Positions 1 to 64,000 of a stretch of DNA of 64,000 nucleotides are shown in pieces; position 1 is the stretch's first letter, and the number at the start of each line of letters is the position of its first letter. The DNA is from an uncultured bacterium (GTDB lineage Bacteria > Krumholzibacteriota > Krumholzibacteriia > LZORAL124-64-63), in contig CAVSZB010000008.1 of assembly GCA_963732385.1 (NCBI GenBank), positions 320,001-384,000 on the forward strand, written 5' to 3'. The notes beneath the pieces are model-generated. The model saw only the letters and a program-made list of their open reading frames with translations. It was not told the origin of the DNA and searched no databases. Both the position numbers and the translations under genes were made by a program.

Positions 1-1167
1 GCAGGCCGACCGGCGCAGCGCCGCGGCGGCGTGGCGCCGGCGCAGGTGCGGTTCGCGCGCGTAGCGCGCCATCGCCGCGGCGAGCGGCTCGGGCTCCGGT
101 TCGACGAGCAACCCATCTTCTCCGTCGGTCACCATTTCCGGGATACCGCCACGTGGCGATGCCACGACCGGCAGCCCGCGGCAGTGTGCCTCCAGGATCG
201 TCAGTGGCGCCACCTCGTGCCAGCGCGCCGGCAGGACCAGGAACGCCGCCTCCGCGAACGCCGCTTCGCGCGCCGCGCCGGTGACACGGCCGAGATAGCG
301 GCAGCGTTCGCCGTGGGGCGCGCAGAAGGCGGCCACCTCGCCCGCGAGCGGTCCGGCGCCCGCCAGGGCGAATGCGAAGCCGGGGGGTCCGTCGGGACCG
401 AGCAGTCGCGCCGCCGCCGCCAGCAGTTCGCGCACCCCCTTGTGCACGTGGAGCTGCCCCATGAAGAGGCCGCGTACCGGTGCGTCGGGCCGGTCCGGCG
501 GTGGGGCGGGGTGAGGCTCCGGGGCGTTGCGCACCACGGCGGAGCGCGCGTTCGCGAAGGCCCCCGAGGCCAGATGCCGTTCCAGCGTGAAACGGGCCGG
601 CGCCGTCACGATGTCCACCCCCTCCGTCGCGGCCAGTTTGGCGCGGGCGAGCAGCCGGCAGGGGAGCGGCGGGGCGTCGCAGAGTGAACCGCGGCTGCGC
701 AGCAGGGTTGTGCGTGCGCACAGCAATTGGTAGTCGTGCAGTGTGTGGACGACCGGCACCCCCTCGCGGCGGGCGGCGCGCCAGACCGCGGTCGTCAGGC
801 CGGCCAGGTTGTGCGTGTGGACGACATCGGGCCGGACCCGGCGCATCGCCTCGCGCGCCAGTCGTTCCCAGCCCGCCGCACGCGCCTGCATGGCGTGGTG
901 TGCGGCCCGCACCGGCAGCGGCGCGGTCGCGCCGCCGCCGTCGAGCAGGTCGTACAGCCCGACGAACGGCGCTTCGCGCACCGTGCCGTCGATCCCTTCC
1001 ACCGTCCGCTCGGCGAGTTGCCACCGTCCGCCCCGGCGGCCGGTGGTGGCGAGGACATCCACCGCGTGGCCGCGTGACGTGAGCGCGCGGGCCAGATGCA
1101 GCACCACCTCCTCAGCGCCGCCGATCTGCCGCGGGTGGAAGACGCTGTTGACGAGCAGGATCCTCAC
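1..1167 (-). CDS. Glycosyltransferase family 4 (GT-B); 3' end runs off the window
   Basis: Absent from the ORF track because there is no stop in the window. Manual translation from GTG 1167 gives MRILLVNSVFHPRQIGGAEEVVLHLARAL...; the C-terminal part reads LPARWHEVAPLTILEAHCRGLPVVASPRGGIPEMVTDGEDGLLV, the GT4 E-x7-E region. GTGA overlap with the upstream gene's stop. Confidence 0.9.
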   Translation of the reverse strand, partial: MRILLVNSVFHPRQIGGAEEVVLHLARALTSRGHAVDVLATTGRRGGRWQLAERTVEGIDGTVREAPFVGLYDLLDGGGATAPLPVRAAHHAMQARAAGWERLAREAMRRVRPDVVHTHNLAGLTTAVWRAARREGVPVVHTLHDYQLLCARTTLLRSRGSLCDAPPLPCRLLARAKLAATEGVDIVTAPARFTLERHLASGAFANARSAVVRNAPEPHPAPPPDRPDAPVRGLFMGQLHVHKGVRELLAAAARLLGPDGPPGFAFALAGAGPLAGEVAAFCAPHGERCRYLGRVTGAAREAAFAEAAFLVLPARWHEVAPLTILEAHCRGLPVVASPRGGIPEMVTDGEDGLLVEPEPEPLAAAMARYAREPHLRRRHAAAALRRSAC

Positions 1168-2360
1168 GCCGGCTCCTTCCGGTTGGATCCGCGCGGTGCG
1201 GTGGTGGCCACCATCCAGGCCGTCAGGACGATGAAGGTCGGGTTGTTGCCGTGTTCTTCGAAGAAGAACAGGCCCAACGTCTGCAACGCCAGGGCGGCGG
1301 TGAGCCAGCGCGCCGAGCCGGGTCCGCCCCAGAGACCGGCGCTGTTGCGCAGCAGTGCCCAGGCGACCCACGCGGCCACCGGCAGCCCGAACACCGCCGC
1401 CAGTTGCAGGAAGGCGTTGTGCATGGACGGGTTGTCGAGCGCGTCGATGAGCGCCTCCGCGCTCGCCTCCACGCCGCGGCCCAGGGGGGTTTCGGAGACC
1501 AGGACGAGTCCGACGAGGTTGCTGGCCAGACGCTCGCCTCTGTTGATGGCGACATTGCCCTGGTCCTCCCACCGCACCTGCCCCCCTGGAGGTCCGAACC
1601 AGAGCAGCAACGGCAGCACCACGGCGCCGAGCGCCGCGCCGATCCGCAGCGCCGCCACCGGGCGCCGGGAAAAAGCGCCGCAGGCCAGCGTCACCAGCGC
1701 CGCGATGATCAACGGCGAGCGCGAGGAGGTGATGTGTCCCCCAGCCAGCAGCAGCAGGATGCCGACGACCGGGGTCCAGAGTCGAGCGCCGGCGGAGAAG
1801 TAGAGGTACAGACTGACCGGCGCGAGCAGGCTTGCCACCGCTGCGCTGGCGTTGGCGTGCCCGTGCATGCCGGGGTAGCGCCAGAACTGATCGAGGTCGG
1901 AGAGGACGGAGTCGCGGGCGGCCAGGCCCAGACGCGCGGTCAGGTCGAGCAGCCCGAAATTCTGCGCCACGAGCACGGCCACGTTGGCCGCCAGTCCCCA
2001 CCAGAGTCCCCAGGCGAGCCGACGCCGCGCAGTGGGCGCGGCGGCGACCTCGGCCAGCGCCAGGCCCCACGGCACGGCCAACAGCCAGCGCGCCCCCAGA
2101 AGCATCGTGGCGGAGCGGCCGCTGGTGGCCGCGAGCACCGTCCAGACCGCCACCGGCGCTGCGAGCACCGCCAGCGCGGCGAGCGGTGCGCCCGGTACGC
2201 CCCGTCCCGCCAGCCTGCGGAACAGCCAGACGGCGAGGACCAGACCCAGCGCGTCGGTCAGGCGGGGCGAGCCGGCCGAGCCCGGCAGCAGGTAGACGTT
2301 CGCCACAAGGGTGAAACCCAGCAGCCAGGGGACCGCGGCCCGCGCTCTGCCGTCGTCCAA
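1164..2360 (-). CDS. O-antigen ligase / Wzy-like polytopic membrane protein
   Basis: Many hydrophobic segments plus TPLGRG and SMHNAFLQLAAVFG motifs typical of the Wzy_C/WaaL family. Start uncertain (TTG 2360 chosen; ORF is open to 2480). Confidence 0.7.
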   Translation of the reverse strand: MDDGRARAAVPWLLGFTLVANVYLLPGSAGSPRLTDALGLVLAVWLFRRLAGRGVPGAPLAALAVLAAPVAVWTVLAATSGRSATMLLGARWLLAVPWGLALAEVAAAPTARRRLAWGLWWGLAANVAVLVAQNFGLLDLTARLGLAARDSVLSDLDQFWRYPGMHGHANASAAVASLLAPVSLYLYFSAGARLWTPVVGILLLLAGGHITSSRSPLIIAALVTLACGAFSRRPVAALRIGAALGAVVLPLLLWFGPPGGQVRWEDQGNVAINRGERLASNLVGLVLVSETPLGRGVEASAEALIDALDNPSMHNAFLQLAAVFGLPVAAWVAWALLRNSAGLWGGPGSARWLTAALALQTLGLFFFEEHGNNPTFIVLTAWMVATTAPRGSNRKEPA

Positions 2361-2800
2361 GGGCGAAAACCTCGCGCCAGGAGGGTAACCGGCATTCCGG
2401 CGCCGTGGCAAAAGGGGGGGACGGCCCGGTCTGTGCGGCGAAGTATTGGGGACTCCTCCCGGCCTGTCAAGCCGGGGCAAGATGGCGCGAATTGCGCTTG
2501 CACCCCCCCCGGAGACGATGCTAACATAACCCGACCGATCCGCCGCTTATGCCTCGGAAGGCGGGTCGGGAAAGGGTTCCGCCTCCGTGTATTCTCCGGC
2601 TTGGATTCAGCCCGCATGCTCCCGCGATTTGTCGTGCACGCCTGCGCAGGCCAACCTGCCCGAGCCCGCTGGTCCTGGACTCCTACAGCCTTCGAGATGC
2701 CTGGTCGGGATCGCGTCCGCCGCGCGTAATTTGCGGCGTCTGTGAAGATCCGAGGTCTGGGGCCGGACTCGCCGGCCGCTTCATCCGCAGGAGTGTCGTC

Positions 2801-3121
2801 ATGGACATTTACGTGGGCAACATGTCTTACACCACCACCGCCGAGACCCTTCGTGCGCTCTTCGAGGAGCATGGCACCGTCGCGTCCGCCAAGATCGTGC
2901 TCGATCGCGAGACGGGCCGCCCCCGCGGCTTCGGCTTCATCGAGATGCCGAATGACGACGAGGGCCGCGCGGCCATCGCCGCCATCGACGGCAAGGAGTT
3001 CGAGAGCCGCACGCTGAAGGTCAATCAGGCGCAGCCGAAGCAGGCCCGCGGCCCGATGGGCGGCGGCGGCGGTGGTGGTGGCGGCGGTTCGCGCCCCCCG
3101 CGTCGCAATAACAGCTGGTAG
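2801..3121 (+). CDS. RRM-domain RNA-binding protein with Gly-rich tail
   Basis: RNP2 IYVGNM and RNP1 RGFGFIEM motifs, poly-Gly C-terminus, AGGAG RBS upstream of ATG 2801. Confidence 0.95.
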   Translation: MDIYVGNMSYTTTAETLRALFEEHGTVASAKIVLDRETGRPRGFGFIEMPNDDEGRAAIAAIDGKEFESRTLKVNQAQPKQARGPMGGGGGGGGGGSRPPRRNNSW

Positions 3122-3160
3122 TCCGAAGGCGGCTCGTGCGTTTGCAGGCGTGTATGAGCG

Positions 3161-3186
3161 GGGCCCCGGCCGTCAGGCCGGGGCTT
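3161..3186 (+). terminator. GC-rich hairpin downstream of the RRM gene
   Basis: GGCCCCGGCC-gtca-GGCCGGGGCT stem-loop; only a short T tail. Confidence 0.4.
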
Positions 3187-3230
3187 CGCGTATCCGGCGC
3201 CGGCACGCGTCGGCAGGAAGGAGGGCCGCG

Positions 3231-3743
3231 ATGCGCCGGACGGTGATCGGAGTGATGGGCGGCAGCGAGGCGGATGCCGCCACGCTCACCACGGCCCGCT
3301 TACTCGGCAGCCTGATCGCTCGCGAGGGGTGGGTGCTGCTCAACGGCGGTCGCGCCGGCGGCGTGATGGGGGCCTGTGCGCGTGGCGCGCGGGAGGCGGG
3401 CGGCCTGACCATCGGCGTCCTGTTCGACGACGATCGCGAGGCGGCTTCGCCCGACCTCGACCTGGTCATCCCGACCGGGCTGGGCTGCGCCCGCAACATC
3501 GTCAACGTGCTGGCCAGCGACGTCGTGATCGCCTGCCGTGGCAACGGCGGCACCCTCTCGGAGATTGCCCTGGCGCTGCGGGTGGAGCGGCCGGTCGTGC
3601 TGCTCGACTTCGACCCCGGACGCGTGTTTCTCGACCTGTGCGGCCCCCCCGGCGGTTCCGGCGGCCGTTGGCGCCATGCCGCCACGCCGGCCGAGGCGGT
3701 GGCCCACGCGCGCGAGATCCTGGCCGCCGTCGGTCGCGCCTGA
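3231..3743 (+). CDS. LOG family Rossmann-fold nucleotide-binding protein (TIGR00725-like)
   Basis: IGVMGG, LNGGRAGGVMGA, TGLGCARN and GNGGTLSEIALA motifs; AGGAGG RBS. Confidence 0.88.
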   Translation: MRRTVIGVMGGSEADAATLTTARLLGSLIAREGWVLLNGGRAGGVMGACARGAREAGGLTIGVLFDDDREAASPDLDLVIPTGLGCARNIVNVLASDVVIACRGNGGTLSEIALALRVERPVVLLDFDPGRVFLDLCGPPGGSGGRWRHAATPAEAVAHAREILAAVGRA

Positions 3744-3755
3744 AGGGAGACGACC

Positions 3756-4898
3756 GTGTCCGCTCCGATCTACCTCGACCACAATGCCAGCACGCCGCTC
3801 TGCGCCGCGGCGCGCGCGGCGATGCTGCCCCTGCTCGACGACGCCTTCGGCAACCCGTCGAGCGGGCACTGGGCCGGGCGACCGGCGCGCCTCGCCGTGG
3901 AGCGGGCGCGCGGCGAGGTGGCGGCGCTGCTGGGGGCGCAGCCGGACGAACTCATCTTCACCAGCGGCGGCAGCGAAGGAAACAACGCGGCGCTGGCCGG
4001 CGTCTGGCGGGCGCGCGGCGGCCCCGGCGGCCGCGTCATCATTTCCGCGGTGGAACATCCGGCGGTGGTGGAACCGTGCCGCCGGCTGGCGCGGGAGGGG
4101 GCGCGGGTGGTTGCGCTGCCGGTCGACGCGCGGGGGCTGGTCGATCCCGCCGACCTCGCGCGGGAACTGGCGCGCGGCGACGGAGAGGTGGCGCTGGTAT
4201 CGGTCATGCACGCCAACAACGAAACCGGCGCCCTGCAGCCGGTGGCCGAGCTGGCTCGCCTGGCGCATGCCGCCGGCGCGCTTTTCCACACGGACGCTGC
4301 GCAGAGTTGCGGCAAGGTGCCGGTCGAGGTCGACAGCCTCGGCGTGGATCTGCTGTCGCTGGCAGGGCACAAGCTGTACGGTCCGAAGGGGGTCGGCGCG
4401 CTGTACATTCGACGCTCCACGCCGTGGGCGCCGCTGATTCTCGGGGCGGCTCACGAAGGGGGCCGACGCGCCGGCACCGAGAGCGCGTTGTTGTGCGCCG
4501 GGCTGGGGGCGGCGGCGGTGGCCGCCGCGGCGGCGCTGCCGGAGCGGGAAGGGGTGCGGCGGTTGCGCGACGACCTCTGGGTGCGGTTGCGGACCGGCCT
4601 GGGCGCCGGCGTGGTTCTGCTCGGCCCGGAGGCGGAGCGGCTGCCCGGCACGCTCTACGTCGGTTTCCGGGGGCACGTCGGCGGGGATCTGCTGGCCCGC
4701 TGCCCCGACCTTGCCGCCTCCACCGGCGCTGCCTGCCACGACGGCGGCCGGGAGCTGTCGGCCACGCTGCGGGCGATGGGGGTCGCGCCGGAAATCGGCC
4801 TGGGGGCCGTGCGGCTTTCGCTGGGGCGCGACAACACCGCTGAAGAGGTGGCGCGGGCGGCCGAAATACTGATCGCGGCCGCCGGCGCGGGGGGTTGA
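3756..4898 (+). CDS. Cysteine desulfurase, IscS/NifS type (class V PLP enzyme)
   Basis: IYLDHNASTP, FGNPSS, FTSGGSEGNN, HTDAAQ, GHKLYGPKG (PLP Lys) and STGAAC (catalytic Cys). Confidence 0.92.
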   Translation: MSAPIYLDHNASTPLCAAARAAMLPLLDDAFGNPSSGHWAGRPARLAVERARGEVAALLGAQPDELIFTSGGSEGNNAALAGVWRARGGPGGRVIISAVEHPAVVEPCRRLAREGARVVALPVDARGLVDPADLARELARGDGEVALVSVMHANNETGALQPVAELARLAHAAGALFHTDAAQSCGKVPVEVDSLGVDLLSLAGHKLYGPKGVGALYIRRSTPWAPLILGAAHEGGRRAGTESALLCAGLGAAAVAAAAALPEREGVRRLRDDLWVRLRTGLGAGVVLLGPEAERLPGTLYVGFRGHVGGDLLARCPDLAASTGAACHDGGRELSATLRAMGVAPEIGLGAVRLSLGRDNTAEEVARAAEILIAAAGAGG

Positions 4899-4979
4899 GG
4901 CGCCCGGCCGGTTGCCGGCAGGTGGAGATCGTACCAGGTGCCGCGTTCCCTGGGAGGGGGACGGGAGGGAACCCCGACC

Positions 4980-7004
4980 ATGTGCGGAATCTGCGGTGCC
5001 TGCGCCCTGGACGGATCGCTCGTGGCGCCGCCCGGCGCGCCGGAGCGGATGATCGGCGCCCTGGCGCATCGCGGTCCGGACGAGTTCGGCGCCTGGCGCG
5101 ACGACACGGTCTTTCTCGGCCACGCCCGTCTGAGCATCATCGACCTCTCGACCGGTCAACAGCCGCTCACCAACGAGGACGGCTCGCTCTGGATCACCTT
5201 CAACGGCGAGATCTTCAACTACCCGGAACTGCGGGTCGAGCTGGAGGCGCGGGGCCACCGCTTCCGCACCCGTTCCGACACCGAGACCATCGTGCATGCT
5301 TACGAACAGTGGGGCGAGGCGTGCGTGGATCGTTTCAACGGGCAGTGGGCGTTCGCGATCTGGGACACCCGCCGCCGCTGTCTCCTGCTCGCGCGCGACC
5401 GTTACGGCGTGCGCCCGCTCTACTGGGCGCGCCACGGCGACCTCCTGCTGTTCGGCTCCGAGATCAAGACGCTGCTGGCGTGGCCCGGCTTCCGGGCTCC
5501 GGTCGACCCGGCGGCGGTGGCCGAGGTCTTCACCACCTGGGTGAACGTGCCGCCCGCCACCCCGTTCAGCGGCGTGAACCAGTTGCCGCCTGGACACACC
5601 GCGCTGCTCGACCTGTCGCGGCCGGTCGCCGCCGGAGACGCTGCGCTGCAGCCGCGCCGCTACTGGCATCCCTCCTTCCTGCCGGCGACGGAGGATCACC
5701 GTTTCGTGTCGCGCGCAGAACGGCGGCAGATGGCGGACCGGGTGCGCGAGGCGCTGGTCAACGCGGTGACGATCCGGCTGCGCGCCGACGTGCCGGTGGG
5801 GGCCTACCTGTCGGGCGGTCTCGACTCGTCGGCCACGGCCGCCCTCGTGCGCCACTACACATCGCACTATCTGCGCACCTTCTCCGTCGGGTTCGAAGAT
5901 CCCGCTTATGACGAAACGGTCTGGCAGCAGGAGATGGCGCAGCGTCTCGGCACCGAGCACACGGCGATCCGCGTCGGCGCCGCGGCGATCGCCGGCGCCT
6001 TCCCCGACGTCATCTGGCACGCCGAAACACCGCTCCTGCGCACCGCTCCTTCGCCGCTCTACGCGCTGTCCGGGCTGGTGCGGAGCGAGCAGTACAAAGT
6101 GGTGCTCACGGGGGAGGGGGCCGACGAGGTGTTCGTCGGCTACGACATCCATCGCGAGGCAAAGGTCCGCGCCTTCTGGGCGCGTCGCCCGTCGGACCGG
6201 CGGCGTTCGCTGCTGCTGACCCGGCTCTACCCCTATCTGGCACAGTCGCCGCCCGATTTCCTGGCCGGGTTCTACGGCGTGGGGCTCGACGGGGTCGACG
6301 CAGATCCCTTCTTCGCGCACCGTCCCCGCTGGAACAACGGTCAGAAGACGCTGGCCTTCTTTCGCCCGGAGGTGCTCGAGGGTCTGGCGGCGGCCGATCC
6401 GGAAGGCCGTCTGCAGGCGACGTTGCCGGCGGAGTTCTCCGGCTGGGGTCCGGTGGCCCGGTGCCAGTATCTGGAGATGACGACCTTCCTGTCCGGCTAT
6501 CTCCTTTCTTCGCAGGGAGACAGGATGCTCATGGGGCACTCCGTGGAGGGGCGGTTCCCATTCCTGGACCGGGACGTGGGGGCCCTGGCGGCCTCCCTGC
6601 CGGTCTCGGTCAAGCTCGAGTCGCTGAAAGAAAAGTCGATTCTCAAGCAGAGTGTGGCGGATCTGCTGCCAGCCGGTATTCTGGGGCGGCCCAAACAGCC
6701 GTACCGGGCGCCCGACAGCGCAGCCTTCCGCGACGGCGGGCAGGCCGACCTGGTCGGGGAGCTGCTGACGCCGGAGGCGCTGGCGGCCACCGGATTCTGG
6801 TTGCCGGAGCGGGTGGCGGCGCTGCTGCGCAAGTGGCGGGCCGGTCCCCTGACGAGCGCACGCGAGAACATGGCCTTCATCGGCATCCTGAGCGCTCAGA
6901 TCCTGGCCCGGCAGTTCGGACCGGAACTGGAGGAGCGCCTGGCGAGCACGGCCCTCGCTCCGGAGCGGTTGGTCTGGCGATCGCGGTCCGCGCCGCTGGT
7001 CTGA
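4980..7004 (+). CDS. asnB: Asparagine synthase (glutamine-hydrolysing) family amidotransferase
   Basis: N-terminal MCGI (Ntn Cys), HRGPD, RLSIID, FNGEIFN, YLSGGLDSS, LTGEGADE, EGRFPFLD. The acceptor may not be free aspartate given the neighbouring carrier protein. Confidence 0.92.
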   Translation: MCGICGACALDGSLVAPPGAPERMIGALAHRGPDEFGAWRDDTVFLGHARLSIIDLSTGQQPLTNEDGSLWITFNGEIFNYPELRVELEARGHRFRTRSDTETIVHAYEQWGEACVDRFNGQWAFAIWDTRRRCLLLARDRYGVRPLYWARHGDLLLFGSEIKTLLAWPGFRAPVDPAAVAEVFTTWVNVPPATPFSGVNQLPPGHTALLDLSRPVAAGDAALQPRRYWHPSFLPATEDHRFVSRAERRQMADRVREALVNAVTIRLRADVPVGAYLSGGLDSSATAALVRHYTSHYLRTFSVGFEDPAYDETVWQQEMAQRLGTEHTAIRVGAAAIAGAFPDVIWHAETPLLRTAPSPLYALSGLVRSEQYKVVLTGEGADEVFVGYDIHREAKVRAFWARRPSDRRRSLLLTRLYPYLAQSPPDFLAGFYGVGLDGVDADPFFAHRPRWNNGQKTLAFFRPEVLEGLAAADPEGRLQATLPAEFSGWGPVARCQYLEMTTFLSGYLLSSQGDRMLMGHSVEGRFPFLDRDVGALAASLPVSVKLESLKEKSILKQSVADLLPAGILGRPKQPYRAPDSAAFRDGGQADLVGELLTPEALAATGFWLPERVAALLRKWRAGPLTSARENMAFIGILSAQILARQFGPELEERLASTALAPERLVWRSRSAPLV

Positions 7005-7048
7005 CGCCGCGTGCATGGACGCTGACAAGACTCAGAGAGGATGACAGG

Positions 7049-7300
7049 ATGCAATTACGGGAGCAGATCCGGGGTTTCATCATCGAAAACTTTCTCTTCG
7101 GTGACGCTGAACCGCTGACCGACGACGCCGTCTCGCTGCTCGACAACGGCATCGTCGACTCGGTCGGCGTCATGGAGATGGTCGCCTGGCTGGAGCAGAA
7201 CCACGGTCTGAAGGTCGAGGACCAGGAACTCGTGCCGGAGAACTTCGACTCGGTGGAGCGGCTGGTCAGCTTCGTGGAGCGCAAGCAGGGGAGCCGCTGA
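7049..7300 (+). CDS. Acyl/aminoacyl carrier protein
   Basis: 83-aa acidic protein with GIVDSVG phosphopantetheine-Ser motif and PENFDSV. Confidence 0.9.
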   Translation: MQLREQIRGFIIENFLFGDAEPLTDDAVSLLDNGIVDSVGVMEMVAWLEQNHGLKVEDQELVPENFDSVERLVSFVERKQGSR

Positions 7301-7301
7301 A

Positions 7302-8831
7302 GTGCTGGTCCATCGGATGCTCGAGGCGAGCGCCGACCGCACGCCCGACGCGATCCTGCTTGCCCACGGTCCCGAACGTTTCACCTACGCCGACGCCGAG
7401 TCGCGCGCCAACCGCCTCGCGGCCCTGCTCGCCGCGCAGGGCGTGGCGCGGGGCGACCGCGTGGGGCTGCTGGCCGAGAACGGGATCGAGTACCTCGCCG
7501 GCTTCTTCGGCATCCTCAAGGCGGGCGGCTGCGTGGTGGCGCTCAACAGCGCCAACAAGCCGCACACCTCCGGGCAGCTGCTGGCTGACTCCGGCGCCGT
7601 CGGGCTGGTCACGCGCGTGGCGCAGGCGCGCCGCGAACTGCCCGAGATCATCGCCGACTGTTCGGCGCTGCGCTGCGTCGTGACCGACCAGACGGCTCCG
7701 CACTGGGCGCTGCCGGCCGGCGTCGCCGTGCTGACGTCGTCCGATGTCGCGGCGCGTCCCGCCGCGCGTCCCGCCGTCGCGCTCGAGCCGGCGGATCTGG
7801 CGGCCATCCTTTACACCAGCGGTTCCACCGGCGTGCCGCGCGGCGCCACGCTGACGCACGGCAACCTCTGCGCCAACACGCGCCAGATCCTCGACTACCT
7901 GCACCTGACCGCCGACGACAGCGTGCTCGTCGTGCTGCCGTTCCACTACTCGTTCGGCAAGTCGCTGCTGCTGACCCACGTGAAAGTAGGCGGCCGGCTC
8001 GTGGTGGACAATCGCTTCGCCTACCCGCAGGTGATCGTCGAGACGCTCGCGGCGGAGCGCTGCACCGGCTTTTCCGGCGTGCCGTCGACCTACGCGATCC
8101 TCGGCAGCAAGACCGATTTCCTCGCGCGTGAACATCCGCATTTGCGCTACATCACTCAGGCCGGCGGCGCCATGGCGCCGGCCCTCGTGCGCCGCATCCG
8201 CGAGGCGCTGCCGGCGCGCATCGATGTCTTCGTCATGTACGGCCAGACCGAGGCGTGCGCACGGCTGTCGTATCTGCCGCCCGCCCGCCTGCTCGAGAAG
8301 CTCGGCGCGATCGGGATCGGCATCCCGGGCGTGTCGCTGACCGTGCGGCGAGAGGACGGCAGCGAGTGCGACACGGACGAGGTGGGGGAGATCACGGCCT
8401 CCGGCGACAACATCATGCGCGGCTATTGGCACGATCCGGAGGAGACCGCGAAGGTGCTCAGGCAGGGACGCCTGCACACCGGCGACCTCGGTCGCCGCGA
8501 TGCCGACGGCTTCATCTTCGTTGTCGACCGCCTCAAGAACATGATCAAGAGCGGCGCGCACCGCGTCAGCAGCAAGGAGATCGAGGAGACGATCCTCGAA
8601 CTGCCGGGCGTGGTCGAGGCCTGCGCGATCGGCGTGCCGGACGACCTGCTTGGCGAGGCGATCGAGGTCTACATCGTGCGCCGGGACGACGACGCCGTCG
8701 ATGCGCCGGCGATCCTGCGCCACTGCCACGCGAAGCTGGCGAAGTTCAAGCTTCCGCGCGCCGTTCACTTCATCGCCACGCTGCCCAAGAACTCGTTCGG
8801 CAAGGTGATCAAGAACGAACTGAAGGGGTAA
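7302..8831 (+). CDS. AMP-forming acyl-CoA/acyl-ACP ligase (ANL superfamily)
   Basis: YTSGSTGVPRG, MYGQTE, HTGDLG, DRLKNMIKSG and LPKNSFGKV (A10 Lys). Starts 1 nt after the carrier-protein stop. Confidence 0.92.
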   Translation: MLVHRMLEASADRTPDAILLAHGPERFTYADAESRANRLAALLAAQGVARGDRVGLLAENGIEYLAGFFGILKAGGCVVALNSANKPHTSGQLLADSGAVGLVTRVAQARRELPEIIADCSALRCVVTDQTAPHWALPAGVAVLTSSDVAARPAARPAVALEPADLAAILYTSGSTGVPRGATLTHGNLCANTRQILDYLHLTADDSVLVVLPFHYSFGKSLLLTHVKVGGRLVVDNRFAYPQVIVETLAAERCTGFSGVPSTYAILGSKTDFLAREHPHLRYITQAGGAMAPALVRRIREALPARIDVFVMYGQTEACARLSYLPPARLLEKLGAIGIGIPGVSLTVRREDGSECDTDEVGEITASGDNIMRGYWHDPEETAKVLRQGRLHTGDLGRRDADGFIFVVDRLKNMIKSGAHRVSSKEIEETILELPGVVEACAIGVPDDLLGEAIEVYIVRRDDDAVDAPAILRHCHAKLAKFKLPRAVHFIATLPKNSFGKVIKNELKG

Positions 8832-9231
8832 CGGCTTCCGCACGCGGCGTCCGTCAGGACGGCTCGACCGCCGATGCGCGTCTCTTGTTTTTGACTTATA
8901 ATCGGAACTGGCAGGAGGTCGGCGTGACCGAGACGGGACGCCGGCCCGGGGTCATAGTCGTGCCTGCTGACCAGTTGCGAACCGAGTGAGGACGTGCAGC
9001 AGGGCCTCGTGAGGGAGTATTGGCTGCCCGTGACTGGGGTGCCGGAGCAGGGGGGCGCGGGGTGTGTGTAGGGGTGTGGCGGCGCGTACGTGCAGCGGTT
9101 GCTACGGAGGCAAAAAGTGTGCGGGGGGAGGGTGGGGCCGCGCGGCGCTTCCCTCGGGAATTGCGGCGACGATGCGCGATGGGTTGCTCCATTCACGGTC
9201 CTCGTCCCGCGGTCCTGGGGATCCGGCGCCC

Positions 9232-9348
9232 GAACTGGAGGAGGTTATCGAGGCGTCATCGCGAGCGGCCGCCGACCGCTGTTTGTGCCTCGTGGTCGTG
9301 CTCGACGAAGTTCAACGCATCTTCGACTACGAGAGCGACCTCGGGGAG
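9232..9348 (+). pseudogene. Fragment resembling the Walker-B region of an AAA/ATP-binding protein
   Basis: ELEEVIEASSRAAADRCLCLVVVLDEVQRIFDYESDLGE (hhhhDE); no Walker A and no plausible full gene around it. Confidence 0.4.
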
Positions 9349-9407
9349 ACGTTTCCATATCGAGTTGCATTGCATCCCCAACCCGAAGCGTCCCCCACAA
9401 CAGGACG

Positions 9408-9718
9408 TCAAAGCGCTCCGACTTGCGCCGGCGCAAATTGCTTCTCGCCGCGGCAGGTCGTGACCGCGGCGCACTCACAATCGGGACATTGCCGGGCGAC
9501 GATCCGGGCCTTCGGCTCGGTCGGTCGGGCGTGTCCGCCCGCGGCGGAGGCGATGACAGCCTCGAGTCCGGCCAGCACCAGGTCGAGCCTGTCGGCGCCA
9601 GGCCCGGCTTGTGCGCTTTCTCGACCAGCGCCTCGAATCGCGTCAGTCGGACGCCATCGGCCTGCAGGCTGATGGTGGTCGGCGGGACGGCGACGGGTTG
9701 CGCGGGGATGCCGTAGGC
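9408..9718 (-). pseudogene. Frameshifted gene remnant with CxxC, possibly from an HNH-endonuclease-associated protein
   Basis: PPTTISLQADGVRLTRFEALVEKAHK, then a frame change near 9600, then GADRLDLVLAGLEAVI...RIVARQCPDCECAAVTTCRGEKQFAPAQVGAL-stop. The protein-like reading spans two frames; family call is from recollected resemblance only. Confidence 0.35.
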
Positions 9719-9727
9719 CAATCTGAC

Positions 9728-9790
9728 ATGAGCGGGCTGATCAACAACCGCGAGCAACGGATCCGCCATCTGAAAGAGATCATCCTCGCC
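9728..9790 (+). pseudogene. N-terminal stub resembling DUF438-domain proteins
   Basis: ATG 9728: MSGLINNREQRIRHLKEIILA, similar to the MSELINN...R...LK.II start of DUF438 proteins. The frame then runs into the antisense of cheB. Confidence 0.4.
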
Positions 9791-9828
9791 GAGTTCCGCG
9801 CCGGCTGTCAGGCGGAACGGCCGGCGCG

Positions 9829-11740
<1,912 letters not shown>

Positions 11741-11744
<4 letters not shown>

Positions 11745-12220
11745 AGCTCCACCTCCTCGCCCTGCGACCGCACCGTCACCTTGCCGGTATCGATGTGGAG
11801 CCGCGCCGTGCGCGACTTGGAACCGCCGACGTCCTCCGCGGCGATGATCACGCCGTTTTTCCAGAACAGTTTGCGCAGCACCGTGTAGTTGCGCTGTCCG
11901 ATGTTGAACATCCCCTTGTCGTCGTAGAGGGCGCCGCCGCCGGTCACCTTGACCACGAGCGACTTCTTGTCGCAGCCGTGGCTGTACATCGCCTCGAAGA
12001 GCATCGGGATGCCGGTGTCGGCGAACATCGCCGGACGGTCCCTGGCCTTCTCCGGCGAGGTCTCCGAGAGCGGCAGCATGTAGTGGATCATGCCGCCGAC
12101 GCGGCGGGCCGGATCGTACAGCATCACCGCGATGCAGGAGCCGAGCGCGTAGGTGACCAGGACGGTTTCGGGATCGTCGCTGACCTGGGCATCGGCGATG
12201 TCTACGGTCAGGTTTGTCAC
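11741..12220 (-). CDS. cheD: Chemoreceptor glutamine deamidase CheD
   Basis: TYALGSCIAV, GGMIHYMLP, FADTG, IGQRN, EDVGG. GTG 12220 overlaps the cheR stop. Confidence 0.93.
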
Positions 12221-13083
12221 CTGCAGCTCCCGCAAGTCTCCGGCGCGGTGGCCGTCGCGCCGACTGTTGTGTGCGAATCCGGGCGCCGGTACACCGAAGG
12301 CTTCTGGGCGACGAGGCCCGTGCGCAGCCCGGTGAGCGTTTCCGCGTGGCCGATCATGAGCGGATCACCCGGGCCGAGCAGGCGTTCGATTTCACGCACC
12401 AGGCGCTCCCGCACCGGCGCGTCGAAGTAGATCATCACGTTGCGGCAGAACACCGCGTCGAAGGGACCCTTCATCGGGAAGGGGGGTTGCGAGAGATTGA
12501 GCCGCTGGAACACGAGCAGCCGGCGCACCTCGGGCCGGACGACCCAGGTTTCCCGGCCCGGAGCGCCGGGCTGGCGCTCGAAATATTTGGCGCGCTGGGC
12601 CCGCGTCAGTTTCTCGATCCGCTCCGTTTCGTACACCCCGGCGCGGGCCGTCTCCAGGACCCGCGTGGAGATGTCCGTGGCCAGGATGCGCACCGTCGTG
12701 GAGGTGCCCTCGAGCGCATCGAGCGCGGTGATCGCGAGGGAATACGGCTCCTCGCCCGTCGAACTGGCCGCCGACCAGATGCGCAGTTCGCGCCGTCCCT
12801 CGTCCGCACGCGCCCGCAGATGGGCGGCGAGCAGGTCGAAGTGGTCGGGTTCGCGCAGGAAACTGGTGAAATTCGTGGAGATGACGTCGAGGAACTGGAC
12901 CAGCTCCTCGCCGGAAGTGTCGGCCAGCAGGTATTCGAGGTACTCCCTGTCGCCCGCCAGCCCGAGTGCCCGGATCCGTTTGGCGATGCGCGCGCTCACC
13001 AGCGAGGCCTTGCCCTCGCTCAGGCGGATCCCGGCGCGCTCGTAGGTGATGTCGGCGAACTGGCGGAACATCTGGGCGTTCAT
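12217..13083 (-). CDS. cheR: Chemotaxis methyltransferase CheR
   Basis: STNFTSFLRE, IWSAASSTGEEPYS, ILATDIS, FCRNVMIYFD, IGHAE. Confidence 0.96.
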   Translation of the reverse strand: MNAQMFRQFADITYERAGIRLSEGKASLVSARIAKRIRALGLAGDREYLEYLLADTSGEELVQFLDVISTNFTSFLREPDHFDLLAAHLRARADEGRRELRIWSAASSTGEEPYSLAITALDALEGTSTTVRILATDISTRVLETARAGVYETERIEKLTRAQRAKYFERQPGAPGRETWVVRPEVRRLLVFQRLNLSQPPFPMKGPFDAVFCRNVMIYFDAPVRERLVREIERLLGPGDPLMIGHAETLTGLRTGLVAQKPSVYRRPDSHTTVGATATAPETCGSCR

Positions 13084-13178
13084 TCGCTTGCTCTCCGCTC
13101 ACTGGCGCGACCGGTGTGGTTGCCGGGGCGGGGCGTCCGGGATGACGCCCCGCCCGACCACAGGCCCGGAACGCCGGG

Positions 13179-16043
13179 CTAGAAGGTGGCCAGCTCCGTC
13201 TCGTCCTCGAGCGGGATCACCTGCGAGGGATCGAGCTGCCAGTCGCCGCCGGAGCGGGAGGTCGGCGGACGCTTCAACGCCTGTGGCTTCCGCTTCGCCA
13301 CCGGCGCCGCCGGACGCCGGACGGCGCCGCCGCCGGTGCCCGCCGGACGGTTGACGTTGAGCTGGAACCGGCCCACCATCCCCGCCAGTTCCTGCGCCTG
13401 GCCCGCCAGCTCCTGGGCCGCGCTCGAGCTCTCCTCGGCGTTGGCCGCGGCCGACTGCACGACCTTGTCCATGTCGGCCACCGCGGAGTTCACCTGGTCG
13501 ATCCCCTTGGACTGCTCGCGGCTGGCGGTCGTCACTTCGTTGACGATCTCCGCCACCTTGCTCACCGACGTCAGGATCTCGTCCAGGTTCCCGCCCACCT
13601 CGCGCGACAGCTTCTCGCCGCTCTCGGCCAGCGTCACCGACTCGTGGATCAGATCTTCGGTCTTCTTCGCCGCCTCCTTGGCCCGCTGCGCCAGGTTGCG
13701 CACCTCCTCGGCCACGACGGCGAACCCGCGGCCGGCCTCGCCGGCCCGCGCCGCCTCGACCGCGGCGTTGAGCGCCAGCAGGTTCGTCTGGAAAGCGATC
13801 TCGTTGATGTCGCGGATGATCTGCGCCGTCCCCTCGGACGCCGAGCGGATCTTGCCCATCGCGTCCATCATCTGACCCATCGACCCGGCGCCGCGGTCGG
13901 CCGCCGCCTTCGTCGCCTCGGTCAGCACCTTCGCCTGCTGCGTGTTTTCGGCGTTCTGCTTCGTCATCGAGGACATCTCCTCGAGCGAACTGCTCGTCTC
14001 CTCGAGCGACGAGGCCTGCTCGCTCGCCCCCTCGGCCACCTGCTGGCTGCTCGAGGCGATCTGTCCGCTGGCCGACGTCACCTGCTCGACCGCTTCGGCC
14101 ACCTGCGCCAGCGAATCGTGCAGCGCCTGCGCCGTGCGGTTGAGCGACTCCTTGATCTTCGCGTGGTCGCCGTGGTATTCGCCCTGCATGCGGGCGCGCA
14201 GGTCGTAGTTGGAGAGGGTCTCCAGGACCGCCGACGCCTCCTTGATCGGGTTGAGCACCGCGTCGAGCGTGGCGTTGACGCCCGCGACGATCTTGCGGAA
14301 GTCGCCCTGGTGCTGCGTCACGTCGGAGCGGGTGTCGAGACGCCCCTCCACGGCCGCGGTGGCCAGCAGATTGGCGTCATCCACCAGCCGCACCACCGCC
14401 TGCTTGAAGGCGTGCATGGCGGTCAGGATCTGCTGCAGCATCTCCCGCGCCGCCACGGTGTCCTCGTCGCCCGGTGCGAGGTCGATCTGCGCCGACAGGT
14501 CGCCGCCGGCCATCTGCGCCAGCGCGGAGGTGAGCTTGCGGGTCTCGGCGGTCTGGTAGTCGGCCACCTTCTGCATCTTGCGCCCCGCGAGCCGGATCTC
14601 GGTCTGGTCGGTCACCACTTCGAAGGCGCCGATGACCTTGCCCGCGCGGTCGCGCAGCGGGAGGCCGCTGTAGTGGATCTCGAGGTTGAGGTTGCCGGGG
14701 TGCGCGTCGGTGTCGGACGACGCCTCGCGCCCCTGTGACATGGCCTGCGCGCAGGCGCAGCGGCTGGTGCGGCAGTCGCTGGTGCGGAAGTAGTCGTGGC
14801 ATTTCTGGCCGATGACCTGGTCCTTGGTCATCCCGCCCACCCTGGCTCCGATGTCGTTCATGTAGCGGATCGTGAAGTCCTTGTCGATGACCATCGTGGG
14901 ATTCGGCATGCTGTCGATGAAGCCGGTCAGGGTGGTGACGGTCTGATTGAGACCGTCGACCACGCGTCGGAAGTCGCCCAGATGGCGCGAAGCGTCCGCG
15001 CGCGTGTTCAGAAGGCCCTGTTCCGTCGCCTCGGCGAGGGTGTTGGCGTCGGTCACGAGCCGGCTGACGGCGTCGATGCACTGGTTCAGGTTGTTCTTGA
15101 TCTCGTTGAAGTCGCCCTGATACTCGTCGGTGATCTTCTCCGGGATGTCGCCCTTGCTGATCCGGTCCACATACCCGGCGGCCATCTTCAGCGGGCTGAT
15201 GACGGCATCGAGAGTGGCGTTGAGCCCCTCGATGATCGGGCGGAACTCGAAGTTGACGAGTTGCACGTCGCCGCGGACGCCGAGTTTGCCGGACATGGCG
15301 GCGTCGCTCAGCCGTTTCGATTCTGCGACCAGCGTGCGCAGGATGCTGCCGATCGCCCTGGTCAGGACGAGGGCGAGGCCCATCAGGAGGAAGGCGCCGA
15401 TGATGAGGGCAGTGATCAGCGTGGCGTTCGCGGCGCGGGCGGTCTTGGCGGTCTCCGCGTTCGACGCATCGACGTCATTCTTGGTCAGCTCGATGAGATT
15501 GTTCAGGGCGGTTTCGGCTTTCAGGAAGTAGGGGCGCGCCGCCAGGGACGCCTCGACGGCGCTCGCGTCGAGAGCGGTCACGCGCGAGTCGTTCACGGAG
15601 ACCCCGGCGCCCACGAGGCGGTCCTTCTCGCGGGAGATGCGCACTACTTCGATTTGCGCCTGCTTCCATTCCTCCCAGAGCGGCTTGAAGGTGTTCCAGG
15701 CGGCGCGATCCTCGCTGTGCATGGGGATCGCCTCGAACGCCTGCCAGGCTTCGTCGATACGGGCCCAGGCCTTGTCGGCGTAGTCGTACTGGGCCTGGCG
15801 CACCTTGGGCTCCATGAACTGGCGGATGATCAGGCCGCGCTCGGCGACCCAGATCGATTTCTGGCTTTCGGTGATGTTCTGCAGATTGACCAGGCTTGGC
15901 ACGCTGATCGTAGTGACGGTGTCCATCTTCGTTTCGACGCTGTGCAGGGAAAAATATCCCACCGCGCCGACCATGAGCGATACGGCGATCGCAATGCCGA
16001 AACCGGCAAGGATCTTGGTTCCGATCTTCATACGACCCAACAT
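13179..16043 (-). CDS. Methyl-accepting chemotaxis protein (four-helix periplasmic sensor, HAMPs, PAS, signalling domain)
   Basis: Two TM segments, repeated HAMP-like GDF units, PAS-like segment, hairpin tip [35 protein letters not shown]-terminal [23 protein letters not shown] before ATG 16043. Confidence 0.96.
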
Positions 16044-16158
16044 GACCGTTCCTCCCTTTGCTTCCATTCAAAGGGGGCGCTCGCGACCCAGTTCAGGTTG
16101 TCCGGTGCGAGGCCCGTGTTCATATCCCTCAGCCCTCGGGTTGCCGTCCGTGGGCTTA

Positions 16159-16701
16159 TCATTCGACTCCGTCGACTCTGGCGACTTCCAGCGACTCTTC
16201 CATGGTCAGGATGCGCCCGATGTCGAGCAGGAAGATCACGCGACGGTCGGCTTTGCCCACGCCGAGGATGAAGTCGCTCTGGGCGGTCGCCGCGCCGAAG
16301 TTCGGCGTCGGCTCGATCTGGTCACGCGCGATGCTCAAAACTTCGAGCACCTCGTCCACCAGGATGCCCATGGTGATGTCCTGGCCGGCCACGGCGTACT
16401 GGACGACGATGATGACCGTCTGATCCGTCGCCTCGGCGTCGGGCATGCCGAACTTCAGCCGCAGGTTCACCACCGGGATCACCTTGCCGCGCAGGTTGAT
16501 CACGCCGCTGATGCAGTCCGGTGCGCGGGGCACGCGGGTGATGTCCATCAGCCCGATGATCTCCCGCACCTTCAGGATTTCGAGCCCGTACTCCTCGTTC
16601 GCCAGCTTGAAGGTCATGTACTTGCCCTCGAGGGCGCGGGTCCGCGGGGCGTTGGCGCCTGGCGCGGGTCCGGCCTCGAGAAGCGCAGCCGCACTGCTCA
16701 T
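16159..16701 (-). CDS. cheW: Chemotaxis coupling protein CheW
   Basis: KYMTFKLANEEYGLEILKVREII...GVINLRGKVIPVVNL...GILVDEV; GGGAGG RBS. It is the C-terminal part of track ORF 16159..18810. Confidence 0.95.
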   Translation of the reverse strand: MSSAAALLEAGPAPGANAPRTRALEGKYMTFKLANEEYGLEILKVREIIGLMDITRVPRAPDCISGVINLRGKVIPVVNLRLKFGMPDAEATDQTVIIVVQYAVAGQDITMGILVDEVLEVLSIARDQIEPTPNFGAATAQSDFILGVGKADRRVIFLLDIGRILTMEESLEVARVDGVE

Positions 16702-16778
16702 GCCGATTCCTCCCTGTCGAAGCCGCGCTGCGCACGGCCTGCGTGGTGGACGGGATGGAAACCTAGTGACTTTCTCGG

Positions 16779-16805
16779 ATATCGGCGGCGGCACGGGCGG
16801 CTTGA
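16779..16805 (-). promoter_or_regulatory. Sigma28 (FliA/SigD)-type promoter of the che operon
   Basis: Minus strand reads TCAAG-N14-GCCGATAT about 80 nt upstream of cheW, matching the known TAAA/TCAAG...GCCGATA consensus. Confidence 0.7.
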
Positions 16806-16871
16806 TCGGGAATGTTCGGTCGGTCCGCGGGACCTGGCGGCGGGCGCCGGGGGGCGGTGCCTGCGGACAGA

Positions 16872-16899
16872 ATGGCGCCCCGCCTGGGCGGGGCGCCGT
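16872..16899 (-). terminator. Intrinsic terminator-like hairpin after the LeuC-LeuD fusion gene
   Basis: GGCGCCCCGCC/GGCGGGGCGCC inverted repeat followed by ATTCTGT on the minus strand. Confidence 0.55.
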
Positions 16900-16931
16900 G
16901 GGAAGGGCGACAGGGACCTGGTCGCGGCCGC

Positions 16932-18755
16932 TCAGGTCACGAGCAGACCGCCCCGCTGGTAGATGTCCAGCTGCACGGAGGAGAACGGTTCGCCCTGCGC
17001 CTCGCCGCCGGTCCAGGTGATCCGGCTGGTGGCGAGGTCGAGGGTGATCTCGTCGCCGTTGCGCAGGCCGCTGCTTATGAGGTCGGCCGTGACGAGCGGC
17101 AGGCCGGCGTTGATGGCGTTGCGTTCGTAGATGGCGCCGAAGCTCGCGGCCACGATGGCGGTCACGCCGAGGGTCTGGAAGCAGTCGACAGCCTGCTGGC
17201 GCGAACTGCCGCAGCCGAAGTTCTTGCCGGTAACGACGATGTCGCCGGGACGGGCCTCCTTCGCGAACGCCTCGAGGCCCGGCAGGTTGCCGAAGGCGTA
17301 CTGCCCCATCTGGGCCGGGTCGGTCACCGCGAGGTGGCGGTTGTGGTAGATCATGTCGGTGTCGATGTTGTCGTGACCGACGAGCCAGACCCGTCCGCGC
17401 AGGACGGTCGGTTTGCCGGCGGCCGGGGCCGGCGCGGCAGTCTCGCCGGCGGCGGCCGGCGCGGTCTTGCCCGACGGCGCCGCCGGAGCGACGGGCCGTG
17501 CCGCAACCGGGGCCGGGATGGCGTCGGCCCGCGCGATCACGCCGGAGACGGCGGATGCTGCTGCCGTTTCCGGGCTGGCCAGCCAGACCTCGCCCTTGCC
17601 CTGCTTGCCGGCGAAGTTGCGGTTGCCGGTCGAGACGGTGACTTCGCCGGGGCCGTTCTGGCCGATCTGGCCGGCGGCGCAGCCGGCGCAGCCGGGGTTG
17701 CCCACGAGCGCGCCGGCGTCGGTGAAGACCTTCACGAGCCCCTCGCGCAGCGCCTCCTCCCAGACGCGCCGGGTGGCCGGCACGACCTTCAGGATGACGC
17801 CCGGCGCCACCTTCCGTCCCGCCATGACGCGGGCCGCGGCGCGCAGGTCCTCGAGGCGGCCGTTGGTGCACGAGCCGATGAAAACCGAGTCCACCTTGCG
17901 CCCGGCGACCTCGGTCACCGGCACGACATCCTCGGGGTGGCCGGGCCGCGCGATCAGCGGCTCGAGCCGGTCCACGTCGATCTCGATGGTGTCGGCGTAG
18001 ACGGCGTCGGGATCGGGAGCGAGGGCCGGCCAGGCGTGTCCGGCGGCGCCGGCGCAGTAGTCGCGCACGCGGGCGTCGGGGGTGATGAGGATGATGATGG
18101 CGCCCATCTCCGTGCCGAGGCTGGCCACCGTCATGCGGCCGGCCAGGTCGAGCGCTTCGACGGCCGGTCCCGACAGTTCGGCGGCGCAGCCGAGCAGCCC
18201 GTTGGCGCCGAGGCGGCGCGCCATGGCCAGCGCGAGGTCCTTGGGGGTGGCCTGGGGACCCGGCGTCCCCTTGAGGACGACCTTCAGGGTCGGCGGCACC
18301 TTGAACCAGACCTTGCCGTCCGCCCAGGCGGCGGCGATGTCCTGGTCGCCCATGCCCTGCCCGAAGGCGCCCACCGCGCCCAGGATGTTGGCGTGCGAAT
18401 CGGTGCTGACGAACGTGCTGCCGGGGCCGGCCAGCCCCTCCTCGATGGCGAGGTGCGTGCCGATCCCCTCGGTGATGTCGCGCAGGCCGACGCCGCGCGC
18501 CCGGGCGAACAGCCGGCACTTGTGCTGGTTCGCGGCGTAGCCCTGGTCGCTGCCGCCGGGGTTGCAGTCGAACGTGAACAGCGTGCAGGCCGGATCGGCC
18601 ACCGTCAGGCCGTGCTTCTCCAGATGCTGCACGACGTTCGCGCCGCCGAAATCGCGCGCGGCGCGCACGTCGATGCCCACGTCCACGATCTCGCCGGGGA
18701 CGACCGTCCGTCCGGCATGGCTGGCGATGATTTTCTCGATCAGCGTCTGGCCCAC
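16932..18755 (-). CDS. Aconitase-family dehydratase: fused large (LeuC/HacA-like) and small (LeuD/HacB-like) subunits
   Basis: MGQTLIEKI, TDSH, IGSCTNGR, PGCAGC (4Fe-4S Cys), STGNRNF; Ala/Pro linker; NIDTDMI and GKNFGCGSSRQQA swivel domain. Confidence 0.9.
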   Translation of the reverse strand: MGQTLIEKIIASHAGRTVVPGEIVDVGIDVRAARDFGGANVVQHLEKHGLTVADPACTLFTFDCNPGGSDQGYAANQHKCRLFARARGVGLRDITEGIGTHLAIEEGLAGPGSTFVSTDSHANILGAVGAFGQGMGDQDIAAAWADGKVWFKVPPTLKVVLKGTPGPQATPKDLALAMARRLGANGLLGCAAELSGPAVEALDLAGRMTVASLGTEMGAIIILITPDARVRDYCAGAAGHAWPALAPDPDAVYADTIEIDVDRLEPLIARPGHPEDVVPVTEVAGRKVDSVFIGSCTNGRLEDLRAAARVMAGRKVAPGVILKVVPATRRVWEEALREGLVKVFTDAGALVGNPGCAGCAAGQIGQNGPGEVTVSTGNRNFAGKQGKGEVWLASPETAAASAVSGVIARADAIPAPVAARPVAPAAPSGKTAPAAAGETAAPAPAAGKPTVLRGRVWLVGHDNIDTDMIYHNRHLAVTDPAQMGQYAFGNLPGLEAFAKEARPGDIVVTGKNFGCGSSRQQAVDCFQTLGVTAIVAASFGAIYERNAINAGLPLVTADLISSGLRNGDEITLDLATSRITWTGGEAQGEPFSSVQLDIYQRGGLLVT

Positions 18756-18787
18756 GATTGAAGCCTCCAGGGTTGATGGAATCGGGA

Positions 18788-19609
18788 CTAGGCGTTCTCG
18801 CCGTCGTCATCGGAGTCGGACGCCGGGGCGCGGAAAACAGGCGATCGATTCTCGAGGAAGGCGGCCATGCCCTCCGTCGTTTCGTGCGCGGCCCAGCACT
18901 GCTGTTGCCCTTCGTATTCGAACGAGAGCATGGCGGTGAGATCGAACTGCGCGGCCTGCTGGGCGCCGAGCTTCAGCAGTCGGACGACCGGCTGGGGGAG
19001 CGCCACGAGCCGGGCCATCAGGAGGTCCAGCTCCTCCTCGAAGCGCTCGGCCGGCACCACCCGGTCGATCAGGCCGATCCGGGCCGCCTCCGCGGCGTCG
19101 AGCGTCCGGCCGGACCAGAGCAGTTCCAGCGCCCGCCCCGGACCGACCAGGCGCGGCAGAGTGTGCATCAGCCCCCATTCCGGCAGCAGGCCGCGGGCGA
19201 CATCGGGAGTCTGCACGGTGGCGGTCGTGGCGGCGATCCGGCAGTCGGCGGCGAGGAACAGGCCGAAGCCGGCTTCGCGCACACAGCCGGCCGCCGCGGC
19301 CACCACCGGCTTGCCATAATCCTGCAGGGCCATGACCGTTTTGCCGATCGCGTCGAGCCGCGGCGCGATCACGCTGAAGTCCTTGCCGGCGCATTTCAGG
19401 TCCGCCAGGTTTTCGAGGTCGGGACTCAGGTCGAATGGGCGGAGCCCGTCGCTGAGCAGGATCGCGCGCACCTGCGGGTCGTCCTGCAGGCGCAGCAGCA
19501 GGTCGAGCAGTTCGTCGCACAGGTCGCCGAGCGAGAGAATGTCCGGGGTGATCAGGGTCACCAGGGCCGCGCCGTCGCGGATCTCGCATTCGAGGTTTTC
19601 GTACTTCAT
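18788..19609 (-). CDS. Enoyl-CoA hydratase/isomerase (crotonase) family protein, divergent
   Basis: KPVVAAAAG, LAADCRIA, GLLPEWG, LPRLVGPGRALEL, AEAARIGLIDRVV, EGMAAFLENRSPVF. Confidence 0.85.
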   Translation of the reverse strand: MKYENLECEIRDGAALVTLITPDILSLGDLCDELLDLLLRLQDDPQVRAILLSDGLRPFDLSPDLENLADLKCAGKDFSVIAPRLDAIGKTVMALQDYGKPVVAAAAGCVREAGFGLFLAADCRIAATTATVQTPDVARGLLPEWGLMHTLPRLVGPGRALELLWSGRTLDAAEAARIGLIDRVVPAERFEEELDLLMARLVALPQPVVRLLKLGAQQAAQFDLTAMLSFEYEGQQQCWAAHETTEGMAAFLENRSPVFRAPASDSDDDGENA

Positions 19610-19843
19610 GCCTGTCCTTCCCGCCTGGCGCGGTCCATGCACTGTGCCCGGCCCGGGCGCCGGGGATCCCGTCCGGGCCGGCCTGCCGGCCGACCTGGAC
19701 AAGGCGCTGCATCGGGGCTAAGCTTGTCCCCTTGATGTTGTGACTCCGCCGCCCGGCGCGCAAGCGGTTCCCGGGCAAGGATCCCCACAGACCGACATCC
19801 TATCCGCGCAGCGGGAGCCTGGGAAAGGCAGCGTCGAGCCGAC

Positions 19844-20611
19844 ATGAATGCCGATCGGACGCGTGCGGGGGTAGCCCGCCCTTCCCGGCAGACGCCGTGG
19901 CGTCCGACTGCCGGCGCGCTCGGGCTGCTCGTACTGGTCGCTCTCGGGCCGCTCCCTGGCTCCGGAGCGACCATGCCGTGCCTGCCGCCGGCAGCGGTGC
20001 TCGCGGCTGCAGCGGCGCCCGCCCCGTGGTCAGCGGAGGCCGCGGCGGAGAGCCTGCTGGCGCGGGGGGAGCTGTCGCTCAGACGTGGCGAGGCCGATCT
20101 GGCGCTGGCCTGCTACCGCGAGGCGGCCGGCGTTCCGGGCCTGCGGGGGCGGGCGCTCTACGGGGAGGCGCGCGCCTGGCTGGCGCTCGGACAGGGCGAC
20201 CGCGCCTGCGGTCTGCTGCGCGACCTGCGCGACCTGCGGAACGAGGCCGATACGACGGTCGCGGGGCGTGACCTGATGGCTGCGGCGGCGGAACTGCTGG
20301 GCCGGACCTGCCTGCAACTCGGTCGCACCCACGCTGCGCGCGCCGTCTTCCTCGACCTGGCACGGTCCTGTCCCGACCGTCGGGAATGGGCGGTGGTCAT
20401 GGTCGGCCGAACCTACCAGAGCGAGGGGGCCTGGCGCGACGCATTCGCCGCCATCCGGCCGCTCCTGCGCGAGGGGCGCTATGCCCCGGCTTACGATCTG
20501 GCCCTGGCGATCTACTGGAAGCTCGATGCCGGCGCGCAACGGGAACTGACCGGCCTGTTGCGGGGATACCTTGGCGCTGCCGGCCGTAAATTCGCGGGCG
20601 GTGCACGTTGA
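19844..20611 (+). CDS. Hypothetical TPR-like helical protein, possibly exported
   Basis: Hydrophobic N-terminal segment and TPR-like repeats (ALYGEARAWLALGQGDRA, VMVGRTYQSEGAWRDA); overlaps the next gene's start. Start uncertain. Confidence 0.55.
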   Translation: MNADRTRAGVARPSRQTPWRPTAGALGLLVLVALGPLPGSGATMPCLPPAAVLAAAAAPAPWSAEAAAESLLARGELSLRRGEADLALACYREAAGVPGLRGRALYGEARAWLALGQGDRACGLLRDLRDLRNEADTTVAGRDLMAAAAELLGRTCLQLGRTHAARAVFLDLARSCPDRREWAVVMVGRTYQSEGAWRDAFAAIRPLLREGRYAPAYDLALAIYWKLDAGAQRELTGLLRGYLGAAGRKFAGGAR

Positions 20612-21516
20612 GGATCCTTGTCACCGGAGGCACCGGTCTCGTGGGGCGCGCCGTGGTCGGTGCGCTGGTCCGGCGCAAGGACGAAGTGATCTGCGTCACC
20701 CGGCACGAAACGCGCGCCCGCTCGCTGCTGCCGGTCGGCGTGGAATTCCTGGCCGCCGATCCGGCCGCGCCGGGTCCGTGGCAGGACGCTGCGGTCGGTT
20801 GCGACGCGATCGTCAATCTGGCCGGCGAACCGATCGCCGGCGGACGCTGGACCGCCGGCCGCAAGCGCCGCATCCGGCGCAGCCGTCTTGAAACCACCCG
20901 CAACGTCGCCGCCGCGGCGGCGCGCTCCGACCTCGTCAAGGTCCTCGTGAGCGCCTCGGCGACCGGATATTACGGTGACGGTGGCGAGCGGGCCCTCGAC
21001 GAGGGGGCCGAGCCGGGCCACGATTTTCTCGGCCGGCTCACGTTGGAGTGGGAGGAAAGCGCGCGCGCCGCGCAGGGGAGCGGCCTGCGCGTGGTCCTCT
21101 TGCGCACCGGGATCGTGCTGGCGCGCGAGGGGGGGGCCCTGCCCCGCCTCAGCCTGCCGCTGCGCCTGTTCGTCGGAGGACCGCTCGGCAGCGGCCGCCA
21201 GTATTTCCCCTGGATCCACCGCGACGATGTGGTGCGCATCGTCCTGTTCGCCCTCGACACGCCGGACCTGGCCGGACCGGTCAACGCCGTGGCTCCCGAT
21301 CCTCCCACCCAGGCCCAGTTTACCCGCGCCCTGGGCCGGGCGCTCGGCCGTCCCGCCTGGCTGGCGGTGCCGGCCTTCGCGCTGCGGCTGCTGACGGGCG
21401 AGCTGGCGGGCGCCCTGCTGGCCAGCCAGCGCGTCGTGCCCAAGGCGCTGCGCGCGCGGGGCTTCGCGTTCGAGCACGGGAATCTCGAGCAGGCGTTGCG
21501 GGAACTCTGCCGGTGA
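20608..21516 (+). CDS. TIGR01777-family NAD-dependent epimerase/SDR (YfcH-like)
   Basis: ILVTGGTGLVG, VNLAGEPI, SASATGYYG, LRTGIVL, GSGRQYFPWIH, GPVNAVAP, LASQRVVP. Confidence 0.93.
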   Translation: MRILVTGGTGLVGRAVVGALVRRKDEVICVTRHETRARSLLPVGVEFLAADPAAPGPWQDAAVGCDAIVNLAGEPIAGGRWTAGRKRRIRRSRLETTRNVAAAAARSDLVKVLVSASATGYYGDGGERALDEGAEPGHDFLGRLTLEWEESARAAQGSGLRVVLLRTGIVLAREGGALPRLSLPLRLFVGGPLGSGRQYFPWIHRDDVVRIVLFALDTPDLAGPVNAVAPDPPTQAQFTRALGRALGRPAWLAVPAFALRLLTGELAGALLASQRVVPKALRARGFAFEHGNLEQALRELCR

Positions 21517-21522
21517 AAGGCA

Positions 21523-21546
21523 ACGGCGCCCCCGCGGGAGCGCCGT
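21523..21546 (-). terminator. Hairpin between convergent genes
   Basis: ACGGCGCTCC/GGGGCGCCGT stem on the minus strand followed by TGCCTTTC. Confidence 0.45.
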
Positions 21547-21580
21547 CGCTGTCGGCAACCTGGGGCCGTGTCCGCTGCCG

Positions 21581-22765
21581 CTAGCCCACCACGAAGTGGT
21601 CCGTCTCCACCTCGCCTGCGGCGAAGCGTGAAAGCAGCAGCGTCTCGATGATGTCGTCGGGCCGGCCGGTGGTGATGTGTTTGGCCATGCGGCGGGCGGC
21701 GATGGGGGCGAGCATGAAGCCGTGCCCGCTGAAGCCGCAGATGTGGAAATAGCCGTCCAGACCCGGCACGCCGCCGAGGATCGGTCGGTGGTCGGGGGTC
21801 ATGTCGTACAGGCCGGCCCACTGTCGCATCAGTCGCAGCGGGCGCGCGGGCGGGAACAGCTCGGTCAGGGCGCGCGCGAAGCGGACGGCGAAGCGCAGCT
21901 GGCTGCGGGTGTCGAAACGGGAGGGATCGTTCCAGTGCGGCTCGTCGGGATCGCCGATGCCGCCCACCAGCTCGCCGCGCATGCTCTGGCTGAAGTAGAT
22001 GCCGTTGGTGATCGAGATGACCATCGGTCCGAGGCACGGCTTGACCGACTCGCTCACCATGATCTCGTGCCGTTCCTGCCAGTTGGGCAGGTCGATGCCG
22101 AGTGGCGCCGCGAGGTATTTCGTCCAGGCGCCGGCGGCCAGCACGACGAGAGGGGTGGCGATCGGGCCGCGATCGGTGACGACGCCCCGCACCTTTCCCT
22201 CGCTGGTCTCGATGCCGGTCACGCGCGTCTGGATGAAGATCTGCACCCCGCGCCGGGCAGCCGCCCGCGCGTAGCCCCAGACCACCGCGAACGGGTAGGC
22301 GGTGCCGTCCTTCGGGCAGAAGGTGGCGCCCCGGATCTTCGCGATGTCGAGCTGGGGGACGATGTCGCGGCACTCCTGCGGCTCCAGGAAGCGCGACGGC
22401 GCGCCGCAGCGATTCTGCAGGGCGACGGCCTTGCGGAGCGCCTCACGGTCCTCTTCCTTCTCGGTGATCATCAGATAGCCGCCCTGGCGGAAGAACGTCT
22501 GGTAGCCCAGTTCCGCCGAGAGTTGCTCGAAGATCGCGACGCTCTCCTGCGCCATGCGGACGTTGGCCTCGGTCGTCCATTGCTGGCGGATCCCGCCGCC
22601 GCACCGCCCCGTGGCGCCGCCGCCGAGGTAACCGCGTTCGAGCACGACGATCCGCTTCAGGCCGCGGCGCGCCAGTTCGTAGGCCATCGACAGGCCGTTG
22701 ACGCCGCCGCCCACCACGACGGCGTCGGCGGTGGCCGGCACAGCCTCGTTGCGCAGCGGGATCAT
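21581..22765 (-). CDS. FAD-dependent oxidoreductase, sarcosine oxidase beta / dye-linked proline dehydrogenase beta-like (DAO family)
   Basis: VVGGGVNG, GATGRCGGGIRQQ, RQWAGLYDMTPDHRPILG, GFSGHGFMLAP. Confidence 0.9.
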   Translation of the reverse strand: MIPLRNEAVPATADAVVVGGGVNGLSMAYELARRGLKRIVVLERGYLGGGATGRCGGGIRQQWTTEANVRMAQESVAIFEQLSAELGYQTFFRQGGYLMITEKEEDREALRKAVALQNRCGAPSRFLEPQECRDIVPQLDIAKIRGATFCPKDGTAYPFAVVWGYARAAARRGVQIFIQTRVTGIETSEGKVRGVVTDRGPIATPLVVLAAGAWTKYLAAPLGIDLPNWQERHEIMVSESVKPCLGPMVISITNGIYFSQSMRGELVGGIGDPDEPHWNDPSRFDTRSQLRFAVRFARALTELFPPARPLRLMRQWAGLYDMTPDHRPILGGVPGLDGYFHICGFSGHGFMLAPIAARRMAKHITTGRPDDIIETLLLSRFAAGEVETDHFVVG

Positions 22766-23106
22766 GGCTGTGCCTCCCCGCTGTCGCGCCCGTCGCGCCC
22801 GGCCAGCGGCGTCACCCGGCTGGTCAGCGGCGGCACCGGCAGGGCGGCCAGTTCGGCGAAGGTGAGCGGTTCGGCCGGCTGCCGCACGTTGGTGATGGTC
22901 ACCTCGGACGGCGGCACGCCGCGCAGACGGGCCAGCTCCACCGCCGACTCCGACAGGCATCCCTTGCCCTGGCAGAAGCCGGTGCCGACGCCGGTGAAGC
23001 GCTTGAGCGATTCGAATTCCGTGAAACCCTCCGCGAAGGCGGCGTGAAATTCCTCCATCGTGACGTCTTCGCAGCGGCACAGGAGGCACTTGTGCTGGCC
23101 GTTCAC
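22762..23106 (-). CDS. BFD-like [2Fe-2S]-binding protein
   Basis: LCRCEDVT...LKRFTGVGTGFCQGKGC...RQP; coupled by overlaps on both sides. Confidence 0.88.
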   Translation of the reverse strand: MNGQHKCLLCRCEDVTMEEFHAAFAEGFTEFESLKRFTGVGTGFCQGKGCLSESAVELARLRGVPPSEVTITNVRQPAEPLTFAELAALPVPPLTSRVTPLAGRDGRDSGEAQP

Positions 23107-24569
23107 GTGGACCTGACCTCCCCCGCGGCCCTCAGGACCGCGTCGAACCGGTCACCAGTCGCCTCGCCGGCCACGGTCAGCCGCAGGCCGCCGGGCAGGA
23201 GCGCCTCGGCCGTTTCGCCCTCGGTGCCGCGCAGGATGTAGCCACCCCGCGCAGTGCTCAGGACCAGGTCGGCGCCGAGCTGGTAGGGGATGTCGTAGGC
23301 CGGCTTGCCGCGTTCGCAGACGACCGCCAGCTCGCAGTCGATAGTCACGCGAGACTCCCCGCCGTCGGGGGCGTCGAGACGCACCGACTCGAGTGCGGCG
23401 CCGCCGCCGAAAGCGGCGCTCAGGCGCAGGCCGGTGTGCACCTTCCAGCCGAGCGAGACCGCGGTACTGACCTCCTCGGGCCAGCCGGTCTCGCCGAGCG
23501 CGATCGTGACCCGGGCGCCGCGGGCATGCAGCAGCGCTGCCGCCAGCCAGAGGTCGAGGCCGACGCCGGTCACCAGCACCTGCCGGCCGCGGACGGCCAG
23601 CCCGTCGCGGGTCACCGCGCGATAGAGTCCGCGGGGACCGAACAGGGAGGGCAGATCGTTGCCCGGGAAGAGGCCGATCACGTCGAGACCGCCGGCGGCC
23701 CAGACCAGCTGTCGCGCGCGCAGGAGCGACAGACCACGGTTGCCGCGGATCACCAACGTGTCGGGATGGTAACCGCACACGGCGTGGGCGCCCAACGCCA
23801 GATCCAGCCCGGGCCGCGGCGTGAGCGCATGGACGGACTGTTCGAGGCTGGCGTGCGCGCGGGCCAGGGCCGGCAGCGTGGCCAGCCGGTCGCCCAGCGC
23901 TTCGGCCACGGCCGCGAAGGCGGCCCGCCGCTGGCCGCCCGGTGCGACATGGTCATCCACCAGCAGGATCCGGCCGCGCGCCGCCGCGGCGGCCAGCAGT
24001 CCCGCGGTCCCCGCGCCGACGATCACGGTGTCAAACACGCCCAGGTCGCGACCGGCCTCGCCGGCCACCGTCGCGATCGTTCCGACCGCGGCGGTGGACG
24101 ACTCCTCGGCCGGGAGCGGGGAGGCGCCGCCGGTCCAGGCGCCCGGTTCCGGAAGGCGGCCGACGCCGGTCAGCGGGCGCAGCATCTTCAGGAACAGCCG
24201 CGACACCAGCGCTGGCCGGGTGAACCATTTGTAGTAGAAGCCGACGGGGAAAAAATCGCTCCCCGCCGCCATCACGCGCTGCAAAGGCCGGCCGTAGAAG
24301 GCGCCCGCGTCCTGCCGCTCGACCCGCATGCCGTCACGCACCGGGGTCAGGCAGGCGCGTACGTTGGGTATGCCGTCAATGCGCATCAGGCAGCTCGTGC
24401 AGTGGCCCCGGGCGCAGTGCAGGCCGCGCGGCCGGCCGTATTTGGGGCTATGGGACAGGACCTTCACGCCCGTCTCCCACAGCGCCACGGCCACGGAGGT
24501 GTCGCCACGGCAACTCAGGGGGCGGCCCTCGAACCGGATCGTCACGACGCTCTTGCCCGCTCCGTCCAC
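23103..24569 (-). CDS. [2Fe-2S] + FAD/NAD(P)-binding oxidoreductase, sarcosine oxidase / proline dehydrogenase alpha-like
   Basis: RPRGLHCARGHCTSCLMRIDGIPNVRAC, PVGFYYK, IVGAGTAG, FPGNDLP; GTG 24569 with GGGAGG RBS. Confidence 0.85.
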   Translation of the reverse strand: MDGAGKSVVTIRFEGRPLSCRGDTSVAVALWETGVKVLSHSPKYGRPRGLHCARGHCTSCLMRIDGIPNVRACLTPVRDGMRVERQDAGAFYGRPLQRVMAAGSDFFPVGFYYKWFTRPALVSRLFLKMLRPLTGVGRLPEPGAWTGGASPLPAEESSTAAVGTIATVAGEAGRDLGVFDTVIVGAGTAGLLAAAAARGRILLVDDHVAPGGQRRAAFAAVAEALGDRLATLPALARAHASLEQSVHALTPRPGLDLALGAHAVCGYHPDTLVIRGNRGLSLLRARQLVWAAGGLDVIGLFPGNDLPSLFGPRGLYRAVTRDGLAVRGRQVLVTGVGLDLWLAAALLHARGARVTIALGETGWPEEVSTAVSLGWKVHTGLRLSAAFGGGAALESVRLDAPDGGESRVTIDCELAVVCERGKPAYDIPYQLGADLVLSTARGGYILRGTEGETAEALLPGGLRLTVAGEATGDRFDAVLRAAGEVRST

Positions 24570-24758
24570 GGTTCCCTCCCGGCTGGGGTGGCGGATCGCG
24601 GCAAACATAGGGTCCGGCCGCGGGGGCGGCAAGCGTGGCGGTCGGGCCGGCCGGCGCGGCGAATCGCCTTTTGTCCGCGCCGGCACGGGCTATATTGGAG
24701 TCTCCGGCGGAGCCGGCGGCGCGGTCGTGGGGGCGGTGCCTTTTCGCGAGGTGAGAAC

Positions 24759-26132
24759 ATGTCCCAGGAGAAGTTCGCGCAGGTCCGCCAGGACGCCACG
24801 GCCCGGAACGTGGAGTTCGTCGATCTGAAAGTTCTCGATCTGACGGGACGACTGCATCATCTGTCTCTCCCCTTCGAACGCTTCGGTCCCCACATCCTCA
24901 CGGAGGGGATCGGTTTCGACGGTTCGAGCTACGGTTTCCTGAAGGTCGAGAACAGCGACATGGTGCTCGTGCCGGATCTGGCCACCGCCGCGCTCGATCC
25001 GTTCCGCGAGCGCCCCACGCTGACCATGTTCGCCGAGGTGCGGCACGTCGACGCGCAGCGCACCCGCTTCGCGCAGGACGGACGCACGATCGTCGCCGCG
25101 GCCGAGCAGGCGCTGCGGGACCTCGGTCTGGCGGACCACTCGTACTGGGCGCCGGAATACGAGTTCTACGTTTTCGAGTCGGCCGACTACGCGTCCAATG
25201 TGCACGACTCGCACTTCACCATGCGCAGCCCGGAGCGCTTCTTCCAGAACGCCTATCACGCCTGCAATCCGCACGATGTCTACGACGACTTCCGCGACGA
25301 AGTCTGCCAGGTCATGCGGGAGTTCGGCATGCCGGTGCGCTACCACCACCACGAGGTGGGGGCGGCCGGGCAGCAGGAGATCGAGGGGTGGTTCGCCGAT
25401 CTTCCGACCACGGCCGACCACGCGGTGCTGGCGAAGTACATCCTGTTCAACCTGGCGCACCGGCGCGGCCTCAGGGTCACCTTCATGCCCAAGCCGCTCT
25501 ACGACAATGCCGGCTCGGGCTGGCACCTGCATCAGTTCCTCAAGCGGGGGGGGCGCAACATCTTCAACGCCCCCGACGGCTACGCCGGTCTTTCGCCGCT
25601 CGCCCTGCACTACGTCGGCGGCATTTTGCGCCACGCGCCCGCGCTCTGCGCCTTCACCAACCCGAGCACGAACTCCTACAAGCGTCTCGTGCCGGGTTTC
25701 GAGGCGCCGACCGTGCGCACCTTCGGCCGCTCCAACCGCGGCGCGGCGATCCGCATCCCGAGCTACGTGACCGATCCGGAATTCCGGCGCGTGGAGTACC
25801 GTCCGCCGGACTTCACCTGCAATCCGTACCTCTGCATGGCGTCGATCCTGATGGCCGGGATCGACGGCATCCTTAACGAGGTCGATCCCACGCGCGAAGG
25901 CTACCCGCCCGAGGACGCCCCGTCGCCGGACGCCAAGGACACGGCCGCCTTCCTGCCCCGCTCGCTCGACGACGCCCTCGACGCCCTGGAGAAGGACCAC
26001 CAGTTCCTGCTGCGCAACGACGTCTTCCCCGAAGCGCTCATCCGGCGTTGGCTGGAGATCAAACGGCAGGAGATCCAGGCCATCAACCGGCGTCCGCATC
26101 CGTACGAGTTCACGATGTACTTCGATCTGTAG
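24759..26132 (+). CDS. glnA: Glutamine synthetase type I
   Basis: FDGSS, APEYEFY, HHHEV, TFMPKP, GSGWHLH, NSYKRLVPGFEAP, NRGAAIRIP, RVEYRPPD, RPHPYEF. Confidence 0.96.
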   Translation: MSQEKFAQVRQDATARNVEFVDLKVLDLTGRLHHLSLPFERFGPHILTEGIGFDGSSYGFLKVENSDMVLVPDLATAALDPFRERPTLTMFAEVRHVDAQRTRFAQDGRTIVAAAEQALRDLGLADHSYWAPEYEFYVFESADYASNVHDSHFTMRSPERFFQNAYHACNPHDVYDDFRDEVCQVMREFGMPVRYHHHEVGAAGQQEIEGWFADLPTTADHAVLAKYILFNLAHRRGLRVTFMPKPLYDNAGSGWHLHQFLKRGGRNIFNAPDGYAGLSPLALHYVGGILRHAPALCAFTNPSTNSYKRLVPGFEAPTVRTFGRSNRGAAIRIPSYVTDPEFRRVEYRPPDFTCNPYLCMASILMAGIDGILNEVDPTREGYPPEDAPSPDAKDTAAFLPRSLDDALDALEKDHQFLLRNDVFPEALIRRWLEIKRQEIQAINRRPHPYEFTMYFDL

Positions 26133-26183
26133 CGTCGCGGGGGCGGCCGCGCGCTCGATGCGAAGCGGCTGAAATCGCCCTGG

Positions 26184-27872
26184 TTGCATCGTTATTCTCC
26201 TAATTATGATCCCGATGTGGTACGCTCGGCCGGTGCGGGCAGTGATGCTCGTGGTGTTTTCCGGTCATTCGCCTGGCGGCTGGCCGCCAACTGGAGTCCT
26301 GGCATGCGGACTGGCGTCGGCGCGTGCGGCTGGGGGCTGTTGTATCTCGCCGGCACCTGGACGACGCCGGTCGTTCGCGCCGCCGCACCCTCGCCTATGT
26401 GGCGCGAGGTGACCGACAGCGGGCTGCCGGCCAACGGCAAGACCTTCGGCGGTGTCTGGGCCGACTGCGACGGCGACGGCTCTCTCGATCTGATCCTCTC
26501 GCGCCACGGCGACTCTCCGGAAGTGTGGCTGGACCGCGGCCTGCGGTTCGTCGCGGTCGGAGCATCCGTGCCGGTGGTCTGGCCGTCGGGGCTGGGCGAC
26601 CAGCACGGCGCGGCCGCCTGCGACTTCGACGGTGACGGTCTCTGGGATATCTACGCGACCGTGGGGGCCGACCACGGTCGGGGACGCGGCAGCAACCGGC
26701 TCTGGCGCCAGGATCCGCCCGGCGTCCTGAGCGATGTCGTGGGACCTGACGACCTGCTCGCCGACCCCACCGGACGCGGCCGCGGGGCGCTCTGGCTGGA
26801 TCTCGACGGGGACGGTACCCCGGAACTGCTCGTGCTCAACTACGCGACCCCGCCGCGTCTCTTTCACCACCGCTACGGCGAGGCGTGGGACGACTGGAGC
26901 GACCGACTGGATCTGACGCGCCCCTATCCGGACGGCGGCGCCTCGCGCACCTTCGCGGCGTGGTTCGCCGTGGTGGCGGCCGGCGATCTCGACGGCGACG
27001 GCCGGACCGACCTGGTGCTCGCCGGGGAGGAGTTCGCGGTTTTCCGCGGGGACGGCGCGGGCGGGCTCGCCGACGTGACCGAGGCGTGCGGGTTCCGTCT
27101 CGTTCAGCCGCCGCTGGGGCACCTGGCGCTGGGCGACGTGGACAATGACGGGGATTTCGATCTGCTGCTCGCCTGCCGCGGCGGGCAGCTCCAGCTCTGG
27201 CTCAATCGCCCCGACTCTCTTGGGGCGCATTTCACCTTCGGCCCCGATCTCTCGGCGCTGCGTCCCGATGGCGAGTTGCGCGCTGTCGTGCTGAACGACT
27301 TCGACAACGACGGCATCCTCGATCTCTATGTGGCGCGGCAGGACGCCAGTCTCGGCAACCTGGCGGCACGGGGACTGGGAGACGGGCGCTTCGTTTCCGC
27401 GCCGGCCTGGGGCGGCGCCCCCCTTGGTGTCAGCGCTGCGCATGGCGTGTCGGCCGTCGATCTTGACCGCGACGGCGACCTGGACCTGGTGCTGTTCAAC
27501 GGCGATGGCGAACAGGTGCGTGCGGCGGGCGCCGTCCTGCTGTACGAGAACACCACCCTCGTCGGACGCGGGCTCATCCTCGATCTGGCCCCGCTGCGGG
27601 GGCCGCCGCACGCCCTCGGGGCCCGGGTGGCTCTGCACGGTCGCGGGGGCGTCCAGTTCCGCCAGGTGCAGTGTGTCACCAACCCCTTCAACGGGTCGAT
27701 CCTGCCGCTGCATTTCGGTGTCGGCGACGATCCCGGACCCTATGAGGTAATCGTCGACTGGCCGGACGGCCTCCGCCAGGAGGCCTGGCTGCCGGTGGCG
27801 GGACGGTCCTATCTTCTGCGGGAAACGCAGCCGGAGGCGCAGGCACTCGCTGCTCTGTGGCGCGAGCCGTGA
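26184..27872 (+). CDS. CRTAC1-family protein (FG-GAP/VCBS repeats + ASPIC/UnbV)
   Basis: Seven DxDxDGxxD-type repeats and C-terminal ALGARV...LHFGVG...VDWPDG. Start uncertain (ATG 26304 possible). Confidence 0.85.
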   Translation: MHRYSPNYDPDVVRSAGAGSDARGVFRSFAWRLAANWSPGMRTGVGACGWGLLYLAGTWTTPVVRAAAPSPMWREVTDSGLPANGKTFGGVWADCDGDGSLDLILSRHGDSPEVWLDRGLRFVAVGASVPVVWPSGLGDQHGAAACDFDGDGLWDIYATVGADHGRGRGSNRLWRQDPPGVLSDVVGPDDLLADPTGRGRGALWLDLDGDGTPELLVLNYATPPRLFHHRYGEAWDDWSDRLDLTRPYPDGGASRTFAAWFAVVAAGDLDGDGRTDLVLAGEEFAVFRGDGAGGLADVTEACGFRLVQPPLGHLALGDVDNDGDFDLLLACRGGQLQLWLNRPDSLGAHFTFGPDLSALRPDGELRAVVLNDFDNDGILDLYVARQDASLGNLAARGLGDGRFVSAPAWGGAPLGVSAAHGVSAVDLDRDGDLDLVLFNGDGEQVRAAGAVLLYENTTLVGRGLILDLAPLRGPPHALGARVALHGRGGVQFRQVQCVTNPFNGSILPLHFGVGDDPGPYEVIVDWPDGLRQEAWLPVAGRSYLLRETQPEAQALAALWREP

Positions 27873-28261
27873 GGCGTGAGTTCGCGGTGCGCACCGGCGA
27901 GCGGACCTGCTTCGTGGACGTCACCGCGCGGGTGCAGGCCGCGGTCGCGGAGCTCGGCCTCGTCGACGGGGCGGTGCTGGTCTTCGTGCCGCACACGACC
28001 GCCGCGGTCACGCTCAACGAGGGGGCCGACCCCGACGTCGTGCGCGACCTCGACATGGAACTCGGGAAGATCGTGCCGCTGGCCGACGGCTACCGGCACG
28101 CGGAGGGGAACTCCGCCGCGCATCTCAAGTCGTCGCTCGTGGGCTGCTCGGAGATCGTGCCGGTCGCGGGGGGCCGTCTCGCGCTCGGGACCTGGCAGGC
28201 GATCTGGTTCTGCGAATTCGACGGGCCCCGGCAGCGCCGGGTGCAGGTCGTGAAACTCTGA
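27869..28261 (+). CDS. yjbQ: YjbQ / UPF0047 family protein
   Basis: HTTAAVTLNEGADPDV, YRHAEGNSAAHLKSS, LGTWQAIWFCEFDGPR; GTGA overlap. Confidence 0.93.
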   Translation: MRREFAVRTGERTCFVDVTARVQAAVAELGLVDGAVLVFVPHTTAAVTLNEGADPDVVRDLDMELGKIVPLADGYRHAEGNSAAHLKSSLVGCSEIVPVAGGRLALGTWQAIWFCEFDGPRQRRVQVVKL

Positions 28262-28271
28262 GGTCCGCCGC

Positions 28272-29186
28272 CTAGAGCTTCTTGTGCCGCCAGATCAGCA
28301 GCAGCGCCACGCACGAGGCCACCGCCATCCCCAGGATGATCCAGAACGCCGCCGGGTTGGTCTGGAGCGGGAACCTGACGTTCATCGAGAAGATGCCGAA
28401 CACCAGGTTGGGCATCATGATCCCGATGGTGATGATGTTCAGCGTCTTCATCAGCACGTTCAGGTTGTTGTTCACGATCGAGGCGCGTGCGTCCATCAGG
28501 CCGGAGAGGACGTTCGAGTAGATCTCCGCCTGCTTGTAGCACTGGTTGTTGTCGATCAGGATGTCGTCGAGGATCTCTATCTCTTCCTGCGAGAAGCCGA
28601 TCTTGCCGGAGTTGTTCTTCAGCTTCTCGATCAGCGTGCCGTTGGCGTAGATGGCGTTCAGGTAGTACACGAGGCTTTTGCCCAGGGCGAACAGCTTCAG
28701 CAGGTACCGATTCTCCATGGCCCCCTTGACCTTGTCCTCGAGGTCGTCGGAGATCATGTTGATCGCCCGCAGGTGACCCAGGAAGTGGGCGATCGACTGG
28801 TAGACCACCCTCAGCGCGAAGTGGGTCACGGAACGGATCCGCGTGAACGGGCGTCCGTCGAACAGGTCGTCGCTCTCGGCCGTGACCAGCACCACCGAAT
28901 CCTTGAACAGGAAGATGCCGAGCGAGGAGACCTTCAACGGGAATTCCTCGTCGTCGGAATAGTTGCGCGGGCGCTTCAGGATGATCGCCGTGTGGCCCGG
29001 CTCGAACTCGAGCCGCGGCAGTTCGTCGGGATCCTGCGCGGAGCTGAGGGTGTGTTCGTCGATCTGCAGGTCGTCGAGCAGGTGGCGCGTTTCCGTCTCG
29101 TCCGGCCTGACGTAGTGCAGGATGGGGCACTCGGTACCCTCGCCCGTCACCACGCGGCCGTCCAGCAGATGGTAGCTCCTGAGCAT
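28272..29186 (-). CDS. corA: CorA-family divalent cation transporter
   Basis: DPDELPRLE, long helical stalk, INNNLN-type region (VNNNLNVLMKTL), two C-terminal TMs with FSMNV at the GMN position. Confidence 0.88.
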   Translation of the reverse strand: MLRSYHLLDGRVVTGEGTECPILHYVRPDETETRHLLDDLQIDEHTLSSAQDPDELPRLEFEPGHTAIILKRPRNYSDDEEFPLKVSSLGIFLFKDSVVLVTAESDDLFDGRPFTRIRSVTHFALRVVYQSIAHFLGHLRAINMISDDLEDKVKGAMENRYLLKLFALGKSLVYYLNAIYANGTLIEKLKNNSGKIGFSQEEIEILDDILIDNNQCYKQAEIYSNVLSGLMDARASIVNNNLNVLMKTLNIITIGIMMPNLVFGIFSMNVRFPLQTNPAAFWIILGMAVASCVALLLIWRHKKL

Positions 29187-29338
29187 GGCGCCCTCCCCGA
29201 CGGCACTCCTCCGGCTTATCCCGCGCTCCCTGGCGGCTTCCGGCTGCGGGGGGCAGGGCAGATTCCCCAACCGGGGCATCTAAGCCCATTTCCGCGCCGA
29301 AAGCAAGTGCGGATCGGGATTTGCGACCGCCCGCGGGC

Positions 29339-29782
29339 CTAGTCGTCCTGGTCGTCGGGACGTTCGCGTGTCCGCTTGTGGCCGGCTCGGGATCGCTTGG
29401 CCGCCAGCCGCCGCTCGTCCGCGGCGCGACCCGGGGCGGTAGGCACCCGGTCGCGTCGCCTCACGAGCGCCGCCCGCACGAGCGAGGCGAGTCGCGCCGT
29501 GACCAGAATCCGGTTGCGATGCTGACTGCGCTCGGTGGCGCAGTGCAGCACCAGTTCGCCCTCCTGGTTGATCCGCCGGCCGAGGCGCGCGGCCAGCAGC
29601 GTCTTCTGCTCCTCTGCGAGCGCCCGCGAATCACGCACGCTCCACCGCAGTTCGACCCGCGTATCGGTCGTGTTGACGTGCTGCCCTCCCGGTCCGCCGG
29701 CGCGGGAGGCGCGGTAGCGCAGCTCCTCGCCCGGGATCACGATCCCGTCGCCGATCGTCACATCGTCGCTGCCGGCGCTCAT
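29339..29782 (-). CDS. arfB: Alternative ribosome-rescue peptidyl-tRNA hydrolase ArfB
   Basis: RAGGPGGQHVNTT, ERSQHRN, basic C-terminal tail. Confidence 0.93.
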   Translation of the reverse strand: MSAGSDDVTIGDGIVIPGEELRYRASRAGGPGGQHVNTTDTRVELRWSVRDSRALAEEQKTLLAARLGRRINQEGELVLHCATERSQHRNRILVTARLASLVRAALVRRRDRVPTAPGRAADERRLAAKRSRAGHKRTRERPDDQDD

Positions 29783-29951
29783 GACGGTTCCTCCAGGTCG
29801 GGCGGGACGGAGCCGCGGTGGCCCGGAAGCCGTCCGGACCGCGGCATTCTAGGCGATAAGGGCGTCCGCCCCAAGCCCCAACCGGCTCAAGACGCAACCC
29901 GGAATGTCGATACTGTTCCTGATGCCGTCGCGGGACTCCGGAGGTGAGGAA

Positions 29952-30371
29952 ATGGCCGAAGTCGCGAATCTGCCGGCCTGGACAGACGACTGCAGGGTGT
30001 CGGTCCAGGAGATCGACGCCCAGCACCAGTCCCTGTTCGGCCTCGTGGCGAACCTCGCCCGAGCGGTCGGCGAGGGCAAGAGTGGCCGGATTCTGCTGCC
30101 GACCTTCGACCTGCTTGCTGCCTACAGCGTCGAGCACTTCCAGACCGAAGAGCAATACATGGAGCAGTTCTCCTATCCCGAATTCGCCGCGCACCGGGCG
30201 GAGCACGAGCGCTTCGCGCGCAAGGTCGGCTACTTCCGGCGCGGACTGGCCATCGGCAAGTCGTGCGTGGCCAACGAGGTGCTCGATTTCCTGGCCCACT
30301 GGCTGGTCCATCACATCCAGGACGTCGATCGACGCTACGTCGACTGCTTCAGGGCGCACGGTTTGAATTGA
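29952..30371 (+). CDS. Bacteriohemerythrin
   Basis: IDAQH, HFQTEE, HRAEH, WLVHHIQDVD di-iron ligands; GAGG RBS. Confidence 0.93.
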   Translation: MAEVANLPAWTDDCRVSVQEIDAQHQSLFGLVANLARAVGEGKSGRILLPTFDLLAAYSVEHFQTEEQYMEQFSYPEFAAHRAEHERFARKVGYFRRGLAIGKSCVANEVLDFLAHWLVHHIQDVDRRYVDCFRAHGLN

Positions 30372-30484
30372 GCCGGCCGGGCCGCACCGGTTGACGGAAC
30401 CCCCTTCCGCGATTAATCTTGCGCCCCTGTGCCCGCCCGCGCCGCCCGCGCGTTGCCGGGCCGTCTTCCTCCGCAACGAGGTTC

Positions 30485-33172
30485 ATGCCCGTGGAAGCCA
30501 AGCGGATCCGCGCCCGGTTCCTGGAGTACTTCGCCGCGCGGGGGCACACGGTCGTGTCCTCGTCGTCGCTCGTGCCGCAGAACGACCCCACGCTGCTGTT
30601 CACCAACGCCGGCATGAACCAGTTCAAGGCGGTCTTTCTCGGCCTCGAAAAGCGCGGTTACGTGCGCGCGGCCTCCGTGCAGAAATGCATGCGCGTCAGC
30701 GGCAAGCACAACGACCTCGAGGAGGTCGGCCGCGACGGTCGGCACCACACCTTCTTCGAGATGCTCGGCAACTGGTCGTTCGGCGACTACTACAAGCGCG
30801 ACGCGATCCTCTGGGGCTGGGAATTCCTGACCCGGGAGATGGGGCTGACGGCCGACCGCCTCTGGGTCACCGTCTACAAGGACGACGACGACTCGCACGG
30901 CGTCTGGACGCGCGAAGTGGGGGTGCCGGCCGCCCGCGTGGTGCGGCTCGGCGATCTCGCCAACGGAGACGAGGAGAACTTCTGGGCCATGGGCGACACC
31001 GGCCCCTGCGGGCCGTGCACGGAGATCCACTACGACCAGGGCGAGGCGATGGCCTGCAAACACCCGCGGGGCTGCAAGCTCGGCGTTTGCAACTGCGACC
31101 GCTGGCTCGAGCTCTGGAACCTGGTCTTCATCCAGTTCGATCGCGCTCCCGACGGCACGCTCGCGCCGCTGCCGATGCAGAGCGTGGACACCGGCATGGG
31201 TTTCGAGCGTCTCGTGGCGGTGCTGCAGAAGAAGGAAGGCAACTACGAGTCCGATCTCTTCATGCCGCTCATCCGGCGGACGCAGGAGCTGTGCGGCAAA
31301 CCGTTCACGGGGGAGGCGCGCGTTTCGCTGCAGGTGATCGCCGACCACGCGCGGGCCGTCACGTTCACCATCGCCGACGGCGCGCTGCCGTCGAACGAGG
31401 GACGCGGCTACGTCGTGCGTCGCATCCTGCGCCGCGCGGCGCGGCACGGCCGCCGGCTCGAGCTGCGTGAACCGTTCCTCTGGCAGGTGGCCGAGGTCGT
31501 CATCGAGACGATGGGCGACGCCTACCCGGAGCTGCGCGAGCGCCGCGAATTCATCCTCAAGACGATCCGCCGCGAAGAGGAGCGCTTCAATCTCACCCTC
31601 GACCGCGGCCTGCAGGTCTACGCGGAGATCCGCGACCGCGCCCGCGTCGAGGGGCGCGCCGCGCTCTCGGGCGAGGAGGCGTTCCTGCTGCACGACACCT
31701 ACGGCTTCCCCGTCGACCTGACCGCGGTCGTGGCGGGGGAGGATGGCCTCGCGGTCGACCACGCCGCCTTCCGCGCCCGCATGGACCAGCAGCGCGAGGC
31801 GAGCGGGCGCGAACGGGTGTACGCCGAGGGGCTCGGGGCCTGGCAGCCGGTGCAGTCCGGCGGCGGCGCGCCGCTTTGTTCGCGTTTCGTCGGCAACGAG
31901 GCGCTCACGGTCGAAACCGGCGTGCTGGCCGTGCGCGAGGGGGGCCGCACGCCCGACGGCGAGCCGGCCACGCATCTGCTCTGCGCGCAGACCCCGTTCT
32001 ACGCGCAGTCCGGGGGGCAGGTCGGCGACGTTGGCGCGGTGAAGCTGCTGCCGTCCGGACCGGAGCTCGAGGTGCTCACGACGATTGGCGGCGAGGAGGG
32101 CCCGGCCATGGTGGTGGCGGGGCCGGCGGCCGGAATCCTGGCCGCGTTGCGCGCCGCGGTCGGCGTGCGGCTCACGGTCGACGGCGCCTCGCGCGGCCCG
32201 ACGATGCGGCACCACACCGCGACCCACCTGCTGCACGCCGCGCTGCGGCAGGTGCTGGGCGACCACGTCGAGCAGGCCGGCAGCGAGGTCGCGCCGGACA
32301 AGCTGCGCTTCGACTATCGGCACGACGCCGCGCTGTCGCGCGAGGAGATCGCGTGCGTGGAGGCGATCGTCAATGCCCAGGTGCTCGCCAACGCGCCCGT
32401 CGTGGCTCACGCCGGCGTGCCGCTCGCCCAGGCCAGGGCGCGCGGCGCGATGGCGTTGTTCGGCGAGAAGTACGGCGAGACGGTGCGCATGGTCGAGGTG
32501 CCCGGCTTCTCGCTCGAGCTGTGCGGCGGCACACACGTGTCGCGCACCGGCGACATCGGGCCGTTCCGGATCGTGGCCGAGACCAGCAGCGCCGCCGGCG
32601 TCCGCCGCATCGAGGCGGTTGCCGGCGATCGCGCGCTCGCTTTGGCGCGGCAGGAGCGGGAGCAGCTCGCCGCCGTGGCCGGCCTGCTCCGCCGCGACGG
32701 CGGCGCCGCGGCCGACCAGGTGCGCGCCCTCATCGCAGAGCGCGACGCCCTGCGCCGCGAGCTGCAGGACCTGCAGCGGCAGTCGGCCCGCGACGGCCTC
32801 GGCGACGCGCTCGCCGCTCCCACCGACGTGAACGGCCTGCGCGTGGTCGCCGCGCGCGTCGATGCCGACGGCCGCGACGCCCTGCTCGCCCTCGGCGACC
32901 ATGTCCGCGACAGGCTCGGCACGCTGGGCGTCGTCGTGCTCGGCGCGGAGTGGGAGGGCAAGGCGACCCTGCTCGTCTCGCTCACCCCCGACCTCGTCGC
33001 CGCCAAGCGTCTGCACGCCGGCGACATCGTCAAGGCGATCGCCGCCCAGGTCGGCGGCCGCGGCGGCGGCAAACCGAACACGGCGCAGGCCGGGCTGCCC
33101 GACGCGGCGAGCGTCGAGCCGGCGCTGGCGACAGCCGTGGAGGTAGTGCGGGGAAGCGACTCGGGAGCCTGA
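30485..33172 (+). CDS. alaS: Alanine--tRNA ligase
   Basis: DPTLLFTNAGMNQFK, HHTFFEMLGNWSFGDY, GPCGPC, DTGMG, HTATHLLH and ELCGGTH editing motifs, GGRGGG. Confidence 0.98.
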   Translation: MPVEAKRIRARFLEYFAARGHTVVSSSSLVPQNDPTLLFTNAGMNQFKAVFLGLEKRGYVRAASVQKCMRVSGKHNDLEEVGRDGRHHTFFEMLGNWSFGDYYKRDAILWGWEFLTREMGLTADRLWVTVYKDDDDSHGVWTREVGVPAARVVRLGDLANGDEENFWAMGDTGPCGPCTEIHYDQGEAMACKHPRGCKLGVCNCDRWLELWNLVFIQFDRAPDGTLAPLPMQSVDTGMGFERLVAVLQKKEGNYESDLFMPLIRRTQELCGKPFTGEARVSLQVIADHARAVTFTIADGALPSNEGRGYVVRRILRRAARHGRRLELREPFLWQVAEVVIETMGDAYPELRERREFILKTIRREEERFNLTLDRGLQVYAEIRDRARVEGRAALSGEEAFLLHDTYGFPVDLTAVVAGEDGLAVDHAAFRARMDQQREASGRERVYAEGLGAWQPVQSGGGAPLCSRFVGNEALTVETGVLAVREGGRTPDGEPATHLLCAQTPFYAQSGGQVGDVGAVKLLPSGPELEVLTTIGGEEGPAMVVAGPAAGILAALRAAVGVRLTVDGASRGPTMRHHTATHLLHAALRQVLGDHVEQAGSEVAPDKLRFDYRHDAALSREEIACVEAIVNAQVLANAPVVAHAGVPLAQARARGAMALFGEKYGETVRMVEVPGFSLELCGGTHVSRTGDIGPFRIVAETSSAAGVRRIEAVAGDRALALARQEREQLAAVAGLLRRDGGAAADQVRALIAERDALRRELQDLQRQSARDGLGDALAAPTDVNGLRVVAARVDADGRDALLALGDHVRDRLGTLGVVVLGAEWEGKATLLVSLTPDLVAAKRLHAGDIVKAIAAQVGGRGGGKPNTAQAGLPDAASVEPALATAVEVVRGSDSGA

Positions 33173-33191
33173 TCGTCCGTCGCGTCCCGGC

Positions 33192-34547
33192 TCAGGCCGC
33201 CGGAACCGGCGCGGCGGCCGCGCACGGCAGCCACAGCGTGCAGACGGTGCCGCGGCCCGGCAGGTCGCGCAGTTCGAGTTCGCCGCCGAGATTGCGCGCG
33301 AGATCGCGCGCCAGCGGCAATCCGAGGCCGATCCCCCCGGTGGCGCGCGTGAATGAGCCGTCGAGCTGTTGGAACGGCTCGAAGGCCTGTGCCAGGCGCT
33401 CGGGGGCGATGCCGGGGCCGTTGTCTTCGACTTCCAGGCGCACGACGGTGGCGCCGTCGCGCCGGTCGCGCAGCGCCCGCAGCGTGATGCGGCTGCCCTC
33501 CGGACTGAACTTCGCGGCGTTGCCCACCAGCTCGTCGAGGATGCGGCGCAGGTGGCCGGGATCGCACAGCGCCGGGGGCAGGGTCGGATCGAGTCGCAGG
33601 ACGAACTCGAGCAGGTCTCGCGCCAGCCCGGGACGGCGCTCCTCGTGGTAGTCGCCGAGCAGGGGAGCCAGGTCCGTAGGCGTCGTCGTGACGGAGACCA
33701 GGTCGTCGCGCAGCTCGCGGAAGGTGAGCAGGTTCTCGATCATGCTGCGCAGCCGTCCCGCCTGCGCGATCAGTTCGGCCAGGAACTCCTGCGACTGTGC
33801 GGGCCCCAGCGTGCCGGACCGCAGCAGGTCGGCGTACGACAGGATGACGGTCAGCGGCGTCTTCAGCTCGTGGTGCAGGTTGTCGAGGAACTGCTGCTTG
33901 AGCTCGTCGAGTTCCTGCAGCCGGGCCCGCGCCTGGCGCAGCTCGCGGTTCTGCTCCAGGGTGCTGGCGTGCAGCTGCGTGTTGTCGAGCGCGACCCCGA
34001 GGTGGTGCAACGACGCCTGCAGGATGCGCAACTGGCCCGGCGAATACGGTCCGCCGGCCACGTGGCGGCCGAGCGCGAGGGCGCCGATCGGCCGGCCGCT
34101 CGAGAAGAGCAGGCCGAACAGCCCCAGCCTGGCCCCCTCGGCCAGGGCGTGGGCCGCCGGATCGAGCAGCGCTCCCAGCTCCTCGACGAAGAACGGCTCC
34201 GGGTGATCGTCGCCCGCGGCCACGATCCGCCCGACGCACAGCTCGCCCAGCGCCTCCGCCACCCGCGTGGGGATGCCGAGGCTGCGCAACAGCACCGGGC
34301 GCCCGCTCTTGCGCGAGACCACCCAGAGCGCCGCCGAGGCGGTGCCGAGGTTGCCCATGAACTTGAGCAGACCCAGTTCGGCCACGCGGTAGAGGTCGCC
34401 GGTGGCGTGGATCTCCTGGCTGAGCTCCAGCAGGGCCTGCAGGCTCAGCTCCTCGAGCGTACGCGGAGCCTTCCGGTCGCCGGCGGGGACGTCGACGCGC
34501 GGCGGCGACGCTGCCGGGTCGTGGAGCGAGGGCGATAGCGTGTTCAT
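33192..34547 (-). CDS. Cytoplasmic sensor histidine kinase with N-terminal GAF-like domain
   Basis: H-box HHELKTPL, N-box LVGNAAKFS, DNGPGI, FEPFQQ, GIGLGL; no TM segment seen. Confidence 0.92.
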   Translation of the reverse strand: MNTLSPSLHDPAASPPRVDVPAGDRKAPRTLEELSLQALLELSQEIHATGDLYRVAELGLLKFMGNLGTASAALWVVSRKSGRPVLLRSLGIPTRVAEALGELCVGRIVAAGDDHPEPFFVEELGALLDPAAHALAEGARLGLFGLLFSSGRPIGALALGRHVAGGPYSPGQLRILQASLHHLGVALDNTQLHASTLEQNRELRQARARLQELDELKQQFLDNLHHELKTPLTVILSYADLLRSGTLGPAQSQEFLAELIAQAGRLRSMIENLLTFRELRDDLVSVTTTPTDLAPLLGDYHEERRPGLARDLLEFVLRLDPTLPPALCDPGHLRRILDELVGNAAKFSPEGSRITLRALRDRRDGATVVRLEVEDNGPGIAPERLAQAFEPFQQLDGSFTRATGGIGLGLPLARDLARNLGGELELRDLPGRGTVCTLWLPCAAAAPVPAA

Positions 34548-34548
34548 G

Positions 34549-34902
34549 TCACCGTTCCGTTCCGGCCAGGGCCCCCTCGAGCGACGGCGAAATCTCCAGG
34601 AACTGGTCCAGGTTGAGCAGCTCGAGCACCTGCGTCACCCCGCTGCGGGGCGCCGCCAGGACCAGCTTGCCGCCCGCCGAGCGGAACTCCTCCGTCAGGA
34701 GGAGAAACGTGCCGAGGCCGCTCGAGGCGACGAACGTGACGCCGTCGAGATCGATCACCAGGCGCGAGCAGCCGCCCTCGATCAGCTCGGCGCAGCGCTC
34801 CCGCAACTGCTGGGCGCCAGGGGCTTCGATGCGGCCGCGCAGCCGCAGCACCGGCAGGTCGTCCCGGCCGTTGCCGAGCGTGATCTCCAACTGGTCAGAC
34901 AT
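34549..34902 (-). CDS. STAS-domain anti-sigma-factor antagonist (RsbV/SpoIIAA-like)
   Basis: LRLRGRIE, LVIDLDGVTFVASSGLG (phosphoacceptor Ser), VLELLNLDQFL. Confidence 0.92.
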   Translation of the reverse strand: MSDQLEITLGNGRDDLPVLRLRGRIEAPGAQQLRERCAELIEGGCSRLVIDLDGVTFVASSGLGTFLLLTEEFRSAGGKLVLAAPRSGVTQVLELLNLDQFLEISPSLEGALAGTER

Positions 34903-36973
34903 GAGGTGTCTCCTCCTCCGCCGGTACGGTGTCCGGCTCGAATCGCAGCAGCGTCAGGTTGCCCGACGGAGTGCCGGGCAGGTAGCTGACCTTCCGCATG
35001 GCCGCGTGGACGATGCGCAGCCCCAGACCCCGGCCCTGCAGGCGCACCCGCGGGTCGTTCAGGTCGGGGAAGCGCCAGTCGGCCGGGTCGTAGGCGCGAC
35101 CCCGGTCGGTGAGCAGGAACCAGCCGCCGGAGCGGTCCGGCGCCGGGCGCCAGGCGATCGTGATCTCGCCCTCCGCGTCGCCGCCGTGGCCGTGCTCGAC
35201 GATGTTGGCCGCGAGCTCGTACAGGCACAGTTCGGCGATCTCGCGCGGGGCCGATCCCAGTGCGCGCAGGCAGGGGCAGGCGTCGAGCCAGCCGCGGATC
35301 GCCGGCAGCGCGCCGCGTCTGACCGGCAGTCGGAGGCGATGGGCGTCGCGGAAGTCCGCCGCGATCTGCTGCCAGGCGGGATCCGCCGCGGCGGCCGGTC
35401 CGTCGCGTCGCGTGGTCGCCGGTCCGGCCGCGACCGTGGCCGGCGCGCGCCCCACGACCACCAGCGTCAGGTCGTCGCCCAGCGGCGCGCCGCCGGTCCA
35501 GGCGGCGTGGGCCCGCTGCAGCGCCGCCAGGAGCCGCTCCGGGCCGCCCGGTCCGGCCTGCGCGGCGATCGTGCCGAGCCGCGGCAGGCCGAATTCCTCG
35601 CCGCTGGCGTTATTCGCCTCGGTCAGGCCGTCGGTGTACTGCAGGAGCAGGTCGCCCGGCCCGAGCACGGTGTCGTCATCGCAAACGGTGCGCGCCAACG
35701 CGCCGTCGCGCCGCACCGCGCCGATCGGGATGCCCTTCGTGCGGAACCACTCGAGGCCGCCGTCGCGCGCCCGCCAGACCAGCAGGGGGTTGTGCCCGGC
35801 CGAGGCGAAGCGGAGAGCGCCGCTTGCCGGGTCGAGCAGGCCATAGAACAGCGTGACGAAGACACCGGGGCGCAGCGAGTCGACCAGGCGCTCCTCGAGC
35901 GCGACGATGGCCGCGGCGGGGGAGTCGGTCTCCTCGCGCAGCGAGCGCAGCAGGACCGCCAGCATGGAGGTCACGAGGCAGCCGCCCAGCCCCTTGCCGG
36001 CGACGTCGGCGATGACGATGCCGACCTGTCCGTCGGCGCGCCGGAACACGTCCCAGTAGTCGCCCCCCACCTCCGAGGCGGCGCGGTAGGCGCCGTGCAC
36101 GGCGAAGGGGGGCGCCGCGAGCGGCGCGCGGGGCATCAGCGACTCCTGGATGCTGCGCGCGAGGTCCATCTCGTGCGACAGCCGCTCCTTCTCGATCAAC
36201 TGCTCCTGCGAGGCCTTCAACTGCGTCGCCATGCCGTTGACCGCCTCGGCGAGGCGGCCGATCTCGGTGCGGTCGCGCAGGCGCAGCGGCGTGTCGAGGT
36301 CGCCCCGTCCGATGCGGGCCAGCCCCTCGCGCAGCAGCCCGAGCGGGCGCAGCAGCAGCGACATCAGGCCGAAGGCCGCCGCGCTGCCGGCGACCAGCAG
36401 CCCGGCGGCCAGCGAGACCAGGGTGCGCCGCGAGCGGGTGACCTGCCGGTCGAGGTACGCGCGCTTCAGCGCCACGACCGCGGTTCCGAGCGGCTGCCCG
36501 TCCCGCAGGGTGACCGGCACGGCCGCGATGATGCGGTGCGCGTCGCCGAGCAGGCGCTCGCCGTCGCGCAACGGCTGTCGCGACGCCACCGGCCGGAGGC
36601 CGGCGAGGCCGGTGTAGGCTTCGCCGAGCCGTCGCGCATCGACATCCGCCTGGATGCGGCCGTTGCGGTCGAGCACGACCACCGATTCGAGGTCGTCGCG
36701 GCGGGCGGTCATTTCGGTGACGAGCGGGCAGAGCGTCAGCTCCGGGAACTCCGCGAGCAGAGCGTCGGTGCCGGCCAGCGCGAGGTTGCGCGCCTCGAGC
36801 AGCAGCCGCGCCTCCACCTCGGCGGTCAGGCTCTCCCGGGCGTTGTGCTCGGCAACCCCGCCGACGGTCAGGATCGTGACCACGACCAGGCCGACGGCGG
36901 CCAGGCCGATCACCAGGCGCATGCTCACCGCGCGCGCCGCCCGGTCCCCGCCCCGTCCGTTGCCACTGTTCAT
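34895..36973 (-). CDS. Membrane sensor: 2 TM + HAMP + SpoIIE/PP2C phosphatase + RsbW-like HATPase
   Basis: HAMP (LRPL...EIGRLAEAVNGM), PP2C motifs EVGGDYWD, IADVAGKG, YTDGLTEA, DDLTL; kinase motifs ELAANIVEHG, DRGRAYDP, GRGLGL. Alternative start 36991. Confidence 0.92.
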   Translation of the reverse strand: MNSGNGRGGDRAARAVSMRLVIGLAAVGLVVVTILTVGGVAEHNARESLTAEVEARLLLEARNLALAGTDALLAEFPELTLCPLVTEMTARRDDLESVVVLDRNGRIQADVDARRLGEAYTGLAGLRPVASRQPLRDGERLLGDAHRIIAAVPVTLRDGQPLGTAVVALKRAYLDRQVTRSRRTLVSLAAGLLVAGSAAAFGLMSLLLRPLGLLREGLARIGRGDLDTPLRLRDRTEIGRLAEAVNGMATQLKASQEQLIEKERLSHEMDLARSIQESLMPRAPLAAPPFAVHGAYRAASEVGGDYWDVFRRADGQVGIVIADVAGKGLGGCLVTSMLAVLLRSLREETDSPAAAIVALEERLVDSLRPGVFVTLFYGLLDPASGALRFASAGHNPLLVWRARDGGLEWFRTKGIPIGAVRRDGALARTVCDDDTVLGPGDLLLQYTDGLTEANNASGEEFGLPRLGTIAAQAGPGGPERLLAALQRAHAAWTGGAPLGDDLTLVVVGRAPATVAAGPATTRRDGPAAAADPAWQQIAADFRDAHRLRLPVRRGALPAIRGWLDACPCLRALGSAPREIAELCLYELAANIVEHGHGGDAEGEITIAWRPAPDRSGGWFLLTDRGRAYDPADWRFPDLNDPRVRLQGRGLGLRIVHAAMRKVSYLPGTPSGNLTLLRFEPDTVPAEEETPHV

Positions 36974-37008
36974 GTTCCGGTCCCTACGCATGCGCCCGCC
37001 CGTTTCCA

Positions 37009-38958
37009 CTAGGAGCCGCCGAGGACCCGGCGAATCCCGGCCTGTTGTTCGTGTGCCCGTTCCAGGTAGCCCTTCGCGCGGCGGTCGTCCGGATCGATGT
37101 GCAGTACCCGCTGCCAGTGCGTCGCCGCCTCGTCGAGCCGGCCGGCGGCGAAAGCCTCCATGCCGAGCGTGAGATATTCGCGCTTGAGCGCCTCGGCCGC
37201 GCGCGCGTACGCGGGGTCGGCGCTCCAGACAAGTTCCCAGTAGGCCACGGCCTCGCGGGGTCGCCCGGCGTCGAGCGCCGCCAGGCCGCGCCGGTAGAGG
37301 TCGTCGACTTCGCGGCGGCGCTGCGCGCTGAGCGGGGCCGGCGCCGGGGGCGCTGCCGGCCGGGGCGCCGGGGCGACCGTCGCCGGGGCCGTCCTGTCGG
37401 CCGCCGGTCGCGGCGTCTCGGCGGCGCGCCGCGTTGCGGCGAGCGTCGCGGCGGTGCGGGCGGCGATCGCCGTTTCCGTGCGTCGCAGCATGTCCGTGGC
37501 CTCGCGGTCGTCGGGGGCGGCCGCGACGACCCGCGCGAACCGTTCGCGCGCCGCCAGCAGGCTGTCGGCGGCAAAGGCGTCGAGCGCGCGCGAGAACAGT
37601 CCGCGCAGTTCGAGCGAGCGGGCGGCCAGGCGATCCCCCTCGGCGCGACAGCGGGCCAGCTCGCCGGCCAGCCTGGCGTCGCCGGGGACCAGCTCGGCCG
37701 CGCGGCCAAGCGCCAGGGCGGCGGCGGCGTGGTCGCCCGTCTTCATCAGGCGGTCGGCCTGGGCGCGCAGCGCCGCGACTTCGGTGGAAGCGAGGCGCGG
37801 ATCGTCCGGCTCGAGCACGCGCAGCAGGCCGAGGATCTCCCGCGCCTCGTCGGGACGGCCGGCGGCGAGCGCCCCTTGCGCCCGGGCGGCGAGCGAATCG
37901 GCGCGCGCCCGGCGCCGGGCGTCGAACGCGGCGGCCAGCCGCGCCTGGAGCGCCGCCTCCCGCGCTTCCAGGGTCGCCTCGCGGCTCTCGGCCACGGTCG
38001 GCCCGAACATCAGCGAGATCCCGATCCGGTGGATCGGCTCGAGCGGCGTGTCGGCGAAGACGTAGTCGACGGTCAGGCCGTTCCACCGGACGGCGGCGCC
38101 GGCGGTGAGAGATCCGTGGTCCAGACCGGCCCGCAGGGCCAGCAGGGCGAGAGGCTGCAGTTCGCAGCCGGCCTGCAGGCGCGCGTCCATGTCGCGTGTC
38201 TGTTCGACGTCGGCCGTCAGCACCAGGCGCCCCTCGCTGCCGAGCCTGCGGGCGAGCGCGGCGCCGAGCCGCGCCCCGAACGGGTCGCGCACGGTCTCCT
38301 GGTCGAGGCGGAGCGCCGGCTCGGCGAGGTTGCGCAGCGCCAGGCCGACGGTCAGGTCGGTCGCCGGTCCTACTCCGCGCCAGGCGGGGACCGGGCGGAT
38401 CAGCAGCCCGACATCGAGGCCGATGCCGGCGTCGCTGTAGCCGGCCAGACTCTGCCGGCGCAACTTGACGGCGGCGCCCAAGCCGGTGGCCGCGCCGAGG
38501 CGGCGCCCGTACGCCAGCCCCAGTTCGGTTTCGGAGTCCTCGATCTCGTCGCCGAGCCGCACGTTGCGTTCGTCGCGCGGGTCGATGCCGCCGGCGCCGA
38601 AGCGGCGGAAGGTGACGGCGGCGGCGCCCCAGCGCCAGCTCGGGACCACCAGGCCGGCGAACTGCTCGCCGAAGCCGAGGCCGACCAGGTCGGTGTGCGA
38701 CGCCTGCAGTTCCCTCCGTGCGACCCAGCCGAGGCCGCCGGGGTTCCAGAGCGACCCGCTGGCGTCGTCGGCCAGGGCGGCATAGGCGCTGCCGAGTGCG
38801 AGGGCGCGGTTGCCGGCGCCGGTGGCGAAGAGCGAGCGCCCGCCGGCGTCGTCACCGGCGCGCGCGCTGCCGACCGGAGCGCCGAAGATCGCCGCGGTCA
38901 CGAGCGCGGGCAGCAGGCAGGCCGGCAGCCGCGCCGATGTCGCCCTCCGCCGGCTCAT
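37009..38958 (-). CDS. PorV/PorQ-like outer-membrane beta-barrel fused to a C-terminal TPR region
   Basis: Signal peptide, GAGNRALALGSAYAALADDASGSLWNPGGL family signature, amphipathic beta strands ending HRIGISLMFG, then TPR-like helices. ATGA overlap with the upstream gene. Confidence 0.82.
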   Translation of the reverse strand: MSRRRATSARLPACLLPALVTAAIFGAPVGSARAGDDAGGRSLFATGAGNRALALGSAYAALADDASGSLWNPGGLGWVARRELQASHTDLVGLGFGEQFAGLVVPSWRWGAAAVTFRRFGAGGIDPRDERNVRLGDEIEDSETELGLAYGRRLGAATGLGAAVKLRRQSLAGYSDAGIGLDVGLLIRPVPAWRGVGPATDLTVGLALRNLAEPALRLDQETVRDPFGARLGAALARRLGSEGRLVLTADVEQTRDMDARLQAGCELQPLALLALRAGLDHGSLTAGAAVRWNGLTVDYVFADTPLEPIHRIGISLMFGPTVAESREATLEAREAALQARLAAAFDARRRARADSLAARAQGALAAGRPDEAREILGLLRVLEPDDPRLASTEVAALRAQADRLMKTGDHAAAALALGRAAELVPGDARLAGELARCRAEGDRLAARSLELRGLFSRALDAFAADSLLAARERFARVVAAAPDDREATDMLRRTETAIAARTAATLAATRRAAETPRPAADRTAPATVAPAPRPAAPPAPAPLSAQRRREVDDLYRRGLAALDAGRPREAVAYWELVWSADPAYARAAEALKREYLTLGMEAFAAGRLDEAATHWQRVLHIDPDDRRAKGYLERAHEQQAGIRRVLGGS

Positions 38959-41900
38959 CGTAATACCGCCACCTTCCGCAGCAGCCGCTCCTCGCGGCCG
39001 TCGCCGAACTTCACGCGCAGTTCCGCCACGTAGACGCCGCTCTGCACCGCCACGCCCCGGCCGTTGCGCCCGTCCCAGCAGTCGTCCTGGTGCAGGCCGG
39101 CGGCGCGGTCGGCGTCGGCCACCGGCGTCGCCACCGGCTCGCCGCGCGGCGTGAAGATGCGCAGGGTGACCCGGGCGGCCGACGGCAGGTCGTACACGAA
39201 GGTCGTCGCCTCGCGGCCGGCGGCGAACGGGTTGGGGAAGTTGGCGTAACTGTCGGCCAGACCGGCCGCGGCGAAGGTGCCGGCTTCGGTCCAGAACGGG
39301 AACTGCCGGCCCGCCGGCGCCTCCACGCGCACGGCGAGCAGCGCGCCGTCGGGCTGCAGCACCGCCACGTCGTCGCGATCGAGGCCGAGCCGGAGGCCGC
39401 CGGCCGGGGGCGGTGCGCGGAAGCGGGCGCGCAGCTCCAGCCCCAGCGTCGCGCCCGGCGCGATCTCGATCGGCTGCGGCGGGACCAGCAGGGCCAGCGC
39501 CGCGTCGGCCGCGACGGTGTCGGCGACGGCCCAGACTTCGTCGCCGGCCAGCGCGATCACCGCGCGCAGCGCCGCTCCGGCCGGCAGCGCCGCGAGATCG
39601 GGCGCGGCCGCGCGCAGCGCCACCGCTGTCACCACGATGCTGCCCGATCCGGCGGTGGCGGGGTTCGTCAGCGTCAGCCGGCCGACCGCGCACTCGGCGC
39701 CGTCGGTCGGCAGGACCGGAGGCAGCGCCGGGGCGAAGTCCGCCACGAGCAGGTCGGCGGGCGGCTGCAATACCGTCAGCCCGGACGAGAGCGGCAGTTC
39801 CGCTCCCGGCGCGGCTGCCAGCGCGACCGCGGCGCCGAGGTTGGCGTCGCGGGCGTCGAGCCCCTCCGCTTCGACCAGCAGTTCGAACGCTCCGGCCGGC
39901 GCCCCCGCTGCGAAGTCGACCACGACGTCGAGTCCCACCAGTTCGCCGGCGAAAAGCCGCAGTCCGCCCAGCGGCACGCTGACGGCGTCGCCCCGCGGGC
40001 TCTCCTGCGTCGCCAGCACAGCCCCATCGCGTCGCACGACGACCCGGTCCAGGTAGCGGGCGGGGTCGAGGCGCGCGCGGGTCTGATCGCGGCAGACCAG
40101 GCGCACGGTGTCGCAGACGATGGCTGCGGTGCCGATCGCGCCCGGGTGGCGCAGGGCGAGCGCCAGCGCCGTCACGCCGCGGGCCCCGACGGTCAGAGCG
40201 GACGGCAGGCGGGGCGAGCCGGCGGCCTGCAGTTGCGTGGCCGCCGCCTCCACCCGCAGGATCGGGCCGGCGAGCGGGTCGGTGGCGAAGGTCACCGCAA
40301 CGGCGGCGCCGGTCCCCTCGTCGCGCGCCCGGCAGCGGGCGGGGGAGGCGAGACGCAGGCTCAGCGCGCCGACCGGCGCGGCGGCGGCCAGGTCGGCCGT
40401 CACGATCAGGTCGACCGGCGCCTCGGCCGGCACCGCCAGGTTGGGCACGATGACGAGCGACAGCACGGTGTCGGCGCCCGGCGCGACCGGCCGGACGGCG
40501 AGCGCGATCCCGTCGCGGCGCAGGGCGAGAGCGCTCAGCCAGGCGCCCGGATCGGGCACCGCGGCGCCCAGCGTGTCGCAGAGGGTGAAGGCGAGCGTGT
40601 CGACGAGGACGTCGCTCGTAAGATCGGGCAGGCCCGGGTTCGCCAGCCGCAGCGCCAGCAGCGCCACGCCGGTCTGCCCGGGGCCGGCCAGCGGCTCGGG
40701 CAGCGGCAGCGCGGCGAGTTCCAGGCCGCTCGCGTCGGCGGTCACCTCGCCCAGGCCCGACAGGACCGGGTAGCTTCCCTCCGCCAGCACGATCGCCACG
40801 GCGGCGCCAGCGACGTCGTCGAAGGCGGTCAGGCCGCCGGTGTCGGTCAGCGCGAGGCGGAACCGGGGCACGGTGGTCGTGGCGGCGATGTCGAGCCGGA
40901 TGCCGAGCGTGACCGGCTCGTTCACGGTGATCAGCACCGGACTCGTCAACGCCAGATCCAGCGCGGCGCCGGAGTCGGCGAGCCGGGTCAGGTCGATGTA
41001 GGTATGCGTCCCCTCGTTCACGACCACTCGCGACAGCAGTGCGGCCGGCACGATGCCGGCGCCCGATTCGTCTTCGAGCCGCAGGCGCAGGCGGTCGAGT
41101 CGGACCGCCGCGCCATCGACCATGCCCGGGTTGATGAGCGTCAGGCTGAGCGGCACGACGCCGGTCTGCCCGCGGCTCACCTTGAACGGGCGGTTGGGCA
41201 CCGGGAAGAGCTCCAGGTCGTCGGCCGGCTGGAACACGCGGTGCGGGTTGGTCGTGGCGGTGAGGGAGCGGCGCGGCAGGCCGTCGCCGGCGCTCGTGCC
41301 CTGGGCCAGGGCCGAGAGGGTCAGCGTCCCGACCGCCGTGGCCCGACAGGTCCAGGCCAGCGTGTCGACGTCGCCCGACGCGAGATCGCGCGGGACGGGC
41401 AGGCTCCCCTCGAGCGTGAGCTGGCCGGCGCCGTCGATCGCCAGGCCGGTGACCGCGATGCCGGTCACGGTCTCGGCGCCGACGTTGCGCACGATCAGGC
41501 GCGCGGCGACGAGCTGGCCAAGCGTGCTGGCCGGAGCGCCTACCTCGAGCGTGGCGAGCAGGGGGGCCGTGCTGAGCAGGAGCTGCGACGGCGCCGCGAC
41601 CGCGGCGTCACGGGGTCCGTCGTTGCCCGAGCTGACGGTCACGCCGTCGCGCGGCACCGCCAGCCGCACCGTGGCGGAATCGGTCGGCGCGGACGACGCG
41701 GTCACGACCGCGAACAGCCGCAGGCCGCCGGCGGGAATCGGCTCGGTGAGCAGCGGGCTGCGCCAGGCGCCGTCGAGGAAGATCAGCGGCGTCAGTTCGA
41801 CGTCGTCGCCGCCGAAGCGTCCGTCGCCGCCATCGCGCAGGAGCCGGACCCCGGCCAGGTCGGTCGGCGTTGCGGTGCCGCGATTCTCGAGCGTCAGGCC

Positions 41901-44900
41901 CAGCAGTCCGTCGGGTGCATAGCCGTTGGCCGGCACGGTCAGGTCGAGCGCGACGAACGGCCCGTCGTCCGGTCCGAGCGTCAGCGCCGGCGCGGGCCCG
42001 GTCGCCAGCTGCGCCGCCACCATGCCGTCGACGACGGCCCGGCCTCCGATGTCGAGCGGCCAGGCGGCCGCCACCTCCACCGCCGGCGTCACTGCGACCG
42101 CGTCCGGACCGGTCACCACGATCCCGAGGGCGTCGCCGTCGGCGGCCGTCAGGCTGATGTCCGCGGTCACGAACAGGGTGACGCTTTCCCCCGCCGGAAC
42201 GTCCACCTCCAGGTCGGCGAACGACGCCGAGCCGTCGCTGAACCAGGTCTCTCCGGCCGGCGGGTCGGTGGCGGGATCGTCGAGCGCGCCGTCCCGGTCG
42301 CCGTCGAAGCGCAGCTGCAGGCGGGGGAGGGAGGCGTCGAACTGCGCGGCGGTGCCGCCGTTGGGGCCGGCGCTGGCGTTGGCCAGGGCCAGGCGGGTCA
42401 GTCGGTGCGTCACCGTGTCGGGGTTGACCACCGCGAACCGCAGCAGAGGCGCGTCCGCCGCGCCGGGCGGGACCGTCGTGTCTGCGAGCGGTTCCGCGAC
42501 CAGCAGGATGCGGTCGGTGCGCGTGAGGACGAGCGCGTCGGTGGCCGCCACGTTCCGGTCGAGCGGACCGTCGTTCGCGCTCTCCATGCCGATCCCCGAT
42601 TCGGGCGGGCCGGGGATCGCGAAGCGGACGGTGCGTCCCTCCGTGGCGTCCGGCGCGACATCGGCCGTCACGAACAGGCGCGTTCCGCCCGGCGGCACGT
42701 CGAGCGCCAGTGCGGTCAGCTCCCAGCGCTCTCCGGTGAAGGCGAACACGCCGAGCCGGGTGTCGGTCGCCGCAAGGAACCGGCCGTCGCCGTCATCGAC
42801 CCAGGCCTCGACGCGGCTCAGGTCGGTCGGCAGGGCGCTGCCGAGGTTCACCACGTCGAGGCGCCGCAGCCGGTCCGGCGCGTAGCCGTTGGCCGGGAGG
42901 GTGACGTCGAGCACCGGCGCGCGCGTCGCGCCCAGCGGCAGTGTCGCCGCGGTCGGCGGGTGGATGGCGATCTGCGCGGCGACGCAGCCATCGACGACCA
43001 GCGGCGCGGCGGTGAGCGGCCAGGCGCCGCTGGTGGCGATCGTCGGTGTGAACTGCAGGTCGGCGGACGCCGCCAGGCCGGCGGCGAGCCGGTCGCCGTC
43101 GCGCGTGGCCAGCGCCACCGTGCCGGCGATCACCAGGCGCAGCGTGTCGCCCGGCGCCAGCGCGAGCGCCAGATCTGCGAACCGGGCGCGACCGGCGCTG
43201 AACGACGCGCTGACCGGCAGGCCGGTGGCGCGTGCGAGGACCGGCGTCAGGATGCCGTCCGTCTCCACGGCGAGCCGCAACTCCCGCCACGCGCCGTCGA
43301 GCTCAGTCGTGGTGCCCGGCCCCTCGCCGAGGTTGACCACGGCGAGCGCGGTCAGTGTCTCGGGCAGCGCCGCGGCGTTGCGCAGCGTCAGGGTGAGCAG
43401 GTCGGCGACGGCCTCGTCCGCGTGCGCGATCCGCCCCGCGCGCGCCGCCGCGGTCGCCTGCACCGCGCCGGCGGCCACGGTGACGGCCGCCGCCGCGCTC
43501 TCCTGGCCCGGCGACGGATCCGGCTCGGTCACCGCGGTCACGCCGGCGGCGCTGGCAAGGGTCAGGCCGGCCGTGCCGGCGGCGACCCGCGTCGTCAGCG
43601 TGAGCGAATCGGTTGCGCCCGGCGCCAGCACCGGCAGGTTCCAGATGCCGGTCAGCGGCTGCCAGGCGCCCGCGCTCGCGAGCGCGTCGACCGGCGTCAG
43701 CCCGGCCGCCAGCGTGTCGGTGACGGTCACCGCGTGCGCCGTGTCGGGGCCGGCGTTGTGCAGCCGCACGACGAAGGGGCAGAGACCGCCGGCCAGCGGG
43801 ACCGGCTCCACCGCGCGCTGGCTCAGGCGCAGGTCCGCCCCAGGCACGCGCACCCGCACGCTGTCGGCGTTGTCGCCGGGTCGGGGGTCGGAAAGGGTGT
43901 TGACGGTGGCCGCCGTCGGCCAGACGGTCGCGTCCGCCGCGTCCGGGGCGACAGTCGTCGTGAACAACAGCGTGTCGGCGGTCCCGGGCGCCAGCCACGC
44001 CAGCGACCAGCTCTGCGTCGCCGCGGACCAGGTGCCGGCCGTGGCCGTGGCGGCTCCGGGCACGAGCGCGTCGGGGATCCCCAGCGCGACGGTGATCGAT
44101 CGCGCCGTGTCCGGTCCCGCGTTCGTGAGCACGGATCTCAGGGTCACCGCTGCGCCCGGGAGGGCCGTGGTGGGCGTGGCGGTCAGCGCGACCGCCAGGT
44201 CGGCGTTGGCGACGGCAAGCGTGGCGGTCGCCGCGTCATTGCCGGGGGCGGGGTCGGCCTCGACCGCGGCGACGATGTCGGCGCGCTGGAGCAGGACTTC
44301 GCCGACCGTCCCGGCAGCGACCGTCAGACGCAGCCTCAGCGTTTCGGCGGCCGCCGGCGCGAGCGTCGTCAGGGACCAGACGGCGGCGGCGGGGAGGTAG
44401 ACGCCCGCGCCGTCCGCGAATTCCAGCAGCGACAGACCGACCAGGGGAGCTACGGCGATCGTGACGGCGTGCGCGGAGTCGGGCCCGGCGTTGGCGAGGT
44501 GGAGCGCCAGCACGACCGTGTCGCCCTCGGCGGCCTGCGGCCGGTCGAAGGCGGCCGCGAGGGCGAGGTCCGCGGCGGCGCCGACCACCAGGTGCCGCGT
44601 GGCGCTGTTGTCGGAGAGGTCGGTGTCTGTCTGGTCGAGGGCCACGATCGCGGCGGTGGCGGTCAGCGTGTCGTGACCGGTGGCGATCCACGCGCCCCGG
44701 CGCAGCAGGGCGGTCGCGCCGGCCGGCAGCGCCCCGACCGTCCAGATCCCGGAGTCGTCGTCGAAAGCACCGACGGTCGGGGCCGCGGTCCCGACGGTCA
44801 GGCCGGCCGGCAGGGCGAACGCGATCGCCAATCCGCCGGCGTCGCTGGGGCCGTCGTTGCGCGCCGTGACGGTGAAGGTGACGCTGTCCCCGTAGACGGC

Positions 44901-46988
44901 GGCGGGCGGCGACACTTCGAGGCCGAGCGCCAGGTCGGCGCCGGTGACGATCAGGGCGGCGGCGGCCCGATCGTTGCCGGGGTACGGGTCGGGCAGGTCG
45001 CGCGCCATGATGGCGGCGCGGTTGATGAGCGTCGTGCCGGCCGTGCCGGCCAGGACGGTTGCCGTCACCTGCAGCGTCTCGGCCGCGCCCGCCGCGAGCG
45101 CGCCGACGTCCCACCGCCCCGTTTCCGGGTCCCACGGCGTGCCGCCGCTCGCCTCCCACACCGACAACTCGAGTCCGGCGGGCAGCGTGTCGGCCAGCGC
45201 GAGCCCGTCGACCGGCAGCATTCCCGTGTTCGCCACCCGCACGGTGAAGCGGACGCTGTCGCCCGGATCGGCCTGCGCCGGCTCGACCCACTTGCCGACC
45301 TCGAGATCGGTGCCGTTGACGGCCACCGTCGCCACGGCCCGGTCGTTCGTCGAGTCGGGATCGGCCGGCGAGGAGCCGACGCAAACGGCGTTGTTCACGA
45401 TCACCGAGCCGGCCGTGCCGGGGCCGACGACGGCCCGCACGTTCAGCCACGCCTCCGCGCCCGCCGGCAGCGCGCCGCACAGCCACGCGCCGGTGGCCGG
45501 CGTGTAGCCGCCCTGGCTCGCGGTCGCCGTCACGAAGGAGAGGCCGGCCGGCAGCAGGTCCGCGATTTCGCAGTCGTCCGCGGTGGAAGGGCCGCCGTTG
45601 AGCACCCGCACCGTGAACGTCACCGTGTCCGCTTCGGACGGCGAGGGGCTGTCCACCGTCTTGGACACGCTCAGATCGGCCCCCGCCACGGCCACGTCGG
45701 CGGCGGCGGTGTCGTTGGCCGCGTTGCCGTCGGGCTGCTCGAGCGCCAGCAGACGGGCCACGTTGTGCAGCGTGTCGCCGGCCGCCGCCACGAGCGGCGT
45801 GACCGCGAGGTTCAGCAGCGCCGAGCCCCAACTCGCCAGGCTGCCCACGTTCCACTGCCCGGAGAGCGGATCGAAGCTCCCCTGGGACGCCACCACGCCC
45901 GTCAGTTCCAGGCCGGGCGGAAGCAGGTCGCTCACGATGACGCCGGTTGCGGGCGCGGTGCCGAGGTTTTCCGCCTGCACCATGTAGGTCAGCCCGACCC
46001 CGGCCACCGCCTGAGTGACGCTGGCTGTCTTGCGGACGGCGATATCGACGCCGGTGTCGGGGGCGAGGGCGACGTAGTAGTAGTAGTCGAACGTATGGTT
46101 GACCTCGTCGCGGGGGCCCACCGTGAAGCCGTCCGGAAGCAACGCCACGATGCCCCCGGCGACCGGAGCGCCCGGCGGGACCGGAATAGAGAGCGGATCA
46201 TTCGTCAGGCTGGCCCAGCGCTGCAGCGGCGCCCAGCCGCTCCAGCCCTTCACCATGACCCACACCGGCGGGCACGGGAGGCCCCCGATCGTCTGCGAGG
46301 CGCCGCCGTTGCCCCAGTAGCCGCCCTGGGCCAGGTTGGGCGAGGCGGCGTTCCAGGCGATCCAGTGATAGGTTTCGCCGGCGGCGTTGACGTCCTCGTC
46401 GCTGCCGACCTGGAAGCCGTTGGCAAGCAGGTTCTCGATCCGGTCGCCTGCGGTCCCTGAGTCGTTGAAGGGGAGGCTGGCGTTGCCGGTCAGGTAGGCC
46501 ATCCGCTGCCAGGCGCGATGCGCCGCCGCCGGCAGGATCACCACGTAGCCGGGCGTGAAGCCGAGGCCGGTGATCTCCCGGTTGTCGTGCCCGTCGCCGG
46601 AGTAGGAGCCTGCGGCCACGTTGCCCGGCTCCGCCTGCACGGCGAGCCACTCGTACCGCACCCCGGCGGCGTTGACGTCGGGGGCATTGCCGACGTCGAA
46701 GCCGTCCTCCGCGAAGCTCCGGATCAGATTGGCCTGAAGGGCGACCGCGTCGCCCAGATTCTTCGCGGTGTTGACCTGCATCGTGGCGGTCCGGGCGACC
46801 GTGGGGTAGAGCGGTTCGTGCGAGCGGACCAGCACGAAGGACGGCTGGAACCCGACGCCCGACACGGTGAGGCTGCCCCCGCCGTTGCCCACGTACGACC
46901 CGGTGGCCGTCTGGGCAGGCGCGAGCGCCGCCGACAGCAACAGCAGACAGGCGAAGCCCGCCGCCGCGCACCGCCTCCAGGGCGTCAT
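38955..46988 (-). CDS. Giant exported surface protein: 3 N-terminal repeats, 7 DUF11 repeats, further Ig-like modules, C-terminal FlgD-Ig/T9SS-like domain
   Basis: Signal peptide MTPWRRCAAAGFACLLLLSAALAPA; seven DL.....V.N.GP...W..G.L...ND.A units; C-terminus NFPNPF...LRIFT...WDGRNGRGVAVQSGVY. ORF is open to 47039. Confidence 0.88.
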   Translation of the reverse strand: MTPWRRCAAAGFACLLLLSAALAPAQTATGSYVGNGGGSLTVSGVGFQPSFVLVRSHEPLYPTVARTATMQVNTAKNLGDAVALQANLIRSFAEDGFDVGNAPDVNAAGVRYEWLAVQAEPGNVAAGSYSGDGHDNREITGLGFTPGYVVILPAAAHRAWQRMAYLTGNASLPFNDSGTAGDRIENLLANGFQVGSDEDVNAAGETYHWIAWNAASPNLAQGGYWGNGGASQTIGGLPCPPVWVMVKGWSGWAPLQRWASLTNDPLSIPVPPGAPVAGGIVALLPDGFTVGPRDEVNHTFDYYYYVALAPDTGVDIAVRKTASVTQAVAGVGLTYMVQAENLGTAPATGVIVSDLLPPGLELTGVVASQGSFDPLSGQWNVGSLASWGSALLNLAVTPLVAAAGDTLHNVARLLALEQPDGNAANDTAAADVAVAGADLSVSKTVDSPSPSEADTVTFTVRVLNGGPSTADDCEIADLLPAGLSFVTATASQGGYTPATGAWLCGALPAGAEAWLNVRAVVGPGTAGSVIVNNAVCVGSSPADPDSTNDRAVATVAVNGTDLEVGKWVEPAQADPGDSVRFTVRVANTGMLPVDGLALADTLPAGLELSVWEASGGTPWDPETGRWDVGALAAGAAETLQVTATVLAGTAGTTLINRAAIMARDLPDPYPGNDRAAAALIVTGADLALGLEVSPPAAVYGDSVTFTVTARNDGPSDAGGLAIAFALPAGLTVGTAAPTVGAFDDDSGIWTVGALPAGATALLRRGAWIATGHDTLTATAAIVALDQTDTDLSDNSATRHLVVGAAADLALAAAFDRPQAAEGDTVVLALHLANAGPDSAHAVTIAVAPLVGLSLLEFADGAGVYLPAAAVWSLTTLAPAAAETLRLRLTVAAGTVGEVLLQRADIVAAVEADPAPGNDAATATLAVANADLAVALTATPTTALPGAAVTLRSVLTNAGPDTARSITVALGIPDALVPGAATATAGTWSAATQSWSLAWLAPGTADTLLFTTTVAPDAADATVWPTAATVNTLSDPRPGDNADSVRVRVPGADLRLSQRAVEPVPLAGGLCPFVVRLHNAGPDTAHAVTVTDTLAAGLTPVDALASAGAWQPLTGIWNLPVLAPGATDSLTLTTRVAAGTAGLTLASAAGVTAVTEPDPSPGQESAAAAVTVAAGAVQATAAARAGRIAHADEAVADLLTLTLRNAAALPETLTALAVVNLGEGPGTTTELDGAWRELRLAVETDGILTPVLARATGLPVSASFSAGRARFADLALALAPGDTLRLVIAGTVALATRDGDRLAAGLAASADLQFTPTIATSGAWPLTAAPLVVDGCVAAQIAIHPPTAATLPLGATRAPVLDVTLPANGYAPDRLRRLDVVNLGSALPTDLSRVEAWVDDGDGRFLAATDTRLGVFAFTGERWELTALALDVPPGGTRLFVTADVAPDATEGRTVRFAIPGPPESGIGMESANDGPLDRNVAATDALVLTRTDRILLVAEPLADTTVPPGAADAPLLRFAVVNPDTVTHRLTRLALANASAGPNGGTAAQFDASLPRLQLRFDGDRDGALDDPATDPPAGETWFSDGSASFADLEVDVPAGESVTLFVTADISLTAADGDALGIVVTGPDAVAVTPAVEVAAAWPLDIGGRAVVDGMVAAQLATGPAPALTLGPDDGPFVALDLTVPANGYAPDGLLGLTLENRGTATPTDLAGVRLLRDGGDGRFGGDDVELTPLIFLDGAWRSPLLTEPIPAGGLRLFAVVTASSAPTDSATVRLAVPRDGVTVSSGNDGPRDAAVAAPSQLLLSTAPLLATLEVGAPASTLGQLVAARLIVRNVGAETVTGIAVTGLAIDGAGQLTLEGSLPVPRDLASGDVDTLAWTCRATAVGTLTLSALAQGTSAGDGLPRRSLTATTNPHRVFQPADDLELFPVPNRPFKVSRGQTGVVPLSLTLINPGMVDGAAVRLDRLRLRLEDESGAGIVPAALLSRVVVNEGTHTYIDLTRLADSGAALDLALTSPVLITVNEPVTLGIRLDIAATTTVPRFRLALTDTGGLTAFDDVAGAAVAIVLAEGSYPVLSGLGEVTADASGLELAALPLPEPLAGPGQTGVALLALRLANPGLPDLTSDVLVDTLAFTLCDTLGAAVPDPGAWLSALALRRDGIALAVRPVAPGADTVLSLVIVPNLAVPAEAPVDLIVTADLAAAAPVGALSLRLASPARCRARDEGTGAAVAVTFATDPLAGPILRVEAAATQLQAAGSPRLPSALTVGARGVTALALALRHPGAIGTAAIVCDTVRLVCRDQTRARLDPARYLDRVVVRRDGAVLATQESPRGDAVSVPLGGLRLFAGELVGLDVVVDFAAGAPAGAFELLVEAEGLDARDANLGAAVALAAAPGAELPLSSGLTVLQPPADLLVADFAPALPPVLPTDGAECAVGRLTLTNPATAGSGSIVVTAVALRAAAPDLAALPAGAALRAVIALAGDEVWAVADTVAADAALALLVPPQPIEIAPGATLGLELRARFRAPPPAGGLRLGLDRDDVAVLQPDGALLAVRVEAPAGRQFPFWTEAGTFAAAGLADSYANFPNPFAAGREATTFVYDLPSAARVTLRIFTPRGEPVATPVADADRAAGLHQDDCWDGRNGRGVAVQSGVYVAELRVKFGDGREERLLRKVAVLR

Positions 46989-47065
46989 GGTCGTGCGCCG
47001 ATCAAGAATGATTCCCCCGCTGGCCACTGCCTGGGCCATTGCCGTTGCCGGACCCGGGACCGGGA

Positions 47066-47106
47066 TGCCGATCGTTTCTGATCGGCAGCCTGCGCGGGTG
47101 GGTTGA
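47066..47106 (-). promoter_or_regulatory. Inverted repeat overlapping a possible sigma28-type promoter for the giant-protein operon
   Basis: TGCCGATC-N6-GATCGGCA (47066-47087); minus strand TCAA-N16-GCCGATCA (47106-47079). Confidence 0.35.
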
Positions 47107-47351
47107 GACTGGAATGCGAAGCCAGGAAGCCGTTTCCGGCCCCCGCCGGCCGACAGGCCCGCGCCCTGATTCCCTCACGAGCGCGCATTTTCGGCGGCGT
47201 CCGGTCGCAAGAATCCGGCTGCATCCCGGCGCAATCGTATCTATCATGTCAGGAAGCGCCCGGGGGGGGCGGCGCGGTTCGCCGGACTCCTTAAATGCCG
47301 GGGATCGTCATCGCCGGGACTGTGTCACTGCCCAGAATCCGGAGTTTCGCC

Positions 47352-48683
47352 ATGAACCAACGCCAGTTGCCTACGCTGATCGCCTGGGGATTGCTCACCT
47401 GCCTGGCGGCGACCGCGGCCGCGCAGGTGGTCTATGCGCCGACGCCCGGCAACGATCGCCGGCCGGGGTTCGCGCTCGACGGCGTTCATCTCGAAGGCGG
47501 CATCGTGCGGCCTTTGCGCGCCGAGGATGAGCCGATCATCGGGGGCGCCGTGCACCTGGGGACGGTGCTGGCGAGGTGGCTCGACCTGACGGTGGGCGCG
47601 CGTCGCTGGAGCAGCGACCTCGATGTGGACCGGTACGACCTGGCCGGAACCGGCAGGCTCAGGGATTTCCAGATCTACACCGGTCTCGAGTACGGGATGC
47701 CGGGCACGCTGCTGGGGGTGCGTCCTTACGCCGGTGCCGGTGTCGCGGCGCATTTCCTGGGCGCTGACATCCCTGAGAACCTTCCGCTCGAAGACTCACT
47801 CGACGGCTTCCGGTCGGGCGCCTGGACCGGCTTCGGAGTGATGACGGCCCAGGACGGCTTCGGTTTGCGCGTGCAGGCGCGCCGTGACTTCGTCGACAAC
47901 GCGTCCGCGTGGAGCTACACGATGGGGCTCGGCTGGTGGCCGCACCGGCACGCCACCAACGGCTACCGGCTGCGGGCTCCGCGCGCCGCTTACGTGGCGG
48001 TGGCGCCGACGGCCGTCGCCGCGCCGGCCGCGGAGGCGCCGGCGCCGTCCGCGCCCGTACCTGTGCCCGCTCCTTCGACCGGCGCCCTGGAGCAGTTGGC
48101 CGCGACCACGCGCACTCTGCAGGCGCGCGTCGACAGCCTCGAGCGGGCGTTGCGGGCGCGGCCGGTCGCGCCGGCTCCCGCCCCGGCGCCGCAGGCAGCG
48201 CCGGCGTTCGTTTCGCCGTTGCCACCGGCCGCGGCCCCCGATCCGCGCGCGGCCTTCGCGCGGGAGCTCGCGCGCGTGGCGGAAGGCTCGGGCGCGCCCG
48301 CAGCGCTGCGCCGCGAGACCGACCAGTTCGTGCTCTCGCTCGGCGGGTCGCTTACCTTCGCCACCGGCAGCGAGACGTTGGGCCTCGCGACCAGGGAGAC
48401 GTTGCGGCGGGTGGCCGCCCTCCTGCTGCAGAATCCGCAGGGGCGCGCGGTCATCGAGGGACACACCGACAGCATCGGCGACGCGGAACGCAACCGGCAA
48501 CTCAGCCTCGCGCGCGCCACGGCCGTGTCCGAAGAATTGCGGCGCCTCGGGGTGCCCGCGTCACGCCTGGAGGTCGAGGGCTACGGGGAGTCGCGGCCGG
48601 TCGGCGACAATGGCACGAAAGAGGGACGCACGCTCAACCGGCGCGTCGATCTGCGGTTTCGGGTGGAGGAGTCCCCGCGATGA
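47352..48683 (+). CDS. OmpA-family protein (N-terminal small beta-barrel, Pro/Ala linker, OmpA C-terminal domain)
   Basis: Signal peptide, RPYAGAGV strand, FATGS, IEGHTDSIG...NRQLSLARA, GYGESRP, NRRVD; GGAG RBS. Confidence 0.9.
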   Translation: MNQRQLPTLIAWGLLTCLAATAAAQVVYAPTPGNDRRPGFALDGVHLEGGIVRPLRAEDEPIIGGAVHLGTVLARWLDLTVGARRWSSDLDVDRYDLAGTGRLRDFQIYTGLEYGMPGTLLGVRPYAGAGVAAHFLGADIPENLPLEDSLDGFRSGAWTGFGVMTAQDGFGLRVQARRDFVDNASAWSYTMGLGWWPHRHATNGYRLRAPRAAYVAVAPTAVAAPAAEAPAPSAPVPVPAPSTGALEQLAATTRTLQARVDSLERALRARPVAPAPAPAPQAAPAFVSPLPPAAAPDPRAAFARELARVAEGSGAPAALRRETDQFVLSLGGSLTFATGSETLGLATRETLRRVAALLLQNPQGRAVIEGHTDSIGDAERNRQLSLARATAVSEELRRLGVPASRLEVEGYGESRPVGDNGTKEGRTLNRRVDLRFRVEESPR

Positions 48684-48718
48684 GGGGCGACCGCAACGCA
48701 TCCCGCCAGGAGGGGACC

Positions 48719-50975
48719 ATGCAGAGGACATTGTGCAGGTATGTCGCCACCGTGGCTATCGCGCTGGCGTTCGTGGCGGGCGCGGGCGCCGTCACCGCAG
48801 GGGAGGAGGCGGGCACCGGCCTGGTGCGGGTCGATCAGGCCTACAGCCTCGACATCGGCCGCCCGCTCTTCTCGGTGTACTCCGGCTACTTCAGCCGCGA
48901 CTTCACCGGCGGCAGCGACCGGTTCTTCACCCTCACGCCCGGCGTGACCCTTGGCCTGGGCGCCGGCTTCGAGGGGGGGGCATCGCTCGCCCTGGAAGGG
49001 CTGTCCAGCCGGCTGGACAGCGAGTCCTTCGACCGCCGCTTCGATGTGCGCCGGCGCGATCTCTCCACGCGTTTGCGCTGGACGGCCCCGCTCGGCACAA
49101 CGCGCCTGCGCTCCGGCGTGGAGGGGCTGCTTGACCTGCCGCTTGGCGACCAGATCCGCGCGGGGGGCACCGAGGACCCCAGCCAGCCGCTCGACGCGGG
49201 GTTGATGGGCCTGCTCTCGACGAACGTCGGCTGGTTCAGTTTCCCGATCCGGATCCACGCCAACGCCGGCTACTGGTGGAGCCGGGATGACGGCGCGTTC
49301 TACGACCGCAGCCATCCGGTCGCGCTGCCGATCAGCGGCGCCGGGGTGACCGGCAACAATCTGGCCCTGGCCGGGCTGGCCATCGAAACCGGCCTGCGCC
49401 GTGTCTCGCTGTTCGCCGAGCTGGTCACCGAGCAGTTCGTCGAGGCCCGCAGCGCGGTGCACGGCAAGGAGAATCTCTGGCTGCTGACGCCGGGGTTGCG
49501 CACCAAGCTGACCCCCTCGATCGAGTTCACGGCCGCCATCTCCTTCAACCTGTCGGCCGACGATCCGGCCACGGCGTTCAATCCCGATGACGTGTACCCC
49601 GACTACGAACTGCGCGCGGGGCTGACGCTGGGCGACATCCTCGCCCGCGAGCGCTCCGAGGCGCGGCAGCTGCCGCGGGCGGTTGCCGTGGCGTACGAGG
49701 CGCCGCGGTGCGAACAGCCCGCGCCGGCCGTCCCCGTGATCGAGACGGCCGCGCGCCCCGCGCCGCCGCCCGGCCCGCCCGTGGTCGCGACCCCTGAGCG
49801 GCTGAGCGCGATCGAAGACCGCCTCGACCGGATCGAACTGCAGAATCGGCTCGAGTCGATCGAGAGCCGGCTGTACCGGCTCGAGACGCCGGTAGCGCCC
49901 GCGCCGGCTCCCGCCATCGTCGCTCCGGCCGCCCCGGCCGGGGCTGCGGCGGTGATTCCGGCACCTGCGCTCGAGCCGACGCCGGTTGCTGCGCCGCTCC
50001 TGGCCCCGATCGTCCAGGCCGTGGCAGCGCCGGACACGCTCGCGCCGGCCCGGCCCGATACCCTGCCCACGACCACGGCCCCGGTCGCCGCCGCAGCGGC
50101 CCCTGCCGGCACCGGGCTGGCCGCTCCCGCCATGCCTCCGGTTCCCGCGCTGGCAAGCAGTGGCGCGGTTCCTTTGCCGGCCGCGACCGGCCCCTCCCTG
50201 CGCGAGCAGGAACTGGCGGGCGGCGAAGGCCCTCCAGGCGCCGGTCGATGCGATGCCCCCGGTGCCGGCCCCGGCCCCGGCCGCGGCGCCGGCCGCCGAA
50301 GCGAACGAGGCGCTGGCCCGGCAGATCGATGAATTGCGGCTCCGGATGGATGCCCTGGCCGCGCTCGATGCGAGCCGTGGGTCGGATCGGCTGGCCGTGA
50401 TCCAGCCCGGTGGCGCCACGCCGACGGAGATCCGCCTGCCGGTCGTCGTGCCGTCCACAGTGCCTGCGCCCGCGCCCACGCGGTCCGCTCCGGCCTCCTC
50501 GCCGCCGCCGCCGACTACGCCGACTCCGGCGCCGACGCTGGCATTGACGCCGGCTCCGGTCGCCGTGGCCTCGGACGCCGGGGTCATGGCTCAGCCGCGG
50601 CCGGAGTCGCCTCCGCCACCGCCGTTTCGGCTCGCGGTGGGGGGAAGCCTGACGCTGCCGGGGTGGTCGCAGACCGGCGACAACCTCGGCGCCGGTTCCG
50701 CCGTTCGCGCCGAGCTCGACGCTCTCGCGGCCGGCCTCGTCGCGCATCGCGATGTGCGGCTCGTCCTGCTTGTGCACGGCTCCGGAACCGACCGTGAGGC
50801 GGCGCTCGCGCGCACCGAGAGCGAGTCACACGATCTGCGCTCCTACCTGGTCAGCGCCGGTGCCGACTCGGCCCAGGTACAGCCGCTCGGGATGGGATTG
50901 ACGGAGCCCCTGGTCCCGGTCGACGCCCCCGACGCGGGGCGCAACGCCAGGGTCGAGGTCTCCAGGGTCCGCTGA
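48719..50975 (+). pseudogene. Beta-barrel + Pro-rich linker + degenerate OmpA-like domain, split by one extra base at 50218-50220
   Basis: Track ORFs 47909..50332 and 49986..50975 join as ...LREQELA|AAKALQAPV... if one G of GGG is removed. C-terminus has LRSYLVSAG, GMGLTEP, NARVEV. May be a sequencing error. Confidence 0.7.
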
Positions 50976-51150
50976 CTCGCGGCCGCGCCGTACATTCTTC
51001 ACGATTTCGCGCAGCAGGCGGGTGCGGTGCCCGAAGGGGCCGCCGTAGGCGTCGGTGCGCCGGGGTGTGAACTTTTCGGCGCGTCCGGAGGGTCGTGCGA
51101 TTTCGATGGGAGCCGGGATCCCCCTCACCGCTTCGGGAGGCTGACGCCCC

Positions 51151-53544
51151 TTGTCCGATCCCGTGTCGTCGCGCGTGACGCCGAATTCCGTGGCCGACCG
51201 GCCGCGGCCGTGGCGGCGGCTCGTGCGTCGCCTGCCGCTGACGTTCACGCTGGTCGTCGGCATCCTGGTCGTCAACGGGCTCGGTGGCTGGCTCGCCCGG
51301 CCGCTGCCGCGGCTGGAGCTCGAGCGCTGGGGGCTCGGCTTCGCGGACATCGTGGCCGGACACCTCGGACGTCTGCTGACCACGCCGTTCCTGGTGCTGC
51401 GGCCGGCGATGGCGGTCTCGACGGTCGCGATCATCCTGCTCTTCGTCGGCACCTGCGAACTGCTCCTGCGCACGCGGCGGGCGGCCGTGGTCTTCGCGGC
51501 CGGCCATGTGACCGCCTATCTGGGCGCGTACGGGCTGCTCGCGCTGCTGGCGCGGCTCGGTGTCGGCGAGGCGGCGGCGCTGCTGGTCCAGCGCGATGTC
51601 GGCGCCTCCAACGGGGCGTTCGCGGCGGCCGGCGCGGCGCTGGTGTGGCTGCCGGCGGGGGTGCGGCGCCCGGTGGTCTCGCTGCTCGTGCTCTATCTCG
51701 TCGGCGCGTTGCTGCTCTCGCACCGGATCTGGGATCTGAGCCATGCGCTCGCCTTCGCGACCGGCCTGGGCCTGGGCGTCTGGCTGCTGCGACGCGAGGG
51801 ACGCGCGTTCGACGGGCTGATCGTCCGCCCGGTGATCACGCGACGCCAGCGGCCGCAGATCCTGGCGGCGCTGGTGGCGACGATGGGGATCGTCGACGTG
51901 CTGGCGTCGTTCCTGTTGCCGCATCACGCGGGGTTCGCGCGGCTGGTCGACTGGCTGCCGCTGGGCGGTCCGCACCTGCCGCGGCATCTGCTGGTGCTGG
52001 GCGGGTTGTCGCTGACGATCGTCGCCGGCGGCCTGGGACGCGCCCAGCGCACCGCCTGGTGGATCGCGTTCGTGGCCCTGCTGCTCTCCTTCCTGCTGCA
52101 CCTGCAGCTGGAGGTCAGCGCCGTAGGCGCGTTGCTGGCCGTCGGTCTGATCGTGATGCTGGTCGCGTGGAAGGATGATCTGCGCGCGCCGACGTGCCGG
52201 CCGGCGCTGCGCGATGCGGGACGCTGGCTGCGCAATCTCGCGCTCGGTCTGCCGGCGGCCGGCGTCGCCGGAGTGTTCGTGCTGCGGTCGCAGTTCGCGC
52301 CGCTGCCGGCCTGGCGGCTCGTGGCGGGCGACCTGGCGCGGCGACTGCTGTTCCAGCCGCCGCAGCGCCTGGTCGCGCACGAGCATCCGGCGGCGTGGTT
52401 GCTGGCGGCCCTGCCGCTGGTCTGGTGGGGCGGCCTGCTCGTCTGCCTCGTCCAGCTGCTGCGCGGCGTGCGCCCGCGGGCCGCCTCCCCGGACGAACGG
52501 GAACGGGCGCGCGGCATCATGCTGGCGCACGGCGGCACCGGCACGGCGTTCATGACCCTCTGGCCCGGCAACGCGCTGTTCTTCGCGCCGGGCGACGAAG
52601 CCTACGTCGCCTATCGCGTCCATGCCCAGGTGGCGGTCGCGCTTGGCGATCCGGTCGGTCCCGCGGCGGCGGCGGCCGGCGCCGTGGCCGCCTTCGACGC
52701 GCACTGCGCCGCCATGGGCTGGACGCCGGTGTTCTTCGCCGTCGGCGACCGGCTGCCGGGCGTCTACGCCGCCGCCGGCCTGCAGCGGCTGAGAATCGGC
52801 GAGGAGGCGGTGCTGCCGCTGGCCGGGCTCGAGTTCAAGGGGCGCGACTGGCAGAACATGCGCACGGCGCTGAACCGGGCGCAGCGGGAGGGGTTGGCGT
52901 TCCACCTCTACGAGGGGGGGACGGTGCCGGCGGCGATCGAAGCGCAGCTGTTCGCCATCAGCGCCGAGTGGCAGCAGGGCAAGGGACTGCCGCCGCTCGG
53001 CTTCACGCTCGGCACGACCGAAGACGTGCGCGACCCGGCCGTCGACGTCGCCGTGGCGGTCGCCGCGGACGGCCGCGTGCAGGCGTTCGCCGACTGGCTG
53101 CCGGTGCCGGCGACCGGTGGCTGGGTCATCGACCTGATGCGTCGCCGCGCCGACGCGATGAGCGGCATCATGGAGTACCTGATCGGGATGTCGCTGCTGG
53201 CGTTCCAGCAACGCGGCGACAGCTTCGCCAGCCTGGCGACCGCGCCGCTGGCCGATCTGGACCGCGAGGCGGAGGCGTCGCTGCCGGGGGTCGTGATGAA
53301 GGCGCTGTTCGAGAACTTCGAGACCTTCTACGACTTCCGTTCGCTGTTCGATTTCAAGGATCGTTTCAAGCCGCGCTGGGAGCCGGTCTATCTCGCCTAC
53401 CGCGATTCCGCCACGCTGCCGGCCGCCGCCATGGCGGTGTTGCGCGCCCACCTGCCGGAACTCGATGCGACCGGCGTGGCCCGCCTGCTCGGCGGATCGC
53501 TGGCCGACCGCCTGCCGCTGCTGCGGACCGCGCAGTCGGACTGA
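51151..53544 (+). CDS. Aminoacyl-phosphatidylglycerol synthase (MprF/DUF2156 catalytic domain) with rhomboid-like N-terminal membrane domain
   Basis: VALGDPVG, IGEEAVL, MRTALNRA, LGFTLG, IDLMRR, SLATAPL, SLFDFKDRFKPRWEPVYL; N-terminal DVGASNG and DLSH. Start uncertain. Confidence 0.85.
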   Translation: MSDPVSSRVTPNSVADRPRPWRRLVRRLPLTFTLVVGILVVNGLGGWLARPLPRLELERWGLGFADIVAGHLGRLLTTPFLVLRPAMAVSTVAIILLFVGTCELLLRTRRAAVVFAAGHVTAYLGAYGLLALLARLGVGEAAALLVQRDVGASNGAFAAAGAALVWLPAGVRRPVVSLLVLYLVGALLLSHRIWDLSHALAFATGLGLGVWLLRREGRAFDGLIVRPVITRRQRPQILAALVATMGIVDVLASFLLPHHAGFARLVDWLPLGGPHLPRHLLVLGGLSLTIVAGGLGRAQRTAWWIAFVALLLSFLLHLQLEVSAVGALLAVGLIVMLVAWKDDLRAPTCRPALRDAGRWLRNLALGLPAAGVAGVFVLRSQFAPLPAWRLVAGDLARRLLFQPPQRLVAHEHPAAWLLAALPLVWWGGLLVCLVQLLRGVRPRAASPDERERARGIMLAHGGTGTAFMTLWPGNALFFAPGDEAYVAYRVHAQVAVALGDPVGPAAAAAGAVAAFDAHCAAMGWTPVFFAVGDRLPGVYAAAGLQRLRIGEEAVLPLAGLEFKGRDWQNMRTALNRAQREGLAFHLYEGGTVPAAIEAQLFAISAEWQQGKGLPPLGFTLGTTEDVRDPAVDVAVAVAADGRVQAFADWLPVPATGGWVIDLMRRRADAMSGIMEYLIGMSLLAFQQRGDSFASLATAPLADLDREAEASLPGVVMKALFENFETFYDFRSLFDFKDRFKPRWEPVYLAYRDSATLPAAAMAVLRAHLPELDATGVARLLGGSLADRLPLLRTAQSD

Positions 53545-53574
53545 ACGGCGTGTCGGCACCGGTCCGCGCGCCGG

Positions 53575-54072
53575 TCAGACCAGCGTGATTCCCTCCAGTT
53601 CGAGCAGCCGCGCCTTGATCGACAGGCCGCCGGCGTAGCCGGTCAGCGAGCCGTCAGCGCCGACGATGCGGTGGCACGGGATGACGATCGGCAGCGGGTT
53701 GGCGCCGTTGGCGGCGCCGACCGCGCGCACGGCGCGGGGGCGGCCGATGCGGCGGGCGATCTCGCCGTAGGAGGCGGTGGCGCCCCAGGGCACCCCGAGC
53801 AGCGCCTCCCAGACCGCGCGGCGAAACGGCGTGCCGTGCGGGGCGAGCGGCAGGTCGAAGACCCGCAGACGGCTGGCGAAGTAGGCGGCCAGTTGCTTCG
53901 CCGCCTCGCGCAGGACCGGGTCGTCGGGGCGTCCGGCGGCGGCGCGGCCGCGGGCGTGGAAATCGATCGCGGTGAGCGCGGCCCCGTCGCCCGTCAGGCG
54001 CAGGGGGCCGAGCGGGCTGGGCACCACGCAGGCGGGCAGGTCGACGGGGCGGGGATCGCTCGCGCTGGACAC
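53575..54072 (-). CDS. ogt: Methylated-DNA--protein-cysteine methyltransferase
   Basis: [37 protein letters not shown]. Confidence 0.95.
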
Positions 54073-54162
54073 GGTTGCCTCCTCGTCGCGGCCGTCGGCG
54101 GCCGCCGGTCTGATCTCCTGTGTGCAGCCGGCTGCACACGATTCCTTAAGTGCGACGACTCC

Positions 54163-55614
54163 TCAGCCGGCCGACTGCCAGAGGTGCAGGGTGGCGTAGG
54201 CGCGCCAGGGGCGCCAGGCCTCGGCGCGGGCCTGCGCGGCGGCGGCGGTGGCCGGCCGGTCGTCGCCAGCGGCGAGGGCGCGGCGGACGCCGAGGTCGCC
54301 GGCGGGGAAGGCGTCGGGGTCGCCGAGGGCGCGCAGCGCCACATACTGCGCGGTCCATGGGCCGATGCCGGGCAGCGACTCGAGGCGGGCGCGCAGGTCG
54401 TCCGGGTCGGCGGCGTCGTCGAGATCGAGACGGCCGTCGCGCACCTCGGTCGCCAGCCGGACCAGCGTGGCCGCCCGGGCGCCGGTGAGGCCGAGGCGGG
54501 TCAGGTCGGCCTGCGCGAGCGCGGCGGGCGTGGGGAAGAGGCGGGTCGGGCCGCCGGTCGGGGCGTTGGGCAGCGGCTCGCCGAGCGTGGCGGCCAGCCT
54601 TCCGGCCAGCGTGCGGGCGGCGGCCACGCTCACCTGCTGGCCGAGCACGGCGCGCACCGCCAGCTCGAAGCGGTTCCAGGCGCCCGGCACGCGCAGCCCG
54701 GGACGGGCGCGCACGCGCGGGGCGAGCAGCGGGTCGCGGCGCAGGTCGCGGTCGATGGCGGCGGGGTCGGCGTCGAGGTCGCAGAGGCGGCGCGTCCGCA
54801 GGACGAGGTCGGCCAGCGCCGGGGCCAGCGCCACCGGCGCGCGCAGTTCGAGGTGCGCCGCGCGAGCGGCCGGCCGGATCGCGATCACGCCGGCCGCAGC
54901 CCCGGCCCGCACGGCGCGGCGGTAGGTCGTAGCATCGACGCTCTCCACGCCGGGGATGGCCCGCTCGCGCAGGAAGGCGAGCAGCGCGGCCCAGGCCAGC
55001 GGCGGGCGGTACGGCAGGCACAGCGTCAACACGCCCGTCTCAGCGGCGCCGGACGATCGGCGCAGCGCGGACGGCGGCGCGCCGAATGTGGCGCGCAGGG
55101 CCGCGTTGAAGCGGCGCACACTGCCGTATCCGGAAGCCAGCGCGATCCTGGTGAGCGGCAGGTCGGTCTGATCGACGAGCAGACGCGCGAAGTGCGCGCG
55201 GCGGGTCTGCGCAACGGCCAGCGGCGAGGCGCCGAGGTGGTCGGCGAACAGACGGCGCAGGTGGCGGTCGCCGATGCCGAGGCGCGCCGCCAGCGTGGCG
55301 ACGTCCGCGCCGCGGCCGTCGAGCGCTCCGGCGTCGATCAGCCGCAGGGCCCGGCGCACGGTCACCGGGGCGCCGATCCAGGCGGGGCTGCCGGGCGCGG
55401 TTTCCGGGCGGCAACGGCGGCAGGGGCGGAAGCCGGCCTCCTCGGCGGCGGCGGCGCAGGAATAGAAGCTGACGTTGCCACGCCCGGGCGTCCGCGCCGG
55501 ACAGACCGGGCGGCAGTAGATGCCGGTCGTCGTGACGGCGGTGAAGAACCGGCCGTCGAAGCGGGCGTCGCGGCTGGCGACGGCGCGGTAGCAGATGTCG
55601 GGGTCGAGCGTCAT
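54163..55614 (-). CDS. alkA: Ada Zn/AraC domain fused to AlkA DNA-3-methyladenine glycosylase II
   Basis: TTGIYCRPVC, FRPCRRC, AraC HTH, AVLGQQVS, HhH LPGIGPWTA, DAFPAGD, WRPWRAYA. Confidence 0.93.
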   Translation of the reverse strand: MTLDPDICYRAVASRDARFDGRFFTAVTTTGIYCRPVCPARTPGRGNVSFYSCAAAAEEAGFRPCRRCRPETAPGSPAWIGAPVTVRRALRLIDAGALDGRGADVATLAARLGIGDRHLRRLFADHLGASPLAVAQTRRAHFARLLVDQTDLPLTRIALASGYGSVRRFNAALRATFGAPPSALRRSSGAAETGVLTLCLPYRPPLAWAALLAFLRERAIPGVESVDATTYRRAVRAGAAAGVIAIRPAARAAHLELRAPVALAPALADLVLRTRRLCDLDADPAAIDRDLRRDPLLAPRVRARPGLRVPGAWNRFELAVRAVLGQQVSVAAARTLAGRLAATLGEPLPNAPTGGPTRLFPTPAALAQADLTRLGLTGARAATLVRLATEVRDGRLDLDDAADPDDLRARLESLPGIGPWTAQYVALRALGDPDAFPAGDLGVRRALAAGDDRPATAAAAQARAEAWRPWRAYATLHLWQSAG

Positions 55615-55674
55615 GCGCGTATCATACGCGAGACGCGCCCGGGCGGCTGGCCGTTTTCGGCTGTGGCGGCGGGG

Positions 55675-55908
55675 TCAGGCGAGCGGCAGCGGCTTGCAGA
55701 GCAGGTGGCGGTCGTTGGCGGCGCGGCCGCACTTGCGGCAGACATGCGTGGCGCCGAGCACCGCCTCCGCCATGATCGTGGCGTCTGCGAAGGTCTCGAC
55801 GTCCCATTTGCAGACCGGGTGGCGCGTCGCCGCCCCGGCCGGCGCGTCCGCAGCGGCCTTTCGGCCCGCCTTCCGCGCCTTGTCCCGCTTGTCCTTCTTC
55901 TTGCCCAT
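55675..55908 (-). CDS. Small basic Cys-rich protein, putative Zn-binding
   Basis: 77 aa, VCKW...HVCRKCGRAAN...LLCKP; GGAGG RBS before ATG 55908. Confidence 0.7.
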   Translation of the reverse strand: MGKKKDKRDKARKAGRKAAADAPAGAATRHPVCKWDVETFADATIMAEAVLGATHVCRKCGRAANDRHLLCKPLPLA

Positions 55909-56005
55909 CGTCGCCTCCAGCTGCCCGGGTCCCGGTTCGGCGCCGGGGTCGGTGGGTCAGATGTTAGCAACGATTGTTCCGGACCGCCGCCCGGACCGGT
56001 ATCGG

Positions 56006-56578
56006 CTACTTCCGCTTGAGCACCGCGCGCCAGCCGCCGGCAGCCGACGCCAAGGGGCGGTTCAGCTTGAGGACGCCGCCCAGCATTTCGGTCGTGTAGA
56101 ACGCGTCGGGGGCGGTCTGCTTGACGATCCGCAGGATCCGCGCGAGCTCCCGCCGGCGGCAGACGATGTAGACCATCGTGACCGGCCCGTGCAGCCCCTC
56201 GCCGGGGAAGACCGTCACGCCGAACCCCTCGGCGCGGACGAGCGCCGGCAGGGTGTCGACGCCGTGGGGGCAGATCACCCGCAGCGCGACATCGCCGAAG
56301 GCGATTTTCCGCTCCAGCATGATGCCGGCGATGTTGCCGGTGGCGAAGCCGAGCGCGTAGAACAGCCCCAGGATCGGCCGCGCCGCGACCTTGTCGAGGA
56401 CCGCCGCGATCACGACGAGCCACATCGACACTTCGACGAAGCCGAGGAAGAACGAAACCCAGGTGCGGCCCTGCACGATGGCCAGCGTGCGCAGAGTGCC
56501 CAGCGACACATCGCCCACGCGCGCCACGAAGATCAGCGCGCCCAGCGCCAGGGTGGGTCCGTCAAGTCCGCTGGTCAT
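56006..56578 (-). CDS. UPF0316 / DUF2179-DUF5698 membrane protein
   Basis: IFVARVGDVSLGTLR, GFVEV, YALGFATGNIAG, GFGVT..GEG, PDAFY. Confidence 0.88.
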   Translation of the reverse strand: MTSGLDGPTLALGALIFVARVGDVSLGTLRTLAIVQGRTWVSFFLGFVEVSMWLVVIAAVLDKVAARPILGLFYALGFATGNIAGIMLERKIAFGDVALRVICPHGVDTLPALVRAEGFGVTVFPGEGLHGPVTMVYIVCRRRELARILRIVKQTAPDAFYTTEMLGGVLKLNRPLASAAGGWRAVLKRK

Positions 56579-56587
56579 CCGTCCGTC

Positions 56588-57850
56588 CTACGCCCGGTCG
56601 AAGTCGCGGCCCATGTTCGCGATCAGCGCCGTGGCGAACTCGCTCGTCTTCACTTCGCGGGCCCCCTGCATCAGCCGCGCAAAGTCGTAGGTGACGACCT
56701 TGTCCCTGACCGTTCGCTGGAAGGCGTCGATGATCAGCTTGCCGGCCTCGTCCCAGCCCATGTACTCGAGCATCATCACGCCGGAGAACAGCAGGCTGCC
56801 GGGGTTGACCTTGTCCTGGTCCGCGTACTTGGGGGCGGTGCCGTGCGTGGCTTCGAACAGCGCGGTGCCGTCGCCGATATTGGCGCCCGGAGCGATGCCG
56901 ATGCCGCCCACCTGGGCCGCCGTCGCATCGCTCATGTAGTCGCCGTTGAGATTGGGCATCGCGAGCACCGAGAACTCGCTCGGCCGCAGCAGCATCAGCT
57001 GGAAGGCGATGTCGGCGATGCGGTCCTTGATGACGATCTTACCGGCCGGCTGCTTGCCGCCGTAGACGGAGTACAGTTCGTCCTCGGTTATCGTCACGTC
57101 GCCGAACTCCTGCTTCGCCAGCTCGTAGCCCCAGGCGCGGAACGCCCCCTCGGTGTACTTCTGGATGTTGCCCTTGTGCACGAGCGTCACGCTTGGCAGG
57201 CCGCGCTCGACCGCATAGCGGATCGCCTTGCGCACCAGCCGCTTCGTGCCGAACTCGCTGATCGGCTTGATGCCGATGCCGGCGTCGTCGCGGATGGTGA
57301 CGTTGAATTCCTGCTTGAAGAAGGCGCGAATCTTCGCGGCCTGCGCGCTGTCCCAGGCGAACTCGATGCCGGCGTACACGTCTTCGGTGTTCTCGCGGAA
57401 GATGCAGATGTCCACCTGGGTGGGGTCGAGCATCGGGCTGGGCACCCCGGCGTAGTGGCGGACCGGCCGGATGCAGGCGTAGAGATCGAGCAGGATGCGC
57501 AAAGAGACGTTCAGACTGCGGAAGCCGCCGCCGACCGGCGTCGTGAGCGGTCCCTTGATGGCGACGACATACTCGCGGATCGCCTCGACCGTCTCGTCCG
57601 GCAGCGGGTTGCCGGCGTACTTCGCCATCGCCGCTTCGCCGGCGTAGAGGTTCATCCAGGCGATGCGGCGCCGGCCGCGATACGCCTTCTCCACCGCCGC
57701 GTCCCAGATGCGCAGACAGGCGCGCGTGATGTCGGGGCCGATGCCGTCGCCCTCGATCACGCCGACGATCGGGTGGTCGGGCACGGTGAGGGTCCCGTTG
57801 CGGTAGGTGATCTTCTCGCCCGCGGGCACCACGATCTTGTCGAACGCCAT
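56588..57850 (-). CDS. icd: Isocitrate dehydrogenase (E. coli Icd type)
   Basis: [64 protein letters not shown]. Confidence 0.96.
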
Positions 57851-57985
57851 GGGACCGTCTCCTTGCTGATGGCGGGAACCGGCGGCGGCGGGTGCCGTCG
57901 CGGGCAGAATATTAACCGATCGCCGGGACAATGGAAAGCAGCGGGTGGGCCGGCGATCGCCGGCGCCGGGCGTGGCGGTCGCGCG

Positions 57986-59503
57986 TCAGTCGGCCGCGGG
58001 GCCAGGGCCGGGCGCCAGCGGCAGGCTGAAGCGGAAACAGGCCCCCTCGCCGGGACGACTTTCGACATCCAGCCGGCTGCCGTGTCCCTCGATGATGCGC
58101 GAGACGATGGCCAGGCCGAGACCCGAGCCGTGGGTCTGGCCGCCCCGGCTGGGGTCGGCGGTATAGAAGCGGTCGAAGATGTGCGGCAGATGTTCGGCGG
58201 CGATGCCGCGGCCCGTGTCGCTCACTTCGGTGAGCACGCCGTCCGCGGTGGCGCGCAGCGTCAACGTGACGGAGCCGCCCGCGCGATTGAACTTGATCCC
58301 GTTCTCGATCAGGTTCTGCAGCACCTGGCCGATGCGCAGCGGGTCGGCGCGCACCGGCGCCAGTTCCGCGGGCAGGTCGCACCGCAGCGCGACGCGCCGC
58401 TCGGCGGCGATGGTCTCGCTGCGCGCGATAACCTCGTGGCACAGTTCCGGAAGCGAGAAGTCCTCGACGCGGAACTCCGCCTGCCCGGCGTCGAGGCGCG
58501 ACAGCTCCAGCATCCGTCCGACCAGTCGTTCGAGGATATCCACGTTCGATCGGAGCACCGCCAGATAGCGGTTGCGCTGTTCGGTCGGGAGGGTGTCGCC
58601 GCGCAACTCGAGCGTCTCCACATAACCGCGCAGGCTGGCCAGCGGCGTGCGCAGGTCGTGCGAAAGGTTCCCCAGAAGCTGACGCTGGAACTCCTCCGAC
58701 ATGCGCAGTTGTCCGATCAGCGCGGCGAGGTGGTCGGCCATGGCGTTGAAATCGCGGCTCAGCCGTCCCAGCTCGTCAGCGGAGCGGTCCGGCACACGAC
58801 GCGTGTAGTCCCCCTCGCGGAAGGCCGCCAGCCCCGCGGAAAGCGCCGCGATGCGCCGGCTGATCCAGGCCATCAGGATCACGCCGCTGAGGGCGGAGAA
58901 CAGCAGGATCACCGCCGCCGCCTGCAGTGCGAGATGGCGTGTCGTGCGCTCGATTTCCCCCTCCTGGATGCTCACCGGGCGAAAACTGCCCACCAGATAG
59001 CCGGCGGGCCGGGCAGTGTCGGCATCGCCGGCGGAGCGTATTTTCGCCACGGCGAAGATCCGATTCTCGAAGGCGTCCACGTCATAAGGGTTGGGAAAGG
59101 ATTCGAAATCCCACTTCTTCAGGCACATCGAGTCGAGGAGCGCCGGGCTGACGCGCAAGAGCACGCGCGAGAGACTGTCGGGGCGCGACGAGGCGACGAT
59201 GGCGCCGTCGGCATCCAGCAGCGAGATCTCCGCCTGGTAGAGGCGCACCCGGTCGCCGTATCCCACCAGGATGCTGTCGAGGTCGGCGGGGATCGGCAGG
59301 TGGACAGGCAGCAGACGCGCCAGGCTGTCGAGTTCGGTCTTGCTGATCCTGTCGTACCAAGTGTCCTGGCCCGGCACCGAGTCGGCCTTGAAGACCGTGT
59401 TGTCGATCCAGAAGTAGTAGCCGACGGCGAACAGCGCCATCAGACCCAGGAACAGGGACGAGATACGGAAGTGCAGCGATCGCGTGAAACGGGGCAGGGG
59501 CAT
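57986..59503 (-). CDS. Membrane HAMP sensor histidine kinase
   Basis: Two TMs, DELGRLSRDFNAM, SHDLRTPL, NLIENGIKF, DTGRGI, GSGLGL. Confidence 0.95.
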   Translation of the reverse strand: MPLPRFTRSLHFRISSLFLGLMALFAVGYYFWIDNTVFKADSVPGQDTWYDRISKTELDSLARLLPVHLPIPADLDSILVGYGDRVRLYQAEISLLDADGAIVASSRPDSLSRVLLRVSPALLDSMCLKKWDFESFPNPYDVDAFENRIFAVAKIRSAGDADTARPAGYLVGSFRPVSIQEGEIERTTRHLALQAAAVILLFSALSGVILMAWISRRIAALSAGLAAFREGDYTRRVPDRSADELGRLSRDFNAMADHLAALIGQLRMSEEFQRQLLGNLSHDLRTPLASLRGYVETLELRGDTLPTEQRNRYLAVLRSNVDILERLVGRMLELSRLDAGQAEFRVEDFSLPELCHEVIARSETIAAERRVALRCDLPAELAPVRADPLRIGQVLQNLIENGIKFNRAGGSVTLTLRATADGVLTEVSDTGRGIAAEHLPHIFDRFYTADPSRGGQTHGSGLGLAIVSRIIEGHGSRLDVESRPGEGACFRFSLPLAPGPGPAAD

Positions 59504-59513
59504 GGTGCTCCGG

Positions 59514-60230
59514 TCAGAAATCCTCGCTGAAGCGATAGCCGATACCCCAGACCGTCAGGATCAGCTCCGGCCGGTTGGGGTCCGCCTCGATCTTGCCCCG
59601 CAGGCGGTTGATGTGGGAGTTGACCGTGTGCTCGTAGACGTCGGAGTCCTGGTTCCAGACCAGATCGAGCAGCTGGCGTCGCGAGAATGTGCGGCCGGGT
59701 CGCGCGGCCAGCGTGTGGAGCAGGTCGTACTCCTTGACCGTCAACTGCACCGGCTGGCCCTTCACCGTGACCTTGCGCATGCCGGGGTCGATGCGCAGGG
59801 GGCCCAGTTCGATCAACCTTTCCCGGTCGCCGCCGCCGGCCAGTTCAGCCGCGCGCTCGATGCGCCGCCGCAGCACCTTGATGCGCGCGGTCAGTTCGCG
59901 CACGCTGAACGGCTTGGTCATATAGTCATCGCAGCCCAGCTCGAGGCCGAGCACCTTGTCGGCCTCCTCGCCACGTGCCGTCAGCATGAGGACCGGGGTC
60001 AGGCCGTCGCGCTCGCGGATGTACCGCAGCACGTCGACCCCCGACAGTCCCGGCAGCATCCAGTCCAGGATGACCAGAGCCCACGGACCGTCCGCGAACG
60101 CGACCAGCGCGGTCGGCCCGTCGGTCGCCGCGGTCACCGTGTAGCCTTCGCTCTCGAGGTGCAGACGCACCAGTTCCACGAGATCGCGGTTGTCTTCGAT
60201 GATCAGGATCCTGCGCAGCGGCCCGTTCAC
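59514..60230 (-). CDS. OmpR/PhoB-family response regulator
   Basis: ILIIED, LDWMLP, MLTAR, DDYMTKPF, winged helix VNSHINRLR...TVWGIGY. Confidence 0.96.
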   Translation of the reverse strand: MNGPLRRILIIEDNRDLVELVRLHLESEGYTVTAATDGPTALVAFADGPWALVILDWMLPGLSGVDVLRYIRERDGLTPVLMLTARGEEADKVLGLELGCDDYMTKPFSVRELTARIKVLRRRIERAAELAGGGDRERLIELGPLRIDPGMRKVTVKGQPVQLTVKEYDLLHTLAARPGRTFSRRQLLDLVWNQDSDVYEHTVNSHINRLRGKIEADPNRPELILTVWGIGYRFSEDF

Positions 60231-60285
60231 GTGGTGTTCCCTCCGCGGTAAGGCGAGTGCGGCGCCGAGGCTGCGGAACCTCCCA

Positions 60286-60303
60286 ATTATATCACCTATA
60301 TCA
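60286..60303 (-). promoter_or_regulatory. Extended -10 promoter candidate for the response regulator/kinase operon
   Basis: Minus strand TGATATAGG-TGATATAAT: TGnTATAAT within a 9-bp-period direct repeat, about 55 nt upstream of the start in a GC-rich background. Confidence 0.45.
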
Positions 60304-60391
60304 TCGTGCGCCGCGGTCGGAACTGCAAAGCCGCGCCACGGGCCGCCGCGACGCTCCGCGCTTCATGAACAGAAAAACCAACTTGCCGTGA

Positions 60392-60578
60392 CGGAATCGT
60401 GAAGTATTGGCGCTTCAATCGATTCCGGTCCGGGCCCCCGGCCAAGGGAACGCGTGGTCGGCGTCCGCCGACGTTGTGGACGCCGCGCCCGGACACCACA
60501 AGCCTCCGGAACCGGACTGCGCTTTGGTTTCGGAGTTGGGGCTCGGGGTTGCCGGCGGGGGTGACCCCGAGCTTCTTG
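60392..60578 (+). ncRNA. Candidate structured cis-regulatory leader RNA ending in a terminator-like hairpin
   Basis: Consecutive helices including a three-way junction; non-Watson-Crick positions are G-U on the + strand. No known family recognised. Confidence 0.4.
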
Positions 60579-60686
60579 CTGTCCAGGCATGCCCCCTGCA
60601 CCTGCCGCCTTGGGAGAAGCGCTGCTCGGCCCGGTCCGAAACGGACCCGGACGATAGCCCGGCGCGCCTCCCAGGGGGGGGATCGC

Positions 60687-62432
60687 ATGCCGATCGGTGG
60701 CTCGAAGCCCCTCGGGCAGAGACTGCTCGAGCGTGGCCTGATCACGGAAGCCCAACTGCAGCAGGCCCTTGCGCACCAGCGGCTCACCGGGAAGTACCTC
60801 CGCCAGGTGCTTCTCGACGAGCGACTCGTGGACGAGGACGCCTTCCTCAAGTTCTACGAGGAGGACCTCTCCATCCCAGTGGTGGATCTGGCCGACTATG
60901 CCATCGACCGGGAAATTCTTGCCCTCGTGCCAGCCGAGGTTTCCCGCCGTTGTCGCGCGCTGCCGCTGTTCCGGGTCGGCCAGACCCTCACGGTGGCGGT
61001 CGAGGATCCTTTCGACATGCTCGCCCTCGATGAACTGCGGTCGCTGACCGGCTGCGACATCGAAACGTGCGCCTGTCGTCGGCGCGACCTTGACGGCGCG
61101 CTCGCCTCCGCCCACGGCGGCGCCGCCGCGGAGGCCCAGGCGGAGGCGGCGGAAACGCTCGGTCGCGAGCAGGACATCACGGCCTTCGTGCAGGAGGTGC
61201 TCGAGGCAGCCTGCGCGCGCGGCTCCAGCGACATCCACTTCGAGGCCGACGAGACGACGCTGCGCGTGCGCGTGCGGATCGACGGCATCCTGCGCGAACT
61301 GGCGCGCAAACCGGTGGCCATGCACGGCCCCGCCGTCTCGCGCGTGAAGATCCTCTCCGATCTGGACATCGCCGAGAAACGCCTGCCGCAGGACGGCCGG
61401 TTCCAGACCGAACTGCAGGGCCGCCCCTTCGACGTGCGCGTTTCCACCTTCCCCACGATCCACGGCGAATCGGCCGTGCTGCGGCTGCTCGACAAGAAGG
61501 GCGGCCTGATTCCGCTCGATGAGATCGGCATGGCGCCGCGGGAGTACCTGTGGCTGCGGCAGGCCATCCGCAAACCGAACGGGATCCTGCTGGTTACCGG
61601 CCCCACCGGCAGCGGCAAGACCACCACGCTGTACTCCATTCTCAGCGCGATCGCGAACCCCGAGGTCAACATCGCCACGCTCGAGGATCCCGTGGAGTAC
61701 CAGCTGCCGCTGGTGCGTCAGTCGCAGGTGAACGAGGACATCGGCTTCACCTTCGCCTCCGGACTGCGCTCGCTCATGCGCCAGGATCCGGACGTGATCC
61801 TCGTCGGCGAAATTCGCGACCGCGAGTCGGCCGAAATCGCCATCCGCAGCTCCATGACCGGCCACCTCGTCATGTCCACCCTGCACACGAACGACGCCGT
61901 GGGTGCCGTGGCGCGGCTGATGGACATGGAAGTCGATCCGCTGCTGCTGGCCTCATCGCTGCTGGGAGTCATCGGTCAGCGGCTGGTGCGGCGGCTCTGT
62001 CCGCAGTGCCGGACCGCGCTGCCCGAACCGGAGACGAATCCGCACTTCGCCCGGCTGCAGAAAGCCTGGGACGAGATGCGGCGCGGCGCGCAGGGCGAAT
62101 CGCCGCACATCTGCCGGCCGCACGGCTGTCAGCACTGCAGCCAGAACGGGTACCGGGGGCGCGCCGCGATCTACGAGACGCTGGCGGTGAGCGACGAGAT
62201 CGAGGCGGCCATCGGTCGGCGCGCTCCGGCCGCGGAGATCCGCGCGCGCGCGCGCGCCAGCGGCATGACCGATCTCGCCGAAGATGGCTGGCGCAAGGTG
62301 TTGCGCGGCGTGACCTCCATCGAGGAGGTCGTGCGCGTGGCGCGGTTGTCCGAGGAGGACGCGGATGGCGGGATCGACGCGATGCCGGATCAGCTCGCGG
62401 TCGAGACCCTGGGACACAGCCTGATGAAGTGA
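60687..62432 (+). CDS. Type IV pilus / type II secretion assembly ATPase (PilB/GspE/MshE family)
   Basis: N-terminal LGQRLLERGLITEAQLQQALAHQ (MshEN-like), SDIHFE, RLPQDG, TGPTGSGKTTT, EDPVEY, RQDPDVILVGEIRD, STLHTN, CxxC...CxxC. Confidence 0.95.
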   Translation: MPIGGSKPLGQRLLERGLITEAQLQQALAHQRLTGKYLRQVLLDERLVDEDAFLKFYEEDLSIPVVDLADYAIDREILALVPAEVSRRCRALPLFRVGQTLTVAVEDPFDMLALDELRSLTGCDIETCACRRRDLDGALASAHGGAAAEAQAEAAETLGREQDITAFVQEVLEAACARGSSDIHFEADETTLRVRVRIDGILRELARKPVAMHGPAVSRVKILSDLDIAEKRLPQDGRFQTELQGRPFDVRVSTFPTIHGESAVLRLLDKKGGLIPLDEIGMAPREYLWLRQAIRKPNGILLVTGPTGSGKTTTLYSILSAIANPEVNIATLEDPVEYQLPLVRQSQVNEDIGFTFASGLRSLMRQDPDVILVGEIRDRESAEIAIRSSMTGHLVMSTLHTNDAVGAVARLMDMEVDPLLLASSLLGVIGQRLVRRLCPQCRTALPEPETNPHFARLQKAWDEMRRGAQGESPHICRPHGCQHCSQNGYRGRAAIYETLAVSDEIEAAIGRRAPAAEIRARARASGMTDLAEDGWRKVLRGVTSIEEVVRVARLSEEDADGGIDAMPDQLAVETLGHSLMK

Positions 62433-62442
62433 GGCGCCCGTC

Positions 62443-63657
62443 GTGACGAACTACGCCTATCGCGCCCAGACCGTTGACGCCCGCGTCGTGCGGGGGTTCG
62501 TCGCCGCGCCGGATGCCGGAGCGGCGCTGGCGCAGATGGAGCGGATGCGCCTGCGTCCGATCGAACTGCGTCCCTACCGCGATCCGCCCTGGCGGCGGCT
62601 GGCGGTCCGCCTGCGCCGCGGCGCGCCGGCGGGCGAGAAGCTGCTGCTGTTGCGCCAGCTGCAGACGATGCTCGGCAGCGGAATTCCCCTCGTGCGCGCG
62701 CTGGCGGCGCTCGGCTCCCAGGTCGAAAACGCGCGCGTGCAGGAGATGGTGAACGCCGTCCGCGTCGACGTGGAGGGGGGCTCGACCCTGGCCGAGGCGT
62801 GCGCCCGTCAGCCGGGACTCTTCACGTCGCTGCAGGTGCAGATGGTGCGAGCGGCCGAACAGAGCGGTCTGCTGGAGGAGATGCTCGCCCGCATGGGCGA
62901 TCTGCACGAGAAGGAGATGGAGATCCAGCGCAACGTCCGGTCGGCGCTCTTCTACCCCGGGCTGGTCGTGGGCGAACTGGGACTGGCCATCGGCGTGATC
63001 CTCAAGTTCGTGTTTCCGCGCTTCGTCCAGATCTTCGCCGGCTTCAGCGCCGATCTCCCGGCGCCGACCGTGGCGCTGATCCGTCTCAGCAATGCTTTCG
63101 ATCGCTATGGCTGGCTGCTGCCGCCGCTGGCCGTGGCCATCTTCACGGGCTACCGCCTGGCGCGGCGGCGACCGCTGTTCGCTCTCGCGGCCGACCGGAT
63201 CAAGCTGCGCATCCCGCTGATGGGCCCGGTTTTCCAGAAGATCTACCTCAGCCGTTTCTCGCACCTGCTGGCCAACCTGACGGCCGCCGGCATCCCGCTC
63301 GTTGCCGCGCTGCGCCTGGGGGCCAACACGCTCGATAACACCTGGCTGCGCCGCGACGCGGTGGCCCTGCGCGAAGGGGTGGAGCAGGGCAAATCGATCG
63401 CCACGGCGATGGCGGACCTGGCCGCGTTTCCTCCCGTCTGCCGCGAAATGATCGCCGTTGGCGAGGAGAGCGGGCGGCTGGTGGAGACGCTGCGGCGCGT
63501 GAGCGAGTACTACGACAGGCAGGTCGACTTCGCGATCAAGAACCTGACCGTGGCCATCGAGCCGATCCTGCTGCTGGTGCTGGGCGTGGTCGTCCTCTTC
63601 GTCGCGCTGGCCGTGTTCCTGCCGATGTGGAATCTGATGGGAGCCATCAAGGGATGA
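62443..63657 (+). CDS. Inner-membrane platform protein PilC/GspF
   Basis: RQLQTMLGSGIPL, AAEQSG, SALFYP, MIAVGEESG, IEP, FLPM. Confidence 0.95.
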   Translation: MTNYAYRAQTVDARVVRGFVAAPDAGAALAQMERMRLRPIELRPYRDPPWRRLAVRLRRGAPAGEKLLLLRQLQTMLGSGIPLVRALAALGSQVENARVQEMVNAVRVDVEGGSTLAEACARQPGLFTSLQVQMVRAAEQSGLLEEMLARMGDLHEKEMEIQRNVRSALFYPGLVVGELGLAIGVILKFVFPRFVQIFAGFSADLPAPTVALIRLSNAFDRYGWLLPPLAVAIFTGYRLARRRPLFALAADRIKLRIPLMGPVFQKIYLSRFSHLLANLTAAGIPLVAALRLGANTLDNTWLRRDAVALREGVEQGKSIATAMADLAAFPPVCREMIAVGEESGRLVETLRRVSEYYDRQVDFAIKNLTVAIEPILLLVLGVVVLFVALAVFLPMWNLMGAIKG

Positions 63658-64000
63658 ATCGCCGCGGCTTCACCCTGATCGAACTGGCCATGGTGATCGC
63701 GATCTCGGCGATCCTCGCGGTCGTGTCCTATCCCACGCTGCGCGATCTGGGCAACTTCGGAGTGGCGGCGGCGGCGCGCGGTCTCGTCGCCGACATCCAC
63801 TTCGTCAAGAACCGGGCCATCACCACGCACACGGTCTGCGGCGTGGAGTTCAGCGCCTCCGGCGACACCTACACGCTCTTCACCGGCACGCCCGTCACGC
63901 CGTTGCAGCATCCGTTGCGTCCGGGGCAGGACTACCGCGTGAATCTCGGCGCGCAGGGCGTCGATCTGGTCGCCGCCAGTTTCGGTGGCGGAGCGCAGGT
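63654..64000 (+). CDS. Prepilin-type N-methylation protein (FimT/GspH-like), truncated by the window end
   Basis: Absent from the ORF track. MNRRG|FTLIELAMVIAISAILAVVSYP class III signal peptide; ATGA overlap with the pilC-like stop. Confidence 0.9.
   Translation, partial: MNRRGFTLIELAMVIAISAILAVVSYPTLRDLGNFGVAAAARGLVADIHFVKNRAITTHTVCGVEFSASGDTYTLFTGTPVTPLQHPLRPGQDYRVNLGAQGVDLVAASFGGGAQ

Follow-up and report, generated by a model that had tools for sequence, protein, structure and literature searches.

Five consecutive genes occupy the minus strand of the window, by which we mean the whole stretch of 64,000 nucleotides that was analysed. In reading order, they encode a giant T9SS-type surface protein with a signal peptide (46988-38955, 2677 aa; an alternative start at 47039 would give 2694 aa), a PorV-like barrel with a TPR arm (38958-37009, 649 aa), an inner-membrane sensor (36991, or 36973, to 34895, 698 aa), a STAS protein (34902-34549, 117 aa), and a GAF histidine kinase (34547-33192, 451 aa). 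The giant and barrel genes share a 4-nt ATGA overlap, the barrel and sensor genes are 17 or 35 nt apart depending on the sensor start, the sensor and STAS genes overlap by 8 nt, and 1 nt separates the STAS and kinase genes. The coordinates and the domain scans bore out the gene order, the four junctions, and the domain content given in the initial annotation. Response regulator, protease, and GGDEF genes were not found among the five. Close homologues came from records labelled, e.g., Krumholzibacteriota, Latescibacterota, and Eisenbacteria, and the host is thus probably a bacterium of the Krumholzibacteriota type.

The operon is bounded on one side by the convergent alaS gene, 19 nt away, and on the other by divergent OmpA-like genes. 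The spacing of the five genes suggests that they are co-transcribed; a promoter and terminator scan found nothing. Contigs of near relatives from a public DNA run bridge the giant-barrel and sensor-STAS-kinase junctions. Contigs of relatives from two RNA runs cover all 30 bins, which gives no evidence of transcription because a contig spans the convergent alaS/kinase junction and the depths resemble those of DNA. Both divergent genes (47295-50975, plus strand) encode an N-terminus that resembles a barrel and a Pro/Ala linker; OmpA_C lies at the end of the first, and the second seems to shift frame near 50300. We rejected them as members of the system, as no match was present in any locus fetched. 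The other neighbours are ordinary: hemerythrin (29904-30371, plus strand), alanyl-tRNA synthetase (30419-33172, plus strand), and Ada/AlkA (54163-55614, minus strand).

In the domain scan, the giant protein presented a DUF7483-like tip, seven DUF11 stretches, and a weak FlgD_ig C-terminus. The variable tip (46029-46910, minus strand) is made of three repeats of ~97 aa, beginning at aa 30, 127, and 222, that resemble the phage tail-fibre domain DUF7483 (Pfam E 1.3e-10). It was the sole part of the protein matched in the PHROGs search (tail fiber phrog_24898, E 1.2e-12), with a resemblance also to the virion family phrog_19943, and a DUF7483-like tip was matched in 21 of the 63 close loci, some of whose ends cut it. 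The DUF11 repeat stalk (43419-46001, minus strand) has seven stretches here and 0-6 in relatives, one of which (L035) carries LamG and cadherin-like domains instead. Then, a conserved core of about 1400 aa (39279-43391, minus strand), composed of tandem beta-sandwich (Ig-like) domains, is common to most members of the close and distant subfamilies. Modelled with AlphaFold2, the final 900 aa (pLDDT 91) are almost entirely beta; Foldseek matched the model to Ig-repeat chains with low TM-scores, and a PDB sequence search with the same 900 aa returned a weak FlgD match alone (E 0.006).

The giant protein ends in a type A-like C-terminal sorting domain (CTD; 38958-39272, minus strand) with the pattern NxPNPF ... 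RKVAVxR. Judged by sequence, the CTDs of the giant proteins are a barrel-linked subfamily: with a profile built from the close barrel-linked CTDs, the 37 distant linked CTDs score 71-115 bits and the 69 other matches of the genome at most 49.8. In 94 of 97 cases, the sequence retains the near-terminal Lys that has been reported for type A CTDs (PMC10994853). The signal peptide and the C-terminal Ig-like CTD with its near-terminal Lys let the giant protein pass as T9SS type A cargo; its CTD match is weak and is absent from the 67 TIGR04183 matches of the genome.

The genome (G000), 96% complete, contains sprA (C4:166094), porU beside porV (C7:222581-227055), and 67 CTD matches (TIGR04183). SprA, PorV, and PorU are therefore all represented, as in a canonical Bacteroidota T9SS, with porU at 416.8 bits against a cut-off of 420. 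The models of GldL, GldM, and GldN found no match in this 96% complete genome, the GldN search having no positive control, and GldK gave partial matches only, below the cut-off. Of the sprA/porKLMN/porU inventory proposed in the initial annotation, sprA and the near-cut-off porU were thus recovered, GldK was partial and sub-cut-off, and GldL/M/N went undetected. The genome presents a T9SS-like system without a detected known motor.

The second gene (37009-38958, minus strand) encodes an outer-membrane barrel of 14 strands that resembles PorV (aa 35-319) and continues into a helical arm at its C-terminus. The barrel model, obtained from a 102-row alignment, has a pLDDT of 90.8 and 14 strands, and its best structural matches are PorV 8GL6_F and 6H3I_F (Z 31.5, rmsd 3.3-3.7, 281-285 aligned), with FadL below them (Z 29.6). 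The PorV_fam model NF033709 gave 81.3 and 83.3 bits (E 9e-23), under its cut-off of 90, which five other barrels of the genome exceed. Since the C-terminus of an outer-membrane barrel faces the periplasm, the arm (37012-37995, minus strand) is predicted to be periplasmic. It includes a stalk helix of 44 residues, three TPR hairpins, a Pro/Ala linker that is disordered, and, at about 37018-37326 (minus strand), a terminal TPR pair, which is the best conserved part of the arm (0.49-0.54 vs 0.39-0.44). Arms are 319-385 aa long across relatives and, by our estimate, long enough in principle to span the periplasm. Just before the linker, at 37390-37430 (minus strand), the arm studied here is without about 31 residues, roughly one TPR, found in most relatives.

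The sensor has two hydrophobic segments (aa 20-48 and 191-214) and the domains sCache_3_2, HAMP, SpoIIE (PP2C phosphatase), and HATPase_c_2 (RsbW-type Ser kinase). The PP2C motifs (GGDY, DVAGKG, TDG, and GDDLT) and the RsbW-type kinase motifs (ExxxN, DRG, and GRGLGL) are intact. Its periplasmic part is a DcuS/CitA-type Cache domain (36422-36841, minus strand) that has the conserved motif LLxxxPELxLxP and lacks the carboxylate-binding arginines. The nearest solved structure is DcuS (E 3.8e-10), whose pocket residues are R107, H110, and R147 (PMC12772337). The R107 position is Ile or Val in 103 of 105 Cache domains (Ile here), R147 aligns with a hydrophobic position, and the H110 position is His in 80/105 and Asp in this sensor. 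The sensor does not fit the carboxylate sensors of the DcuS/CitA kind, as the R107, H110, R147 pocket is not matched here; a small ligand may still be possible for the Cache domain, since the pocket His110 is kept in 80 of the 105 aligned domains. L79, P83, E84, L87, and P89 are retained in 97-105 of 105, and LLxxxPEL may be a dimer or core feature of the domain, the PAS core of which is poorly conserved.

The STAS protein has a conserved Ser60 in FVASSG, which is likely the phospho-acceptor. Taken together, the PP2C, RsbW-type kinase, and STAS Ser motifs are those of an RsbU/RsbW/RsbV-type partner switch. The last protein gave weak GAF-HisKA-HATPase matches; it is cytoplasmic and has no hydrophobic segment, and its H, N, G1, and G2 boxes are intact. 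A SigB/F/G sigma factor is not encoded in the operon, and the TIGR02980 model found no match over its cut-off in the genome and six below it.

The linkage of these genes was evaluated in loci gathered by barrel searches (80 of the places listed were fetched) and, for 20 loci, by a sensor search; 123 units combining barrel and terminal TPRs were found, 110 of them distinct. In 107 of the 110 distinct loci, the barrel-TPR gene has a Cache-HAMP sensor no more than 1 kb away: in 100 this sensor is downstream on the same strand, and in seven it is convergent and hence not co-transcribed. Two of the remaining three loci are contig ends, and the third has a sensor about 2 kb upstream. Upstream of the barrel, a CTD protein was found in 100/110 loci; a 1591-aa CTD protein missed by the CTD profile is also upstream in L045. 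No such sensor occurs within 6 kb of the six tailless PorV-family barrels of the genome, nor near three tailless barrels from other records (L044, L083, and L084).

In the reverse direction, the Cache profile was run on 208 genomes of the phylum and matched 126 times, in 101 of the genomes. Of these matches, 116 are in barrel-TPR loci (112 directly behind an arm match and four more that turned out to be in such loci); five are at contig edges, and five are orphans with no adjacent barrel (G083:C154, G147:C16, G051:C10, G068:C50, and G107:C277). This count is partly circular because the profile was trained on barrel-linked sensors, and it mainly indicates that unlinked look-alikes are rare. Among the 138 arm matches entered, 114 have a Cache match behind them, and the five fetched of the other 24 all have a larger sensor directly behind. 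In a sample of 81 Eisenbacteria genomes, the arm is followed by the sensor in 19/19 matched genomes; in 81 WOR-3 genomes, this is the case in 9/14 barrel-TPR loci, and in the other five the sensor was not found within the 1.1-1.5 kb visible. The gene order of the module is far above chance expectation according to the linkage counts across loci, which are counts and not statistics because kin are not independent. The expected co-occurrence of a signalling gene with the barrel/adhesin pair thus holds nearly always in this phylum and in Eisenbacteria. As read from gene content, the conserved unit is a trio: the giant CTD protein, the PorV-like barrel with its TPR arm, and the Cache-HAMP sensor.

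The loci also vary in copy number and integrity. L129 (G147:C32) contains two full modules in tandem, with HD-GYP and phosphatase-kinase outputs and each with its own giant and barrel, and two genomes (G148 and G200) have three modules each. In a sister species of the same genus (G001, L068:5206-6935), the module is collapsed, which may be an assembly artefact: the giant gene keeps its first ~46 codons and then continues in frame into the sensor kinase domain, the barrel, Cache, and PP2C are gone, the histidine kinase has lost, without a change of frame, the part that carries its His, and the STAS gene is intact at 91%. A shorter sensor, Cache-HAMP with a weak kinase-like match and without PP2C, was found at L157:5111-6799 and L204:6108-7499, within the operon in one genome and alone in another.

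The output end of the sensor is not constant. Among the 63 close loci, the sensor ends in PP2C and kinase in 28 and in HD-GYP in 29, the rest being cut by contig ends; the HD-GYP motifs HDxGK and HHExxDGxGYP are intact in 29/29. In the distant subfamily, PP2C occurs with a separate kinase or a kinase-STAS gene, and another form consists of a kinase-Cache-HAMP-PP2C-HTH-3xSTAS protein behind the barrel-TPR gene. This mega-sensor, seen in L207, L209-L214, and L217, is about 1400 aa long (Pfam-checked for L209) and is usually followed by two more STAS genes. On a quick IQ-TREE phylogeny of 64 barrels, with 6 of 37 distant rows as outgroup, the HD-GYP label requires four changes, at least two of them forced by well-supported branches. 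Cache identity is 40% to HD-GYP sensors within a subfamily and 27% to the PP2C sensors of the distant subfamily. In these comparisons, the Cache domain tracks the barrel subfamily and not the enzyme type, and the sensor output appears interchangeable, partner switch or HD-GYP, while the input is kept.

The genes behind the sensor follow its output. STAS comes after 26 of the 27 close phosphatase-kinase sensors with enough downstream DNA, and neither STAS nor kinase was found behind HD-GYP sensors in the 17 loci where the DNA extends at least 1.5 kb downstream. Behind STAS, a histidine kinase occurs in 10/27 close phosphatase loci (eight orthologues and two hybrids) and a GAF-HD-GYP in one of the 27; in the distant subfamily, a GAF kinase follows STAS in 23/28 loci. 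On these counts, the kinase is an optional member of the STAS branch. A profile of the distant STAS-linked GAFs scored the close linked GAFs at 31-56 bits and gave 48-52 bits to two GAFs of the genome that have no such link; the hybrid kinases and the L057 GAF were missing from its matches. In L057 (2265-4268), STAS, GAF-HD-GYP, and STAS replace the histidine kinase. The initial annotation had taken the five genes as one system with the histidine kinase as local output. The former has to be corrected to a three-gene core, given the 29 close loci with an HD-GYP-ended sensor; as for the latter, the kinase is present in 10/27 close phosphatase loci, and, being optional, it is not the defining output.

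Then, we evaluated whether the arm could contact the sensor. When the arm was modelled together with two Cache copies, the predicted complex reached 0.52, a value read against a calibration whose job setup differed, and the best of three controls 0.00; the runs share at least 86% of the contacts, with partner pLDDT of at least 74, and no interface came with the output. In that calibration, the score mark was reached by 116/157 solved pairs and 2/215 mismatched pairs, and scores of at most 0.60 at the mark comprise 18/157 solved pairs, yet both mismatched pairs. The prediction thus lends weak support to an arm-Cache contact. Covariation among arm, Cache, and CTD was based on about 98 effective sequences; mutual information picked out the terminal TPR and the Cache motif, and we discarded this result as noise, as mean-field DCA did not reproduce it and the F82 column paired with every domain.

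From these features, we infer the export of the giant protein, its CTD-barrel binding, the arm-Cache contact, the nature of the signal, and the STAS target as follows. The giant protein is predicted to be exported through the T9SS-like pore (SprA) of the genome and to be held by its sorting tail on the private PorV-like barrel, whose TPR arm would extend through the periplasm to contact the Cache domain of the sensor. If something changed at the surface, with the barrel being loaded or the giant protein being bound and pulled, this contact would be altered, and the alteration would pass through HAMP to the enzyme. The phosphatase-kinase pair would set the phosphorylation of STAS Ser60, and STAS could then act on the adjacent GAF kinase or on a different target. 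Half of the close relatives would couple this input to a cyclic-dinucleotide phosphodiesterase domain (HD-GYP) instead. We lean slightly towards such an outside-in relay, from arm-Cache contact through HAMP to enzyme output. Its weakest step is the exact signal, where sensing of binding or tension is conjectural: a surface event would have to cross a plugged barrel, and a disordered linker precedes the terminal TPRs, which speaks against a rigid transmission of force and would suit an occupancy or distance signal better. From the reading originally proposed for the locus, the trio linkage stands, as does, weakly, the predicted interface between arm and periplasmic domain (0.52 vs 0.00 in controls), and the five-gene unit and the kinase as output do not.

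More broadly, and with somewhat less confidence, a T9SS shuttle barrel could have been turned into a receptor in several FCB-related phyla, its fused arm directly gating the Cache-HAMP sensor with plug-in outputs. That these outputs include a partner switch, c-di-GMP breakdown, and a DNA-binding mega-sensor, all reading attachment of or load on the adhesin, is put forward just as tentatively.

A co-regulated adhesin locus without physical relay is, in our opinion, unlikely. The sensor would read an independent cue and control adhesion, and the arm would be mechanical; this mechanical role, for which we see the same low probability, could be periplasmic anchoring like PorE or a release handle for a pore without a GldLM motor. 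The unmatched GldL, GldM, and GldN models in the 96% complete genome (GldN without positive control) favour this explanation, as do the orphan sensors, the sensor-less barrel-TPR genes, and the precedent of PorP-PorE-PG1035, a known cargo-barrel-periplasmic complex (PMC9143113). It leaves unexplained a Cache family near-confined to tailed barrels through output swaps and convergent rearrangement, together with the loss of the Cache pocket arginines, and the arm-Cache prediction, weakly, beat its controls.

In Porphyromonas gingivalis, the PorA-PorY-PorX-SigP pathway ties a T9SS cargo to an inner-membrane sensor, the PorA CTD activating PorY in the periplasm (PMC12152298). By analogy, the module could be a secretion checkpoint in which Cache binds the CTD of the giant as long as it is periplasmic, until export by the barrel takes the ligand away, and the dedicated, conserved CTD subfamily would fit. 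We find this improbable: the conserved arm is left without a role, the tailless barrels are without sensor, and covariation involving the CTD was uninformative. The two systems also differ in their parts, as the CTD binds a classical histidine kinase in PorA-PorY, and here a phosphatase/kinase or HD-GYP sensor is genetically tied to a tailed barrel.

The signal could also flow from inside to outside. LapD is a degenerate c-di-GMP receptor, and under control of the Lap kind the cytoplasmic state of the sensor would change its grip on the arm, holding or releasing the adhesin. This needs the same arm-Cache contact as the outside-in relay, and the giant adhesin context fits; however, the catalytic motifs are kept in all output types, unrelated enzymes are swapped freely, as would suit a signal flowing inwards through HAMP, and a protease gene is absent among the five, which makes it very improbable. 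Finally, we give hardly any credence to a FadL-like importer, in which the barrel would take up a hydrophobic molecule gathered by the giant and the TPRs would pass it to the Cache pocket: FadL is close to PorV in fold (Z 29.6 vs 31.5), the R107 position is hydrophobic, and Treponema pallidum FadL-like barrels with periplasmic TPR bundles are proposed as hydrophobic-cargo shuttles (PMC8407342), but PorV_fam was matched at E 9e-23, a CTD protein is directly upstream in 100/110 loci, and the Cache PAS core is poorly conserved.

Returning to the outside-in relay, its parts have counterparts in known systems. The barrel shares the 14-strand PorV fold of the T9SS shuttle pairs PorV/type A CTDs, SprB-SprF, and PG1035-PorP-PorE (PMC10994853, PMC12618676, PMC9143113). 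As described for SprB-SprF (PMC12618676), a large adhesin-like CTD cargo is encoded beside its own barrel, and, as in type A CTD cargo (PMC10994853), the near-terminal Lys is conserved. Unlike in these pairs, a type A/FlgD-Ig-like CTD here appears to have a private barrel, the barrel has a fused TPR arm of 330-360 aa, the unit includes an inner-membrane sensor, and GldL/M/N were not detected. T. pallidum TP0548, TP0859, and TP0865 similarly join a 14-strand barrel to a periplasmic C-terminal TPR bundle; theirs is a short three-helix bundle with a proposed transport role, and a link to CTD cargo or a sensor is not described in the portion of that source available to us (PMC8407342).

On the sensor side, YfiBNR of Pseudomonas has a periplasmic domain-HAMP sensor regulated by protein contact, with outputs swapped in evolution (PMC3375315). 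YfiBNR receives its input from a lipoprotein together with a soluble repressor in the periplasm, whereas here it would come from a tailed barrel and a secreted protein; homology is not expected, and none of the YfiBNR architectures (outer-membrane lipoprotein, soluble periplasmic repressor, PAS-HAMP-GGDEF) was found among the five genes. In SiaABC(D) (PMC7647112) and SypE-SypA (PMC8256260), which control biofilm or aggregation, a PP2C and a kinase set STAS phosphorylation, as the motifs suggest here, and SypE carries phosphatase and kinase activities in one chain (PMC8256260). Both are without an outer-membrane input part, and the present module differs further in its candidate output, a GAF histidine kinase. 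Membership in SiaABCD was rejected: the full-length SiaA model scored 54 bits against a cut-off of 700, and GGDEF is lacking among the five genes. FecA-FecR-FecI is a further case in which a barrel, TonB-dependent, has a periplasmic extension contacting an inner-membrane regulator. It differs in the barrel, in the C-terminal TPR arm, in the Cache-HAMP enzyme in place of an anti-sigma factor, and in a protein cargo in place of a siderophore. The module therefore resembles YfiBNR, SprB-SprF, and SypE-SypA/SiaABC in parts and is a member of none.

The literature search, which covered mainly non-subscription papers and their main texts, found no description of the module, in line with the initial annotation, to which no described system of this layout was known. 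The ESM Atlas contained automatically named clusters only, from Eisenbacteria, Zixibacteria, Calditrichota, and Elusimicrobiota. We conclude that the module is real and conserved and apparently undescribed; the mechanism is plausible and unproven. The central claim is testable in vitro despite the uncultured hosts, because the arm and Cache are soluble and the outputs are standard enzymes.

The module is likely an undescribed route by which the cytoplasm of bacteria in several uncultured phyla is told of events at the cell surface. Few systems are known for sensing the engagement of an adhesin with a surface, and this is a minimal candidate of three proteins, in which the outer-membrane anchor itself bears the arm that would reach the sensor. 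PorV-family barrels would thereby gain a role beyond cargo shuttling, and the module is relevant to the use, outside Bacteroidota, of T9SS-like systems in which a motor is not detectable.
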